64,000 nucleotides of DNA from Basidiobolus meristosporus CBS 931.73 (GCA_002104905.1 MCFE01000237.1:55707-119706); one strand, 5' to 3'; positions 1 through 64,000 are shown, numbered from the stretch's first letter. Numbers and translations are program-made. Notes: generated from the sequence alone by a model not told the origin.

Positions 1-479
1 ACCGTGAGCGTATGGTCATGTGATGATATCAATTTCGCGATGATATTCTAGAGCTTATTATCAGATTTACATCTGGTAAGACTACAACAGACTCTTTATT
101 GGACAATTTGCGAATAAATGCAGAATTACTTCACAAGCCAGTCATCATACAATTTAAATACAGTTATTTGTGATGCAGCTTCAACCTTATTGTAACTCAA
201 GGCAGTGTACTTTAGGAGCAACAAGGTGGTGTGTTGTTTTAACATCATATAGAAGCCAAGTTAGTAGCATGGGCCTTGGGATAAAAGCAAAAAACCTACG
301 AATATCAATCTAGCTGGTAATATAATGATGCTATTTTATTCGAGACAATATACAAATGGCACTGAATTAGTAGCCCACAGGGAGATCGACCATGAATTAT
401 CATTCGATTTCACAGTCCCATAGGATTAGGTTGGCTGTGAAGACTGGGAAGGATTCAACGGACATACACAACGGAACCA

Positions 480-2059
480 TTACTGAATCCCGTCTGCCAT
501 TTTGGAAATCAATGCCTCCCGTTGTTGATTTAATTGCTCCTATAGAAATAAATAAAAATCAACTCTCTGAGATACAAGCATGCTATTTTCATGTGTTCAC
601 TGACCAGCTCAGTCTGCTTGCTTTCCACTTTCATTTTCGCCAGCTCGAGGTCCTATTAAACAGAAAAAACAAACACAATTAGACAAGACTCAAGGGCAAC
701 TGCTGCAAGTGCATTTAGCATACCGGAGGTAAATCAAGATAGGTTTTGATTTGTTTGTGTTGATTCCGCAGCTGCTGCTTGGCCTCACGGATTTGATTAT
801 CCAGTTTCCACAGGGAAGAGATGGAAAGGTCTTTACATTCAGGAATAATCTCCGACTAAACTCGATCAGAATAAACCTTCAAAATACTAAAGTACAAAGC
901 AGTAGCTACCTCAATAGTTGAGATTTTATCTCTAATCTGCTTAATCCACTTCTCCATCTCGGTGTTCTGAATCTCAAATCGACTGAACAATGCTTCATTG
1001 TATTCCTTCTCACCATCAAGCGCCAATATCTCCCTAATCACGAATTAGTGGTATCCATACTGTATATAAGCATGTGGCTAAACATACCTTTCGACTCTAT
1101 TCTTTGCGTCATTTAGCTTTCCGATAAAATGATGTACCGCTTCGATATCCGTATCCCTAGTAGAGTTGAGTAGGCTCAATTCGTTCTGGCGCTCACTAAA
1201 ATCCAAGATTCCTTCAAAGAAGCTACATCGTGGATTAGTATTGTATTCATGGTTCATTCTCGGTAGGGATCGTACCTGCTTATTTCTAGATCCGCCAAAC
1301 CCAGCTTCTCAGCCACTGCAACCAAAGTATTCAGCGGACTTCCTTCCTCTTGGAAATCTTCAATGAACAATCCAATATCATTCAAGCAATTTTCCATTGA
1401 TTGCGCTACATATGGAGGAAAATCAGAATACTAGTAAGGCATGCAAAACAGTCTCATACGGTTACCTTCAAGACGGTACTCCTGGGAAATTTTTTCCTCT
1501 TCTTCCTCGATATATGGGAGGATTTCATCTTGTTGTTCATTGTGTATAGCGATGTCATATAGTAAATCGACTGTCTCCGATGTTTTTTCCCATTTTGGTA
1601 TAGGATTGCGACCGTACTTGGATTTCAGCCATTGTTGAACCTATTTTAACAGAAAACAGTCGAAACTTTGTTACTACAGGTGAGCGTGCAGTAATACAGC
1701 TGAGATGTATGTACTTTTTTCAATTTAACAGGATTGGGACGCTTCTTTTCGAGCCCTCGTCTGTGTTGCGGAGTGCAAAGGTATATATCTGATATCATGG
1801 TTTCTTCGATCATGGACGTTCTATCGAGAAAGCTATGTCTAATGGGGGGCGCAATTCCTTCGCTGGAAATAGTTCTTGTGGGTGGTGAGACAGAATTCAA
1901 ATCAAAGCGCACTTTTTTTTCCACGGTGGCAGGGGAAGCGCTGCCGTTTTTTCTAGGTGTTGTTTGGGGAGAGACTTGGCCTTCCGAAGAAACCTCCTGA
2001 GACTCGGAGGAAGGCTGTACATGCATAGATGAGGGTTTGTTGAGCGGGCTAGAATCCAT
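480..2059 (-). CDS. HAUS1: HAUS augmin-like complex subunit 1, multi-exon, with a low-complexity N-terminal extension
   Basis: Manually spliced exons give WLKSKYGRNPIPKWEKTSETVDLLYDIA..., LNTLVAVAEKLGLADLEISS and YLDLPP/DLELAKMKVE, matching the HAUS1 N- and C-terminal motifs. GT-AG introns; TAA at 480-482. Confidence 0.75.
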
Positions 2060-3443
2060 TTTGTCAAATTATTTCACTGGAATGTTAGAGTTTATCACAC
2101 CGAAGCGAGGAACATTCAATGTGGATGCTCTAGTACCTTTTCACACTGGCTGTGATTAGTGAATTTTTGTTAACTGTCAATAAAAACAATCGAATGATTT
2201 GTGGCCGCATAATTCCCAACTATTCAATGAAATTACCAGTTGCAAATCATTATGAAGTATAAAATTCAATGACTCCAGTATATGCATAGCAATAAAATGA
2301 TCCTCGCAATGCACCATTCTTAAGCAAAGGGCTGTCTAAACTTTGAGCCAAGAGGTGAAGTCAGCGGGTCTGCCTGCTTATGCACCAGTCTACTATAATG
2401 CAATACCATTGCGTATGCGCAATTATTCGTTTTCTACTGCTCGAGCGTCACTTTACTGAGGCATGATAATATAAGAAGATCAGGTTCAAAACGACCATTG
2501 ACCCAGTATTTTATGAAGCATTGTCACTTCAACTGATGCCACTCAGCCAACACTCACCCACAGATTCAAGTTACCAACGTGCTGGCAACGCCATGCATCT
2601 TCATTAGTCGTGTAAATAAAAACATGAGCTTATACATCATCATTTCATATTGAGGCTACATATTTGGGCTCAGCATCAACATCACTCATGAGTAAGATCT
2701 GAGCTTAGAAGAAGCCCAACTTGATAGATATACTGGTCAGTGATACATTGTTGGTGGGTGCATATCTACAACATTTTTATCCCCTTGATCAGTCTCCTCG
2801 TTCTGGATTGGTGTCCACAGCCGAACAACGTATTACATTCCGATAATATCATGTATCATATCAAAGAGAACCCCATAGAAAATGACCATTTGTTTACTAT
2901 CAAGCTTAACAAACTGGGTTTCGTAGTATTATATATTATGCAAGTGCTGATTTGATGATGATTCCAACTTGATGTACACAACTAGGGGAGTCGTCACTAT
3001 TTATAAATGGTTAGTGATAACCAAACAATCGATATCTGTACCCCAAATCATGAGGCAGGATGTTCCTAATCATAGATAATACGGTTATCTTTTTTCTATC
3101 GTAGAAGCTAGTTTGTTCGATGATGTTTACATGGGAAATATTCCCTTTTATTAATGTTTGACTATAGCATCATGGGTTCGTCATTGGGTATTTGTTTGAT
3201 AATCTGTTGCTTCTGGCAGATATGATGCATTTATTCTAGTACTCTGTATCCTGAATGCTTGAAAAGCCAATGATTGTCAACACATTTGAATCAATCGATA
3301 ATGTAGTTAAAGAATGCCATTACTCAACTTGTGGGAATTCATTGGTGAGCAGGCTCCAAAAAAAATCATTAGGGTATATATGTGGAGTATGAACCCTTAC
3401 GTTTTTCCTCTGATTCTATTCCAATTTACGTTTCAGAATCACC

Positions 3444-5207
3444 ATGGCCTCAGTTTCTAAGCAAAAGCGTTTAGCTGCCAGAGCTGCAAAGTCAAAGGCA
3501 AAGACAGCCCAAAAGCAAGAGGTTGATGACCTTGACTTGCAAAATTTAAAGATTGAAGCTGAGAGAACTTCAACTGGTGTGCTCACTTCGCAACCTGCTT
3601 CACGTGATATCAAGATTGAGTCTTTTACTCTCTCTTTCTTTGGACGAGAGCTCATCTCTAACGCCACAATTGAGCTTAACTTCGGCCGTCGGTATGGTCT
3701 TATAGGCGCTAACGGGTCTGGAAAAAGTACTTTCCTCAAAGCATTAGGCAACCGTGAAGTGCCGATTCCTCCTCATGTTGATATTTATTTGCTCAGTGAA
3801 GAGGCTGCTCCCAGTGAGTACACTGCTGTTGAAGCGGTCATTAAAAATGCTGAGGAGGAAGTCAAGCGTTTAGAAAAGGAGGTGGAGGAGCTCTTAACTG
3901 AGGAGGATGCGGCTGATAATCCTATTCTGGAAGATATTTATGAGCGTATTGAGAACCTGGATCCTACTACTTTCGAAGTCCGTGCTTGCACGCTTCTTCA
4001 TGGCCTTGGGTTCTCTAAAGACCAAATGGCCAAGAAGACAAAGGACATGTCTGGTGGTTGGCGTATGCGTGTAGCCCTTGCCAAGGCTCTTTTCATTCGT
4101 CCCACTCTTTTGCTTCTTGATGAGCCCACTAATCATTTGGATTTGGAGGCTTGTGTGTGGCTTGAAGAGTATCTCAAAGGCTATGACCGTATTTTGGTGG
4201 TCGTATCGCACTCTCAAGATTTCTTGAATAACGTATGCACAAACATCATGCACCTTACCCATCAACGCAAGTTGACGTATTATGGTGGTAATTATGACAC
4301 ATTCATCAAAACCAAAGCTGAGTTGGAAGCCAATCAGATGAAGGCATACTACAAACAACAGGATGAAATTGCCCATATTAAGAAGTTCATTGCTTCTGCT
4401 GGTACTTACGCCAACTTGGTGAGACAAGCCAAGAGTAAGCAGAAGATTATCGACAAAATGGAAGCTGCAGGCCTAATTGAGAAGGTCGAGCCACCACCAG
4501 CTTTCAAGTTTAACTTCACTGATGTCCCCAAGCTTCCACCCCCAGTCTTGTCATTTGACAAGGTGTGGTTCTCGTACGACGGCAAAGAAGAAAATTCGCT
4601 GTACAGAGATTTGGAATTGGGTGTTGACATGGACTCCCGTATAGCCTTGGTTGGACCTAATGGTGCAGGTAAATCCACACTGCTGAAGCTGATGATGGGC
4701 GAGCTTGTCCCAATTAGTGGGCGTGTATCTCGGCATACCCACTTGAAAATTGGCAAGTACAACCAGCATTCAGCTGATCAACTGGATATGACTGTCAGTC
4801 CCATCGATTACATGCGTAACAAATTCGGTGAGGAGTTCGGTAAGGACGTAAGCTTTTGGCGAACCCAGATTGGCCGCTATGGCCTCACCGGTACCCACCA
4901 GACCTCATTGATCTCGAACTTGTCTGATGGATTGAAGACACGTCTGGTATTTGCTGAATTGGCTTTAGCACAACCGCACATTATTCTTCTGGACGAACCT
5001 ACCAATCACTTGGATATGGAGTCTATTGATTCCTTAGCTGACGCCATTAACCAGTTCAGTGGTGGCGTTGTTTTAGTTTCTCACGATTTCAGACTGATTT
5101 CGCAAGTTGCTCAAGCTATATGGGTCTGCGAGAAAGGAACAGTTACCCCTTGGAATGACGATATTGCCGCTTACAAGGAACATCTTCGTAAGAATGTTAA
5201 ATTGTAA
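3444..5207 (+). CDS. ABCF2: ABC-F family ATPase (ABCF2/Arb1), intronless, 587 aa
   Basis: Two ABC cassettes (GANGSGKS and GPNGAGKS Walker A, MSGGW and LSDG signatures, two LLLDEPTNHLD) and no transmembrane segments. Confidence 0.95.
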   Translation: MASVSKQKRLAARAAKSKAKTAQKQEVDDLDLQNLKIEAERTSTGVLTSQPASRDIKIESFTLSFFGRELISNATIELNFGRRYGLIGANGSGKSTFLKALGNREVPIPPHVDIYLLSEEAAPSEYTAVEAVIKNAEEEVKRLEKEVEELLTEEDAADNPILEDIYERIENLDPTTFEVRACTLLHGLGFSKDQMAKKTKDMSGGWRMRVALAKALFIRPTLLLLDEPTNHLDLEACVWLEEYLKGYDRILVVVSHSQDFLNNVCTNIMHLTHQRKLTYYGGNYDTFIKTKAELEANQMKAYYKQQDEIAHIKKFIASAGTYANLVRQAKSKQKIIDKMEAAGLIEKVEPPPAFKFNFTDVPKLPPPVLSFDKVWFSYDGKEENSLYRDLELGVDMDSRIALVGPNGAGKSTLLKLMMGELVPISGRVSRHTHLKIGKYNQHSADQLDMTVSPIDYMRNKFGEEFGKDVSFWRTQIGRYGLTGTHQTSLISNLSDGLKTRLVFAELALAQPHIILLDEPTNHLDMESIDSLADAINQFSGGVVLVSHDFRLISQVAQAIWVCEKGTVTPWNDDIAAYKEHLRKNVKL

Positions 5208-5388
5208 ATGTAATATTATCATATATCTTCTATCATCCTTCGCATCAAATATTTGCACCTAGACCGTCTGTAACTAAAATGTATTTCAACAATTCGAAAC
5301 TCTGGATGCTTTTCTAGAAATAAACCACCATTAAGCCCAAAAGAATTCCGCACATCTCTACGTTTATTTGTGATGTATGATACACTAT

Positions 5389-6831
5389 CTACTTGCCAAT
5401 GCGTTGGCGCATGTTGGCTAAAAATGAATTAATCGCGTCATCTAGCTGGTGACTGGTCATATCTATTGGTGCTTGGTTTTCAGTTTGGGTGGAGACCCGA
5501 ATAGTGGGTTCAGCGTTGCTCAGGGTCTCCTCTGGCATCTTGTGATTTCGTTTCTGTCGCTTGAGGCGCAGAAGCTCTTTGCGGGCTTCAAGTTGTTCTT
5601 TACGTTTGTCCTTGATATTCTTGTGGAGAGCTCGGACTTGCTCTGTCTGTTGGCAAACAGGTGAGTATACTATCACTTCGATGTATATAATAGATGTCGT
5701 TAATTTACCTCGTTTCTTAAGTTTTTGAGTTCTAGCAGTTGGGCTCTTCTCTCTTCTTCGTTCGTGGAAAATCGGTAGTACCCAACACCCTTGGTTCGAA
5801 TCTCTGTAATGGCTGATTAGTGGGAAACCAAGCTGATATTTCTGTAGTTCTTCTATACCATGAGCATCATCGTAATGTGCGGGTCCAGCTACAATATATG
5901 AGATGAGTTTGGGATGGCTGTTTACATATTCTCACTCCATAAAAAAGTTCACCTGCTATTTCTGCTCTAGCTTCAGCTTCCCATCTTTCCCTCTCAAGCT
6001 CTCTTCGCATGTCAGCGGACATCATGGTCGGAAGTCCATCTCTAAGTGGTTTTAGTTCAGTTTGTTAACTGTTCTATCGTAAATTCACTGTTGAACACTA
6101 ACTCGTATTGAGGAGAAGGTGATCTCTCTTTGGGGACTTCGCTTTGTCTGAGCAAACGAGTTCTTCCAAATTCATCAATGTACTCAACCCACGGATCATC
6201 GGTTTCCTTTTCCTTTTCTGAGAGATCACTTTCCTAGAATAAACTTGGTTACTTCGAGAGTTTACTTCTTAGGATTGCGAATAAACCCACATCGGCCTGT
6301 TCCCATTGTTTCCGTTCAAAATCTACAAGCATCTCTTCGATATCTTTTTCATTCATATCATCTATACATTGATGTCACGTTTAGAAGTGTCTTAGAAGCT
6401 TCATAAAAAGGATTCTGAACACAAACCTAAGTTTGTGCGTTTTAACTTTTCGTAAAGTTTTGCTTTCCGCTCTAGAGCTTTCCTACTCGCATCCAGGCTT
6501 GGCTTTTCCGCCTCCTGCTCAAGTTTATCTTTGGCCGATCGTTGTTCTACGCCTTTGTTGGGCTTTGCCCAAGCAGGTAGTTTCTGTGTGATAAAAGTTT
6601 AAAAACTCCATTTTACACTCTATGGTGAGCGAAAGAGTACCTTGCTTTGGATCCTGGAAGCAGCAGGTGCATTTTTTCCTTGAGCTCTTTCTTTTCGAAA
6701 ACTTTCCTCGTGCTTTAAGAGCTCCGCTTTGAAGTCAAGTACCTATTTTAAAATTGGTGTAAGTTGGTGTACCACGATTCTTGGTGAAAAACACTTACTG
6801 AAGACGAGCTAATGTCAATGACTTTCTTCAT
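5389..6831 (-). CDS. CCDC174/DUF4078-like coiled-coil protein, multi-exon
   Basis: Exons read MKKVIDISSSS, VLDFKAEL, WAKPNKGVEQR...ALERKAKLYEKL, WVEYIDEFGRTR and IRTKGVGYYRFS, resembling CCDC174. Exon boundaries are approximate. Confidence 0.65.
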
Positions 6832-9694
6832 TTCTAATACAGTCTACTCATACTTGTCGAAATATCTAGTTAATATTGGCGAAAATAGACTGAACTTTAT
6901 TGGCTAAGATTTTCTAGTCGCATCAATTATTCATTCACAGCTGATTCTTATGGCAAAACCAATTGATGGATACGCTGGGTTAGTGATTTGTATCATTCTA
7001 TTTTAGACTAAACGCCTGCATAAGCTGGTTAATGATACCATTTGCAGAAAGCCTCCTACTAGTATTAAGGGCTCTAGAGAAAGTATGTACTTGAGTCTAA
7101 TTCTCGGTCACTTCCCCACATGACTATTAGTGTTCACGGTTTTGAAGTAACTAAACAGCCATGTGCCTATTTGTTCATATCCTTGATCTACGTTTAGTGA
7201 CATCATAAGTCATTTGTATCATATTTATGTATTACTGAAAGTTCTGTGAAAATGTTGTAAACTATTGTATGCCATATTTAATAACATATGCCTTTAGGTT
7301 ATATTAAAGTACCACACCAAGATATTTAAGTCTTAAACCAGAGCATTCAGGATCAAGGCTTGTACAGTATGTACAAACTGGAATTTGAAAGTGTTCCAAA
7401 GTTCTACAAAAAGTTCAAGTACTTATGTTTCTGCAATAAACCAGCAAGTAAAATACTATCTGATTAACACTAGCTGTTGCAAGTTTCTAAAGAGTATTGG
7501 AAGCGATCTGGAGAACTAGAAGAATTGTGTGATATCCACTTGTTGTTTTTTAAGCTCTAATAAGTATTATGCTTTTTGGGGAACTTTGTTAAAATAATGA
7601 CAAAGATGTCTAACAGAGGTCACAGAAAGCGGTGTGCAAAGTTTGTGGTATTTGGACGAGTTTGATAAATCTTGATAACTTGCAGGCCTTCACTAATCCC
7701 AAGATAAACCCTAAGTAAATAATTCATAATTTAACAACAAGCTAAATAGAATCTCAAGGTATATGAGTAGTTTAGGTGTGAACTAAACATTTACTACACT
7801 AACTCACTTCCAAGTCTCAGTTTAGCTTTCAAAGGTGATGTTAAAATTTAAGAATGAGTGATTCTCTCAGTGATGTAACCAGTGGAAATAAAATATTGAT
7901 GCTGCAACAGGTAGCTTTGAATGCAAGGTTGAATTTTGTGGTCAGTTTTGAAGATGGGTTTTTCTTGGAACAAATTTAGGATAGCGCTTTACTAATTGCT
8001 CAGAAGTACCCAAGTCAGGAATTAACCTTATTTCGAAGTAATTCAGACGATTTCAACTTGTCACTTGATTTTGTTTATAAATATAGACACTTAAGTTCAT
8101 GTCGAGTCCCGATATCCTTCACTAGGCGTATTTTTTAGCATCATCGTATGTATTTGTATTATTCAATATGCATCAATGAAGCCCGCACCTTATGCTTACT
8201 AGATCATATTACTTCCGCTTCAATCACAATGTCCTTATTACTCGTACTTGATTTGTTGAAAGTACAAATCTACGCAGTGGAGATGTTACTATTCTGGCTT
8301 GGGAGCTTACAGTTTGACTTGATGTACGTTGGCAATTGATCTATAGGATAGATATAAGCATGGACCACATGGTTGATGTTGTGAAATGATTATATACGCA
8401 TTTCGATTCTAGCCAAGAAATTGGGACACTTCATGTCTTGGAAATTGATTTAAATATTAGCGTCACAATGGTTTACTTGGGGGCTTGACTAACTAGTCGC
8501 AACAAAAGTCACTTACACAGTAAAACCACCTCCATAAATGATTTTGGCTCACACCAACACCCTTTGATTTCGTCCATCGCAGCCGATCTCTGAGCACTGG
8601 GTCTGATTATTCCATGCTGTTTTTGGTATCAAGCAAGTCGAGTAAATTAGAAATCACAACCCAGAAAATCCATCTTCTCACAGACTTCGATGGAACATTT
8701 AGTTACCAACCGTGCATCATAGTTTGTTCCGGTCATGGATCCCATTATAGCCACACATTGGCGGGCTGGAAAACGAGAATATCCCCAAGTGGGATGCGGG
8801 CCTCTCCAGTGATTGAAAGTTTATAGCGACCTTCTCGGATGAGTCACTAATTGTTGTATTGGCTGGTGAAGAAACCAAAATATGATTTCGGAATCACTAG
8901 GACGGTTGGTGACAATGGCACTTCTGCAAAACATCGCCAATCTCAATGTTGAAATATTTCTAATTTAAATATAGTAAATCATGTAGGCATGCATGGTTCT
9001 GGTGTCTCATGACAGATAGTGTAATGTTAATGGACTTGTATGACTAATGGTGAAATACAGTGCAGAGGTGCATTGCTTCTCATTAACAGGTGGTCTGGTT
9101 GCCAACTATGTGGAAACACTACCAAATTAGAACTATCGTGGAATCATGAGCCTGATTGGATTCAATTTCTCCGGGTGCTACATTTGGGAAGATTTAGAAT
9201 CAAGTGGTCAAGAAATTTCGCTGGCCCTAGGCTTCAGCTCTATTACATACAAGCATTGCACTTACACTGTTGCAACGGATGGATGATTCTACCATACCTG
9301 ACGGATGAGTTTATCTCTAAGCCCTTAAGCCTAATATAAAGTAACCTGTTTTCTGTCGCTGGCACTTTCGCTAACAATGCAAATCAAAGCATATGTGGAG
9401 AAGAGTCTCCAGGTTTTTAAGCGATGATTCAAAATCATCTCCTTCTATATCCTAGTTTCTCCGGTGCGTTTTCGGGGAAACTAGTTCAAATTTGGTAAAT
9501 ACCGCAATTGAGCCATCTCGATTCTTTTGATTCGTACTACGTCCATCATTTACGAGAAGGGAAAGATAATGGAAATGGAATTTGAACACTGGCCCAGCAA
9601 TATACAATGAAAATTTTACCGAATCATATAAAAGCTCAGGCTCATTGGAAAAGCGCATCACCACAGCAGGAATTCCTCGCTTTACACTTTCACC

Positions 9695-10743
<1,049 letters not shown>

Positions 10744-11598
10744 CCTGCCTTCCGCCTCATGATTTAATTTGCATATCAAACGATACACACCACCATAATA
10801 TCCCTCTCTAGTTGTATTCTGTTGCAACTAGTTGTCATTAGCATCGATTGTATGTACCTGTAGATTTACCTCGTTGCAAAAAGAATAAAGAGCTGTTTCA
10901 TTTCATATATATCTTTAAAAGTACTAGCCGGGAATGAATATGGCTTACTGTGAGCTGCTGCATATCGTTTACCACTTCGTTCCTTTTGTATTTGTCAGCC
11001 GCAAGCCTGAGGGATAAAATGGAAAGTGGCACTATGCATGGATGAATGTATAAATTGTACTTATTGAAGCCAGTGAATCCTGGACCTAAGCATGAATTTT
11101 GTTGTATTGCTGACGATAGCTCCTTAATGCTCTCAGGGATTTTATCGAATAATAAATATTTATATGAAAAGAATAGAGTTTGCATTACAATATTAATGGT
11201 TTTTTGTAAACGATATATTTTAGAATCAATGATATGATGTCATCTAAAATATCATGATTATTTCATTCATAGTATTTTCTATGGATTTTCCCACTGTTGG
11301 CAGTCAGCTATCGTATTTGTCGTTTCTCTTCTGAGTTGTCACAAACTTGCTGACATTCAACTTACGGTGAAGCAAATTCCTTGTACATAATATACATCTC
11401 TTTTACTTGTTGTAGCAAAGGTTGTCTTACCAAATAACGAGGATTTTCGCATAGTTCCATACGCGACTTTTGCTGGGCATTGACTAGTGTGTAAAATACT
11501 ACATACTTGTTGTTGGTACATTACTCCTCCTACCTAACCTTACTTTGTGTATACCACTTAGTCTAATAATTTTTCCAGATAAAGCAAGCCTCCGTAAG

Positions 11599-14500
11599 AT
11601 GAATTCTCCTGAGGAAATCATCTTAGCCTGTGCAAAGTATTTACGAGCCAACGAAGCTCGTTTTCGTAATAGTAAGGGAAAAGCCCTTGCTAATAATGAA
11701 GAGTCCTCTTTAGCAACATCACTTACCTCGGTGCTGACCTTAGGGTATGCTCGTCCCACTAATACTGCCGCAGAGCGAACTTTCACTGTCGATCCAGTCA
11801 AACTTTCTACTGTCATTTCAAAGTTTGAGGAGTACAATTTATTAATTGATGGTGTGCCCCAGGTCACTGAAGTGTCTCCTCCTCATTCACTGAAATCGGT
11901 TTCTTCTCTTGCATCAATTACTTCTTCCCTTTCAAGTCTTTCCTTCCTCGGCTGGAAGAAGAATGAAAATTCAGGGATTGACGCCAAACTGCATTTCCAA
12001 AACGAGTTGGAATACATATGTCGGTTTTTCCAACGTATTCGGAGACTTAGAATTAGCTGGCTTAACGCAAACCAAATCACTCAGCACGATAACCTACCAG
12101 TGCCTATTTCCTTGGGTCCTTTCCTGAATCTAGTCCATTTGGACCTTCAGAAATTACCGCCAAGATACTTTTCCTCTTGGGGCACTATTCATCTTAAGCT
12201 AGAGTCCATTGTATGCCAAGGTGGCATTGTCGATTTGCACGATTTGTTCATTGACACGATTGGTAAGGATATCAACTTAGAGACTGATGCTACCTGGCCG
12301 AAGCTTCATTCCATCGATCTGTCCCATAATGATTTGGCTGGCTTAGCCGTAGAGCCTGCCTTGAGAATCACTGCCTGCGAAACCTTAAATATATCCCATA
12401 ATCTGCTTCTCTCCGTCCCCCCGGCACTCACGGAGCTATTTCGATTAAGAAACCTTAATCTTAGTCACAATATGATATCCAACGTTACTGGGATAGATCA
12501 AATCTTGGGAAACATCACTTCACTTGACCTCAGTTACAACCGACTGAAAAGCTTGTGTGGCCTGCACAAACTGTGGGCTTTGGTGTTGATCAATGTTAGA
12601 GGAAACGATATCGCTGACGCTGGTGAGATCGGGCGGCTGGCGGAGTTACCTTCGCTTCAAGAAGTGTTTGTTGAAGGAAATCCTCTGACGCAAAAGGTGT
12701 GGACACATTACCATATCTCATACGTTCTCTTCTAATTTATGGTGATTGTTAATTCTTCTTATGCCAGGCGGATTATAGAGTGCAGATATTCTCCATCTTT
12801 TTTTCCCATGAGCTAGATATACTTTTAGATGGGACTGGTCCCTCCTTCTTGGAAAAAAGGGGTATTACTTCCGAACCAAAAGGCGAACCCGAAGTTGATT
12901 CCATTATGGCTGTACGCTCCCCCGAAGCATACGTGCCGCCTGCCAGTAACGGTAGCGCCGCATCCGAAAAAATGGATTCCAATGAAATCCCATCACTGAA
13001 GCCTCGACGTAAAGGTGCAGCTCCCAACAAAAGCAAACGCAAAGGCAAGCGTATTGTGGATATTAGCTCCGGTCAAGATCCACTCGATAGCATAGCGGAA
13101 TCACCGAGATTGCTAACAGCATCTCTCTCACGAAATTTTTCTGAAGATATCATGACTGACGAGCCTGAGGGAATGATAGGCGAAAGCAACGCACATCCTC
13201 AGTCTCAGCCAGATTCACAGAATCCATCCAGCGGTGAAGCCGCAACTAAAAAGTCTCCACTTCAACGAGCCACTTCCCCTGGTCGATTAGGGAGGCCTTT
13301 TGTCCATCGTTTGGCCGAGCTTGAGGGGACTATTCAAACAAATCGCAGTGAATTCCGGATCCCTACGCGAGGAAGATCTATCCAACGAGATTCTCAACCC
13401 TCATCCCCACGCAGCCGTTCCCCTACATCTATTCGCTCCTCAATGTCTGCGGTAACAGCAACTAATAACAGCGACGACTTCAGAAAGAAAATTGAAGCTC
13501 TTCGCAATGAGGCCGGATCCACATGGCTGAAAATTTACAGCGAAATTCAGCATCCTACTAATGCTGCCAGGAGGAGAAGTGTCATTGATAGCCCAGACCC
13601 AGAGGATGATAAATTTGTTGTTGGATCGCTCCCTTCGAAGCTGACGTTGGTATCTTTGCGTAAGCCAGAACCAAAGGCTATTGACCCCATGAACGAGGGT
13701 GAGCCCATTGACGATGAGGTTCGAAGTGCAAGTAGCCCGTCTTCAGCAAATTCGATAGCAAACAACGATAAGTTAGAAAGTATTTCCCCAATTCTTGAAT
13801 CAACAGAATTACCCGTATCCGAAGAGGTGATTGAAGCGGAGCCTGAAATCGATACAAAGAAATTACCTGACGGCAAACAGTATAGAATTCAGGTTGCCGA
13901 GTATTCCAGTCGTACCAGGTCTAAACGTTGCATTCGTATTCCTATGGGAGATCGTATATTAATTATCACCGATACTGCATTCGTTGAAGTACATCCTGAT
14001 ACTTGGGATATCGCCACTCAACGTGGTTTCCAAGGTCTTTTGCGAATTGAAGCCAAGCGAGTAGAAAAACCGGAACAACATACTCTTTTCCGTTTGGAGT
14101 TTAAATATCGTCGTTATGATAATCCTATATTTTGTGATTATAAAATCACCTCAACTCCCGAGCATCTCAAGGCCTCTGAAGAACTTCAAAATGAGCTCGA
14201 GACTATTCTCAGAAAAAACTGGCAAGAGGGCAGAGGCCACGAGGTTTATAAACAAGGGAAATGCTTAAATTGTTCGTGGATTGGGTTCTTAGACCTTGAA
14301 GATGACAAGGATAATGACTGGCTGAAGGTGAAGAAACTTAATAACAGTCTTTCCCCTGTTACCTCTGAGTCTGAAAATGATACCAAAGAGAAGGAACGAA
14401 AATGCCCTGTTTGCGCGGGAACTTTCTTGGTAGAATTCTTCGGCCAAGAAAATGGAGTGACACTGTCTAACGAGCCGCCCACCTGGGCTTTCACATCATC

Positions 14501-16427
14501 CTCTCATGTTACAGACTCGGAATCGCCAGCGAGTAACAAGCTTGGATTCTTCGATTCCTGGCTTGCCAATCCACTTGTTGGACTGGCCAATCGTATTGAT
14601 GCCAAATCGCCCGTCAAGTCCCGCATACTTTCGCCAACCTCCGCACAAGACACCAAGGAGTTAAAGAAAAAGAAGTCCGAAATTAATGAAGCGGAGATCT
14701 TAAAAACCGTGGAGCAAGTCGCTGGCTATGTTGCCTCGCTACCACCTTATCGTGGTCTTACCAATGCTATCCGGTTGCATTTCCAATTGACCATTCTTGA
14801 GGATGACGACGAAAAATTAATTACTTGGGTGTCTTCATCTTTCATCCCACACGCTCCAACATCTGTTGCAGTACCCTCCATGTGGTCTATCATGTCCTCA
14901 AACATCGAGCACGTTCCGAAATCTGCACCTGTGGAGAAACCGGTGTACATCGGATTGACAAATAAGACGATGTATATGTTTTCACCGCAAATTATACCTT
15001 TGCCCGAATCCACTTCTACGGTCGAGAACAGTCCTGCCAAGCATATGAAATTGCTATATGCAATCCCAATTTCACTAATCTCAAGGATTGACATTGGGCC
15101 CAATCGTCAAACATTAACCGTTCATCTGAATCTTGCCTCTTATAATGGCTCTACTTCTGTTCCAGCCCCGGTGTCGCTAACCCTGCCACCGCATTCGATT
15201 ACGATCTTGATCAGAGATCGCCTGGTTTGCTCCGACTTCCTGAATTCATTAGTAGAGATATGCTACGATTACGCGATGCATGTAGAGGAAGGCAAAGTGA
15301 AAGTAGTGAACCATGACATTGAGTGGGCAGTTAAAAATATACGACGACAGGTATTGATCAGCGAAATGGATTCGAAGTTGGAAAATCAAGAGAATTATCA
15401 CTTGACTGGAGCGGACCCTGCTAGCAGTGAAGCGGTGATTGTGGATAAAGTGACATTTGATTTCTTCAAGATTTATCATCTGGTAACTCGCCTGATCAAG
15501 CAGCCGAACTCATCCCCGGAACTATCCCAGTATCGCACTGAAGCGTTGACTCTGGTGGGGACTGAAAAGTACCTTTACCTCTGCGAAGAACGTCACGATG
15601 TCTGGCCTCCAGCTGTCACCAATATCGGGGAAATTATGGACACACCGCAAAACTCTCCGAATGTCCGGAAAGCTGAGGGTAGATGGGGAAGGAAGAAGAA
15701 CAACCCGTTAATGGCCAGCCTAGTTGAACAGTACAAACGGGTTGAGGTAGTCCCCATTTCATGGATCAGCGAGGTAGAAAAGATCAAGAAGGGAATGAGC
15801 ATGATCATTGGGAAAGAGAAAGAAGGCCCAAATGTTGGTTGTACCGCCGCAGGCTGGGAGGTGTTGATACGGATCACATTTAACAGGGAGAACGAGGAAA
15901 CAGACTCCAAGTCTGAACGCTCGGTTAAATCAGGAATTATCCTTCAAAACCCACCTCCACCACTGAATGTTGACGAAAATCAACCAGACTCCGAGAAGAA
16001 CCAAGAGGAGGAAAAAGGAGCCGAAAGTGTAGCGGACGTTGCTCCGGAAGAAGAAAATGCTGTGGCCAACGATGACACAGAAACCCCTATCCCTGAGGAC
16101 AAAGCAGACGGTGCGAGCACTGACATCCAAGAGGACTCGAAGCCCGACGATGAGCAAGCCACTATAGTTGAACCAAAGATTGAGACGCCCAAGGACCCCG
16201 ATACGCAGAGTGTCACCTCCAGTGTCGGGGGAATCAATGAAACTTCTGTGAAGTCCGAAGATACAAAGGAAGTGGAATCCGAAAAACACGACAGCAATGA
16301 GGAATTGAGTAAAATTATCTCGTGGAATATATTGTACACCACTCAAGCAAGTGCAGATGAATTCATTGAGAATCTACGTGGCGTGTGGAAAGATATCAAG
16401 GGGACCGAATTGAATGTACTAGAGTAG
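11599..16427 (+). CDS. STK11IP/nischarin-like protein: N-terminal LRRs, Zn-ribbon (CLNC...CPVC), C-terminal PH-like domains; intron near 12697-12767
   Basis: SDS22-type LRRs in ORF 11545-12735 (LDLSYNRLKSLCGL) splice to the 1215-aa ORF. Domain order resembles STK11IP. Confidence 0.65.
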
Positions 16428-17017
16428 TCAAGAAGGAGCCCATATTATTATAGCTACGCTGTTTCAGGGATTCGTCTCTTCTGATTACCTCAGGAATGGA
16501 CTACTAATTCTCCTCACTTTCCGCCAAGGCTTGCTGATCTGCCATTTCTGTTACTGTCATTGCACCATATTTGAGGCACATCTATTTTATACAATCACCA
16601 ATCCTGTATCTTATATTACTTGTTCATTTCAAACGATTCTCTAATTTAGTGTTCTATCTAGCTAAGCACGCCTCTGAAATATTGAATCGACTTTTTAACC
16701 AATAGCAATATCTGGAAAATGTCCCACGTTATTTCTTAATGCGACCTATATATTATCGATGCTAACAATCCTGAAGAGCCATTGTAGCTTGGTCGCTTGT
16801 ATAGACAGCCATTGCTGAACATGTATTTTTTGGTAAATTGGCCTCAGATTTGTGTTTACGTTCCATCCCTAGTATCCATGGGAATAAATTATTCAAGAGC
16901 CCAAAAAACAGTCTCGGCTCACCAGCCTACGCTTGGCGTCGGTATTCAATCGGGAGAGAGAATATAATATATTAATCAAAGTTCACTACATAATATTCTT
17001 GGAGATTCGTTTCTGGC

Positions 17018-17600
17018 TCAGTCTAAACAGAATGTGTATGTGTGGCTGGGAGAAAAACCTGGGTGCAGAAGAGGCAACTTAGAGCTACTCAAAATCCTGA
17101 GCTTGTGCATTGGTGCGGGTGCGGGTGCATCGCATTGCAGGCAAGCAGCTTTCGATTTAAAATTGTGGAAGGAGCAACAGGAGCAGACCCAGCCACCTTG
17201 AACATTTGAAGGGCTGGGTTTTTCGGAAGGGGCTGGGTTGGGGGCATCCCAATTCTTATACGCTTGGCGAGAACCGAAGTTTTCATATCCACAGCCGGGA
17301 CATTCCCAGTCTCCTGGCCCTCCGGAGAAGGACCTTGGCAATTGTTGCAGTTATCACTATATCCGAAATTATAGAAGGCACAGCTGGGACAAACCCAGTC
17401 TCCCGGACTCACTTCGCGATTGCCTTCGGCTTTCTCCCCACACTGGAAGCAATTGGAGCGAGAAGCAAAGTTGTGAGTTTGGCATTATGGACAGTTCCAA
17501 TCCCCAGGACGGAAGCGGCTGAAGTTACGCTCCTGAATCTGTTGATAATAGTTAAGTATCGGGCCAACGGAAAGTCTTGACAAAACTTGTACATACTATC
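17018..17600 (-). pseudogene. Disrupted RanBP2-type zinc-finger (four fingers) RNA-binding protein gene
   Basis: Four W-x-C-x2-C-x3-N-F fingers. Finger 1 has an in-frame TAA (RPGDWNCP*CQTHNF), a 1-nt frameshift separates fingers 2 and 3, and finger 3 lacks its second Cys pair (AYKNW). The 5' end is unresolved. Confidence 0.7.
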
Positions 17601-19146
17601 GAGATAGAAAGGGCCTTAGGAGCATAGGGACGGAGCAACTTACTAGTGGAAGCAAGGCGCTGGCTTAACTGGCCAACAACGCGGAGGCTCGCTAGTCTCC
17701 CGGTAGGGCTAGAGATCGCACGAAATCCAACAATTGGATTGTTTGTGACTGATGGGGATCTATATGAGGTCACTTGGGCGAGGAGCGGCTCCAAACAGTA
17801 ATAGCATGATTGAAATGGATTCTGGAGATGTTTCTGAGTACAATGTATAGTATCTACAAATTTAAACTTGTATTTGCATTCCCCTTACAACATTGTTGTC
17901 GTGGGTGTATCAAGCGCGAGTGGGGCATTCGTAATTGAGACATTCACACACCCACCACCAAATTGTACAAATTACCTCGGTTTGTGTTGGAACTGTTGGA
18001 CACCATCACATCAAACACCAGCACAACCCAGCATCCTGTGAGCATCATTTGTGTTGTCTCGGATACACTTGTGACTCTTGATTGGAGAGGGGATGTTAAA
18101 CATTCGATATTGGGGCTATGAACTACCCATCTGATCTTGATAACTCTAACAGGTTATGGGCTTGCGAACACATGCGGCCTATAGAGAGCAGGATTGAATG
18201 GTAGTTCCATGCCGATCAATACCATGTTCAAACACAGTCATATCGAGATGAACTTCATCTTCGTATTGGTAATGGGTCGGCCACTGAGATGGAAGCACGG
18301 CAGTCCCATTGTGGGAGTAAATAAGATAGGCTGTTTCAGTCAAGTGACAGGGACGCTTCTGACCTCCAGATCTGAATCAAACAATGTGGCCTGGTATTGA
18401 AATGATAAACTGCCCGTAGCCGAGATCAACGGCCTCTGCTTAAAGAGTAATCTTCCCTGCTTCTGAAACCCAACTGTAGAAAGAGGATCCTTACATCTGG
18501 TTGGTGTTGTTTCATAAGTAACCAGATCGCCTTCACCGAAGACACATTCTGGATCCGGCGCAGTACCGCCAAGTCTACGAGTACATTGGATCCACTTCCA
18601 TTTAACTATATTTATGTATTTTCCTGGGTATCAGCCTGTGGCAGGGATTTCCCACACCGCATCCGTTGGACAGTCTTGAATGCACGTTCGCTGGACAAAC
18701 ATCGGCTATTCCGATTGATGGTAGGCCATTCCTAACATGCCTTTCAGACGGTTACTACAGATAGGCTTCAGCCTATATGCGCTAGTTCTACGTAATGGAA
18801 ACCATTTGTGCAGCAAGATGACGCTGCCATGCTTTGTCTTAACGTGCCAATGGCCGTGATTAAATGGTGGATTTAGTAAATTAACTTGTTCCTAGGCGTG
18901 TCCATAGTGGATAGTATGATTTGAACAAAATTATGGATGTGGTTCATTCCGCGAAATTAATATACTTAATGTACAACGCTTGCACAGGTATGGAAGAATG
19001 GAGTCGGACCGAGACTTGCAAGTAACACACTTACATATATATACTTATATACTTCAAAGCTATGGTTTTTGCGTGTCACGAAGGCGCGCCCAGAACTTTG
19101 ACTAATCTTGGCTTGTATTGGTGCTGGAGATTGATGCGCTATAGGC

Positions 19147-20287
19147 TCAGCTTTCAAAACTGTCCTGTGTGTACCAGTTATAGAGGGAGACTGGTAGATT
19201 CTCCTCTACCGGAGCTTGCGACTGAAAGTGAAATTCACAGCCGCCTTGGATCGTGGGTCCTGAAGACAACCAAGGGGACAGCAGCGGGTTTGGTTGTGAT
19301 GGACATTGTAAATTCGTGGGTCGATCAAGCAGAGGAGCATACGAGTGTGGGGTTGTCTGCAGGGAGCCATCGAACGGCCACATGAAGTTTCCATAAGATG
19401 ATGGGTTCACTGGGCATGGATTCAGTATTTCACTCTTCTGAAACTTGGTTAGCGAAGGAGCCATAGATCCTGTCCTCATATTTGGCTTGAGCGTGGTTGT
19501 GGGATTCCCCACTTTGGCAAGTATGTTGTTCTGTAGCTGTTGAGCAAGCTGCTCCAATAAAGCTCGTTCCGAGAGGAGTTTCTGGCATTGAGAGCATTTT
19601 TCCCCACTTTCAGCAGGGGAATCACCATTGAGATTACCCATTCCGCGCGTTTCGTGAGGGAACGAAAGGTTCCTCTGTAGAGGTATTTCCTCCGTACATT
19701 CATTAACGCTGCTGTTGTCACTTGAGCAGTCCTCGACGCAGCTTTCAGAGTATGATGTTAAGTTGCCAGGGTTTCGGGGAACCACAACAGAGTCTGGCAC
19801 GGCAAGTTTGGCCGGCTGCCGAGTGATTAAATGGAGCAGATCTATACGATTCTGTCGGAAATTGATGTGACTAAAGGCCGAGGCCGAATGGTTCGTCGAC
19901 GCTTTCCCGCGGCGAGCATCAGATATTCTTCGGAAGTCGTATTTCTATCAGAGATTGGAGATGCTGGAATGAATTTAAATCACCTTCACATGCAGAATTG
20001 AGGAGTGCTTACATTGAGCTGCCGAACGAAGGAAGTGAAAATTGAGGTCTTAAAGAATATGGGAAGAACCACAGTGGCAAAGAGGGTGCTGTCCTGAATA
20101 ATGAAGCTGTCTCCTGAGGCACTCCAGCGAATAAACCGGGTGTACTTGTCACTTTCCAGGATTCTAGAAGGAAGACGTACGAGTTAGCTGGTAGCTACTG
20201 CAGGTGTCTGTGTGGACTCTACCTGTAGAGCTTTAAAACAAACAGCGAGATATCCTGCGTGGAGTCAGACAGGGAATTGTCGTCCAT
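19147..20287 (-). CDS. HSF-type DNA-binding transcription factor, two introns
   Basis: Spliced [29 protein letters not shown]...[24 protein letters not shown] is the HSF DNA-binding domain and joins ORF 19147-19800. ATG at 20287. Confidence 0.85.
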
Positions 20288-21389
20288 TGGGTGAAAGTAT
20301 ACTAGGGGAAACTGAAGAGATCCCTCTTCCAAGGCTCTTTATAAAGCAATATGCTCGCTAAGACGGGCTTATTCCATTTTCAAGTGAAAAGGATCTACCA
20401 CCGATCTACATTAAAGAGCAGAAGATTTGAGCGAAGAATCCTTTGTTTATGCTTAATTGATCAAGCCACGACTGAATCTTTCCAAGACTTCGATCTCCCG
20501 CAAACCAGGAGGCCCGGATAAGCCACCCTGATCAAAGGTCTGAAATCTTGGGGATGACAACAATTCAAGCCCTATATTCATTGATTCTGTGGTTAGAACA
20601 GAGTTCGTGAATGATCCGTTGATCCGTAGCCACAAGTGTTCACAAATAATTCCATAAAAGTCTGTAGCTCATAGGAAGCGGTAGGGTAATCAATTTATAA
20701 TCTTCATGTCTAACTGGAGCTAAGCTGTGAACCAGAAACCCACCTAACCATGGTTCCCAACAAAGGAAGATAGTCATATACACAATTGCCACTAACCGGT
20801 CTACTTGACACGGTGTGCACAAGTGCACATACAGGCTTACACAAACTAATTGTTCGAGCCAGCCAAAAATACTTATTTGCCACCAGCAACAACCAGGTTG
20901 TGACTGGACTCCAAAACATGGTGATTACCAATTATTAAGTATTCCGTTTATGGTCGATTAGTATCGCAGTCGGTCAACCCATGTTGATGGGGCTTTATTC
21001 ATACTAACGGAAACCATTTGACTAAATAGGCATATTGGCTGTTCTCATCTGGTGTACAAAATGCTCTCATAGCTGTACATTTCTCTATCCAATCTGCTGC
21101 AAGAGATTCATTAATTACCATCAATCGTGATTTGATAGAGTAGGCCACACTGGTTTGCGCTTGGCCTGTTTCTACTATTTCAGATGGCACATGCTTGTGG
21201 CAGTGGCAGTATGGGGTCCACGTGATTTCAGTAATACAGCACTGTGACTTTCAGACATCAATCAGATTAATCAGGGGTTGAATGGTTGATTAGTCCCATT
21301 GAAATACATGCCGCTATGGGATGATTCCTATGTCATGAAAAAGGACTGGTAAATCAATATTACGAAGATACAGTGCTACGACAACATTA

Positions 21390-24147
21390 ATGAGTAAAGA
21401 ACAGACGATCCTACAATTCGAGCCTTTCTGCAGTGCCATCGAAGCGCCTTTCTGGCACACGCTTACACAGCTAAAGATCGAGGAATTTAAACTTGATGAC
21501 GAAATCAAAGATATTACAGGTTATTACCAAATGCTCGGTGGTGTGTCTTTCACAGGCAAAGAAGGGGCGCTTCCCTCTCGATTATGTTTAGGAAATTTTT
21601 CGTATGAAGAGGGGACCGAAGAGTGAGGTTTATGCTTTCCCATCAACCAGTGCTAAAGATTAATGCTCGCTTTGGATAGTCTTCCGCCATTTTCAATTTG
21701 TGCACCAGGCTTCATCAAAAATACCAACACCATCGAGGAATTTAAACAACTTAATAAGAGTCAAACGCTTGCTGAGTGTGCTAAGAGGGTATATTGTGCC
21801 GTTAGTTTATACCACCGTCGATACAAGTCTTGTTAAGCGCTACTTTGTGACAGGTATTGGAGGACATCGAGTCAGGGGCTGCACTGAATACTCCTCATCT
21901 ACTTGCTCGCTTCATACTCCTCACTTTTGCCAATCTCAAAAACTACAAATATTATTACTGGTTCGGATGCCCCGCCTTAACTACCAACCCTACATATTCC
22001 TTGAGGGATATTAGTGGCCTCTCCTCAATCTTTGATGACAACCAAGTATTGTTTAGCTACACCCTTACCAGCCAGCCAGCCATCTAAATAAGCCTTCAAT
22101 ATGCAGATTTGTGAAATCCAATGTAAATATCAGGATTATCGAGGTGCCCGTCCCCAGGAACAGCATGGCTTCTTCGTTCTCAACCAAACCGGGGCCGAAA
22201 TCGAAATACTAACCTTGCAAGAAGCGAAAAATCTTCAAGCCTCTCAGGTTCGCTCGACACCATCATCGGCTTGGAGTTCGTGATTATTGATGTTTTCTCA
22301 GCTCATCTTTGGGTTTGCCGATCCTAGTAGCCTGCCCTCGAATCCCGGGTGGCCGTTGAGAAATTATTTAGCACTGATTCGACAGACGTTTAGTGTCAAT
22401 GAAGCCAGGATACTATGCTACCGCGAGATCATCGGCAAGAAAGATATCTCACCTAGCAAGCTCCTTCGTGTGGACTTGGATGTTCAATTGAATGTCGATG
22501 GTCAGGCTCACCTTTGATAAAACCCCACACAACCATTCGAGCTAACGATACGGAGCTCTAGAAAATAACCACCCCAAGTCGACTGGTTGGGAACGGAATG
22601 CCCAAGGCAAATTGGGTCCTCGTGTAGCGGACCTTGCCCCATTAATGGATCCTCACAAGTAACGAAAACTATTTCATTATGAATGTACACGCTGATAATT
22701 TTTATTTTGTACGAATTCAACAGACTAGCTAACACAGCAGTAGACCTAAACCTGAAACTTATGCGATGGCGTTTGCTCCCAAGCCTCAATCTAGAGAAGA
22801 TTGCTTCTCAGAAATGCCTGCTACTTGGGTCCGGGACGCTGGGCTGCTATGTTGCTAGGAGCTTGCTGGTAACTTATATCTCCCTATCTTCATGTCTTCA
22901 ATGTTAAATTTTTCACCTGCAATTCCAAACAGGGTTGGGGAGTCCGACACATCACCTTTGTAGACAATTCCCGCGTTTCTTTTTCTAACCCTGCACGCCA
23001 ACCTTTGTTTAACTTCGAGGATAGCTTGGGTGGCGGCAAGGAAAAGGCCAAGTGTGCCGCGGACAATCTCAAGAAAGTTTTCCCTGGAGTGGTTAGTACG
23101 GATGTAGCGTTAGAAGCCAAAAGCAAAAAAACTAACTCTCCCAAAGGTGTCCGAGGGGCATACAATTTCTATACCCATGCCTGGACATCCGGTGGTCGAT
23201 GCTGAAAAGAGTAAATCTGAAGTGGAAAAAATCGCCAACCTTATCAGCACACACGATGTGATTTTTCTTCTGATGGACAGTCGCGAGAGTAGATGGCTTC
23301 CCACACTACTGGGCGCCCATTTCAAAAAGGTGAGACGTCTAACAACAAGCCAATGTGTATATCGAGTAATGATCTAAGTCAGCTATAGTTAGTTGTCAAT
23401 GCCGCGCTGGGCTTCGATACCTATATGGTCATGCGCCATGGTGTTCCTGCTTACGGAGACCCCGCTGAAGCAAAGCCTGATGGCATGCAGCTTGGATGTT
23501 ATTTTTGTAATGATATTGTTGCACCAACCGACGTTCGTATTGTTCAAGCACTGTTAAGCCAGCAGCCACCATAATTACCTTTCCTTGTAGTCATTAAGCA
23601 ACCGCACATTGGATCAGCAATGCACTGTAACTAGACCCGGACTGTCAGCAATAGCTAGTGCGACCGCAGTGGAACTATTGGTATCCGTTCTTCAACACGA
23701 AGATGGGTATGCCATACATCATATACGACATTCGGCTTTAAGAACCTCGATTGATCACGAGTTTCAATATAGGGCCCTAGCACCAGCGGATAATTCTAGA
23801 TCCATATCGGAGTCAACCACCACCCCGTTAGGACTGGTGCCCCACCAGATTCGAGGATTTCTATCTCACTTCAGCCAAATGCTTGTCGTTGGCCGTGCTT
23901 ATGACAAGTGTACCGCATGCTCAAAGATTGTAAGTAATCATTCTATATGGAGATGTTCGGGATACTGACAATTGGCATTGTTTAGGTCCTTGATGCCTAT
24001 GCCGACCGAGGGTTTGAGTTCCTAAAGCAGGCATTCGATTCATCTGACTACCTGGAGGAAATTACTGGTCTTACCCAGCTGCACGCAGAAAGCGAATTAG
24101 CTGATTGGGATAGTGAGATTGATGACGAAGACATAAGCATCATTTAA
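21390..24147 (+). CDS. ATG7: Autophagy E1-like activating enzyme, multi-exon
   Basis: [72 protein letters not shown] and catalytic [11 protein letters not shown]. Confidence 0.95.
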
Positions 24148-25853
24148 AAGCGCCTGAGATACCTCAACAGGTGGTTGAAACATCCACCCCAGCAAGTACA
24201 ATAAAAGCCACAGCTGTTATTTATTCTACGGATTCCGCAGCATCATGCTAATCGCATGCTCTTTTCGATAACACCAAGAACATTGCGACTTCACTGATTA
24301 CATCATATATATATGCCACACACAATGCCCATGAGACGTACATATTCAACTTGCATGGCAAACTCTGGGCAACCTTTCTTTGTCAAGCTAGAAGTCATTA
24401 ATGGTTTATTACGCACCCTTGCGATATCGCTCCATTTGAACGCAACGTCCATTCCAGAACAGTGGGCGACCTTTACTGTTCCCGCGACTCAGCATCACCC
24501 TATGCCCCTTAAAAACACCACACGAGATTGAGGCTGTCCATGCATATTTCCCACAAGTGAGGTGACAATCTGAGAGTCATCGTGTACACGTAGACATATA
24601 CAAAGCGGCGAATAGAGGTAGCACAGGCAGTCATATAATTAGTAGCGTGTCTACTACTTTCTGTTTCTCGCCGAATGACGAGAAAATGGGAGCAGCTGTA
24701 GGCGGGGTTAAGATGTTTACAGTGGAGGTCTTGTTCTTGGAAGTCGCATTGTTAGTACTACGACGAAGTGTTTGTGAAATCCAGGTGAACATTGTTGAAG
24801 AGACTTGACTGGTAGGTGGACACCGACTGGACAAGTTTATATAAATGACAAGGTTCTGGTTGAACAGGGGGTCGTACAAACTTCTCCACGTAAAACTGCA
24901 CTTTGGAGGTGATTGATGAAGCGATTTGTAAAGAGCTGGATCAAGCAATCGAGACCAATAATGCACCTCACATGCTCAATCGATTGAAACCAATTGATTG
25001 GAGCTTGGTACACCAGGTGAAGACCGTAATATGTCCAGATTGGAACAAGTGCCGGACCAAGCCTTGATTGGGACACTGAAATCAAGAACAGCCTGGTTTC
25101 TGGTAATTAACCTACAGGCTCACACATGAATTGCGGCAACTGTGCAATCCACCCAATGTGCCATTTGAAATGAATTAGTAACCACAATCAGCATGTTTAT
25201 GGTGCCATTGATTTACGCGCTCTACATCACTTCACACAAACTCAAGTGACCGGTTTTAGTCAACGATACAGCGAGCACAGCACCTTGACCGGTAATCAAA
25301 ACCCCGATCTACCTAAATTTACCGTACATGCTACCGTTCCTGCACCCAATGGAACGAACATACCATTTTTCATTGATGCCTTACGTGGTGATACAATGTT
25401 GCCTGAAACACATCCCTTAAACATCGACGTGTCCCATGGGCATCGGGATTTTTCTAATGGGCCAGTGAATATAGAAGCGATTGTTGCATTCATTGAGCAT
25501 ACCAAGTGTTTCCAGCCTCCTGGCTAAACATTGGACTTGATTTTTTCCCAATGAATTATCCTTGGATTGTGTAATCGTTCATCAGCTCGCAATTGTAGAT
25601 GGATTTTTCTTAACGACACAAGATCATCAACCTGGCCTAGAGCGGTGGGTTCCTAGCTTGATTAATTTCCGAGTATCAGGCAGTTTTCATTCAGCGTATT
25701 CTCTGTATCAAGCCATCTCTTGCAACCCCCTTTGGCGCCAGTTTGCCCTTCATTGTGGGGATATCGAGAAGTGTACAACATCAAACACTTGTGGAGTGTT
25801 TATCTTGGGCTTTAGTGACCAAGAACCAGACAACTGTTCCTAAAACGTTGCCA

Positions 25854-26759
25854 ATGTCAGTAGTCATACCTTTTGCCACTTACGAAGATCCAGAGCCTGG
25901 TTTCCAGTTCCATTTGCCTTACCATACAAAATCCACCAATACACAGGCATTCCAGTCATACACTATCATGGGCAGCCCTCCTCATAGCTGGAGCGAGAAA
26001 GAGGACTACCAGCGAAGCCCAGAAGAGGGTTATGATATGTCAGATTCTCCAGGCATTCGGCATAGACTTCAAGGTAAACAACTAGCTTCCCACGAAAAGA
26101 AAGTCTCTTCCAGTGAATATGATAGTACCGAGAAAAAAGGTGATTTTTCTGGTGATTCAATGGCTGGTGGATACAGCGTCGGCCAAAGGAGTGTTAAATC
26201 TGGTTACTTTTCGGATAGTAAGAAGGACCCGAAGCCCACCAAAAACAGGGAACTGGGATTTGAAACGTCCGAGCACCTCGACGTAGGCCTTTCAGTAGTC
26301 CTGAACTCAGCTCACCATTTTCTCCAGGGCTTCTTGGTCCTTTTCAAAACCAACCAGACAGCATTTCTGGCAACAGCAGGCTGGCATCTTATCGTTGGCT
26401 ACTCCTTGACCAAGACTGCCGCCTCTTCACTCCTGGCACATGCCCACCTACCATCAGGTAGCGACCAACTGAATCCAACAACGATCCTTTTCTCCAAGCT
26501 CTTGGGGGAAATGAACACTCCATGGGCATTCCTAGCACTGATGGGCTTTCGAATGAAAGATATATCTTCGCAAAAGATGCTTCTTTTAACGTTCGCGCTT
26601 AGCGCAATTCTTCAACTTCGTTTTCATGTTAAATACTTGTCAAATCGACAACAGTGGAAGTACGTGTTCTCCAAACACAATATGGGATCGGCTGCGGTGG
26701 CATTGATAAACCTTGGGTGCTACTTGGCGTCAGTCCGAAGGAGTGGGCATTTGTTATAG
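25854..26759 (+). CDS. Hypothetical protein with disordered N-terminus and hydrophobic C-terminal helices
   Basis: Long open frame with ATG at 25854 or 25968 and several hydrophobic segments. No family recognised. Confidence 0.45.
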   Translation: MSVVIPFATYEDPEPGFQFHLPYHTKSTNTQAFQSYTIMGSPPHSWSEKEDYQRSPEEGYDMSDSPGIRHRLQGKQLASHEKKVSSSEYDSTEKKGDFSGDSMAGGYSVGQRSVKSGYFSDSKKDPKPTKNRELGFETSEHLDVGLSVVLNSAHHFLQGFLVLFKTNQTAFLATAGWHLIVGYSLTKTAASSLLAHAHLPSGSDQLNPTTILFSKLLGEMNTPWAFLALMGFRMKDISSQKMLLLTFALSAILQLRFHVKYLSNRQQWKYVFSKHNMGSAAVALINLGCYLASVRRSGHLL

Positions 26760-27373
26760 TGAGCTCGTCCAAGTCACCTCTAATTATTATATCAGACATT
26801 TTGAAAGCAGCACATTCGCCGATGGAAACATCGTTTTCCACGAAAGTACCTTGAGGGCTATTCGTGACGGTTCAACATATTAGTACATCGATGTTGCGCA
26901 GAAACTAAGTCTCCCTTCCATCTTTCACTAGCAAAGCGGTTCTACCAGCATTGGAAGACTAGGTATTTGATATATTGTGGAGGAGGCTTAGATTCGGCCT
27001 TCTTTGTAGGATTCGTCAACAATCGAGCGAGTGCATCACTTCGATTGATATGATAATAGAGGGTCATCAAACATGAAGTAGTGTGCGTAAATAATAAACT
27101 TGATTTAATTTTCGCCCACAGTAATGGCTGTGTGCTTGTGCAATGCAGGATTCCTGGCACCTTGCGGTGGGTGTTTCTACTAGTGGATAATGGGATCACC
27201 TCTAAGATTAAGCTTAATACGGGGGTAGCCAATCAGTTGATCATTCATATTCCGAAAGGTGCAACGGTTGAGGATTTCAAAATTTCCTGGAAAAATTTAC
27301 TCGTCCATCAGGCGTCATAAATAATGTAGAAATTATCACTTCCCGGAACCAAAGTGGCAAATACTTGACCCAC

Positions 27374-28743
27374 ATGTTGTCAATTCGTCCAGCCGTTTGG
27401 CGACATGGCCATTGGAAGAAAAGATATGCACTCACTAAGATTAGGGGAACTAATAGCTATACAACCCAAGTCTTGGCTGGCCACCAACCTTTCGACAAAC
27501 CCATTAGTGTTGCTCCTATGGTCGATGTTACCGATCCTCATTTCTTGCAACTTTTGAGGATTATCTCTCCTTCCAAAAGAAATATATACTACACCCAGAT
27601 GTACCATGTCAATGCCATTATCAATCGAGAGCAGAAATTGGACAGATTGTGTGGCCCGCCGGAGGAGAATACTGTGGTCCAAATAGGTGGAACCGAACCA
27701 GAAGCAATGGCACAAGCAACAAAAATACTGCAATCCGCCGGATTCCCCGAAGTGAACATCAATGTTGGCTGCCCGAGTTCCCGAGTTCAGGTATGCCTTG
27801 GCCAAGCTACAGTTACGCTTTGCAGCTATTGGGTATTAAAACATTCCTTACTTAGGCAGGTTCGTTTGGAGCCGTCCTAATGAAGACTCCGGAAAGAGTG
27901 CACGAGATACTGAAAAGCATCTCGAATATTGGAGTTACGATACCCATCACCGTTAAATGTAGAATTGGAGTAGACGAATACGATAGCTATGAATACTTGT
28001 GCGAATTTGTATGTGCTCTTATTCTCTCAAACCCGCAGACTTTCATCTCATCTGGCTTTCCTCCCTACTTAATTAGCTTGAGGCTATAACCAATCAAACA
28101 CCGGTTCAACATATCATAGTTCATGCTAGAAAGGCCTGGCTAAAGGGACTTTCCCCAGAAGAGAATCGAAGAATACCTCCACTTGATTACTCCAGAGTCT
28201 ATAGGTTACGGCAGGATTTCCCACATCTAAAGCTTACCATAAATGGTGGAATCGAAACGGTTGAACAGACCCGAGAGCACTTGAAGACGGTTCATGGCGT
28301 CATGTTGGGCCGTAAGAGTACGTGACTGATGCACCTTTACAAAGAGCTACCATGGTTTAGTTGCTAATACCCTCCTCCCTTAGTTCGAGAGAATCCAATG
28401 TTTTTAGACACTCTAGACCGTGGTACGTATTTATGAACATCGTCGATGCTGATCTCAGTACTTCTTGGAACAATAACCAACTTGCGCAACAGAACTACTT
28501 GGCGATACGCAGAAAGCTGAGCTTACCGAAGAAGCCGTTGTTCTAAGCTATTTAGATTATGCCATGAAATTGCATGAAAGGGGAGATATGAGTATCAGCG
28601 TATTGATAAGGCCGTTGTACAACATATTCCGCGGCGGGAGAGGAAGGGCGTTTCGACGGACCATACAGGCCAATTTGGCTCAAAGAGACACCTTGTCACT
28701 ACAAGAGATAGTTGTAGGTGCTCTTGAAGCCACTGTGCGGTGA
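27374..28743 (+). CDS. dusA: tRNA-dihydrouridine synthase, DusA (bacterial YjbN)-type, with introns and a probable mitochondrial presequence
   Basis: [24 protein letters not shown] and the DusA-specific [23 protein letters not shown]...INGGI. Confidence 0.85.
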
Positions 28744-29172
28744 TTCGAACCACAAATCACCCCTTCCGCAAGCACGCATTCAAATCATAAACTGCAGCCT
28801 CGCATTATCAAAATTATTGCATGTTCCTCTAGACACTTGAAACATTACTAAAGAGCGTTCAGCTATAGAATATTCACACAAATGATTTCACTTTCTTTTG
28901 AGCACTGTTGGCATAATGACTGGCTTATCCGTGATTTCCCACTAGTACCTTTACTCGATGAATCTACAGGCACCAGCCTGGGATTTGCTAATCCGCTAGT
29001 ATCAAGTAAATCTGCAAGGGCATGGCCGTGAATTATCACAACGGCTATAAGTGCTATTTATAAAATTCTGAGTTTCGTGGATTTTTTTTGAAAAGGAATT
29101 TTTCGAGATAACATTTACAAAGCCCGAAACCTAAGATTCACTATCCAAGCCTCTTCGTGCAGTATACTAGTC

Positions 29173-30186
29173 ATGATACCGACTCCTCATTTGACCCACT
29201 TTAATTCCAAGGATTACGAAAAATTTTACGAGCCAGCAGGTTTTCTCTCGGATTGTTTTACCTGCATTTAGAATTCTGTTGCTGATATGTGGGCGTACAT
29301 AGAGGATACGTTCTTACTTTTAGATGCATTTGAAGAGGATTTCGAAGCCCTGAAGTCTCTTAGGGGAGGAATCTGTCTAGAAATAGGGTGATTATTTTCT
29401 GAACCACAAGAAACTGTTGCTCTTGATTTAAACATTGCTTTGGCAGGTCGGGCTCAGGTTGCGTTATCACGTTCTTAGAGAAACTGATGGGCTCAGGCTG
29501 TGAGTAGTTTGTCAGGCTCCAATCAAGCAAAGGTTACTCAACGTCGCCATGTCCTGTAGTGTTTTTATCCACAGATATAAATCCTGACGCAGCTCAGGCC
29601 ACCCTCTTAACTGCTTCCAAGAACAAGGCAAGGGCTAGATCGCAGACAAAGCGAGTACAATACAAGCAATGATAATAATTCCCGATATTCACTAGGCCAC
29701 AATCAATCCGATCATCACCAACTTCACTCAAGGGTTGGACACGCGCCTTCATAAGTCAATTGACGTGCTGGTTTTTAATCCTCCATACGTGGTTACTCCT
29801 TCAGAAGAGGTTGGCAGTAATTCGATTGAAGCAGCATGGGCAGGTGGAATAGATGGACGAGAAGTCATTGATAAGATGCTTCCCACTGTGCAGGTAACAC
29901 TCAGGCAGCTTGCATTCCGATAGCCAACTCTAATGAGGCGAATGTTCTAGGATCTTCTATCCCCCAGGGGAGTCTTCTACCTGGTATTGATTCTGGAAAA
30001 CCGGCCACAAGAAATCATGAACATCATGAAATCACAATATGGATTTGAATCCAAGGTAATCTCCACATATAAATGCTTCCGAATGGTAACTAAACATAGA
30101 CTCCAATCTATTCTCAGATAATTACCCAGCGGAAGGCAGGTAGAGAAAAACTGTATATTGTGCGTTTCTCTAGAGTGCAGATTTAA
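29173..30186 (+). CDS. MTQ2: HemK2/N6AMT1 eRF1 glutamine methyltransferase, multi-exon, including a GC-AG intron at 29628-29695
   Basis: YEPA/EDTFLLLDA, EIG/SGSG, FNPPYV and AWAGGIDGREV motifs. Confidence 0.9.
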
Positions 30187-30513
30187 GCGTAGAAAAGGCC
30201 TATGTTACCGATAGATATTCTATAAGATCCATGCTGTAGAGCGATGAACACGAGCTTTTGCTTTGGACGGAAATACTGGACTGTATCAATACCAAGCCCT
30301 GGGCAACGTGCAATACTCAAAATTATCATGTAACAAGTAAAGCTGGTTTATTTGACGTTTCTACCATTATGTATTCTTGGCGGAGATATTTACCATTGAA
30401 ATGCACATTGACATTGACAGTGTATGGAAATCAAAGGTGCTTTGTGGTGTGGATAAGTGAACTAACAGAGATACATCGACGATTTGGCCAAGTTAAAGTA
30501 CCCATTCCATCCC

Positions 30514-31739
30514 TTATGGTGATAGTACTAGGGCTGCAGATGGGACCAACTGTAACTCTTTAAGTGATTTTCCACCTTCCTCCCGACCCAGGACTTTACG
30601 GGGGAAAGTTGTCATTAGTTTAAACCCAGGTCCAGCTTGACCAGTGCCCTCGACATACAGATAAAGGTCTTCAAGAGTGTCGTCGGCTTTGAAATTGTTA
30701 TGAAGCGTGCTTCCATCAGGGAAGCGGATCTGAATTCTAGCATCTGTATAATCACCAGTTAATTTTTGCGCTGTAGGAGCGGAGGCCGGCGCTTCAGTCA
30801 CAACAGGAGCCTGCCCTTGAGCAGCAAGTTTAGCTGCCTCCCTTTTGGCGGCACGCTCTTTTTTGTCGGCTTCAATCTGAGCCCGAATCCTAGCCTTCGC
30901 CTCTTTCTCGGCTTTCTGCTCTCTTTTCTTTTCTTCCAAAGCTTTCTGCATCTCCTTTTGTGCCATCTTCTCTTTGATTTCAGTCAAATCCTGACCGCTC
31001 TTGCGACGAATTCGCTCCCTTTCTTTCTCCTCTTCGATCTCCTTGATTCTTTGCAATTCACGCTTTGTAGACAATCTATTCTTCAGCTCGGCCAATTTCG
31101 CCGCTTTTTCCTCTGGAGTCAAGGACTTGATAGCTTCGGTGGACTCGGAAAAGTTCGCGTGCTGAGTTTTGATGGCATGAAATTCGGCAGCATTGGCTAT
31201 CGGTGGCAGAAATTTCGTCGAGAATGAGTCGAACTATCCAGAGAATCTTCAACTCGGTAAAAATAACTTTGAAAGCATACCGTCGCGGAATAACTTGCCA
31301 CAATCATTGCATCTTAAACTTTCAGCTGACTGCTCGCTCTCTTGAACTTCACCTAATACAGAGATTGGTCTAAATGTATGTGGTTGGCCAAGGGAGTTGG
31401 AAATACCCCATACCTGTTTCGGCATCTTGTCCAGGCTGTGTGGCCTCCTCAACTGGTGCGTCAATGTTGGGATCTTCAGCGTGAGCAATTAACCTTTATG
31501 ATTGAAGGCAAAAGGAACTTGAATATGCCTATTCTCTATAAGACAATAACTGAGACTCACCAGTCCATGGCGGGCTGAAGACCAGCATTGTTGGTAGCTT
31601 TCAAGGCTTTCTTGCTTCAAGAGGAAAAGCGGTATGTGAGCGAAGTCTCTTGAAGGTAAGACAAACATGAAAAGGCCACTCACACTCGAACTTCAGGAAA
31701 GCCCATATCGAGAAGGGATTGTAAATCGGATTGACCCAT
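30514..31739 (-). CDS. UBA + C2H2 zinc finger + coiled-coil + UBX domain protein (UBXN1-like p97 cofactor), multi-exon
   Basis: LLDMGFPEVR/EKALKAT...AMDW (UBA), LRCNDCGKLFRD, and C-terminal ARIQIRFPDG...TTFPRK...LVPSAAL (UBX). Confidence 0.85.
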
Positions 31740-32761
31740 TATATTTATCAACTAGGTTTGAACCAAACGAGCACTTGATATGAAGAGTTTCTTTTGAGAG
31801 GCACCGTTAGGGCAACTGGATAAATACTTCAAAATTACTTCATAATTTTACGTCATCTAGCAAGATCACTAAAATGGAGTTAGCACGTCACCAAGCACTA
31901 ACTAATCCATTTCCCAGTTCTCAATATTGTCTATTCTGATTCAGTGTGGCAACTACATGGCACGAAACATCACCCAAATACTCATCACTGTCACAGGATT
32001 TAGCATTATAGCATAGAGTTATGCCAATTTCGTGGTACAGACAAGTTTACGCTCTGCTGTATAGGCATAGGCAAGACGACATGGTATCTTAGAATGAAAA
32101 GCCAGCTAGAGTTAGCTATCAAGGTACCCCATCTGGCTATTCTTGCTGATTATACGTTGGCCATATGTATCCGGTTAATGGAAGATTAGAAGATAATTAA
32201 TAGCGCCTTTTGCAAATTGCTACCGTCGGATGTATAGAAAATCCATGCATGATTAGCAATCAATTCTCAAGGAAACCAACAAATTGAAATTGTAGGATTA
32301 AGGTTATGACTATGTAGCCACACCGCTAACCGGCGGTCTGAAGGGCACTAGGTTAAGAAGAAATTTATCCAAACTCAGCCATTTGGCAAATTGCTTTTTC
32401 GAAATCGGTGGGAAATGGGCCTGAACTACCAATGGATTGTAGACTAAATATACATTTCGCAACTGAGAGTGTAGGTGGGGTCCAAGTGGTGACTTGGTTG
32501 GTGATCCTTTATCCACTGTTACACGAATCTACGAATTGGCTCTACGCCTTCGTAGGTATTCCGTATATGAGTAAATATTCTTCGGGCTCTTCGATTCAAG
32601 TGGGTTGCCAGCTCCAAAAGGGATTTCATTATCTGTATTTTCAAAAAGATTTCCGAGTAGAAGCAATATGCTCTATTGGTTTCTTCCTGGTGACTTCAGG
32701 TTGCTTTTTGTATATAAAGGAATGATAAACGCAGACAATTGATTTCATCTCACAACCTACC

Positions 32762-33259
32762 ATGAAATTCGGCGCTTCGATTCTCCTAGCTCTCTCTGCC
32801 ACCTCTGCCGCTTCTGCTGCTGTGTACCTTCGCAGAGCCGAGGCTGGAAATTCATGTACTGACGCAACTACCTACAACCAATGTTTCGACAACATCATGA
32901 CTACTACATGTGAAGCAACGGACGCGGCATGCAACTGCCAGCTATCCAAAGGCCTAATGGCATGCTTGTCATTCTGTAATAACGACCCTGTCCTCGCTAG
33001 TCTTGGTAACGCACAGCAAAGCGAAACAGAGAAATGGTGCAACGCCCCCAGCTCTGCCTCCACCACCTCAACCTCTACTGGGGCTAGCACCACTCCTAGC
33101 ACCACTGAGGCCTCGGCTGGACCCGCATCTACCACTGACAACAATACCTCACCATCAAAGGATACTCAAACCCCAACAACCACACCTAACAACAGCAATA
33201 AGGTTAAGCTTGCCTCCGGTTTAATTGCTCTTACTGGCATGGTTGCGCTCTTGATGTAA
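32762..33259 (+). CDS. Secreted 8-Cys CFEM-like protein with Ser/Thr stalk and GPI-type C-terminus
   Basis: Signal peptide, eight cysteines including C-x3-D-x2-CxC, S/T-rich linker and hydrophobic tail. Confidence 0.75.
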   Translation: MKFGASILLALSATSAASAAVYLRRAEAGNSCTDATTYNQCFDNIMTTTCEATDAACNCQLSKGLMACLSFCNNDPVLASLGNAQQSETEKWCNAPSSASTTSTSTGASTTPSTTEASAGPASTTDNNTSPSKDTQTPTTTPNNSNKVKLASGLIALTGMVALLM

Positions 33260-33650
33260 TTGCTCTTCAGCTGGTCAAAGGCAACAGCTCAGCGGATCTG
33301 ATCGTTACACATACGTGGTAATACGTTAGGATTGTCAGGTTGAGATATATGTATAGTTCGAGTATAAACTTTTGCTCCTTAATAATCCCTATGGAAAAAT
33401 AAACTCCCTTAGCGCACCCGTTATTAGCAACTGTGGATTAGAGTCGGCTGAGAAGCGAATGGTGATCCTATACTCACGCTGGCCAGGTGAGAAACGGTTT
33501 GAGGCATAGGCAATCTCGATGCTACAGCAAATCCTTCCTTGGGTTTGATGGGTCATATATGTGAATATATATAATATTTATTAAGCTGTAACTACTTTCG
33601 GTTTGGTCAGGAAAGGGGACATTATGGCTTATGATGAAGGTAAGAGGTAA

Positions 33651-34124
33651 CTAGAAGTTGATGCTTCTCAACACCAGCACCACCATACTACCACCCAGCA
33701 AATAAAGGGGCTTTTGATGACCTGCCGAATTCAGAATTGATGATTGTCTGGTGTTACCACCCGTGGTGCTGCTCGAACTAGCCGACGATGCCGGGCTAGT
33801 CATCGTAGGTTCCGCAGTGAGAAGGCTGGTTGGCACTAACGGGCAATACTTCTGAACCTCGGCAGATTGGGGGCCTGACAACTTCGCAATAGTGGGCTCC
33901 CGTGTGCACGAAGACAAACACCGCAAAAGATTCTGAGCCTGCCGACAGTTGCACAAATTGTCACTAGGGGGACAATTTGCCGAAAGAGCATTGCTTCGAC
34001 ATATCGAGTATGTCGGAGCATCCTCACACGTGCTGTTGGGCGGGAGTTGTGGAAGATAGTTCTCAGCTGTCAGGACTGAGCCGATGATTGTAATGAGGAT
34101 ACCAGCAACAAGACTCAGCTTCAT
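33651..34124 (-). CDS. Secreted 8-Cys CFEM-like GPI protein, paralogue of 32762-33259
   Basis: Same cysteine spacing (C.D..TY..C...C...D..CNC...CLS.C...C), signal peptide and hydrophobic tail. Confidence 0.75.
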   Translation of the reverse strand: MKLSLVAGILITIIGSVLTAENYLPQLPPNSTCEDAPTYSICRSNALSANCPPSDNLCNCRQAQNLLRCLSSCTREPTIAKLSGPQSAEVQKYCPLVPTSLLTAEPTMTSPASSASSSSTTGGNTRQSSILNSAGHQKPLYLLGGSMVVLVLRSINF

Positions 34125-37040
34125 TTCTATCGGTTAAGAGAGTAGCGATTGCAAATAAAATATGTCGATTTTAACAAAATCAGAAGTGGAACCTAGATGG
34201 ATGCCCAGTCAACAAAATACGGAGCAACGGCTGCTATTAAAAGAAAAAAGCAATCAACCATGTAATTTAAGAAGGGGACAGTGTCAACGGAATTAAGGGA
34301 GAGACTGCAGCTTTTGGCATTAGGAATACAGTTACCAAGAAAGGGCTTGAACTGTGCCTGCTTATAGGTACATACTCTACATGCTTCAACCATCGAATTA
34401 GCTAGGAACTTAATAGCACTAAGCCTTCGTTGCATTTTTCAATTGTAATGGCATGGCTTTACTGCCGACGTATGTCAGGTACAAGTCCTGATCAAGGGCT
34501 CCAATTGAAAGTTATCGAGGCTATCTGCGGATTCCATCACTGTGTTGGAGAAATTTTAATCAACACCGAAACCCCTCTAGGGAATCAATCACAGATCAAC
34601 CCATCTGCCCTTCAACAGAATGGCTGGAATTTGTATGGAATGCTGTCAACTTCGTCTCCTACCTCATTTTAAAGCTCTAGTCATATAAAAACGTGATGCC
34701 TCGATGCATAAGTCTACTATATCTTACATCTTGATACTCTGGATCATTATGATCAAGGCCGCTGGGCCTTCAATGCAGGATTGGAACGTATATTCCGACG
34801 GTGAATTTAATATGGATTATTGTGTACCCTTGGCTACCTGTACATGCTTATACCAGAAGTCAACACCCTAGATAAATTGTGGGCACTTTTACTTTCGACA
34901 TTCGTGCACTCCTTCGGGATAGTCGAAAGCGTATCGAAGCAGGTTTCCTGAGAGAGTTAACAAGCCTCTTATGATAACTGATCTAGAAGATATTGCAATA
35001 AGACATATAGAATCGTATATGAAAGGTTACTTTCAATAGACTACAATGCTTTCAGCTCACGACAACTAGCATCCAATGATATTATCCAACGACGGTCCCA
35101 CAGTAGTTGTCGAAATGACACCTGAATCAAATAATGGTGCAGTGCTTTGCCTTCAATGAATAACATTGGGGCCTTCATATGGCAACCCCACCGCCATTAT
35201 CAAGCACCCATTACGATGGTATACAACCCAAAATATGGGCTTGGATATAGGTTGGGCTCCCAAACATGCAGTCAAAAGATAACAAGTGTGTCCCTACACT
35301 GTGTCGACGCCACTCTTTCCGAGCCCTGATAGGGGTTGATACACAGTTCAGCACTCGAAAATCAGTCAACCAAGTTGTTGCAATGTGGAATGGGTTTTCA
35401 GGGGCCAGAATTCTGGCGCTTTACTTAAAACGGTCTCAAGTTTATTGTGTGCAATACCTTTGTCAATGATCTCTACATTATGGCAATCGTAGTCTTGCTT
35501 TAGTAGTCCAATGGGTACCTATGAGAAGCTTGAGCACAAAACTGGTTACTTCTGGCTTGAACTGTGCCAAATCTTAACCTGGTAGATGGAATGGTGACGA
35601 TCGGTCTGACAAGAATTGATACAAAAAAAGCATACTCATCCATTACCAAGAATACAGAACACGGCAGATCCCTCGCGACACATGCTGTGCTTAGCCAACT
35701 TCGCGAAATAGGCCTCGAGTAAAACATTTATCACGCTTCGATGTATTATTGGCAACCCATGACGCTGTAGCACCCAACGATTTCATTATCTGTGTTGGCC
35801 AACGGAGTACAGAATAGCTTGCCAATCATATATGGACATACTAGTCACATTGAGCTTTGAGAATAATACAACCCATGGTAAAACCCCTCAAACTTTACCG
35901 TTATTGCGAGTGACCACTTTTAGTAAGCAATATTCGAATGCTAGCTCCGATAGACATGCGACTCAGATGGTTATCTGAAAAATCACGTTCCAATTGCCTT
36001 GATATCGATGAATAAAGCAGACCAATCACCCAATGACGTAATATGCGGTTGACAGCCCATAACCACCACATGGTATGGTATAGGTCGATGTTAGCAAGAG
36101 TGTTCAACATCCTGATCGCTAGGGATATATCACTCAAAGCTATATTCAAACTGAAAGCACGTCATTACCCCAACAGTGAGATGACTTCCCGGGAACGTCG
36201 TCCGTCGTTCCAGATGTAGACGCAGAGCTACTCTCTAGAGATCAAAGATTCGAATAGGTATCTTGGCGAGGTTCACCAAGACTGCCTGCTAGTTACATAC
36301 AAAACAGTCAAGCTTCATGGATCCACATAGACACCAGCCTGGCTTCATCACAATGAACTACAATCGTGTTCAGCGGTGTGTAGGTAGAACAAGGTGTTAC
36401 CCAAAATGAACAATCATGCTGTGCCACCATCCATCGACACTATTGTTTGTTTACAAACAAACCAGATTCTATCAGAGCCATTCGAGAGATCCGATCATTT
36501 TATTCATTGTTTTTTCTAAAACTAATGAGTTTTCCGATAAATTCACCAGCTCTTTACTGACCATCTTGTGATCCATCTTAGATACCCACTATAGCTGCAT
36601 ATAGTTTTACACTGAACAATAAATTGAGTCGTATTATCGTGGGTTTCAGGAATGAATATTTCCGCATCTTTCGAATACACCTCATCATTTTAGTCATTCC
36701 TGTTTGTTTTCTGTTCGCTCAGAGGGGTTTTTTTTATATAAGGCCTATTTTCCCAAAATGGATCCTTCAGTTGCTGACTCGGGATCATCACTCTTCAGAT
36801 AAGGTGCTCGGATTTGTTACTCTGTTTGAATCACTCTTGTTGACTTCTCGAAACGAATCTTGATAGTTACTCAAATAATCACGTCTGGAAATTACTAAAC
36901 TAGACGCGTTCAACCCATAAATCACGCGACAGTACAGTTTGTTAGTGTACCGGGCCAAGAATTTCATACACCAACTGAACTAGCCAACACGCATTGTGCA
37001 TTTACTTATTGAATACAACACTTGGAGGCGAGGTTAGAAA

Positions 37041-37776
37041 ATGATGGACGAGCACCATTCTCAATCCCATATACTACACAACCCATACGCCCAGGATTTT
37101 TCGGCTTACGGGGTGGCCCTACCACAAACTGCTACCGCAACGGCAATGCAGCAAGCGGTTGACCCGCTCGCGGTTCAGGTATACTCTTATTTATTTGCCG
37201 AGCGATTACGGTTTAGCTAATGCGTTTATATGTTGATTAGAGTGATCCGCAAAAAGTGGCTACGAATCAGTATAACGTGGCCAGACAGCAACTGAATTAC
37301 AACACTTCTTATAATAATATGGTACGTTGCATTCTTTCTGGTTATTGGAATCAAGGCTAACTCGTTTTGTATAGCATTTGTTGCCCACAGCTTCACCGGC
37401 TTCGGTCGTTAGTCCCATGTATCGAGTTCCGTTACCAAGCGAGGTTGTTTCCACCGGTGAAGAAGAACCACTTTATGTTAATGCCAAACAATACCACCGT
37501 ATTCTGAAGCGCAGAGCCGCTCGCGCCAAGCTAGAAGAACGGAATCGCATTCAAAGAAATAGAAAAGTAGGCTCGATATTCTCTTTTACTCTTTATTGAA
37601 TGAATAGCTAAAGCTCCTTTTAGCCTTACTTGCACGAGTCACGCCATCGACATGCCATGAGGCGGCCCAGAGGTCCTGGAGGAAGATTCCTGACAGCCGC
37701 GGAAATAGCCGAGCTAGACAAAAACAAGGAGAATGAAAATGATGATGGTCAGAACGATAGTTCCAAAGGAAACTAG
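37041..37776 (+). CDS. HAP2: CCAAT-binding factor subunit (NF-YA), multi-exon
   Basis: [25 protein letters not shown] and [23 protein letters not shown]. Confidence 0.95.
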
Positions 37777-39358
37777 ACGGAGATAATAGATTGTAGGAAA
37801 ACGTACACAACTCCTCAATATCGAGAATTCTTTCAAGAACTGGTCTTCCTGAAGTAGGTTAATCCTACCACCACCTATCAAGTATATTATATATATTTCA
37901 TTTTGATATTCTCACTAGTCTTCTCTTATTCATAAGCCCTTTTTTGTTTGAAAATTTCCTTTACCTGTTCTATAACACGTTTACTATTCTTTCTCCTTCG
38001 TTTGTCACTTTAGGTTTTTGTTGTTAGCTTGTCTTTATTTTCCTTTTTGTTTTCCTTAAGAGTCACTATAGAAAATGTTAATTTATCTAAAGAAAGATTC
38101 ATTCTTCACAATTCGTCTACACCCCTCTCCTGAGCGGCAGCTGCTGCCGAGGTAACATGGTCGAATGAGTAGTCAAGGTCGTTTTTAGAGATGTTCTCAA
38201 CGTCGAGGTCGTAATAAAGGGAAATGCCGTTTTGGTACATAGTTAAAATAAGCACCGTATACATTCCCCATAAATAGACGCTCACCACGGAATATCTAGG
38301 GCTGTCGTGTGTTCCCAAACAGCATCATCAATCTGTCCATCGACAAGTTTGCATAAATACGTAACCTTCACAGCAGGTCATACAAGCGGTTTCCAAAATA
38401 TCGGGCATCTTCGCATATGTAGCAGGAATCAGTGGGTCGGATGCTCTGGGTGAAACCTAAAAAAACCACTGGAAATCAGCTGCTGTGTACCCTCTACGGT
38501 GGGGGCTCAACAGAGCCGATGAAATGTAATTGATGGGACCGACTCTCTGGGTGAACCTTATGGAATGGAGGTCTCGTGGGTGGCTTGAGCGGCCTCCCCA
38601 TCTCTTGGCCTAGGTCGCTCACTCGGGTCGAATGGCTTTAAATTGGCGGCGAGGAAATTGAGTGCTGATTAGATTCGACGAATGTTACGAGCTCAGTTGA
38701 CCCATGTATTCTCATTTACCTGGATACGGGGTGCGGATTCAAAAAGGTGATCACAGGATCACGGATCGCGCGCGATTTTCAAAAACGGCATCGCCGGTTT
38801 GAGGTCTCACGGTTTAACATTTGATGTTTCAAAGCAACGGGCGATGGGAAATGAAAAGATGGAAGTACACACAAGGGTGAATGCAAGTACGATGACTCAG
38901 AATATGATGCCATCTGGCTTTGCTGGTAACTATTGGCGAAAGGTTGCATAATGCTAACCTCATGGCTAGTTGGAGTATGATCTCCATCACACCATACTTC
39001 CGCACATAAGGGTGACACCTGAGGCAGTGGAGCATATCTACCCTAACCCTGAGTGCTGACACGCTTGGTGGTGGTCATATGGATTGCTTCAATCGCTTTC
39101 GAGTTTTCGCTCATGAATAAGGGCAATCGTGGGCGATCTCAAGCTGTTTCAGGGTGACCCCACTGATTGACTTGGTGGCATACAATTTGCTAAACCATCT
39201 TAGCTGTCGCAAAAAAAGGGATGAAGCTGGCTGACTCGGAGATATCAAGGCAAGGTGATTTTCAACTATCCAATCAGTGGATTGCGTGTGAATTCATATT
39301 GGCTTCCTCGATAAGGTGAGGTTCTCCCTCTTTCCAGTTTGTCTGAAGTTATTTCAAG

Positions 39359-39622
39359 ATGGTATGTTTCCAAGTTCTCCATCAGGCACTGGGTATCCAT
39401 CCATTGAAGCTCATGCTGTATTTCTAGGGTAAAGTCCACGGATCCCTCGCTCGTGCCGGTAAGGTCAAGTCCCAATGTCCTAAGGTCGAAAAGCAAGAAA
39501 AGAAGAAGAAGAAGACCGGACGTGCCAAGAAGAGAATTCAATACAACCGCCGTTTTGTCAACGTTACCAACCTCATCGGTGGCAAGCGCAGAATGAACCC
39601 TGCCCCCACCTCTGACAAATAA
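39359..39622 (+). CDS. RPS30: 40S ribosomal protein S30 (eS30); ATG-only first exon, intron 39362-39427
   Basis: [44 protein letters not shown]. Confidence 0.97.
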
Positions 39623-39897
39623 GCTGTCGATGTATCAACTGCAGTTTGTCCAAACGATTGCGGCGCATATATTCATTCGTTACGCTTAGCCTATACAAAT
39701 CCTGAACAACTGAACAAAAATAAAGTTCTATTGTTCGTCAGACCATTATCGTTACCATCCACGGTTACCATATATATTTGCTCTGTTGTATTATTGATCA
39801 GATACTTACGGCATGGTTCTTTCGGTTGTCCTTCAAAAACAAGTATGACGAGAAGTTACTTTATTATTGCTCTATGTGTGAATAAATCAAGCAGGGC

Positions 39898-41563
39898 TCA
39901 TTGCTGTTCTCTAGTACTTTTGGGTCTTATGAACCAGCTGAGAATACAAGTGATCGTCCCTACCACAGAGATGGTAAAGAAGGCGGTGTGTTCGTTCAAT
40001 GGAAAAGGAAGCGGTGAACGAAGAGACCACGAGTATATTATTCCACACACGGTGGGGCCAATGGTGGTCATTAGGCTGAACATGCACTGAGAAAGCCCGT
40101 TGAGCGTCCCTAAGGTATGGCGGTCTGGCGTGGATTGATTAATCAATATCATGGAGCACGACATGCTTACTACACCACATAAAGTTTTGAAGCTGAGAAC
40201 CACGAACAACCCAACCCATACAGCTTCTTGGCCAAGTGGAACCAAATCACGAATCATTCCTTCTATGAAATATGTGACTGGCGAGATGTGTAAGATGATT
40301 CTCAACAGGTTGAGTGTGCCATATCTGTTGTGGGCCCATGGGAACCAGAGCAACTGGATCGCAAGCGTGATGAGACCTTGATACCCCAGGGCAATCCCGA
40401 TTTGCTCGCTTCCAAATGAAAGGCCACCATGACGGACGGAGGTGACAGCCCATATGGGGAAGAGTTCGCTGTTCATTACCTGCTGCAGTGCGATGAACAT
40501 GAACGTACACACAATCAACAGTATTTGTCTGGTGAATAAGGATTGTAGGCCACTCTTCTTGGCATCCTGGTCGATTGTGGCAGAAGAGTCGATGGTGCTC
40601 TGGTAAGCATTCCTGACACCGTCGTTGTCGTGCAGTAAGCTAGTAGTCTCTGTATCAACAAGCTCATCTTCCTTGTGCTTGCCAATCTTCGATGGCAAGG
40701 TTTCTTCAAGATACAAATATCCAATGGTTAACCCGATCAGACATATTATCGTGGTAATAATACAGGGTAGGAAGTAAGGGTATGTCTTGAGGAATTCCGA
40801 TTCACCAAACAGGTTAGGGTATTGCTCTGCAGGTTGACATAGGAAGCCACCTATGATGGAGCCTAGGAGAGAACCAAGCCCATATACAAATGGTAATAGG
40901 CTAATTGCACGTGCCTGGTTCGTTTCATCCGTGATCTCACCCACCATGGATCTCAGGACACCAATATTTCCACTAAGTAATCCACAAATGGTCCGGGCCG
41001 TCAACGCCATGGCGTAGCTACGAGCAAGACCAAAGGACAAGGCCGAAATGCTCACGCCAACAAGGCCTAGCAGAATAACCGGGCGTCTGCCGATACGATC
41101 CGAAAGCCATCCCCAAAACAACCCTGTAGTGAGGCAGTCAGCATAAATCCCAGAGAAATCTCATTAGAGGGGCACTTACCAGTTAAGAACTGTGCGAATG
41201 CGAAGCTAGAAGCCAAGTATCCAACGTAATATGCAATCTTGAATGGGTCGTCTGTCACATGGAAGTCCCTTACCTTGTAGTCAATTAGAATGGGTCAAGA
41301 AGAACTAGATGTGAAGCAAGCTCTTACCATCTATATTAAAGCGGTAATTAGTATGGATCAGGATTGTGTGAGTGCTTATTGACAACTTACGAAGTATACA
41401 AAAGGAAAGATCATTGAAAAATTGATGGGTTCCTAAAACAACATAACTAAGTTTCCAGGGTGATGGAGTGAGTAGTTAGACAAACAGCACCAACCGCTAT
41501 TCTAACACAGCAGATAATGAACATTTGCTTTTTAGGCAAAGGTGTTTCCTTTAAAGGTCTCAT
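39898..41563 (-). CDS. Major facilitator superfamily transporter (ZIFL/TCR-Tet-like), multi-exon
   Basis: N-terminal TPLPKKQ...RIA/EPI, MFS motif A (WGWLSDRIGRRPVIL) and multiple transmembrane helices. ATG at 41563. Confidence 0.9.
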
Positions 41564-42689
41564 GAGGGGGAACTGCTTGATTACAAGTCAATGAGGTGAT
41601 GGTACTGAAGAATGGTGCCGCTTTTAAAGCTTAGGAGGTACTGTAGATAGTTTCAAGCGCTATCTGGGCAATTGGATTCAGTGTAATACAAGTTACAAAA
41701 ATTTGTTGATTGATATGTGTAAAAAGGAATACCGTAATTAAGTCCATTGAATATTGCTCTCCACAGCATATGAAATAGTCGTATTGTCATGTTATCTACA
41801 TGAAATATCACACAATAATGCGAAAATCTTATGCCAACTGATGAGTGTTACTTCAATGTAGTACAGATCATCGGGATATATGTTTCCGCAGTGGTTAGGA
41901 TTTCCGATCACAAGAGTTGTGTTCAGTTACAAATGTTGATGAATTTTTGCCTGAAATTTGCTGATTGTTTGAAGCTATGTTGCGTGAAAATTGCGACATT
42001 TTTGCCCCTTTGATTGTTGGTGTGACTGGGTGCCATGCGAAATCATAAACATCCTATATATGGACCAATTATTCTCCTGCCACTACTCGTAATTCCGCAG
42101 GAAAATTACCTTCGCTGTAGTATTGTACTTCTAGAATAAGCAGTGAGCATCTAGTTTTCTGTAACCTAGATCTTGGTGGACACCAACCACAAGCAACACT
42201 GAGATATCTACTGTAGCATTGGTGTGCCCGGGTGCTCCAGGTGCTTGATGACCCCAGGTGGTAACATTGAACATCCTTATCCGTTCCCTTCATGAGCCTG
42301 ATTGGCTAAAAGGGTACATGTGGTTCTGAGCGTTACTGTCATTCCAGGTTGCGTGGAGATCTACTATCAGCAAATACTTCAGTCTTGCATTTGTACATTA
42401 GGCCATGCGTGTCCCAAATATCCTAATCAATGAAATTGAAGTGAGGGGCTGTATTTCATGTATTATGCAAATTCGCTCCGATGATGATAAGTCAGGTATT
42501 GGCAGCTTATGAATCATTGGTTGAATCAATGAAGTATGACAGTTGGTGGATTCTACATGAATGGCTTGGCTACAAATTCTAGGCTAATAGCTAAATATAT
42601 GGATCACATTTTCCCACTTTCTCCTCGTTGAGACTAAGACTATCCTTTCTATGCAAGGATTATACATCTAACCAAAAGCAATATCCCTC

Positions 42690-44452
42690 ATGTCTGGCGT
42701 AGACAATGGTATTCGTACCATTTCCGACCTCGATTTCTTCACCGACGGATGCATTTTACAAACAATTCTAGGATATTTACAGCCTTATCATTTACCTGCA
42801 TGCTCCTTGGTTAATTCACGCTGGCACCACTTCGCAGTGGCAAATTTATACCGGAAAGTGCCACTTAAAAGACAATTCCTATTACCACAAGTAGTAAGCA
42901 TTAGTCAAAATACCCAACTAGGAGGCTATGTTCGTGAATTGAAAATAGATGCGTCCAAGTTGAATCACACCATCCAGATTGCAGGAGAACCACGAAAAAT
43001 CGTGGCAGTTTTGTGCCAAGCCTGTGTGAATCTGCAAAAACTATGGTTCACCTACGACTTTGAAGATGATTCTGACTGGCTTTCTCTACTGGCTCGTAGT
43101 GCCACAGGACTGAAATATCTTAACTTGAATGTGGTTAACAAGCCGAGTACAACATTCCGCTCGCTGATCAGTGCTTGGAAAAACCTTGAGATTCTGGAGC
43201 TGACACACTCAATTTCAGATTTTGCCAGAGAGAAAGAAGATTTTTCGGCAGTCTTGGAGTCCCATTCAAAGCTTACGCATATAGTAATAATGGGAGACGC
43301 TTACGTTCCCGATGTGCTGCTAAAAGGGCTCTCTAACCATTGTCCTCAATTAAGGAGTCTAACCATTGGTAGTCGTCATAGCTTTAGCTCTTTCTCCATC
43401 TCCGAAGAGGCGTTATCTATGATGGTCAGAAACACCACTGAGCTCCAAACTCTAAATCTGGGAACTGCAGACTCTAGTATGTTGCTTCAAGATTTGAACT
43501 GGTTGTCTGACGTGGGAAATCACTGCAAAGATTTAAGATCTTTGCGCTGGAATGTGTCATTCAATCCACATTCATTCCCGTACACCACAAAATTCCAGTC
43601 GCTATTGTTGCCCTTTACCTCGCTTACGACCCTCAGCCTGTCCGGTCTTACCATCCACCTGGTATTTGCGATGTTGGAGGGTGCCACCCACCTTTCTCAC
43701 ACACTTAGTACATTGATACTAAAAGAAGTTGGAGACAGCGACCAAATCGACGAGTCAGCTGGTTACTTATCACTAATACCTGCCTTGTTTCCATGCTTAG
43801 AACATTTAGAACTACACTGTTATTCACATCAGATATTGAACCGCTGTATGTCAAATGTACTTCGAGGATTAACCAAATTAGATGTTGTAGTAATAAGCTC
43901 CGTTGGTGCCGTTCTAGAGGACAAAGATATAGAGGGAGGCGATTCCAGTGGCTTCCCAGATCCAACTACTCAGACCAGTAGCTGGTTTAAAGACGAAGTA
44001 CAGGGCGCAGTGATCCTCCCAGCTCTAAGATATCTGAAGTTGGACAGTGTACGAGTCACTAACGACCTAATTAAAGCCATATATCGGAGTTGCCCAAATT
44101 TAGCAAAGCTTTACATGTTGTCCTACTTCTCCAGAATCTACACACCAATAGATTTTTCGGTTAGTAGTAAAATTTATCGTATACAACACAAGCATCTAAC
44201 CTTCCGATCGATTATTAGTTGATACGCACATTGGCCAATTCGCTGAGCCAGCTCAATACACTCCACCTACAATGGATTGCGCTAGAGGAGTCTCAGACTT
44301 TGATCAAAGAGTTTTTTGACAAACAAACCCTTATGCATGATGTAGAGATAGTATATCTAGCACCACTAAGGTGTGAGTTAGGGGAGACAAGCATGATAGC
44401 GAGTGATTACGAAGATGAGTTTATAAGTATTAAGATCAGCATTCATAAATGA
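42690..44452 (+). CDS. F-box/RNI-like LRR protein; intron 44160-44218 joins the 510-aa and 77-aa ORFs
   Basis: F-box-like ILGYLQPYHLPACSLVNSRWH, repeated CPxLxxL LRR motifs, and a GTTAGT...CTAAC...TTAG intron that restores the frame. Confidence 0.75.
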
Positions 44453-45772
44453 GTTGCTATCGAGAGTTATCGTGGTCCTAAAATAAAAGGCTATTGTGCG
44501 AACATTTTAGCAACAATGTCAGATTGACGGAAGTAGGCTTGAAGGTCCAAACGAAAATCGTTGGGAATTGACCTCCTAAATATGTAAATTTGATATTAGG
44601 GGACAGAGAATCATTAAGAAGCAGAATTGTTAGTCGGAAGTAAATCAAGAAGCCATTCAGTGGAAAGAAGTCTTCATGGTTGTTTTCACCTAGCCCTTGG
44701 GTGAATTTTTATATGTTGAAAAATTCCGAGACGGGCTGAAGATGGTTTTCTTAGGTATGAACCGTTGAAGCAAGCCGTTAAATTTATAGCTACTCTGCAT
44801 GAAATGTTTAGAAATTACTCGGTATTTGGACTGCAAACTCCACAAGCTCCTGTTGTAAAATCAAACACCGCTATTTAGGGTAGTATTATTGCACCTTCCG
44901 ACACATCTTGATTACTCGACAGCAATATAATATCTATCACGGCGGAGAATAGAATGTAACCACAGGCTCCAGTATCTAGAAAAAGTAACCTCGCAAATGC
45001 CGGCTTTTTTAGTAACGAAAATTTCCAAATTTTCTTGATACTGGTGGTACTGGGTGTAGCAGTATGGTCATGAGTGGAGTGGAGTTTAGAAGTTGGTAGT
45101 ACGGAAAAAATTGTGTTCTATGCATGATCTGCCATTATAAGCGGAAATATCCCCCAAAATCCCCTTCATCAGGCGAACTAGTTCACAGCGTTTATAGAAG
45201 TTTTCACTTGAAGACATAAAACAAAGAGCAAGTAACACATCAGTCAAGTGATAAAGCAATATTTCCGCTGGACAATGGGAAAGATACCCAAATAAAAATG
45301 TCGGAATGACCTCGTACCTTGAGAAAGAGTAGAGATGAGATGTACAACCGCTAATAAGGCAAAATGGAATACTCTCACATATGCTACACTTGCATTCCAC
45401 CCGGTTTGTTGTGGTACGAACTCCAACCCATTCCAAATCAGTATCTAAAGCTCCCAAATCACTTATCTAGATGGTAAATTGGCAATCTAGATTGGTGATT
45501 AGGGCCAAGCTCAAGGGTAATACAGAGGTGCACATTGTTAGCAAAATCTGGTTTATTCTGTTCAGTCTAGATTGCATCGTGTTGTAATACACATCGGATA
45601 TCAACAACACGATTATGCAACCAAGTATTTGCTAAGCTATCAAATTAAAATTTAGGAAGCCGGGAATATAAAGCATTCACCCGTATCGACAGGAAGCATA
45701 TACACGAGCTTCAACAAAAGCCTTTGTTAATAATTCAAGTACACGGCGAATCTGGTGGGCTGCTAAATTGAC

Positions 45773-47464
45773 ATGCTAGTGGTCAATTATACTACATCAG
45801 TCATATGTCTACGTTTGTTAGACTTACTTCTATCCGGGGTCATTAGCTATGTCATCATTTTATGTGCTGCTACTACGAACAGTCTAACCCTGGCGTGGAT
45901 AGCCGATCAAGGTCTTCTGTCTTCCGTGATATCTGCTGGAGCTGAGTTGGTGCTTTCAAGACATGGTCGAGCTAGACAGAGCAGATTGGCAATATTTGTG
46001 GTCTGCATAATTCTATTGCAAATCGCCGCAAACTTGGCCGGATTCTGGACAACACAGTTTGTTGAAGAGTTGGACGATTATGGCCAGCTCACTGAAATGA
46101 GTGAAGTACCATTCACGCGCCGAGATCTACGACAACAGAGTATGACGGTCCAAAGTAATGACTGGTTGGTGCCTATGAATGCCAACATTGCAAAGGATAT
46201 GACGGAGCCAAAGTATGGTAGCCGTTTTTTGAATGCAACACTAACCTCAGTGGGAATAGCAAAGGTATTAGATCTGCAGTGGGCAGAAGGGGGGATACCG
46301 CATAGTTTCTGCTCAAAAGAGCTGTCGTTTTGCATAAGGTTCCAGACGGAAGCTGCCGCGTACTACAACCTAACTACAAACTCGACTGACTACATTGAGC
46401 TTGTAGAAGACCCGACGGCCGGAAGATCACCCATGTACACAACTAGTGGGCTCATCCTAGCCGGACCAAAGCTATATGAGAATATGCTGCAGATTACGGA
46501 AGTTGCTGATAGTAGTATGGACCGTACCGGTGTAGGACGTATAGGCTCGTGGGCCAAGCTAACGAGAATGTCCTTTGGTAGGAGGGACTCGAAAACTGCA
46601 GCTCAATGCGCATTTACTGAAGTTCATCACGCAGATCCAAGTTTTATCAAAGGCAGGTGGAAAAGTAAGCTGATAGACTTTAACCTTTGGACCAACTTGT
46701 GGAGTAGAGCACCATCAAAAATGAGCACCAGCACATTTGGCGATCCATACCGATATGCATATGTACATAGATATGATAAAGCGGTGGCAATTTATGGAGT
46801 ATCCTCAGGAGCGTATGGGCCCAGATTAAGCTACAGGTTACTGAAGTGCTGGGGTGAAGGTCAGGTCATATTTAAAGCCAACCAAGATGCGCAAACCAAG
46901 ATCAGCGACATTTCAGGATACAGCTTTGACACTCAGGGGATCAAGCAACCATCAGACACAACCTATGAGATATATGAGCAGCACACTGAAACAAAGAAGA
47001 TAAGATTATCAAGTGAGCAGGACAAGTTGGGACATCCTACCGAGGAAAAAAGCATCCAATTGGAGCAATTGTTAGCTGCTGCTATGAATGATGACCAAGC
47101 TATTTTGTCATGGCTAGCCGCTTATCGGGAGGGGACCAATGTGGCGGTAGAGGTCACTTCGTACTACAAAATGTACAGAATTTCCAAAAAATACCTTTAC
47201 ACTGTAATTGCCCTAGTGGTGCTCTTGGCTTCTATTCGGTTGCTGTTGACCAAACATCAGTATAGAATATTCACTGCAGCGCCTCAGAATGTGATTTATA
47301 TGGCAAGTACTACTAGTGCCATGCCCCAGGTTGGTGTACCATGTGTTGAATCCAGGGGTACTCTAAACGGCCATATTGATGTGGTAGTATACTCTAAGGC
47401 AAATAAGCCGCTTGTTCTGGGAGTAAAAACTGCAGACAATGAGAAGCAACAACTTAATAGCTAA
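45773..47464 (+). CDS. Hypothetical membrane protein, 563 aa; last intact host-type gene before the subtelomere
   Basis: Long ATG-initiated ORF with N-terminal transmembrane segments and one C-terminal transmembrane segment. No family recognised. Confidence 0.6.
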   Translation: MLVVNYTTSVICLRLLDLLLSGVISYVIILCAATTNSLTLAWIADQGLLSSVISAGAELVLSRHGRARQSRLAIFVVCIILLQIAANLAGFWTTQFVEELDDYGQLTEMSEVPFTRRDLRQQSMTVQSNDWLVPMNANIAKDMTEPKYGSRFLNATLTSVGIAKVLDLQWAEGGIPHSFCSKELSFCIRFQTEAAAYYNLTTNSTDYIELVEDPTAGRSPMYTTSGLILAGPKLYENMLQITEVADSSMDRTGVGRIGSWAKLTRMSFGRRDSKTAAQCAFTEVHHADPSFIKGRWKSKLIDFNLWTNLWSRAPSKMSTSTFGDPYRYAYVHRYDKAVAIYGVSSGAYGPRLSYRLLKCWGEGQVIFKANQDAQTKISDISGYSFDTQGIKQPSDTTYEIYEQHTETKKIRLSSEQDKLGHPTEEKSIQLEQLLAAAMNDDQAILSWLAAYREGTNVAVEVTSYYKMYRISKKYLYTVIALVVLLASIRLLLTKHQYRIFTAAPQNVIYMASTTSAMPQVGVPCVESRGTLNGHIDVVVYSKANKPLVLGVKTADNEKQQLNS

Positions 47465-47600
47465 ATACTCTTCAATACATATATTGAACTGTTTCTAAAA
47501 GCATCATATTAATTGCAAGTATAATAATAATAAGTTGACCAATCTGATATCTTTTGTGGCAAGTGTTCTGTTTTTGCATATGTTTAACTACCTTAAGGGA

Positions 47601-47643
47601 GGGGGAGACAGTCACCAACAGGTGAAATCTTTATTTCAGTTGA
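47601..47643 (-). mobile_element. 43-bp 3' stub of telomeric LINE family D (interstitial)
   Basis: GGGGGAGACAGTCACCAACAGGTGAAATCTTTATTTCAGTTGA is identical to the 3' ends at 57961 and 58359. Preceded by degenerate TTAAGGG and followed by GTTAGGGTTAGGG. Confidence 0.85.
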
Positions 47644-47656
47644 GTTAGGGTTAGGG

Positions 47657-48272
47657 GAGGGAAAGTCACCAAGGTAGGTGAAATCTTTATTTGATTTCAG
47701 ACAAGTCTAACTACAAATAAAGAAGCCAGCTGGGAATAGAAGATTCCCAAAGTAAACACTAAATTGAATATGAATAAATCTAAGCTAAAGTTAAGGCAGT
47801 ATCCCAGAGTACACTGGAGTTCAGGTTCATGGGGGAGTGAAGTAGATAAGCTTGAGAGATATAATAATCTTTTAAGAAGTGGGTAACAGCAGGAGAAGGG
47901 GAGTTTCTGATAAGTGAAGTGAATCTTGAGAGCAAAGATTCCTCTAATGAGAAGGTCTTGTAAACTGGAGAATCAGGAAATTCTTTGAAGGCATGGTCAG
48001 TAGGTTCCCAGTAAAACTGGTCAGAGACATTTTGAGAGAACTCTTTAGCAATACTTTTGTCAAGTACTACCTCCAGAGTGTGATGGTTGATAAATCTCAT
48101 GTTAACAATCTTGGATAAATTGTTACCCTGTTGCTTGAGATACATCCTATGCTCAGATATAGGAATAAACTCCACATTGGCAAAGTAGCAGACAGCCCAG
48201 TCAGTAGCAGGAGGCAAATCAGAAGTGGCAGGAAACTTTCATTTAGTCTTGGGAAGAGCAGCAGGATGTCTT
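47657..48272 (-). mobile_element. 5'-truncated ORF1-only telomeric element, family A copy A1 (interstitial)
   Basis: Near-identical to the 3' part of 56004-57425. ORF 47780-48217 is the C-terminal domain of the family A protein. Confidence 0.9.
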
Positions 48273-48276
48273 AGGG

Positions 48277-48745
48277 GGAGGGAAAGTCACCAAGTTGGTG
48301 AAATCTTTGTTTGAGTCAAGAACTAATCTAAGTACAAATAAAGAAGCCAATTAAGAAGTCTAGGACCTCTCTAATAAGTAGTCTAATTTATGTTTTGTTT
48401 CATCTCTAATGTTTGTTTCAATAAAGTAAAGCTCATCAGGGGTAAATATGAAATTCAAGGGTTTCGGGGGAAGTACAAATTGTAGATGTTTCTGATCAAT
48501 ATAATCCAAGACTGGAACCCAGCCTGGGATTAGGTGTAGTAGGAAAGGTGTGTGGACTTGTAGGTAGCTCTGCCACATAGATCTAAGATGGTCCTGAGCC
48601 AGTAGCCTTGGTTTCTCAGCTTTTTAAAGTTTTGAAGCAAGCTCTGTTACTACAGCAGAGCCAACCAGGGTGTGCCAGCAAGAAGATTTCAGGGAGGAGT
48701 AAGGGTGTAGGTGTTATAGTAAGGGCTAGGAAAAGGTTAGAAGAG
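48277..48745 (-). mobile_element. Degenerate 3' fragment of a second autonomous LINE lineage (family E)
   Basis: Carries the shared 3' module. The frame SSCWHTLVGSAVVTELASKL*KAEKPRLL...MWQSYLQVHTPFLL aligns by eye with the ORF2 C-terminus GSCWRTILGDPEVKKFAHYILQSEKPKLA...LWQQYLQQHTPFMM, with in-frame stops. Confidence 0.8.
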
Positions 48746-48812
48746 CAGGGGGTCTGGGGGACGCAGTCCCCTAGAGAATAAAAAGCAGGGGGTTTGGGGG
48801 ATGCAATCTCCC
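48745..48812. repeat. Two copies (period 40) of a G-rich motif with a GCA-triloop hairpin
   Basis: GCAGGGGGTCTGGGGGACGCAGTCCCC and GCAGGGGGTTTGGGGGATGCAATCTCCC. Confidence 0.7.
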
Positions 48813-49341
48813 ATACTGCTCCCATACTCTTTAAATTCCCGTTGGATTACTTTTCTCTCATTCTTGGTTCTGGTCCCTTAGGGTTAGAATTCCTCCTCCT
48901 AACCCTTATCACCCTAACCATAAATATTTTTACCCTACAATTGGCACATTGTCTGCTCATATAGTGGGCATGTCTGGGCCAATATTTGTCTCCCTATACT
49001 GTCCATATGCTCTGTATAAGTCTTGATGACTATTTAATTAATAAATTGTTATTTTTAATGTATATCTAATAATTAATGGGATTCATCCCAATCTGACCAC
49101 AATCCCATATTTTGATAAGCTTCAGGCACCATAAATTGCGCGGCCCTAATATGATAAAAAAATTCATGGCCAATACAAATTATCTGTAACCCAATTGCTT
49201 TTACCAAATATAAAGTGTATCCCAAAGTTCAATATATATTATGGCTATAATAGAAACTTTATTTGACACCATCACAACTACTACTTATGTTCTATGTGCA
49301 CATGTATCCCGCGGGAATTGTAAAACTTAGCCACGTGGTAC

Positions 49342-50118
49342 AAAAGTGCTTTTATTTTTCATCATGATAGTTTTACATGAGTTCCTAACGCACTTTGAAA
49401 GTACGCAGTAGCCATACCCCAACAGGTTTTAAGGATGTCCACTAGCTACGTCTACTTGTGTCTAGCGGGAGCCATCAATCATCAGCCGCGCAATACTGAA
49501 ATGCTTTTATTTTTCATCATGCTAGTTTTGTATGAATCCCTAACGCACTTTCATAGTGCGCGGTAACCATACCCCAACAGGTTTTAAGGATACCCACTTG
49601 CTACATTTACTTGTGTCTAGCGGGAGTCATCAATCATCAGCCGCGCGGTAATAAAGTGCTTTTATTTTTCATCATGATAGTTTTACATGAGTCCCTAACG
49701 CACTTTTATAGTGCGCGGTAACCATACCCCAACAGGTTTTAAGGATACCCACTTGCTACATTTACTTGTGTCTAGCGGGAGTTATCAATCATCAGCCGTG
49801 CGGTAATAAAGTGCTTTTATTTTTCATCATGATAGTTTTACATGAGTCCTTAATGCACTTTCATAGTGCGCGGTAACCATACCCCAACAGGTTTTAAGGA
49901 TACCCACTTGCTACGTTTACTTGTGTCTAGCGGGAGTTATCAATCATCAGCCGCGCGGTAATAAAGTGCTTTTATTTTTCATCATGATAGTTTTACATGA
50001 GTCCCTAATGCACTTTTATAGTACGCGGTAACCATACCCCCAGAAAGTAGTGTGGATGCTTACTTTAAACGCTCACTTGTGTATTGTATGGACTATCAAC
50101 AAACAGCCGTGTGGGAAT
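49342..50118. repeat. 155-bp subtelomeric tandem repeat, about 4.5 conserved units plus a degenerate tail
   Basis: The unit start AAAGTGCTTTTATTTTTCATCATG recurs with the marker base at 49346, 49501, 49656, 49811 and 49966. Confidence 0.95.
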
Positions 50119-51192
50119 GGAACATCATAGAAAAGCATTGCTTTGTTGTTAGCAAGTATTGATGCGCAAATAGTGGTACTATGTGAATTATTGAGTAACT
50201 ATTTACTCTAGTTGGTTCCAAGATATTCCTAGACAATATGCTCAAAATCAATATTAGCATCAATAGCTTGCTCTTTGATCACTAAACCACCGCACCCAAT
50301 ATGCGGTGGCCTTGGTTTTGTCTAGCTGTTGAGGAATGAAACCAGAGTACAGTCACAAGAGAGGCAAAAGTGAAATGTGGTGAAGTAAGTGTATATGAAA
50401 GTAATATAAATCTACAGGACAGAAGAGAACAACTAGTAGTTAAACAGCACTCACTGACACTCTACCAAGTAGAGCACCAACACAGACAATAAACAAGTCA
50501 TGAGGGGAAAGCTTAAGGACCGCTACTTGGGGATCAAGACCAAAAGAGGAAGCTGCCTCTACCATAGCAGTCCTTGCGCTCCAAAGGAAGACCAAGAGTC
50601 TATTATAGACAAAGATTGCGGCAAGAAGAGCAGTACAATTACCAGTTCTGGTAGTGGTACCTTTGGAAGTCCCAAATACCTGGAGAAAACTTGGAAAAAA
50701 TTGGCAGATGACTCAGTTGTCCTGAGGAGAAAACAAACCAATGCAATTGAGCAGTTCCAAAACAAACTTCAGCTTAGTCTTCTTTGCCTCACTATAAAGT
50801 ACTCCAAGTGGCTTATTTGGATTATAAGCGCATGAAGGAGAATCAGGCAGAGACTGATAAATTAAGTGATAGTCAATTGCATCACTTCTTAGATCAGGTA
50901 GAGAAACAGTCGCACAGCCAAGAGATGGAACAAGAATTGACGATTACAGAAACCAGATAATTTTGCCAATGTAGTTTTGCATTTTAATAAAATAAAAGGG
51001 TGTTAATAAGAACAGAATAAAGTTAACTTATGTGTACATCAAATGATTCAAATACTGGCTAGATGGATGTTACGTAGGAGCAAGAAGCTCAGTAACCTCA
51101 AAGGAAAGATATGATGAATGGGCCACCAACATCATCCAAATGAGTATAAAAGTGGAGAAAGGAGACATAATCCTTCATAAAAAACAAGAAGC

Positions 51193-51966
51193 ATGGAAGC
51201 AGGCAGTAGCTGGGTAGATGCCAGGAGTGAAGGTAGAGTACAAAGACAGCAAGGAAGGGGACAAGGACGCGGAACTGGGCACGGAAGAGGAAGAGGGCAA
51301 GGAAGTGGCCAAATCCAAGAGGAGCGTGAAGGAGGTGTTGCAGCAAACGTGGATGATGCTGAGCAAGTTGCTGTAGTCACTACCAGGCGGCTGGTCAACC
51401 AAGTTTCCTAAGCATTGTCAGAGGTTTGACAAGAGCTTCCAGAATATAGGACAACATCGCACCATGAGATATTTCAACGTATGTGCCAGGAGATTAAACA
51501 GAGGAGGGGTGATATTGTAAAGCTAAATTGGGATATTGCTGGACTTCAAGCCCAGATTGATTTCAGTTTCCACCATTCTACTGAGGCATTAGTGGCACAA
51601 ATGGTGGAAAAGTTTGCCCGCATCAGGGCAAGCAATGAGCAGGGTGCATCTTCCGACCCAGGTGTACTTGCAAGCGACAGTATTGGAGGGGATACTACTT
51701 CCTCCCTCAAACCTACCACAAGCCAAGAGACAAGAGCAGAATCCTCCACAACAATGAGAATGGCCCCCACGCAGGTTGATATGGAAGTGTGCAAAGAAGA
51801 CGTGGAGAAGCAGAGTGGGGATACTATAGGCCAACCACAAACTGTAATGGAGGCGGAGAGACCAAGTCATATTGTCATCTTAAAAATACCACAGGTTGAT
51901 TCATTGCTATCACTTCCCCCATCATCACTATCTGTGCCCTCATCACCACCGCCATCCTCTGGCTAA
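51193..51966 (+). pseudogene. Degenerate ORF of unknown, probably transposon, origin (RG-rich segment plus coiled coil)
   Basis: ORFs 51193-51411 and 51481-51966 are in the same frame, separated by two stops. Confidence 0.35.
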
Positions 51967-52577
51967 CTTGAGTAAATAAAGAATTTCCACCATCCCAAAT
52001 CAATGAATTGACAAGTAATAAGTTGAACTGATAAGATTGACAATTTACAGACTAATATATGTAAAGTATGTAGTACTTAAGAGCTTTCAAGTTGTGGTGT
52101 ATTATCAAGTATTCACCGTCACATAAATCACGCAGCAGTTGTTGTATCCCTATCCCAATGGCATTAGAAGCCAGCAGTTACAAGGAGCATCGGAAAAATT
52201 TTGGCGTTTACCTGGCAACAGTGGCAGGTGTAACAAAACACAGCTATTGCTTGATGACCATTACCCCGTCTATGAGATACTTGCTATTATATGGAGGGTA
52301 TTCTGCTGAGCACTTTCAAGACAGCAAAATATCCCCACCTTATGATGAGCGTATAGCTGAAGAAACATCCGGCCGTGGAATACTCTATGAGCCCAGCTCA
52401 AAGGTTCAAATGATTCACCTTGCAGATCTACACAGTGATGAAGACATCACAGTGACAGTTCTCCCGACTCCAGACAACATATCTGTTGTAAAAATTCGTA
52501 TTTCCACCTAAATATTCACCTGACTTAGTCACTTAGATCATTACCTTCAAATCCTAGAAAATACTGACCAAATTCCT

Positions 52578-53413
52578 TGTCGGGATTTACTTAGAATATT
52601 TTCACCAAAATACCAGGTACCCAGAACATGAAAATTCTCAAAGTTGTCCAAACAGCCCCAAACTTTGCACACATGTTCTTGGGACCTTCCTTAACCTATT
52701 CTACGTGTTTGTAATGCCAAGACCAGGTAAAAGTATAAATACTACTTTTACATTCAATAAATCATTAAGTGAAAACCACATAATCTACTTGTTCTCCCAA
52801 TCACTTCCAATATCTCCAAGACTCTTACAACAGGTTATGAGCCCCAAGCTGTCACTCTCTGCAATGTCTACTACTGCTATTACTGGAACTTTTCCCTCTG
52901 CTGAAAAGTTGGATGGATCTAACTACCAAGTGTGGAAGGTGAAGATGAAGATGCTGCTACAAGAAAGAGGCCTTTGGGATATTGTCATGGGAGAAGAATG
53001 CCCTCCTAAAAACGTGGGAGAGGAAGCCTTGAAGTACCAGAAGAAAGAACAAAGTGCCTTTAACTGCATTTGCCTTAATGTCAAGGACAAATTGCTAATT
53101 CAATGCTCAAGAGCAAAAACGGCAAAGAATGCCTGGAAGGCATTAGAAGACACCTACCAGTCATGTTCAGCTGCCAAGAAAATGTATCTGAGAAGAAAAT
53201 TCTTTACTACAAAGATGCTGCCAGGAGAAGAAATGAAAAATCTAATTAATAGAATTACCCTGCTGGTAGATGGGATGGAATCTGTGGGCGTACCAACTAC
53301 TGATGAGGATGTGATAGTTACCATCCTGAATAGCCTGACAGACGAGTTTCAGGGCCTTGTATCAGCCTTAGAGTCCAGAACTCAAGATTTGACCTTAAAT
53401 AATGTGTACAGAA
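52578..53413 (+). mobile_element. Truncated Ty1/copia LTR retrotransposon: putative 5' LTR 52578-52832, PBS 52833-52845, gag 52864-53413 cut at the telomeric junction
   Basis: TG...CAACA followed by the copia-type PBS GGTTATGAGCCC. Gag reads KLDGSNYQVWKVKMKMLLQERGLWDIV...KTAKNAWKALEDTY (Retrotran_gag_2/UBN2). The LTR start is tentative. Confidence 0.8.
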
Positions 53414-53422
53414 GGGTTAGGG

Positions 53423-53942
53423 GGAGGAAAGTCACCAAGTGGTGAAATCTTTATTTACTTATGACAAGTATTTAAAGAAGCCAAGTTAATCTGAAGTAAT
53501 TCCTAGAAAGCTAGGTCTGAGAGATATCTTCCTGGTAAGCCAGGTCTGAGAGTTGAGAAGCTGAGTGGTACTATATTTCCTAGTTAGCTAGGTCTGAGAG
53601 AGGTTTCCTGGAAAGCCAGGCCTGAGAAGTGAGAATCTGAGTATATCTGAGGTGAGTTGTACTGATTTGCGGTAGCTTGTTTGTGGCCAGAATGGCCAGT
53701 AGACTGGGGGAACTGAGGGGTATTTCTGGGCGATCACTGGCCAAATTTACTAGGCAAATTTGACCAATTAGCATTTCAAGGATTTCAGCCAATCAGAGCC
53801 TTTACTTTGCCCGATGGTTGATCAAGCCATCTCCCAATGAGCACACATCAATTTATTGATCAAATTTTGTTGGATCCAGGATTTGAACCCACAACCATGG
53901 GTATGGAAGGGTTAGGGATAACCACAAGGCTAAGTGTTCTTG
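53423..53942 (-). mobile_element. tRNA-derived telomeric SINE, family C copy C1
   Basis: Non-coding, about 520 bp. Minus-strand A box TAGCCTTGTGG and B box GGTTCAAATCC 32 nt apart; shared 3' module; flanked by TTAGGG. Confidence 0.85.
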
Positions 53943-53949
53943 GTTAGGG

Positions 53950-54909
53950 GGATGATCATCACCAAAGGGTGAAATCTTTATTTAAATAATCAATAAAGAA
54001 GCCAAGTTTGAATATGAATATCTGAGATGCAGGAAGCCTACAAGATAAACTTGGACTTTGCTGTATCCCAAATATCCTCAATATCAAAGTCTAGAGGAGA
54101 GTGTAGCAAGACTGCTTGTTCACTGTAGTATTTCTTGAGGAAGTTTGTGACTTGAAGGGAAGGAGAGTTTTTCAACAAGCTGGTAAATCTTTTGAGAAGT
54201 TCTTTTTCCAGAGAGAATGGCACAAAGAGTGGAATGTCCAAGTGATGTCTGAATATATGCTCTGAGAGCTCCCAATCCAGCATATTTTTGACTTCTTCTG
54301 TAAAATCTTCACCAATATCTTTGTCAAGAATAACTTCCAAGAGATCCCTGGCAATGTACTGAATGTTAATAATCTTAGGCATATGAATACCTAGGTCCTT
54401 GAGGTAGTTTCTTTGTTCTGATATTGGGAGATATCCTGCATTTCTGAAATAGCAAACAGCCCAGTTGGCAGTAGGAGGAGTATCAGGGCTGACAGGGAAT
54501 CTTCTTCTGGCTTTAGAGTGCACCGGCTTAGGAGACTGTCTTGATGGAAGGGCAGCTGGTTTTGGATGAGCTTGAAGTGCTTGAGAGTAGGTCTGAGTAC
54601 AAGTAGTAGAAGTTCCTGGTTGCTGAGAATTTTCAGATTGACTGGATGAAGAGCTAATTGAGGGGTTGCAAGGTAAGGAAGAAGCTGAAAGAGAAGTGGA
54701 GAGGGCTGGGTGAAGTTCAGAAAGAGTTTTGAAAAGAATTTGGATCTGATATTTCAACATTGAGTTTTCAGCTTCAAGAAGAGAAACTCTTTGTTCAAGG
54801 TAAGAAGTCTGTAAAGAGTGAAAGTTGGGTAAAGACATGGAAGTAATAAATAAGAAGAATGGAGTAGTTGGGGTGGGAGGGTGGGAAAATAGGTAAGAAG
54901 AAAAGAGAG
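53950..54909 (-). mobile_element. ORF1-only telomeric element, family B copy B1 (no 5' monomer)
   Basis: Shared 3' module, intact ORF 54038-54838, G4 motif, and it ends at the 24-nt R repeat. Confidence 0.9.
54038..54838 (-). CDS. ORF1-like protein of element B1, 266 aa: coiled coil, S/T/P linker, conserved C-terminal domain
   Basis: LEQRVSLLEAEN; PPTANWAVCYF...IINIQYI..DLLEVILD...IWDTA is homologous to the LINE ORF1. Confidence 0.85.
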   Translation of the reverse strand: MSLPNFHSLQTSYLEQRVSLLEAENSMLKYQIQILFKTLSELHPALSTSLSASSLPCNPSISSSSSQSENSQQPGTSTTCTQTYSQALQAHPKPAALPSRQSPKPVHSKARRRFPVSPDTPPTANWAVCYFRNAGYLPISEQRNYLKDLGIHMPKIINIQYIARDLLEVILDKDIGEDFTEEVKNMLDWELSEHIFRHHLDIPLFVPFSLEKELLKRFTSLLKNSPSLQVTNFLKKYYSEQAVLLHSPLDFDIEDIWDTAKSKFIL

Positions 54910-55977
54910 GGGGATGATAATCACCACAGGGTGAAATCTTTATTTAAATTGTAAATAAAGAAGCCAAGTTTGAATATGAATATCTGAGATAAAGTAAGCC
55001 TACAAGATAAACTTGGACTTTGCTGTATCCCAGATATCCTCAATATCAAAGTTTAGAGGAGAATGTAGGAAAACTGCTTGTTCACTGTAGTATTTCTTGA
55101 GGAAGTTTGTGACTTGAAGGGAAGGAGAGTTTTTCAACAAGCTGGTAAACCTTTTGAGGAGTTCTTTTTCCAGAGAGAATGGTACAAAGAGTGCAATGTC
55201 TAAATGATGTCTGAATATATGCTCTGAGAGCTCCCAATCCAGCATATTTTTGACTTCCTCTGTAAAATCTTCCACAATATCTTTGTCAAGAATGACTTCC
55301 AAGAGATCCCTGGCAATGTACTGAATGTTAATAATCTTGGGCATATGAATACCTAGGTCCTTGAGGTAGTTTCTTTGTTCTGAAATTGGAAGATAGCCAG
55401 CATTTCTGAAATAGCAAACAGCCCAATTGGCAGTGGGAGGAGTATCAGGGCTGACAGGAAATCTTCTTCTGGCTTTAGGGTGCACTGGCTTAGGTGGCTG
55501 TCTTATTGGGAGAACAGTGGACTTTGGATGAGCTTGAAGTGCTTGGGAGTATGTCTGAGTAAGAATGGCAGGAGTTGCTGGTTGCTGACAGTGTTCAGGT
55601 TGACTGGAAGAAGTGCTGGTTGAGGGGTTGCAAGGTAAGGAAGTAGCTGAAAGAGAAGTAGAGAGTGCTGGGTGAAGTTCAGAGAGAGTTTTGAAGAGAA
55701 CCTGGATCTGAGATTTCAACATTGAGTTTTCAGCTTCAAGAAGAGAAACTCTTTGTTCAAGGTAAGAAGTCTGTAAAGAGTGAAAGTTGGGTAAAGACAT
55801 GGAAGAAGTAGATAATAAGAAGAAAAGAGTAGTTGGGGTGGGAGGGTGGGAAAATAGTTAAGAAGAAAAGAGAGGAAAGATCTGAAATTGAAAATCTCAG
55901 AATTTATAGATGGATGGACAAGGGTAAAGGATAGATTAATCCAGGGTTAGGGAAAAATAGTTAAGAAGAAAAGAGAG
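54910..55977 (-). mobile_element. ORF1-only telomeric element, family B copy B2 (one 103-bp 5' monomer)
   Basis: Shared 3' module, ORF 55000-55800, R repeat at 55851-55874 and 55954-55977. Confidence 0.9.
55000..55800 (-). CDS. ORF1-like protein of element B2, 266 aa
   Basis: Paralogue of 54038-54838 with changes concentrated in the linker. Confidence 0.85.
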   Translation of the reverse strand: MSLPNFHSLQTSYLEQRVSLLEAENSMLKSQIQVLFKTLSELHPALSTSLSATSLPCNPSTSTSSSQPEHCQQPATPAILTQTYSQALQAHPKSTVLPIRQPPKPVHPKARRRFPVSPDTPPTANWAVCYFRNAGYLPISEQRNYLKDLGIHMPKIINIQYIARDLLEVILDKDIVEDFTEEVKNMLDWELSEHIFRHHLDIALFVPFSLEKELLKRFTSLLKNSPSLQVTNFLKKYYSEQAVFLHSPLNFDIEDIWDTAKSKFIL

Positions 55978-56003
55978 GGTTAGGGTTAGGGTTAGGGTTA
56001 GGG
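55977..56003 (+). repeat. Interstitial telomeric spacer GGG(TTAGGG)4
   Basis: Read directly; the longest internal spacer of the array. Confidence 0.95.
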
Positions 56004-56126
56004 GAGGGAAAGTCACCAAGGTAGGTGAAATCTTTATTTGAATGCAGACAAGTCTAACTACAAATAAAGAAGCCAGCTGGGAATAGAAGATTCCCAAAGT
56101 AAACACTAAGTTGAATATGAATAAAT

Positions 56127-56855
56127 CTAAGCTAAAGTTAAGGCAGTATCCCAGAGTACACTGGAGTTCAGGTTCATGGGGGAGTGAAGTAGATAAGCTT
56201 GAGATATATAATAATCTTTGAGGAAGTGGGTAACAGCAGGTGAAGGGGAGTTTTTGATAAGTGAAGTGAATCTTGAGAGCAGAGATTCCTCTAATGAGAA
56301 GGACTTGTAAACTGGAGAATCAGGAAACTCTTTAAAGGCATGGTCAGTAGGTTCCCAGTAAAACTGGTCAGAGACATTTTGAGAGAACTCTTTAGCAATA
56401 CTTTTGTCAAGTACTACCTCCAGAGTGTGATTGTTGATAAATCTCATGTTAACAATCTTGGATAAATTGTAACCTTGTTGCTTGAGATACATCCTATGCT
56501 CAGATATAGGAATGAACTCCACATTGGCAAAGTAGCAGACAGCCCAGTCAGTAGCAGGAGGCAAATCAGAAGTGGCAGGAAACTTTCTTTTAGTCTTGGG
56601 AGGAGCAGCAGGATGTCTTGAGGAAGCAGGAAAAGGCTTTTTGACAGCTTCAGAGTAGGAAGAGTGAGCAGGAGCAGATGATTCTTGGGGAGTCTTGTTG
56701 ACAGGAAGAGTTGGCACAGGGACAATAGATTCTTGCAGATCAGAGAAGGCAGAAAACAGCTTTTGAACTTGTTTCTTGAGTAAAGCATTTTCAGCTTCAA
56801 CAAGTGCAAGCCTTTCCTCAAGGAAGGAAATCTGAAGGGAATGGAGTGAAGGCAT
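56127..56855 (-). CDS. ORF1-like protein of element A2, 242 aa from the first ATG
   Basis: MPSLHSLQISFLEERLALVEAEN...PPATDWAVCYFANVEFIPISEHR...LWDTA. Confidence 0.85.
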   Translation of the reverse strand: MPSLHSLQISFLEERLALVEAENALLKKQVQKLFSAFSDLQESIVPVPTLPVNKTPQESSAPAHSSYSEAVKKPFPASSRHPAAPPKTKRKFPATSDLPPATDWAVCYFANVEFIPISEHRMYLKQQGYNLSKIVNMRFINNHTLEVVLDKSIAKEFSQNVSDQFYWEPTDHAFKEFPDSPVYKSFSLEESLLSRFTSLIKNSPSPAVTHFLKDYYISQAYLLHSPMNLNSSVLWDTALTLA

Positions 56856-56897
56856 AAGAAATAAGAAGAAGAGGGTAAGATGGGGTGGGTGGGTGGG

Positions 56898-57425
56898 AAA
56901 ATTAGCAGGGAGAAGAGAAGGAAGGAGCAAAAATTCCAGAAGTCAGAATTTATAGATGGATGGACAAGGGTAGATGGATGGATTATTCCTGGGTTAGGAA
57001 AATTAGCAGGGAGAAGAGAAGGAAGGAGCAAAAATTCCAGAAGTCAGAATTTATAGATGGATGGACAAGGGTAGATGGATGGATTATTCCTGGGTTAGGA
57101 AAATTAGCAGGGAGAAGAGAAGGAAGGAGCAAAAATTCCAGAAGTCAGAATTTATAGATGGATGGACAAGGGTAGATGGATGGATTATTCCTGGGTTAGG
57201 AAAATTAGCAGGGAGAAGAGAAGGAAGGAGCAAAAATTCCAGAAGTCAGAATTTATAGATGGATGGACAAGGGTAGATGGATGGATTATTCCTGGGTTAG
57301 GAAAATTAGCAGGGAGAAGAGAAGGAAGGAGCAAAAATTCCAGAAGTCAGAATTTATAGATGGATGGACAAGGGTAGATGGATGGATTATTCCTGGGTTA
57401 GGAAAATTAGCAGGGAGAAGAGAAG
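56898..57425. repeat. 101-bp tandem monomer x5.2, containing a minus-strand TATAAA and an internal GGGTTAGG
   Basis: Exact 101-bp period; the artefactual ORFs start at 56960, 57061, 57162 and 57263. Confidence 0.95.
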
Positions 57426-57433
57426 GGTTAGGG

Positions 57434-57953
57434 GCAGGAAAGTCACCAAGTGGTGAAATCTTTATTTACTTATGACAAGTATCTAAAGAAGCCAAGTTAA
57501 TCTGAAGTTATTCCTAGAAAGCTAGGTCTGAGAGATATCTTCCTGGTAAGCCAGGTCTGAGAGTTGAGAAGCTGAGTGGTACTATATTTCCTAGTTAGCT
57601 AGGTCTGAGAGAGGTTTCCTGGAAAGCCAGGCCTGAGAAGTGAGAATCTGAATATATCTGAGCTAAGTTATACTGGTTTGCGGTAGCTGAATAGTGGCCG
57701 GAATGGCCAGTAGACTGGGGGAACTGAGATGAATTTCTGGGCGATCACTGGCCAAATTTACTAGGCAAATCTGGCCAAGTAGCATTTCAAGGATTTCAGC
57801 CAATCAGAGCCTTTACTTTGCCCGATGGTTGATCAAGCCATCTCCCAATGAGCACACATCAATTTATTAATCAAATTTTGCTGGATCCAGGATTTGAACC
57901 CACAACCATGGGTATGGAAGGGTTAGGGATAACCACAAGGCTAAGTGTTCTTG
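57434..57953 (-). mobile_element. tRNA-derived telomeric SINE, copy C2
   Basis: About 5 differences from C3 by eye; same A/B boxes and 3' module. Confidence 0.85.
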
Positions 57954-57960
57954 GTTAGGG

Positions 57961-58353
57961 GGGAGACAGTCACCAACAGGTGAAATCTTTATTTCAGTTG
58001 AAACAAAGAAGCCAGCGCTACTGTTGTAGCTTTGATACAAGAGTGTATAGCTGAGGGGAATTTGTAGGTAAGTTAATAAGAAGTGATGATAGTTCTTCAG
58101 TGCTCAAGACACTGTTCAGTGGGAAGGGGGGTAGCAAGAGAGGTAAGAATGACTTGTGAACAACATTAATGAGGGGAATGTGATAAGGATTGATATTCAT
58201 CATAAAGGGAGTGTGCTGCTGCAGATATTGCTGCCAAAGGTCTGTCAAGTACTTCAGGTAGGCCAGCTTGGGTTTTTCTGACTGCAGAATATAGTGAGCA
58301 AACTTCTTGACTTCAGGATCTCCAAGTATAGTTCTCCAGCAGGAGTCAGGTGT
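57961..58353 (-). mobile_element. 5'-truncated LINE family D copy D1 (last ~390 bp)
   Basis: Matches 58359-58751 with about 4 substitutions and is capped by TTAGGG. Confidence 0.9.
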
Positions 58354-58416
58354 TAGGGGGGGAGACAGTCACCAACAGGTGAAATCTTTATTTCAGTTGA
58401 AACAAAGAAGCCAGTG

Positions 58417-61185
58417 CTACTGTTGTAGCTTTGATACAAGAGTGTGTAGCTGAGGGGAATTTGTAGGTAAGTTAATAAGAAGTGATGATAGTTCTTCAGT
58501 GCTCAAGACACTGTTCAGTGGGAAGGGGGGTAGCAAGAGAGGTAAGAATGACTTGTGAACAACATTAATGAGGGGAATGTGATAAGGGTTGATATTCATC
58601 ATAAAGGGAGTGTGCTGCTGCAGATATTGCTGCCAAAGGTCTGTCAAGTACTTCAGGTAGGCCAGCTTGGGTTTTTCTGACTGCAGAATATAGTGAGCAA
58701 ACTTCTTGACTTCAGGATCTCCAAGTATAGTTCTCCAGCAGGAGCCAGGTGTAGTGTGGTGTGTTCTCTTCCAGGCCTTAATCAGTGGGTTGTTGCAGTT
58801 GTGAAGTCTGAGGTATAATCTGGTTCTAAGGTAGAGAAGTCTGATCTTATAGGGCATAAACCCAAAAGCACCAAGAATAGCATGTCTGTAGGGGCATTCA
58901 GGCAAATGAGGCACCAAGGAGGTAATGCACCATACTGCAAACTTGTCAAGCTTAGTGCAGTCTCTAGAAGTAAGAGAGAGAAGTGGTAAGCCAAATTCCA
59001 GGACAGGGAAGACAAACTGCTTGAGTAGAAGGAGGCAGCTGGGAGCTGAAGTTGTAGGAGCAGTAACAGCCAGTAGCTTGTGGAGTGCCTGTCTTGCCAG
59101 GATAATTCTCTTCTTCAGGTGTGCTCCAGAGTCTAGTCCAGTAGGAAGGAAAGGAAAGCCAAGATATGTAGCAGAAACCTGAGCAGGTAGAGTGGAGTTC
59201 TCCAAGTTGATGGGAGAGCCCAAAGGTACTGTCTTTGCAATGGAAAGCTGGAGATTATTCTTCTGCAGATACTGGTGGATGGTCTGGGAGTCTTGTTGCA
59301 CATTGGAGGAGGATATTCTGATGTCATCAGCAAAGAGAGTAACCAGGCAGTCAGCTGAGAGTCTTGGGAAATCATTCAGGAAGATGGCAAACAGTATAGG
59401 ACCAAGCACAGAGCCTTGAACCACTCCATTAGGAACTGAGAACACAGCTGATTGCTCACTTGGGTGCAGAATTCTTGCTTGTGGATCCAGAAACAGAGAC
59501 CTGACAAGGAGGGTGAGAGAGGTACTGGAGAAGCATTGCAACTTGGACCAAAGCAGATTTCTGTCAACTGAATCAAAGGCCTTAGTAATATCAAACAGAA
59601 CAGAGGGATACTTGCACTGGAGAGAGTGATCTTGGCTAAGTATGACTGCATATTCCAAGGAGAGGCCAGGAACAAAGCCAAACTGTGCAGGATGAAACTT
59701 GAGGGAGTCAGAGTAGAGCTCCTGAGCAAGCAGAAGCTCAAATACCTTTCTGCAGGTGGGCAGCAGATATATTGGCCTGTAGGAGCTAGGATCCAGGTGC
59801 TTTCCTTTACCCTTGTACAGTGGCAGAACATTTGCAAAGGACCATTCCTCAGGAGTAGAAAGCTGGGCTGAGCATTGCTGAAACAGTGGAAGCAGAAGTG
59901 CAGACATGGCCTTGGTACTAGTCTTCAGAAGCTCATAGGAGATTGTGTCCACACCTGGAGCAGTAGAGTTGGGAAGCCTCTTGAGCACATTATGGATTCT
60001 CCTTTGATCAAGTGCAAGTGGGATGGGCAGAGTCTTGAAGTCAGGATGAAAGCCAGGAGTTGAGTACTGCTTTGTAGAGAAGAAGATGTTAGCCAGCTGT
60101 TCTGTTGAAGGTAACTTCCTGGAAGAGGGCCTCATTGCCCTGTAGAGTCTTGATACTGTTCTTGTTATAGAGTTGGAAGATTGCAGAGGCAAGGAACTCA
60201 TAATATGATCCCAGAGCTGAGTATGCAGAGTGTGGTGAATTGCCTTGGAGTGGTGTATTGCTGTCAGGAGGAGTTTCTCTGTTTTTGGGTTAGGGAAGCT
60301 CAGGTAGCTTTGTTGCAGGGCTGAAACAATGGATTCCCATTTTCTTGAGGTAACAGCAGTAGTCTTGCATGGCAGTGAGAGGGAGGCAGACACCAGAATC
60401 AGATGCTTCACAAAGAGCCAGGCAAAGTTGAGATCATCTGGCAGAGAAAGTAGCAAACTGGCAAGCTTCAAGTAGTTCCCAAAGTCTTTCTTCTGATTCT
60501 TGGTAGCTTTGTGGGTGAGCACAGTAAGTTTTGGCAGCTTCTTCTTCACAACTGGTTGCATAGAAAGGGACCAGGCTGGGTGGTCAGAGGCTCTCAAGGA
60601 TCCTAGCTCAGCTCCAGAGAATTGCTTAACTTCATTCACAAAGTAGAGGGCAGCAGCAGAAGGGCAGATCCAGTCAACACATCTTTTCTCAGATTGAGCA
60701 CCTAGTGCTAGCAGGTGGCTTTCTCTCAGGAAGTTCAGTAGGAATGTAGACCTTGGCTTCATTCTTGCAGTCAGAGTAGTCTTGTTCTCAGGATGGGGAA
60801 TGTTGAGATCTCCAAGCAAGATAACAGGTGTTGATATAGATTGTTGGTATTGCTGAACCTTCTGGCATATTACTTGCACTTCCTGAAGGGCTAGACTTGG
60901 AGGCAGATAGCAGAGCACCAGACTGATAGTTGGCAACTGGAGAGCAGCACAGTAAGGGGAGTAAAGAGGAACACAGAGCTGAGGAGTATTGATGGTAGAA
61001 GAGATGAAGCAGATAGAGGAGGTATTCTTTGTTCTAGGAGTAGAAAAGCAATATAGATTAGTCAAAAGTATAGAGGGTAGCTGGACATCAATCAAACACA
61101 GGAGGGAAAATCTTGAAAGAAGTCTCTCTAGAGTTGGTCTTGATGGCTGTATGCTGTTGCAGTTAAGCAACAGAACTTCAGGTAG
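58417..61185 (-). CDS. LINE ORF2: AP-endonuclease plus reverse transcriptase, 922 codons after the ORF1 stop; no AUG before residue ~140
   Basis: APE: LNCN, CLIDV, CYLPP, GDLN, VDWI, SDH. RT: APGVD, YRPIYLL, QFGF, FDITKAFDSV, GVVQGSVLGP, FADD, YLGF. Confidence 0.95.
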   Translation of the reverse strand, partial: LPEVLLLNCNSIQPSRPTLERLLSRFSLLCLIDVQLPSILLTNLYCFSTPRTKNTSSICFISSTINTPQLCVPLYSPYCAALQLPTISLVLCYLPPSLALQEVQVICQKVQQYQQSISTPVILLGDLNIPHPENKTTLTARMKPRSTFLLNFLRESHLLALGAQSEKRCVDWICPSAAALYFVNEVKQFSGAELGSLRASDHPAWSLSMQPVVKKKLPKLTVLTHKATKNQKKDFGNYLKLASLLLSLPDDLNFAWLFVKHLILVSASLSLPCKTTAVTSRKWESIVSALQQSYLSFPNPKTEKLLLTAIHHSKAIHHTLHTQLWDHIMSSLPLQSSNSITRTVSRLYRAMRPSSRKLPSTEQLANIFFSTKQYSTPGFHPDFKTLPIPLALDQRRIHNVLKRLPNSTAPGVDTISYELLKTSTKAMSALLLPLFQQCSAQLSTPEEWSFANVLPLYKGKGKHLDPSSYRPIYLLPTCRKVFELLLAQELYSDSLKFHPAQFGFVPGLSLEYAVILSQDHSLQCKYPSVLFDITKAFDSVDRNLLWSKLQCFSSTSLTLLVRSLFLDPQARILHPSEQSAVFSVPNGVVQGSVLGPILFAIFLNDFPRLSADCLVTLFADDIRISSSNVQQDSQTIHQYLQKNNLQLSIAKTVPLGSPINLENSTLPAQVSATYLGFPFLPTGLDSGAHLKKRIILARQALHKLLAVTAPTTSAPSCLLLLKQFVFPVLEFGLPLLSLTSRDCTKLDKFAVWCITSLVPHLPECPYRHAILGAFGFMPYKIRLLYLRTRLYLRLHNCNNPLIKAWKRTHHTTPGSCWRTILGDPEVKKFAHYILQSEKPKLAYLKYLTDLWQQYLQQHTPFMMNINPYHIPLINVVHKSFLPLLLPPFPLNSVLSTEELSSLLINLPTNSPQLHTLVSKLQQ

Positions 61186-61188
61186 TCA
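61154..61188 (-). promoter_or_regulatory. Putative stop-codon readthrough signal: UGA-CUA, 12-nt spacer, 7-bp hairpin
   Basis: Minus strand reads TGA CTACCTGAAGTT CTGTTGC TTAACT GCAACAG. Confidence 0.65.
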
Positions 61189-62244
61189 GGCAGAGGTTGT
61201 AGCTTCTTCAGAGGCAGCATTAACAATGTGACCTGCAGAGTCCCAGAGCTCTTCAAATGGTGCATCACTTAAGTCAGCAAGGAGGGAAATGGCATGGTTC
61301 TTGAGGAAGTATGCCACATCATAGGAGGGGGCTTGTCTCTTGATGGCAGCAAAGAAAGACAGAATGGCAACATGGGCTGGAGGCTTGTTGAACAGTAGAG
61401 AGTCAGAGGATTCAGATTCTTCAGGCACTATCTTGAAGTCAGTTTTCAGCCAGTTAAGGTTCTTCTCCACAAAGGCAACAAATGGGTCAGCAATGTTTTG
61501 GTCTAGGATAACCTCCAGAATCTTCCCTTTTCTCCAGGCCAGGTTGACAATTCTTGAGAGCTGAATATTGCATGCCTTGAGTGCTTTCCTGATGTTGGAA
61601 ATGGGGGTCCAGGGAACTTGCTTCAAGTACACCACAGTCCAGGTAGAAGCTGGTGGTAGGTTTGCTGGGGGCTTGTAAGTCCTTCTGTGTTGCAATGGAG
61701 CTGCAGTAGTCAGATTGGAGTCCACATTCTCAGTAGAAGGTTTTCTTGATGTGTCTTGCTGAATAGTACTGGAGCTGGATGTGCTGATAATTCTTGCCAG
61801 AACCTTGCCTGCATAAGTCTGAGGTATAGCTGAGGTGACTGTAGAGGTGGTGGCAGCTGGTGCAGGTGGAGAGGCAGAGACTGAAGCAGGAACTGAGGTC
61901 ACCTGGGAGAAGGCAGTAGAAGCAGGTTTTCTGGGAGGAACAGAGTTCACTATCCAGTTGTTCTGTAAAACACTGGAGTAGCTTTTCTGTGGAACAGGAT
62001 CTTGCTCTTGAACAGGAACAGAAGCAGGAGGCTGGGGCTGAGCAGAAGTGGTAAGGCAGTGGCACTCCAAGGAAGCTTTTTGCAAGGCATCTCTGGCAGT
62101 TTTCAGGGCAGTATTGGCTTCATTCTTGAGCTTCTTGCATTGGGCATCCAGTCTCTTGTTTTCAATAGCCAGGGCAGTATTGGCAGCCTCTAAATCAGCA
62201 ATTCTCTTCTCAATTGCAAGGAATCTCTGAAGAAATGCATCAGT
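61186..62244 (-). CDS. LINE ORF1 (coiled coil, low-complexity linker, conserved domain); open to the 5' junction, ATG missing
   Basis: The frame stays open upstream of the TTG at 62085 (TDAFLQRFLAIEKRIADLEAANTAL...). PPASTWTVVYL...IVNL...ILEVILD...LWDSA is shared with the A and B proteins. Confidence 0.85.
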   Translation of the reverse strand, partial: TDAFLQRFLAIEKRIADLEAANTALAIENKRLDAQCKKLKNEANTALKTARDALQKASLECHCLTTSAQPQPPASVPVQEQDPVPQKSYSSVLQNNWIVNSVPPRKPASTAFSQVTSVPASVSASPPAPAATTSTVTSAIPQTYAGKVLARIISTSSSSTIQQDTSRKPSTENVDSNLTTAAPLQHRRTYKPPANLPPASTWTVVYLKQVPWTPISNIRKALKACNIQLSRIVNLAWRKGKILEVILDQNIADPFVAFVEKNLNWLKTDFKIVPEESESSDSLLFNKPPAHVAILSFFAAIKRQAPSYDVAYFLKNHAISLLADLSDAPFEELWDSAGHIVNAASEEATTSA

Positions 62245-62260
62245 AGGGTTAGGGTTAGGG

Positions 62261-62782
62261 GGGGAGGAAAGTCACCAAGTGGTGAAATCTTTATTTACTT
62301 ATGACAAGTATCTAAAGAAGCCAAGTTAATCTGAAGTAATTCCTAGAAAGCTAGGTCTGAGAGATATCTTCCTGGTAAGCCAGGTCTGAGAGTTGAGAAG
62401 CTGAGTGGTACTATATTTCCTAGTTAGCTAGGTCTGAGAGAGGTTTCCTGGAAAGCCAGGCCTGAGAAGTGAGAATCTGAATATATCTGAGCTAAGTTAT
62501 ACTGGTTTGCGGTAGCTGAATTGTGGCCGGAATGGCCAGTAGACTGGGGGAACTGAGAGGAATTTCTGGGCGATCACTGGCCAAATTTACTAGGCAAATC
62601 TGGCCAATTAGCATTTCAAGGATTTCAGCCAATCAGAGCCTTTACTTTGCCCGATGGTTGATCAAGCCATCTCCCAATGAGCACACATCAATTTATTAAT
62701 CAAATTTTGCTGGATCCAGGATTTGAACCCACAACCATGGGTATGGAAGGGTTAGGGATAACCACAAGGCTAAGTGTTCTTG
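62261..62782 (-). mobile_element. tRNA-derived telomeric SINE, copy C3
   Basis: A box at 62762-62772, B box at 62719-62729, internal AGGGTTAGGG at 62748-62757, shared 3' module. Confidence 0.85.
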
Positions 62783-62794
62783 GTTGGGTTAGGG

Positions 62795-63812
62795 GAGGGA
62801 AAGTCACCAAGGCAGGTGAAATCTTTATTTGAATGCAGACAAGTCTAACTACAAATAAAGAAGCCAGCTGGGAATAGAAGATTCCCAAAGTAAACACTAA
62901 GTTGAATATGAATAAATCTAAGCTAAAGTTAAGGCAGTATCCCAGAGTACACTGGAGTTCAGGTTCATGGGGGAGTGAAGTAGATAAGCTTGAGAGATAT
63001 AATAATCTTTCAAGAAGTGGGTAACAGCAGGTGAAGGGGAGTTTTTGATAAGTGAAGTGAATCTTGAGAGCAGAGATTCCTCTAATGAGAAGGTCTTGTA
63101 AACTGGAGAATCAGGAAACTCTTTAAAGGCATGGTCAGTAGGCTCCCAGTAAAACTGGTCAGAGACATTTTGAGAGAACTCTTTAGCAATACTTTTGTCA
63201 AGTACTACCTCCAGAGTGTGATGGTTGATAAATCTCATGTTAACAATCTTGGATAAATTGTAACCTTGTTGCTTGAGATACATCCTATGCTCAGATATAG
63301 GAATAAACTCCACATTGGCAAAGTAGCAGACAGCCCAGTCAGTAGCAGGAGGCAAATCAGAAGTAGCAGGAAACTTTCTTTTAGTCTTGGGAGGAGCAGC
63401 AGGATTTCTTGAGGAAGCAGGAACAGGCTTTTTGACAGCTTCAGAGTAGGAAGAGTGAGCAGGAGCAGATGAATCTTGGGAAGTCTTGTTGACAGGAACA
63501 GCTGGCAGAGAGACAATAGATTCTTGCAGATCAGAGAAGGCAGAAAACAGCTTTTGAACTTGTTTCTTGAGTAAAGCATTTTCAGCTTCAGCAAGTGCAA
63601 GCCTTTCCTCAAGGAAGGAAATCTGAAGGGAATGGAGTGAAGGCATAAGAAATAAGAAGAAGAGGGTAGGATAGGGTGGGTGGGTGGGAATATTAGCAGG
63701 GAGAAGAGAAGGAAGGAGCAAAAATTCCAGAAGTCAGAATTTATAGATGGATGGACAAGGGTAGATGGATGGATTATTCCTGGGTTAGGAAAATTAGCAG
63801 GGAGAAGAGAAG
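62795..63812 (-). mobile_element. ORF1-only telomeric element, family A copy A3 (one 101-bp monomer); most distal element
   Basis: Shared 3' module, ORF with ATG at 63646, R repeat at 63689-63711 and 63790-63812, directly capped by the telomere. Confidence 0.9.
62918..63646 (-). CDS. ORF1-like protein of element A3, 242 aa
   Basis: Near-identical to 56127-56855. Confidence 0.85.
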   Translation of the reverse strand: MPSLHSLQISFLEERLALAEAENALLKKQVQKLFSAFSDLQESIVSLPAVPVNKTSQDSSAPAHSSYSEAVKKPVPASSRNPAAPPKTKRKFPATSDLPPATDWAVCYFANVEFIPISEHRMYLKQQGYNLSKIVNMRFINHHTLEVVLDKSIAKEFSQNVSDQFYWEPTDHAFKEFPDSPVYKTFSLEESLLSRFTSLIKNSPSPAVTHFLKDYYISQAYLLHSPMNLNSSVLWDTALTLA

Positions 63813-64000
63813 GGTTAGGGTTAGGGTTAGGGTTAGGGTTAGGGTTAGGGTTAGGGTTAGGGTTAGGGTTAGGGTTAGGGTTAGGGTTAGGGTTAGGGTT
63901 AGGGTTAGGGTTAGGGTTAGGGTTAGGGTTAGGGTTAGGGTTAGGGTTAGGGTTAGGGTTAGGGTTAGGGTTAGGGTTAGGGTTAGGGTTAGGGTTAGGG
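63812..64000 (+). repeat. Terminal telomere, GGG plus 31 perfect TTAGGG units to the end of the window
   Basis: Read directly; the G-rich strand runs 5'->3' toward the end. Confidence 0.99.

Follow-up and report, generated by a model that had tools for sequence, protein, structure and literature searches.

A one-way stack of LINE-type retroelements and smaller dependants at a chromosome end of Basidiobolus meristosporus

Overall organization

The window, by which we mean the whole stretch of DNA analysed here, comprises the last 64,000 nt of a 119.7-kb scaffold from Basidiobolus meristosporus CBS 931.73. Its terminal ~10.6 kb form a one-way stack of LINE-type retroelements and smaller dependants. 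The array is composed solely of elements with a common 3′ module of 55–75 nt, which is found in all families and contains two predicted hairpins followed by CCCTAA. The explanation we favour, with moderate confidence, is a telomere-dedicated family of non-LTR retroelements in Basidiobolus, in which reverse transcription would be primed on the 3′-OH of the G-rich strand, probably at denuded ends.

Nine elements in a single orientation occupy positions 53417–63814, their 3′ ends facing the centromere. From the interior outwards, the features are:

52705–53416, plus strand: copia-type gag ORF, truncated by the start of the array (Pfam Retrotran_gag_2, E 4.9e-41)
53423–53943, minus strand: C1, non-coding SINE-like element of about 521 nt, with the common 3′ tail and box-like motifs near the 5′ end
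53950–54910, minus strand: B1, ORF1-only element (ORF 54038–54838, 266 aa, ATG start)
54911–55979, minus strand: B2, ORF1-only element with one additional 5′ repeat unit (ORF 55000–55800; 92% identical to B1)
56004–57427, minus strand: A2, ORF1-only element (ORF with ATG at 56855 and stop at 56127)
57434–57954, minus strand: C2, SINE-like element (96% identical to C1)
57961–58352, minus strand: D1, 5′-truncated D LINE retaining the 3′-terminal 392 nt (99% identity with D2 positions 3497–3890)
58359–62248, minus strand: D2, 5′-truncated LINE (assigned by Pfam and reading frames)
62261–62788, minus strand: C3, SINE-like element (preceded by (TTAGGG)2 at 62249–62260)
62795–63814, minus strand: A3, terminal ORF1-only element with 1.3 5′ units (ORF 62918–63646; 98% identical to A2)
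63815–64000, plus strand: terminal telomere, (TTAGGG)31, without mismatch

Within families, the array copies that were compared are 92–99% identical. From the copia junction outwards, the junctions contain 1, 1, 0, 4, 1, 1, 1, 2 and 1 TTAGGG units, with 31 at the terminus. The terminal telomere is joined straight onto the A3 5′ end, whose complement reads ...AGAAGGG. At the inner border, the Pfam match of the copia gag stops at residue 236 (nucleotide 53413) and TTAGGG first appears at 53417, so the array begins 4 nt past the last matched residue. The truncated gag probably marks a broken end from which the present array grew, although this is inferred from sequence alone. No copies of the array families are present in window positions 1–47589, about 47.5 kb of interior DNA.

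A first-pass annotation had described nine co-oriented elements (C1-B1-B2-A2-C2-D1-D2-C3-A3) spaced by 0–4 TTAGGG units and ending in a normal telomere, with the polarity expected of cDNA primed on the G-rich strand and with telomerase-type repeats alongside. These claims all held, the last in the form of the (TTAGGG)31 cap and the TTAGGG between elements. The series of nine elements has to be extended by an older, three-element array at 47590–48877 (see below).

Common 3′ tail and telomere junctions

The tail core AAAGATTTCACC is present in 12 copies in the window, all on the minus strand; 0.62 copies are expected by chance, and 12 were reached in none of 100 shuffles. In the tail alignment, 4 of the 16 pairs of the two predicted hairpins are changed on both sides. 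The tails end in a C-rich run fused directly to CCCTAA, and no A run, as in a 3′ poly(A), is found in them. CCCTAA directly follows the tail in 25 of the 28 cases with sufficient flank. The 5′ truncation points are many and varied, each followed by telomere repeats. Inter-element tracts have four units or fewer at all 28 scored junctions, compared with 31 at the live telomere, while the innermost junctions with unique DNA always have 0 or 1 unit.

At least three tail variants can be distinguished, and the tails of A and C match that of a second LINE lineage (E), not that of D. The single end-targeting machinery proposed in the first-pass annotation is thus too simple.

The D LINE

D2 is the sole long LINE copy in the array and is organized as follows:

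58359–58412, minus strand: 3′ tail (from the sequence)
58417–61185, minus strand: ORF2, 922 codons, uninterrupted (frame analysis)
61186–61188, minus strand: in-frame UGA (frame analysis)
61189–62247, minus strand: ORF1 remnant without ATG (frame analysis)

D is a LINE with an N-terminal APE-type endonuclease and a non-LTR-type reverse transcriptase. The reverse transcriptase is recognized by Pfam (RVT_1, E 1e-24), its nearest solved structure being that of human L1 ORF2p (E 3.6e-12), while its relatives beyond Basidiobolus-type sequences come from mixed taxa and share no more than 37% identity. The endonuclease gives a weaker Pfam match (Exo_endo_phos_2, E 3.5e-4), and its AlphaFold2 model (pLDDT 74) matches ExoA, APE1 and the TRAS1 endonuclease with E values of about 1e-9. 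Five lineages share motifs N8, Y93, D126/N128, D171 and S200-D201-H202 without variation, and in all five Asp33 replaces the first catalytic glutamate. The dN/dS ratio is 0.125 for the endonuclease and 0.075 for the reverse transcriptase. Pfam detects no further domain in the 230 residues past the reverse transcriptase.

At the boundary between ORF1 and ORF2, UGA-CU(A/C/T) is present in frame in six lineages. Compared with the plan of L1-type ORF1p (coiled coil, RRM, C-terminal domain), the ORF1 model contains a helix (residues 2–64) and a beta-alpha-beta-beta-alpha-beta unit (residues 203–269), for which Foldseek gave only weak matches to RRMs (E about 0.07). ORF1 has no Pfam match to Transposase_22 and lacks CCHC knuckles.

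D2 cannot be an autonomous copy, as the ORF1 start and at least about 400 nt at the 5′ end are missing; the earlier identification of an APE-RT LINE thus held for D, but its autonomy did not. None of the B. meristosporus loci sampled has a full-length LINE that includes the start of ORF1. D copies on different scaffolds are 98–99% identical, which likely reflects recent activity, although no transposition event has been observed.

ORF1-only and SINE-like elements

A and B are relatives of the LINE ORF1 that encode ORF1 only, as shown by homology; the two ORF1-only families claimed previously were confirmed. In BLASTP comparisons, the B ORF matches D2 ORF1 with an E value of 7e-19, and the A ORF matches D2 ORF1 and B with E values of 1e-22 and 7e-71, respectively. 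A dN/dS of 0.17 between B1 and B2 indicates purifying selection on the B ORF, which is also intact in B. ranarum (62% identity). B1 and B2 are joined without any TTAGGG, and (TTAGGG)4 at 55980–56003 borders A2, the 5′ region of which consists of 5.3 tandem 101-bp units (56896–57427), each with a TATAAAT motif.

The C elements are 521–528 nt long, align with a mean column identity of 97% and contain no ORF of 80 or more amino acids. Motifs resembling the Pol III A and B boxes, TAGCCTTGTGG and GGTTCAAATCC, each agree with 10 of 11 consensus positions and are about 45 nt apart; this is a motif-level match only, read from the C alignment. With their tRNA-like box spacing, short non-coding body and tail matching the E-type LINE, they conform to the other criteria for a tRNA-derived SINE, but lack a recognisable tRNA cloverleaf head: ARAGORN detects no tRNA in C, even at 60% thresholds, and there is no Rfam tRNA match with E up to 10. 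The earlier description of C as a tRNA-SINE rests solely on the box-like motifs; a tRNA origin is not demonstrated.

An older, interior array

The older array continues the terminal series and is now interior:

47590–47644, minus strand: 3′ stub of a D-type LINE, 55 nt, its tail identical to that of D2
47657–48270, minus strand: A1, 5′-truncated A element (97% identity with A2 and A3 in a 616-nt comparison)
48277–48703, minus strand: 3′ fragment of a second-lineage (E-type) LINE (95–96% identical to the E-type 3′ ends in loci L001 and L002)
48704–48925, strand not assigned: 180-nt piece common to chromosome ends, then a junction (also in L001, L002, L133 and L135)

The D-type stub is the innermost element and adjoins unique DNA. 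A1 is flanked by (TTAGGG)2 at 47645–47656 and by a single TTAGGG at 48271–48276. For translation of the E-type LINE, the longer L002 copy was used. After the 180-nt piece, a head-to-head telomere-like junction is located at 48878–48925, and both recur at the four loci listed.

Recurrence at other ends and in other species

The tails, junctions and polarity recur at four more B. meristosporus scaffold ends, in two B. ranarum contigs and in other public assemblies. Within each locus, all 33 scored tails agree in strand, as do five more in L135, and the sense strand runs inwards from the contig end at all seven end-of-contig loci. Of the checks proposed earlier, orientation at other ends proved uniform and not random at the seven loci sampled. 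Confinement of the families to chromosome ends is supported at these seven loci only; since all were found via element-encoded proteins, copies scattered through the rest of the genome cannot be ruled out.

Assembly artefact, with repeat-rich long reads chimerically joined at telomere repeats, could be suspected given that the window is one assembly of a repeat-rich end and raw reads were not consulted. Since families, tails and junctions recur on five scaffolds of B. meristosporus, in B. ranarum, which was assembled separately, and in independently assembled public runs, it is all but excluded.

Alternatively, ordinary dispersed LINEs and SINEs could have piled up in the subtelomeres, the arrays arising by recombination, break-induced replication or segmental duplication between ends. 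Such exchange has left traces: blocks of up to 11 kb, 98–99% identical, are common to different scaffold ends, L001 holds tandemly repeated, identically truncated D units, and one junction is common to relic arrays at five ends. Part of the array structure is, on the evidence of the repeated D units and shared blocks, plainly recombinational. As an account of the whole, this explanation is very unlikely, given the exact tail-CCCTAA junctions, the varied 5′ truncations each followed by telomere repeats, the uniform polarity, the 47.5 kb of interior window without copies, and the presence of this junction type in other species, with an ORF2 identity of 58–63%.

Proposed mechanism

The anatomy, homologies, polarity and conservation across species are shown. 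That the reverse transcriptase recognises the tail, that elements are mobilised in trans, that the stop codon is read through and where the 3′-OH comes from are all inferred; observed transposition events and mapped RNA 3′ ends are lacking. In the favoured model, the LINE lineages (D, E and a third found only in other samples) would encode an ORF1 with a predicted coiled coil and an RRM-like fold, and ORF2, with the APE-type endonuclease and reverse transcriptase, would be reached via the one conserved in-frame UGA. Their RNAs would end in the two-hairpin module of 55–75 nt, followed by one or a few CCCUAA. The reverse transcriptase would recognise this module and copy the RNA from the 3′-OH of the G-rich strand; because the cDNA lengthens this strand, the 3′ end of the element faces the centromere. 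The module-bearing A, B and C elements would be copied in trans, telomerase would add TTAGGG onto the cDNA end finishing in ...GGG, and repetition of the cycle would give a head-to-tail stack. The priming site would be an end stripped of nearly all repeats, or a broken end, in preference to a random nick in a full telomere. The model is supported by the polarity, the tail-CCCTAA junctions, the short tracts, the start at a truncated copia gag, the tail hairpins and the protein homologies. Further support comes from the selection on the B ORF and its intactness in B. ranarum, the fold, conserved motifs and dN/dS of the endonuclease, the in-frame UGA boundary in six lineages and the near-identity of D copies on different scaffolds.

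A possible rival keeps the elements and the chemistry but has the 3′-OH supplied by the APE endonuclease that the element itself encodes, which would nick the G strand in duplex telomere repeats as in silkworm TRAS1; short tracts would then reflect nicking at the telomere base, or the breakage and loss of arrays with longer tracts. In its favour are the invariant endonuclease motifs in five lineages (N, D in place of E, Y, D-N, D and S-D-H), the dN/dS of 0.125 against 0.075 for the reverse transcriptase, and the modelled APE fold with the TRAS1 endonuclease among its top structural matches. Purifying selection on the endonuclease is no less compatible with nicking of duplex telomere than with priming on a free end. 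MoTeR arrays also speak for it: interstitial TTAGGG tracts in Magnaporthe often break once they have three units or more (PMC7367193), and the short inter-element tracts may be a matter of survivorship. Against it, all 28 junctions have at most four units (with uniform nicking, the probability would be about (5/31)^9 for the nine terminal-array junctions alone), the innermost junctions with unique DNA all have 0 or 1 unit, and Asp takes the place of the first catalytic Glu. Drosophila TART, moreover, keeps an endonuclease domain yet attaches to chromosome ends.

A bolder version of the favoured model, which we put forward only as a possibility, is that RNAs ending in the telomere complement are reverse transcribed directly onto denuded or broken ends, without an endonuclease cut, in a telomerase-positive fungus, as a second end-healing system beside telomerase that the host tolerates or even finds useful. 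If true, the system would stand, as a living intermediate, between telomerase telomeres and the retrotransposon telomere of Drosophila, complete with gag-only partners of HeT-A type and with conserved readthrough of the UGA to give an ORF1-ORF2 fusion.

Comparison with known systems

No description of the Basidiobolus system was found in the literature searched; the earlier statement that the combination is not known from any description holds to that extent, with MoTeR1/MoTeR2 as a precedent for an autonomous element and a dependant in fungal telomeres (PMC7367193). The known fungal telomere retroelements (MoTeR, FoTeR, Cnl1 and Coprina) belong to other classes than the Basidiobolus LINE.

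TRAS1 and SART1 of Bombyx mori, telomere-repeat-specific APE LINEs of the R1 clade, likewise have an APE endonuclease, a reverse transcriptase and a separate ORF1, and insert beside telomeric repeats in a telomerase-positive host; in TRAS, too, the sense strand is the C strand. The TRAS/SART criterion of a 3′ junction in telomeric repeats is met (25 of 28 tails run into CCCTAA), and TRAS1/SART1 initiation is also thought to be guided by 3′ UTR structure and telomere-like 3′ read-through (PMC7265360). Unlike them, the Basidiobolus elements have no poly(A) tail, an ORF1 without CCHC knuckles and with a predicted coiled coil and RRM-like fold, ORF1 and ORF2 in frame across a UGA, tracts of 0–4 units instead of long repeat stretches, and a reverse transcriptase without close relatives outside Basidiobolus-type sequences (at most 37% identity).

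With Drosophila HeT-A, TART and TAHRE, the system shares terminal head-to-tail arrays in which 3′ ends face the centromere, gag-only elements beside ones encoding reverse transcriptase, variable 5′ truncation, a strand composition bias along the array and apparent healing of broken ends. However, the Basidiobolus array is capped by and interspersed with telomerase-type repeats, so the criterion of their replacement is not met; it also lacks poly(A) junctions, has a non-coding SINE-like member and resides in a fungus.

MoTeR1/MoTeR2 (Magnaporthe), FoTeR (Fusarium) and Cnl1 (Cryptococcus) also form head-to-tail arrays in fungal TTAGGG telomeres, with 5′ ends towards the chromosome end, short telomere tracts between elements, autonomous and dependent elements with common termini, and 5′ tandem repeats (PMC7367193, PMC12857005). 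These are CRE-clade elements in which a restriction-enzyme-like endonuclease follows the reverse transcriptase, without ORF1 or APE domain (PMC7367193, PMC12857005). The Basidiobolus LINE does not fit this definition, as it has an N-terminal APE domain, an ORF1 and no other Pfam domain in the 230 residues after the reverse transcriptase. The Basidiobolus dependants, furthermore, encode a conserved ORF1-like protein, and MoTeR tracts exceed 20 units.

Coprina (fungi) and Athena (rotifers), endonuclease-deficient Penelope-like elements, are similarly limited to chromosome termini (PMC8557442), and their orientation and telomere-complement 3′ ends, able to pair with the G overhang, are reportedly alike (Gladyshev and Arkhipova 2007); the Basidiobolus LINE differs in its LINE-type reverse transcriptase, endonuclease domain and ORF1. 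The mammalian L1 ORF1-only derivatives HAL1 and SINE/LINE pairs with a common 3′ tail, such as UnaSINE1/UnaL2, are dispersed, whereas the Basidiobolus partners are end-confined as far as sampled. In those systems the partners keep either ORF1 or a structured 3′ tail matching the LINE and rely on the reverse transcriptase of the partner LINE, a likeness to A, B and C.

Architecture of the terminal and relic arrays

In the early-diverging fungus Basidiobolus meristosporus CBS 931.73, comparison of the window with itself resolves the terminal array into the series C1-B1-B2-A2-C2-D1-D2-C3-A3 (53423-63814), in which A and B are ORF1-only families, C is a non-coding, SINE-like family and D, like E, is a LINE lineage. 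On the plus strand, the complement of a conserved tail opens every element, straight after 0-4 TTAGGG units. The tail core, AAAGATTTCACC, is found 12 times in the window, always on the minus strand (12/12), where 0.62 occurrences are expected by chance; none of 100 shuffles reached 12. In the self-comparison, copies of the same family are 92-99% identical, and no family copies were found in positions 1-47589. The element series at 53414-64000 had been noticed in the first-pass annotation; the tail count and the self-comparison bear this observation out, and a second, older array extends it.

47590-48703: relic array, made up of a D stub, A1 and an E-type LINE fragment
63815-64000: terminal telomere, 31 perfect TTAGGG units

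A copia-type gag match has its last residue 4 nt before the start of the present array, so that the foundation of this array was a broken end within another transposon.

Copies of D, E, A and C are present on four additional B. meristosporus scaffold ends (MCFE01000244, 090, 428 and 243), within about 25 kb of the end and all with their sense strands pointing inward. Two Basidiobolus ranarum contigs begin within B-like elements, the tails of which are joined to unique genes via one CCCTAA, and contigs from public sequencing runs have three different families arranged one after another and separated by 1-2 CCCTAA units. Over all loci, CCCTAA directly follows 25 of the 28 tails with enough flank, and no inter-element tract is longer than 4 units. 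A tail-motif scan of metagenome contigs was uninformative: it gave 121 matches, 106 of them to one unrelated bacterial sequence, and none followed by CCCTAA.

The LINE lineage D

Two copies of D are present in the terminal array:

D2: 3890 nt; ORF2 open over 922 codons, matching RVT_1 (E 1e-24) and, weakly, an endonuclease
D1: the final 392 nt of D

The first 275 residues of the D2 ORF2 are predicted by structure modelling to adopt an AP endonuclease fold, with matches to the ExoA, APE1 and TRAS1 endonucleases at E about 1e-9; only the fold comparison succeeded, a profile of the domain finding no match among PDB sequences. The catalytic motifs are unchanged across five lineages, save that the first Glu is replaced by Asp. 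The domain is under purifying selection, with a dN/dS of 0.125 versus 0.075 for the reverse transcriptase.

Among solved structures, where only L1 and R2 are represented, the reverse transcriptase matches L1 (E 3.6e-12) better than R2 (0.55). Its close relatives are all Basidiobolus-type sequences, and an exhaustive search revealed no relative above 37% identity outside this cluster; the nearest proteins beyond it come from arthropods, a Mucorales fungus and metagenomes.

D2 was considered as a full-length autonomous copy and rejected as such. Its ORF1 frame is open from the flanking telomere repeats onward without an ATG, relatives have about 80-150 extra N-terminal residues, including a Cys-rich segment, and D2 starts about 400 nt into the sequence of its nearest relative; it is therefore 5'-truncated and not autonomous.

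ORF1 and ORF2 lie in the same frame in D2, as they do in five further lineages with 48-80% ORF2 identity; the only interruption between them is one UGA, with CU(A/C/T) directly after it, and the endonuclease starts five residues downstream. A shared frame would arise by chance with a probability of about (1/3)^5, assuming the frames to be independent. We infer programmed stop-codon readthrough at this UGA, which would give an ORF1-ORF2 fusion.

61186-61188: in-frame UGA of D2; likewise present in comparison loci L003, L004, L005, L009, L010 and L134

The ORF1-only families A and B and the SINE-like family C

Families A and B each code for a single protein (about 242-266 residues), with 44% identity between the two (E 7e-71). 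Both are homologous to the LINE ORF1 over its C-terminal two thirds, A at E 1e-22 and B at E 7e-19. In the ORF1 model, a long helix at the N-terminus leads through a disordered linker to a beta-alpha-beta-beta-alpha-beta unit; a fold search with this model returned only weak RRM-like matches. The B ORF evolves under constraint, with a dN/dS of 0.17 between B1 and B2, and is intact in B. ranarum, at 62% identity.

C: 521-528 nt, non-coding; Pol III A- and B-box-like motifs about 45 nt apart

No tRNA was found in the head of C by ARAGORN (default and relaxed thresholds) or Rfam (E up to 10). Of the initial "tRNA-SINE" label, the tRNA part has thus been dropped; a tRNA origin remains plausible, although it is not shown. 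Between its two box-like motifs, the head of C1 (53880-53943), like those of C2 and C3, contains CCCTAACCC, a telomere-repeat-like stretch inside the element.

Element termini and strand composition

A 3' module of 55-75 nt is common to all families and in the LINEs begins just past the stop codon. Its consensus fold contains a first stem of 9-12 bp, AU-rich, with AAUAAA inside it and some two-sided changes at inner pairs, and a second, invariant stem (CACC/GGUG), followed by a C-rich run and then CCCTAA. The last 10-14 nt of the tail are lineage-specific: A and C carry the E-type LINE variant, D has its own and B a third. It is therefore likely that the consortium serves more than one reverse transcriptase.

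At the 5' end, A and B are built of 101-bp units in tandem; every unit carries a TATAAAT motif, placed about 30 nt ahead of the next unit boundary.

56896-57427: A2, 5.3 units
63687-63814: A3, 1.3 units
55864-55979: B2 units
L132 (a comparison locus) 1-210: the same units

Both A copies begin exactly on a unit boundary, and full-length LINEs from other samples also have a TATAAAT-like motif at their 5' ends. The units could be promoter monomers.

The sense strands of all families are G-poor, coding regions included (13-19% G, GC skew -0.18 to -0.34; window 53423-63814 and comparison loci L003, L004, L009 and L134), so the array prolongs the telomere's asymmetry between a G-rich and a C-rich strand. 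GC skews of host genes in the window are -0.07 to +0.09.

Proposed mechanism of addition

Both the polarity and the junctions match cDNA synthesis from a G-strand 3'-OH, on RNA with C-strand repeats at its 3' end. As to the source of the 3'-OH, we lean towards a denuded or broken chromosome end. Every junction contains 0-4 units, against 31 in the live telomere, the innermost junctions with unique DNA contain 0-1 unit, and a broken copia element underlies the array. The alternative, in which the endonuclease of the element itself makes a nick, is rather less favoured but is supported by the conservation of that domain. In Magnaporthe, interstitial tracts of at least 3 units are unstable (PMC7367193), so the short tracts may be mere survivors, which counts in favour of the nick.

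Comparison with known telomeric retroelements

Retrotransposons dedicated to telomeres provide the main natural model of the entanglement of selfish elements with chromosome-end maintenance, and Drosophila, which lacks telomerase, is the best-studied case. The Basidiobolus arrays work like those of HeT-A/TART/TAHRE, but telomerase repeats are present, and they also work like those of MoTeR1/MoTeR2 in Magnaporthe. However, MoTeR, FoTeR and Cnl1 are CRE-clade elements with a restriction-like endonuclease (PMC12857005), whereas the Basidiobolus system has an APE endonuclease and an ORF1. The enzyme architecture is that of TRAS/SART, but without a poly(A) tail and without a CCHC ORF1. The Basidiobolus system thus fails defining features of all three groups. 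The fungal cases so far (MoTeR, FoTeR, Cnl1 and Coprina), all of other element classes, are not known to have gag-only partners. The literature searched, coverage of which was incomplete and did not include Repbase, yielded no description of telomere elements in Basidiobolus or of a fungal APE-type telomere LINE.

Here an APE LINE is joined by conserved ORF1-only elements, with a SINE-like element riding along, and the whole stack sits on a healed break under a TTAGGG cap. This combination establishes no new principle, but is of clear interest to telomere and transposon specialists. If our reading is correct, a Drosophila-like division of labour arose independently and can coexist with telomerase. 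It would then be testable, in a culturable fungus, whether the elements are rivals of telomerase or a backup for it, whether a natural end requires the endonuclease, and how a short structured tail and one telomere repeat direct a reverse transcriptase.

Recombination and subtelomeric context

Recombination also shapes the arrays. At scaffold end L001, D units are in tandem and identically truncated. An 11-kb block, 98-99% identical, is shared by L135 (another scaffold end; 845-11701) and L001 (1-11026), and in L135 retroelement arrays flank it on both sides, which may point to repeated end healing and capture of subtelomeric blocks.

A head-to-head telomere-like junction is common to five scaffold ends, in which G-strand-type repeats (TTAGGGTTAG) pass across AATTC into degenerate C-strand-type repeats:

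Window 48878-48925: head-to-head junction
L001 about 11270-11305: head-to-head junction
L002 (on MCFE01000090) about 6855-6890: head-to-head junction
L133 (on MCFE01000428) 911-950: head-to-head junction
L135 13104-13131: head-to-head junction

An old end-to-end fusion, or a fold-back, may have left it as a scar that was then copied between ends.

Distal to the relic array, a 155-bp satellite of at least 4 units (76-90% identical) occupies window positions 49329-50093; the same satellite forms the end of MCFE01000428 (L133 1-900). A 161-aa ORF (window 51481-51966) falls in a cluster of 20 B. meristosporus hypothetical proteins, at least 90% identical and spread over many scaffolds; it is either a multicopy gene of the subtelomere or a portion of some other repeat. 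On MCFE01000090, five tandem genes for CHAP-domain proteins of 181-231 aa (L002 10790-18266) adjoin the subtelomeric array; the CHAP domain is typical of bacterial cell-wall amidases.
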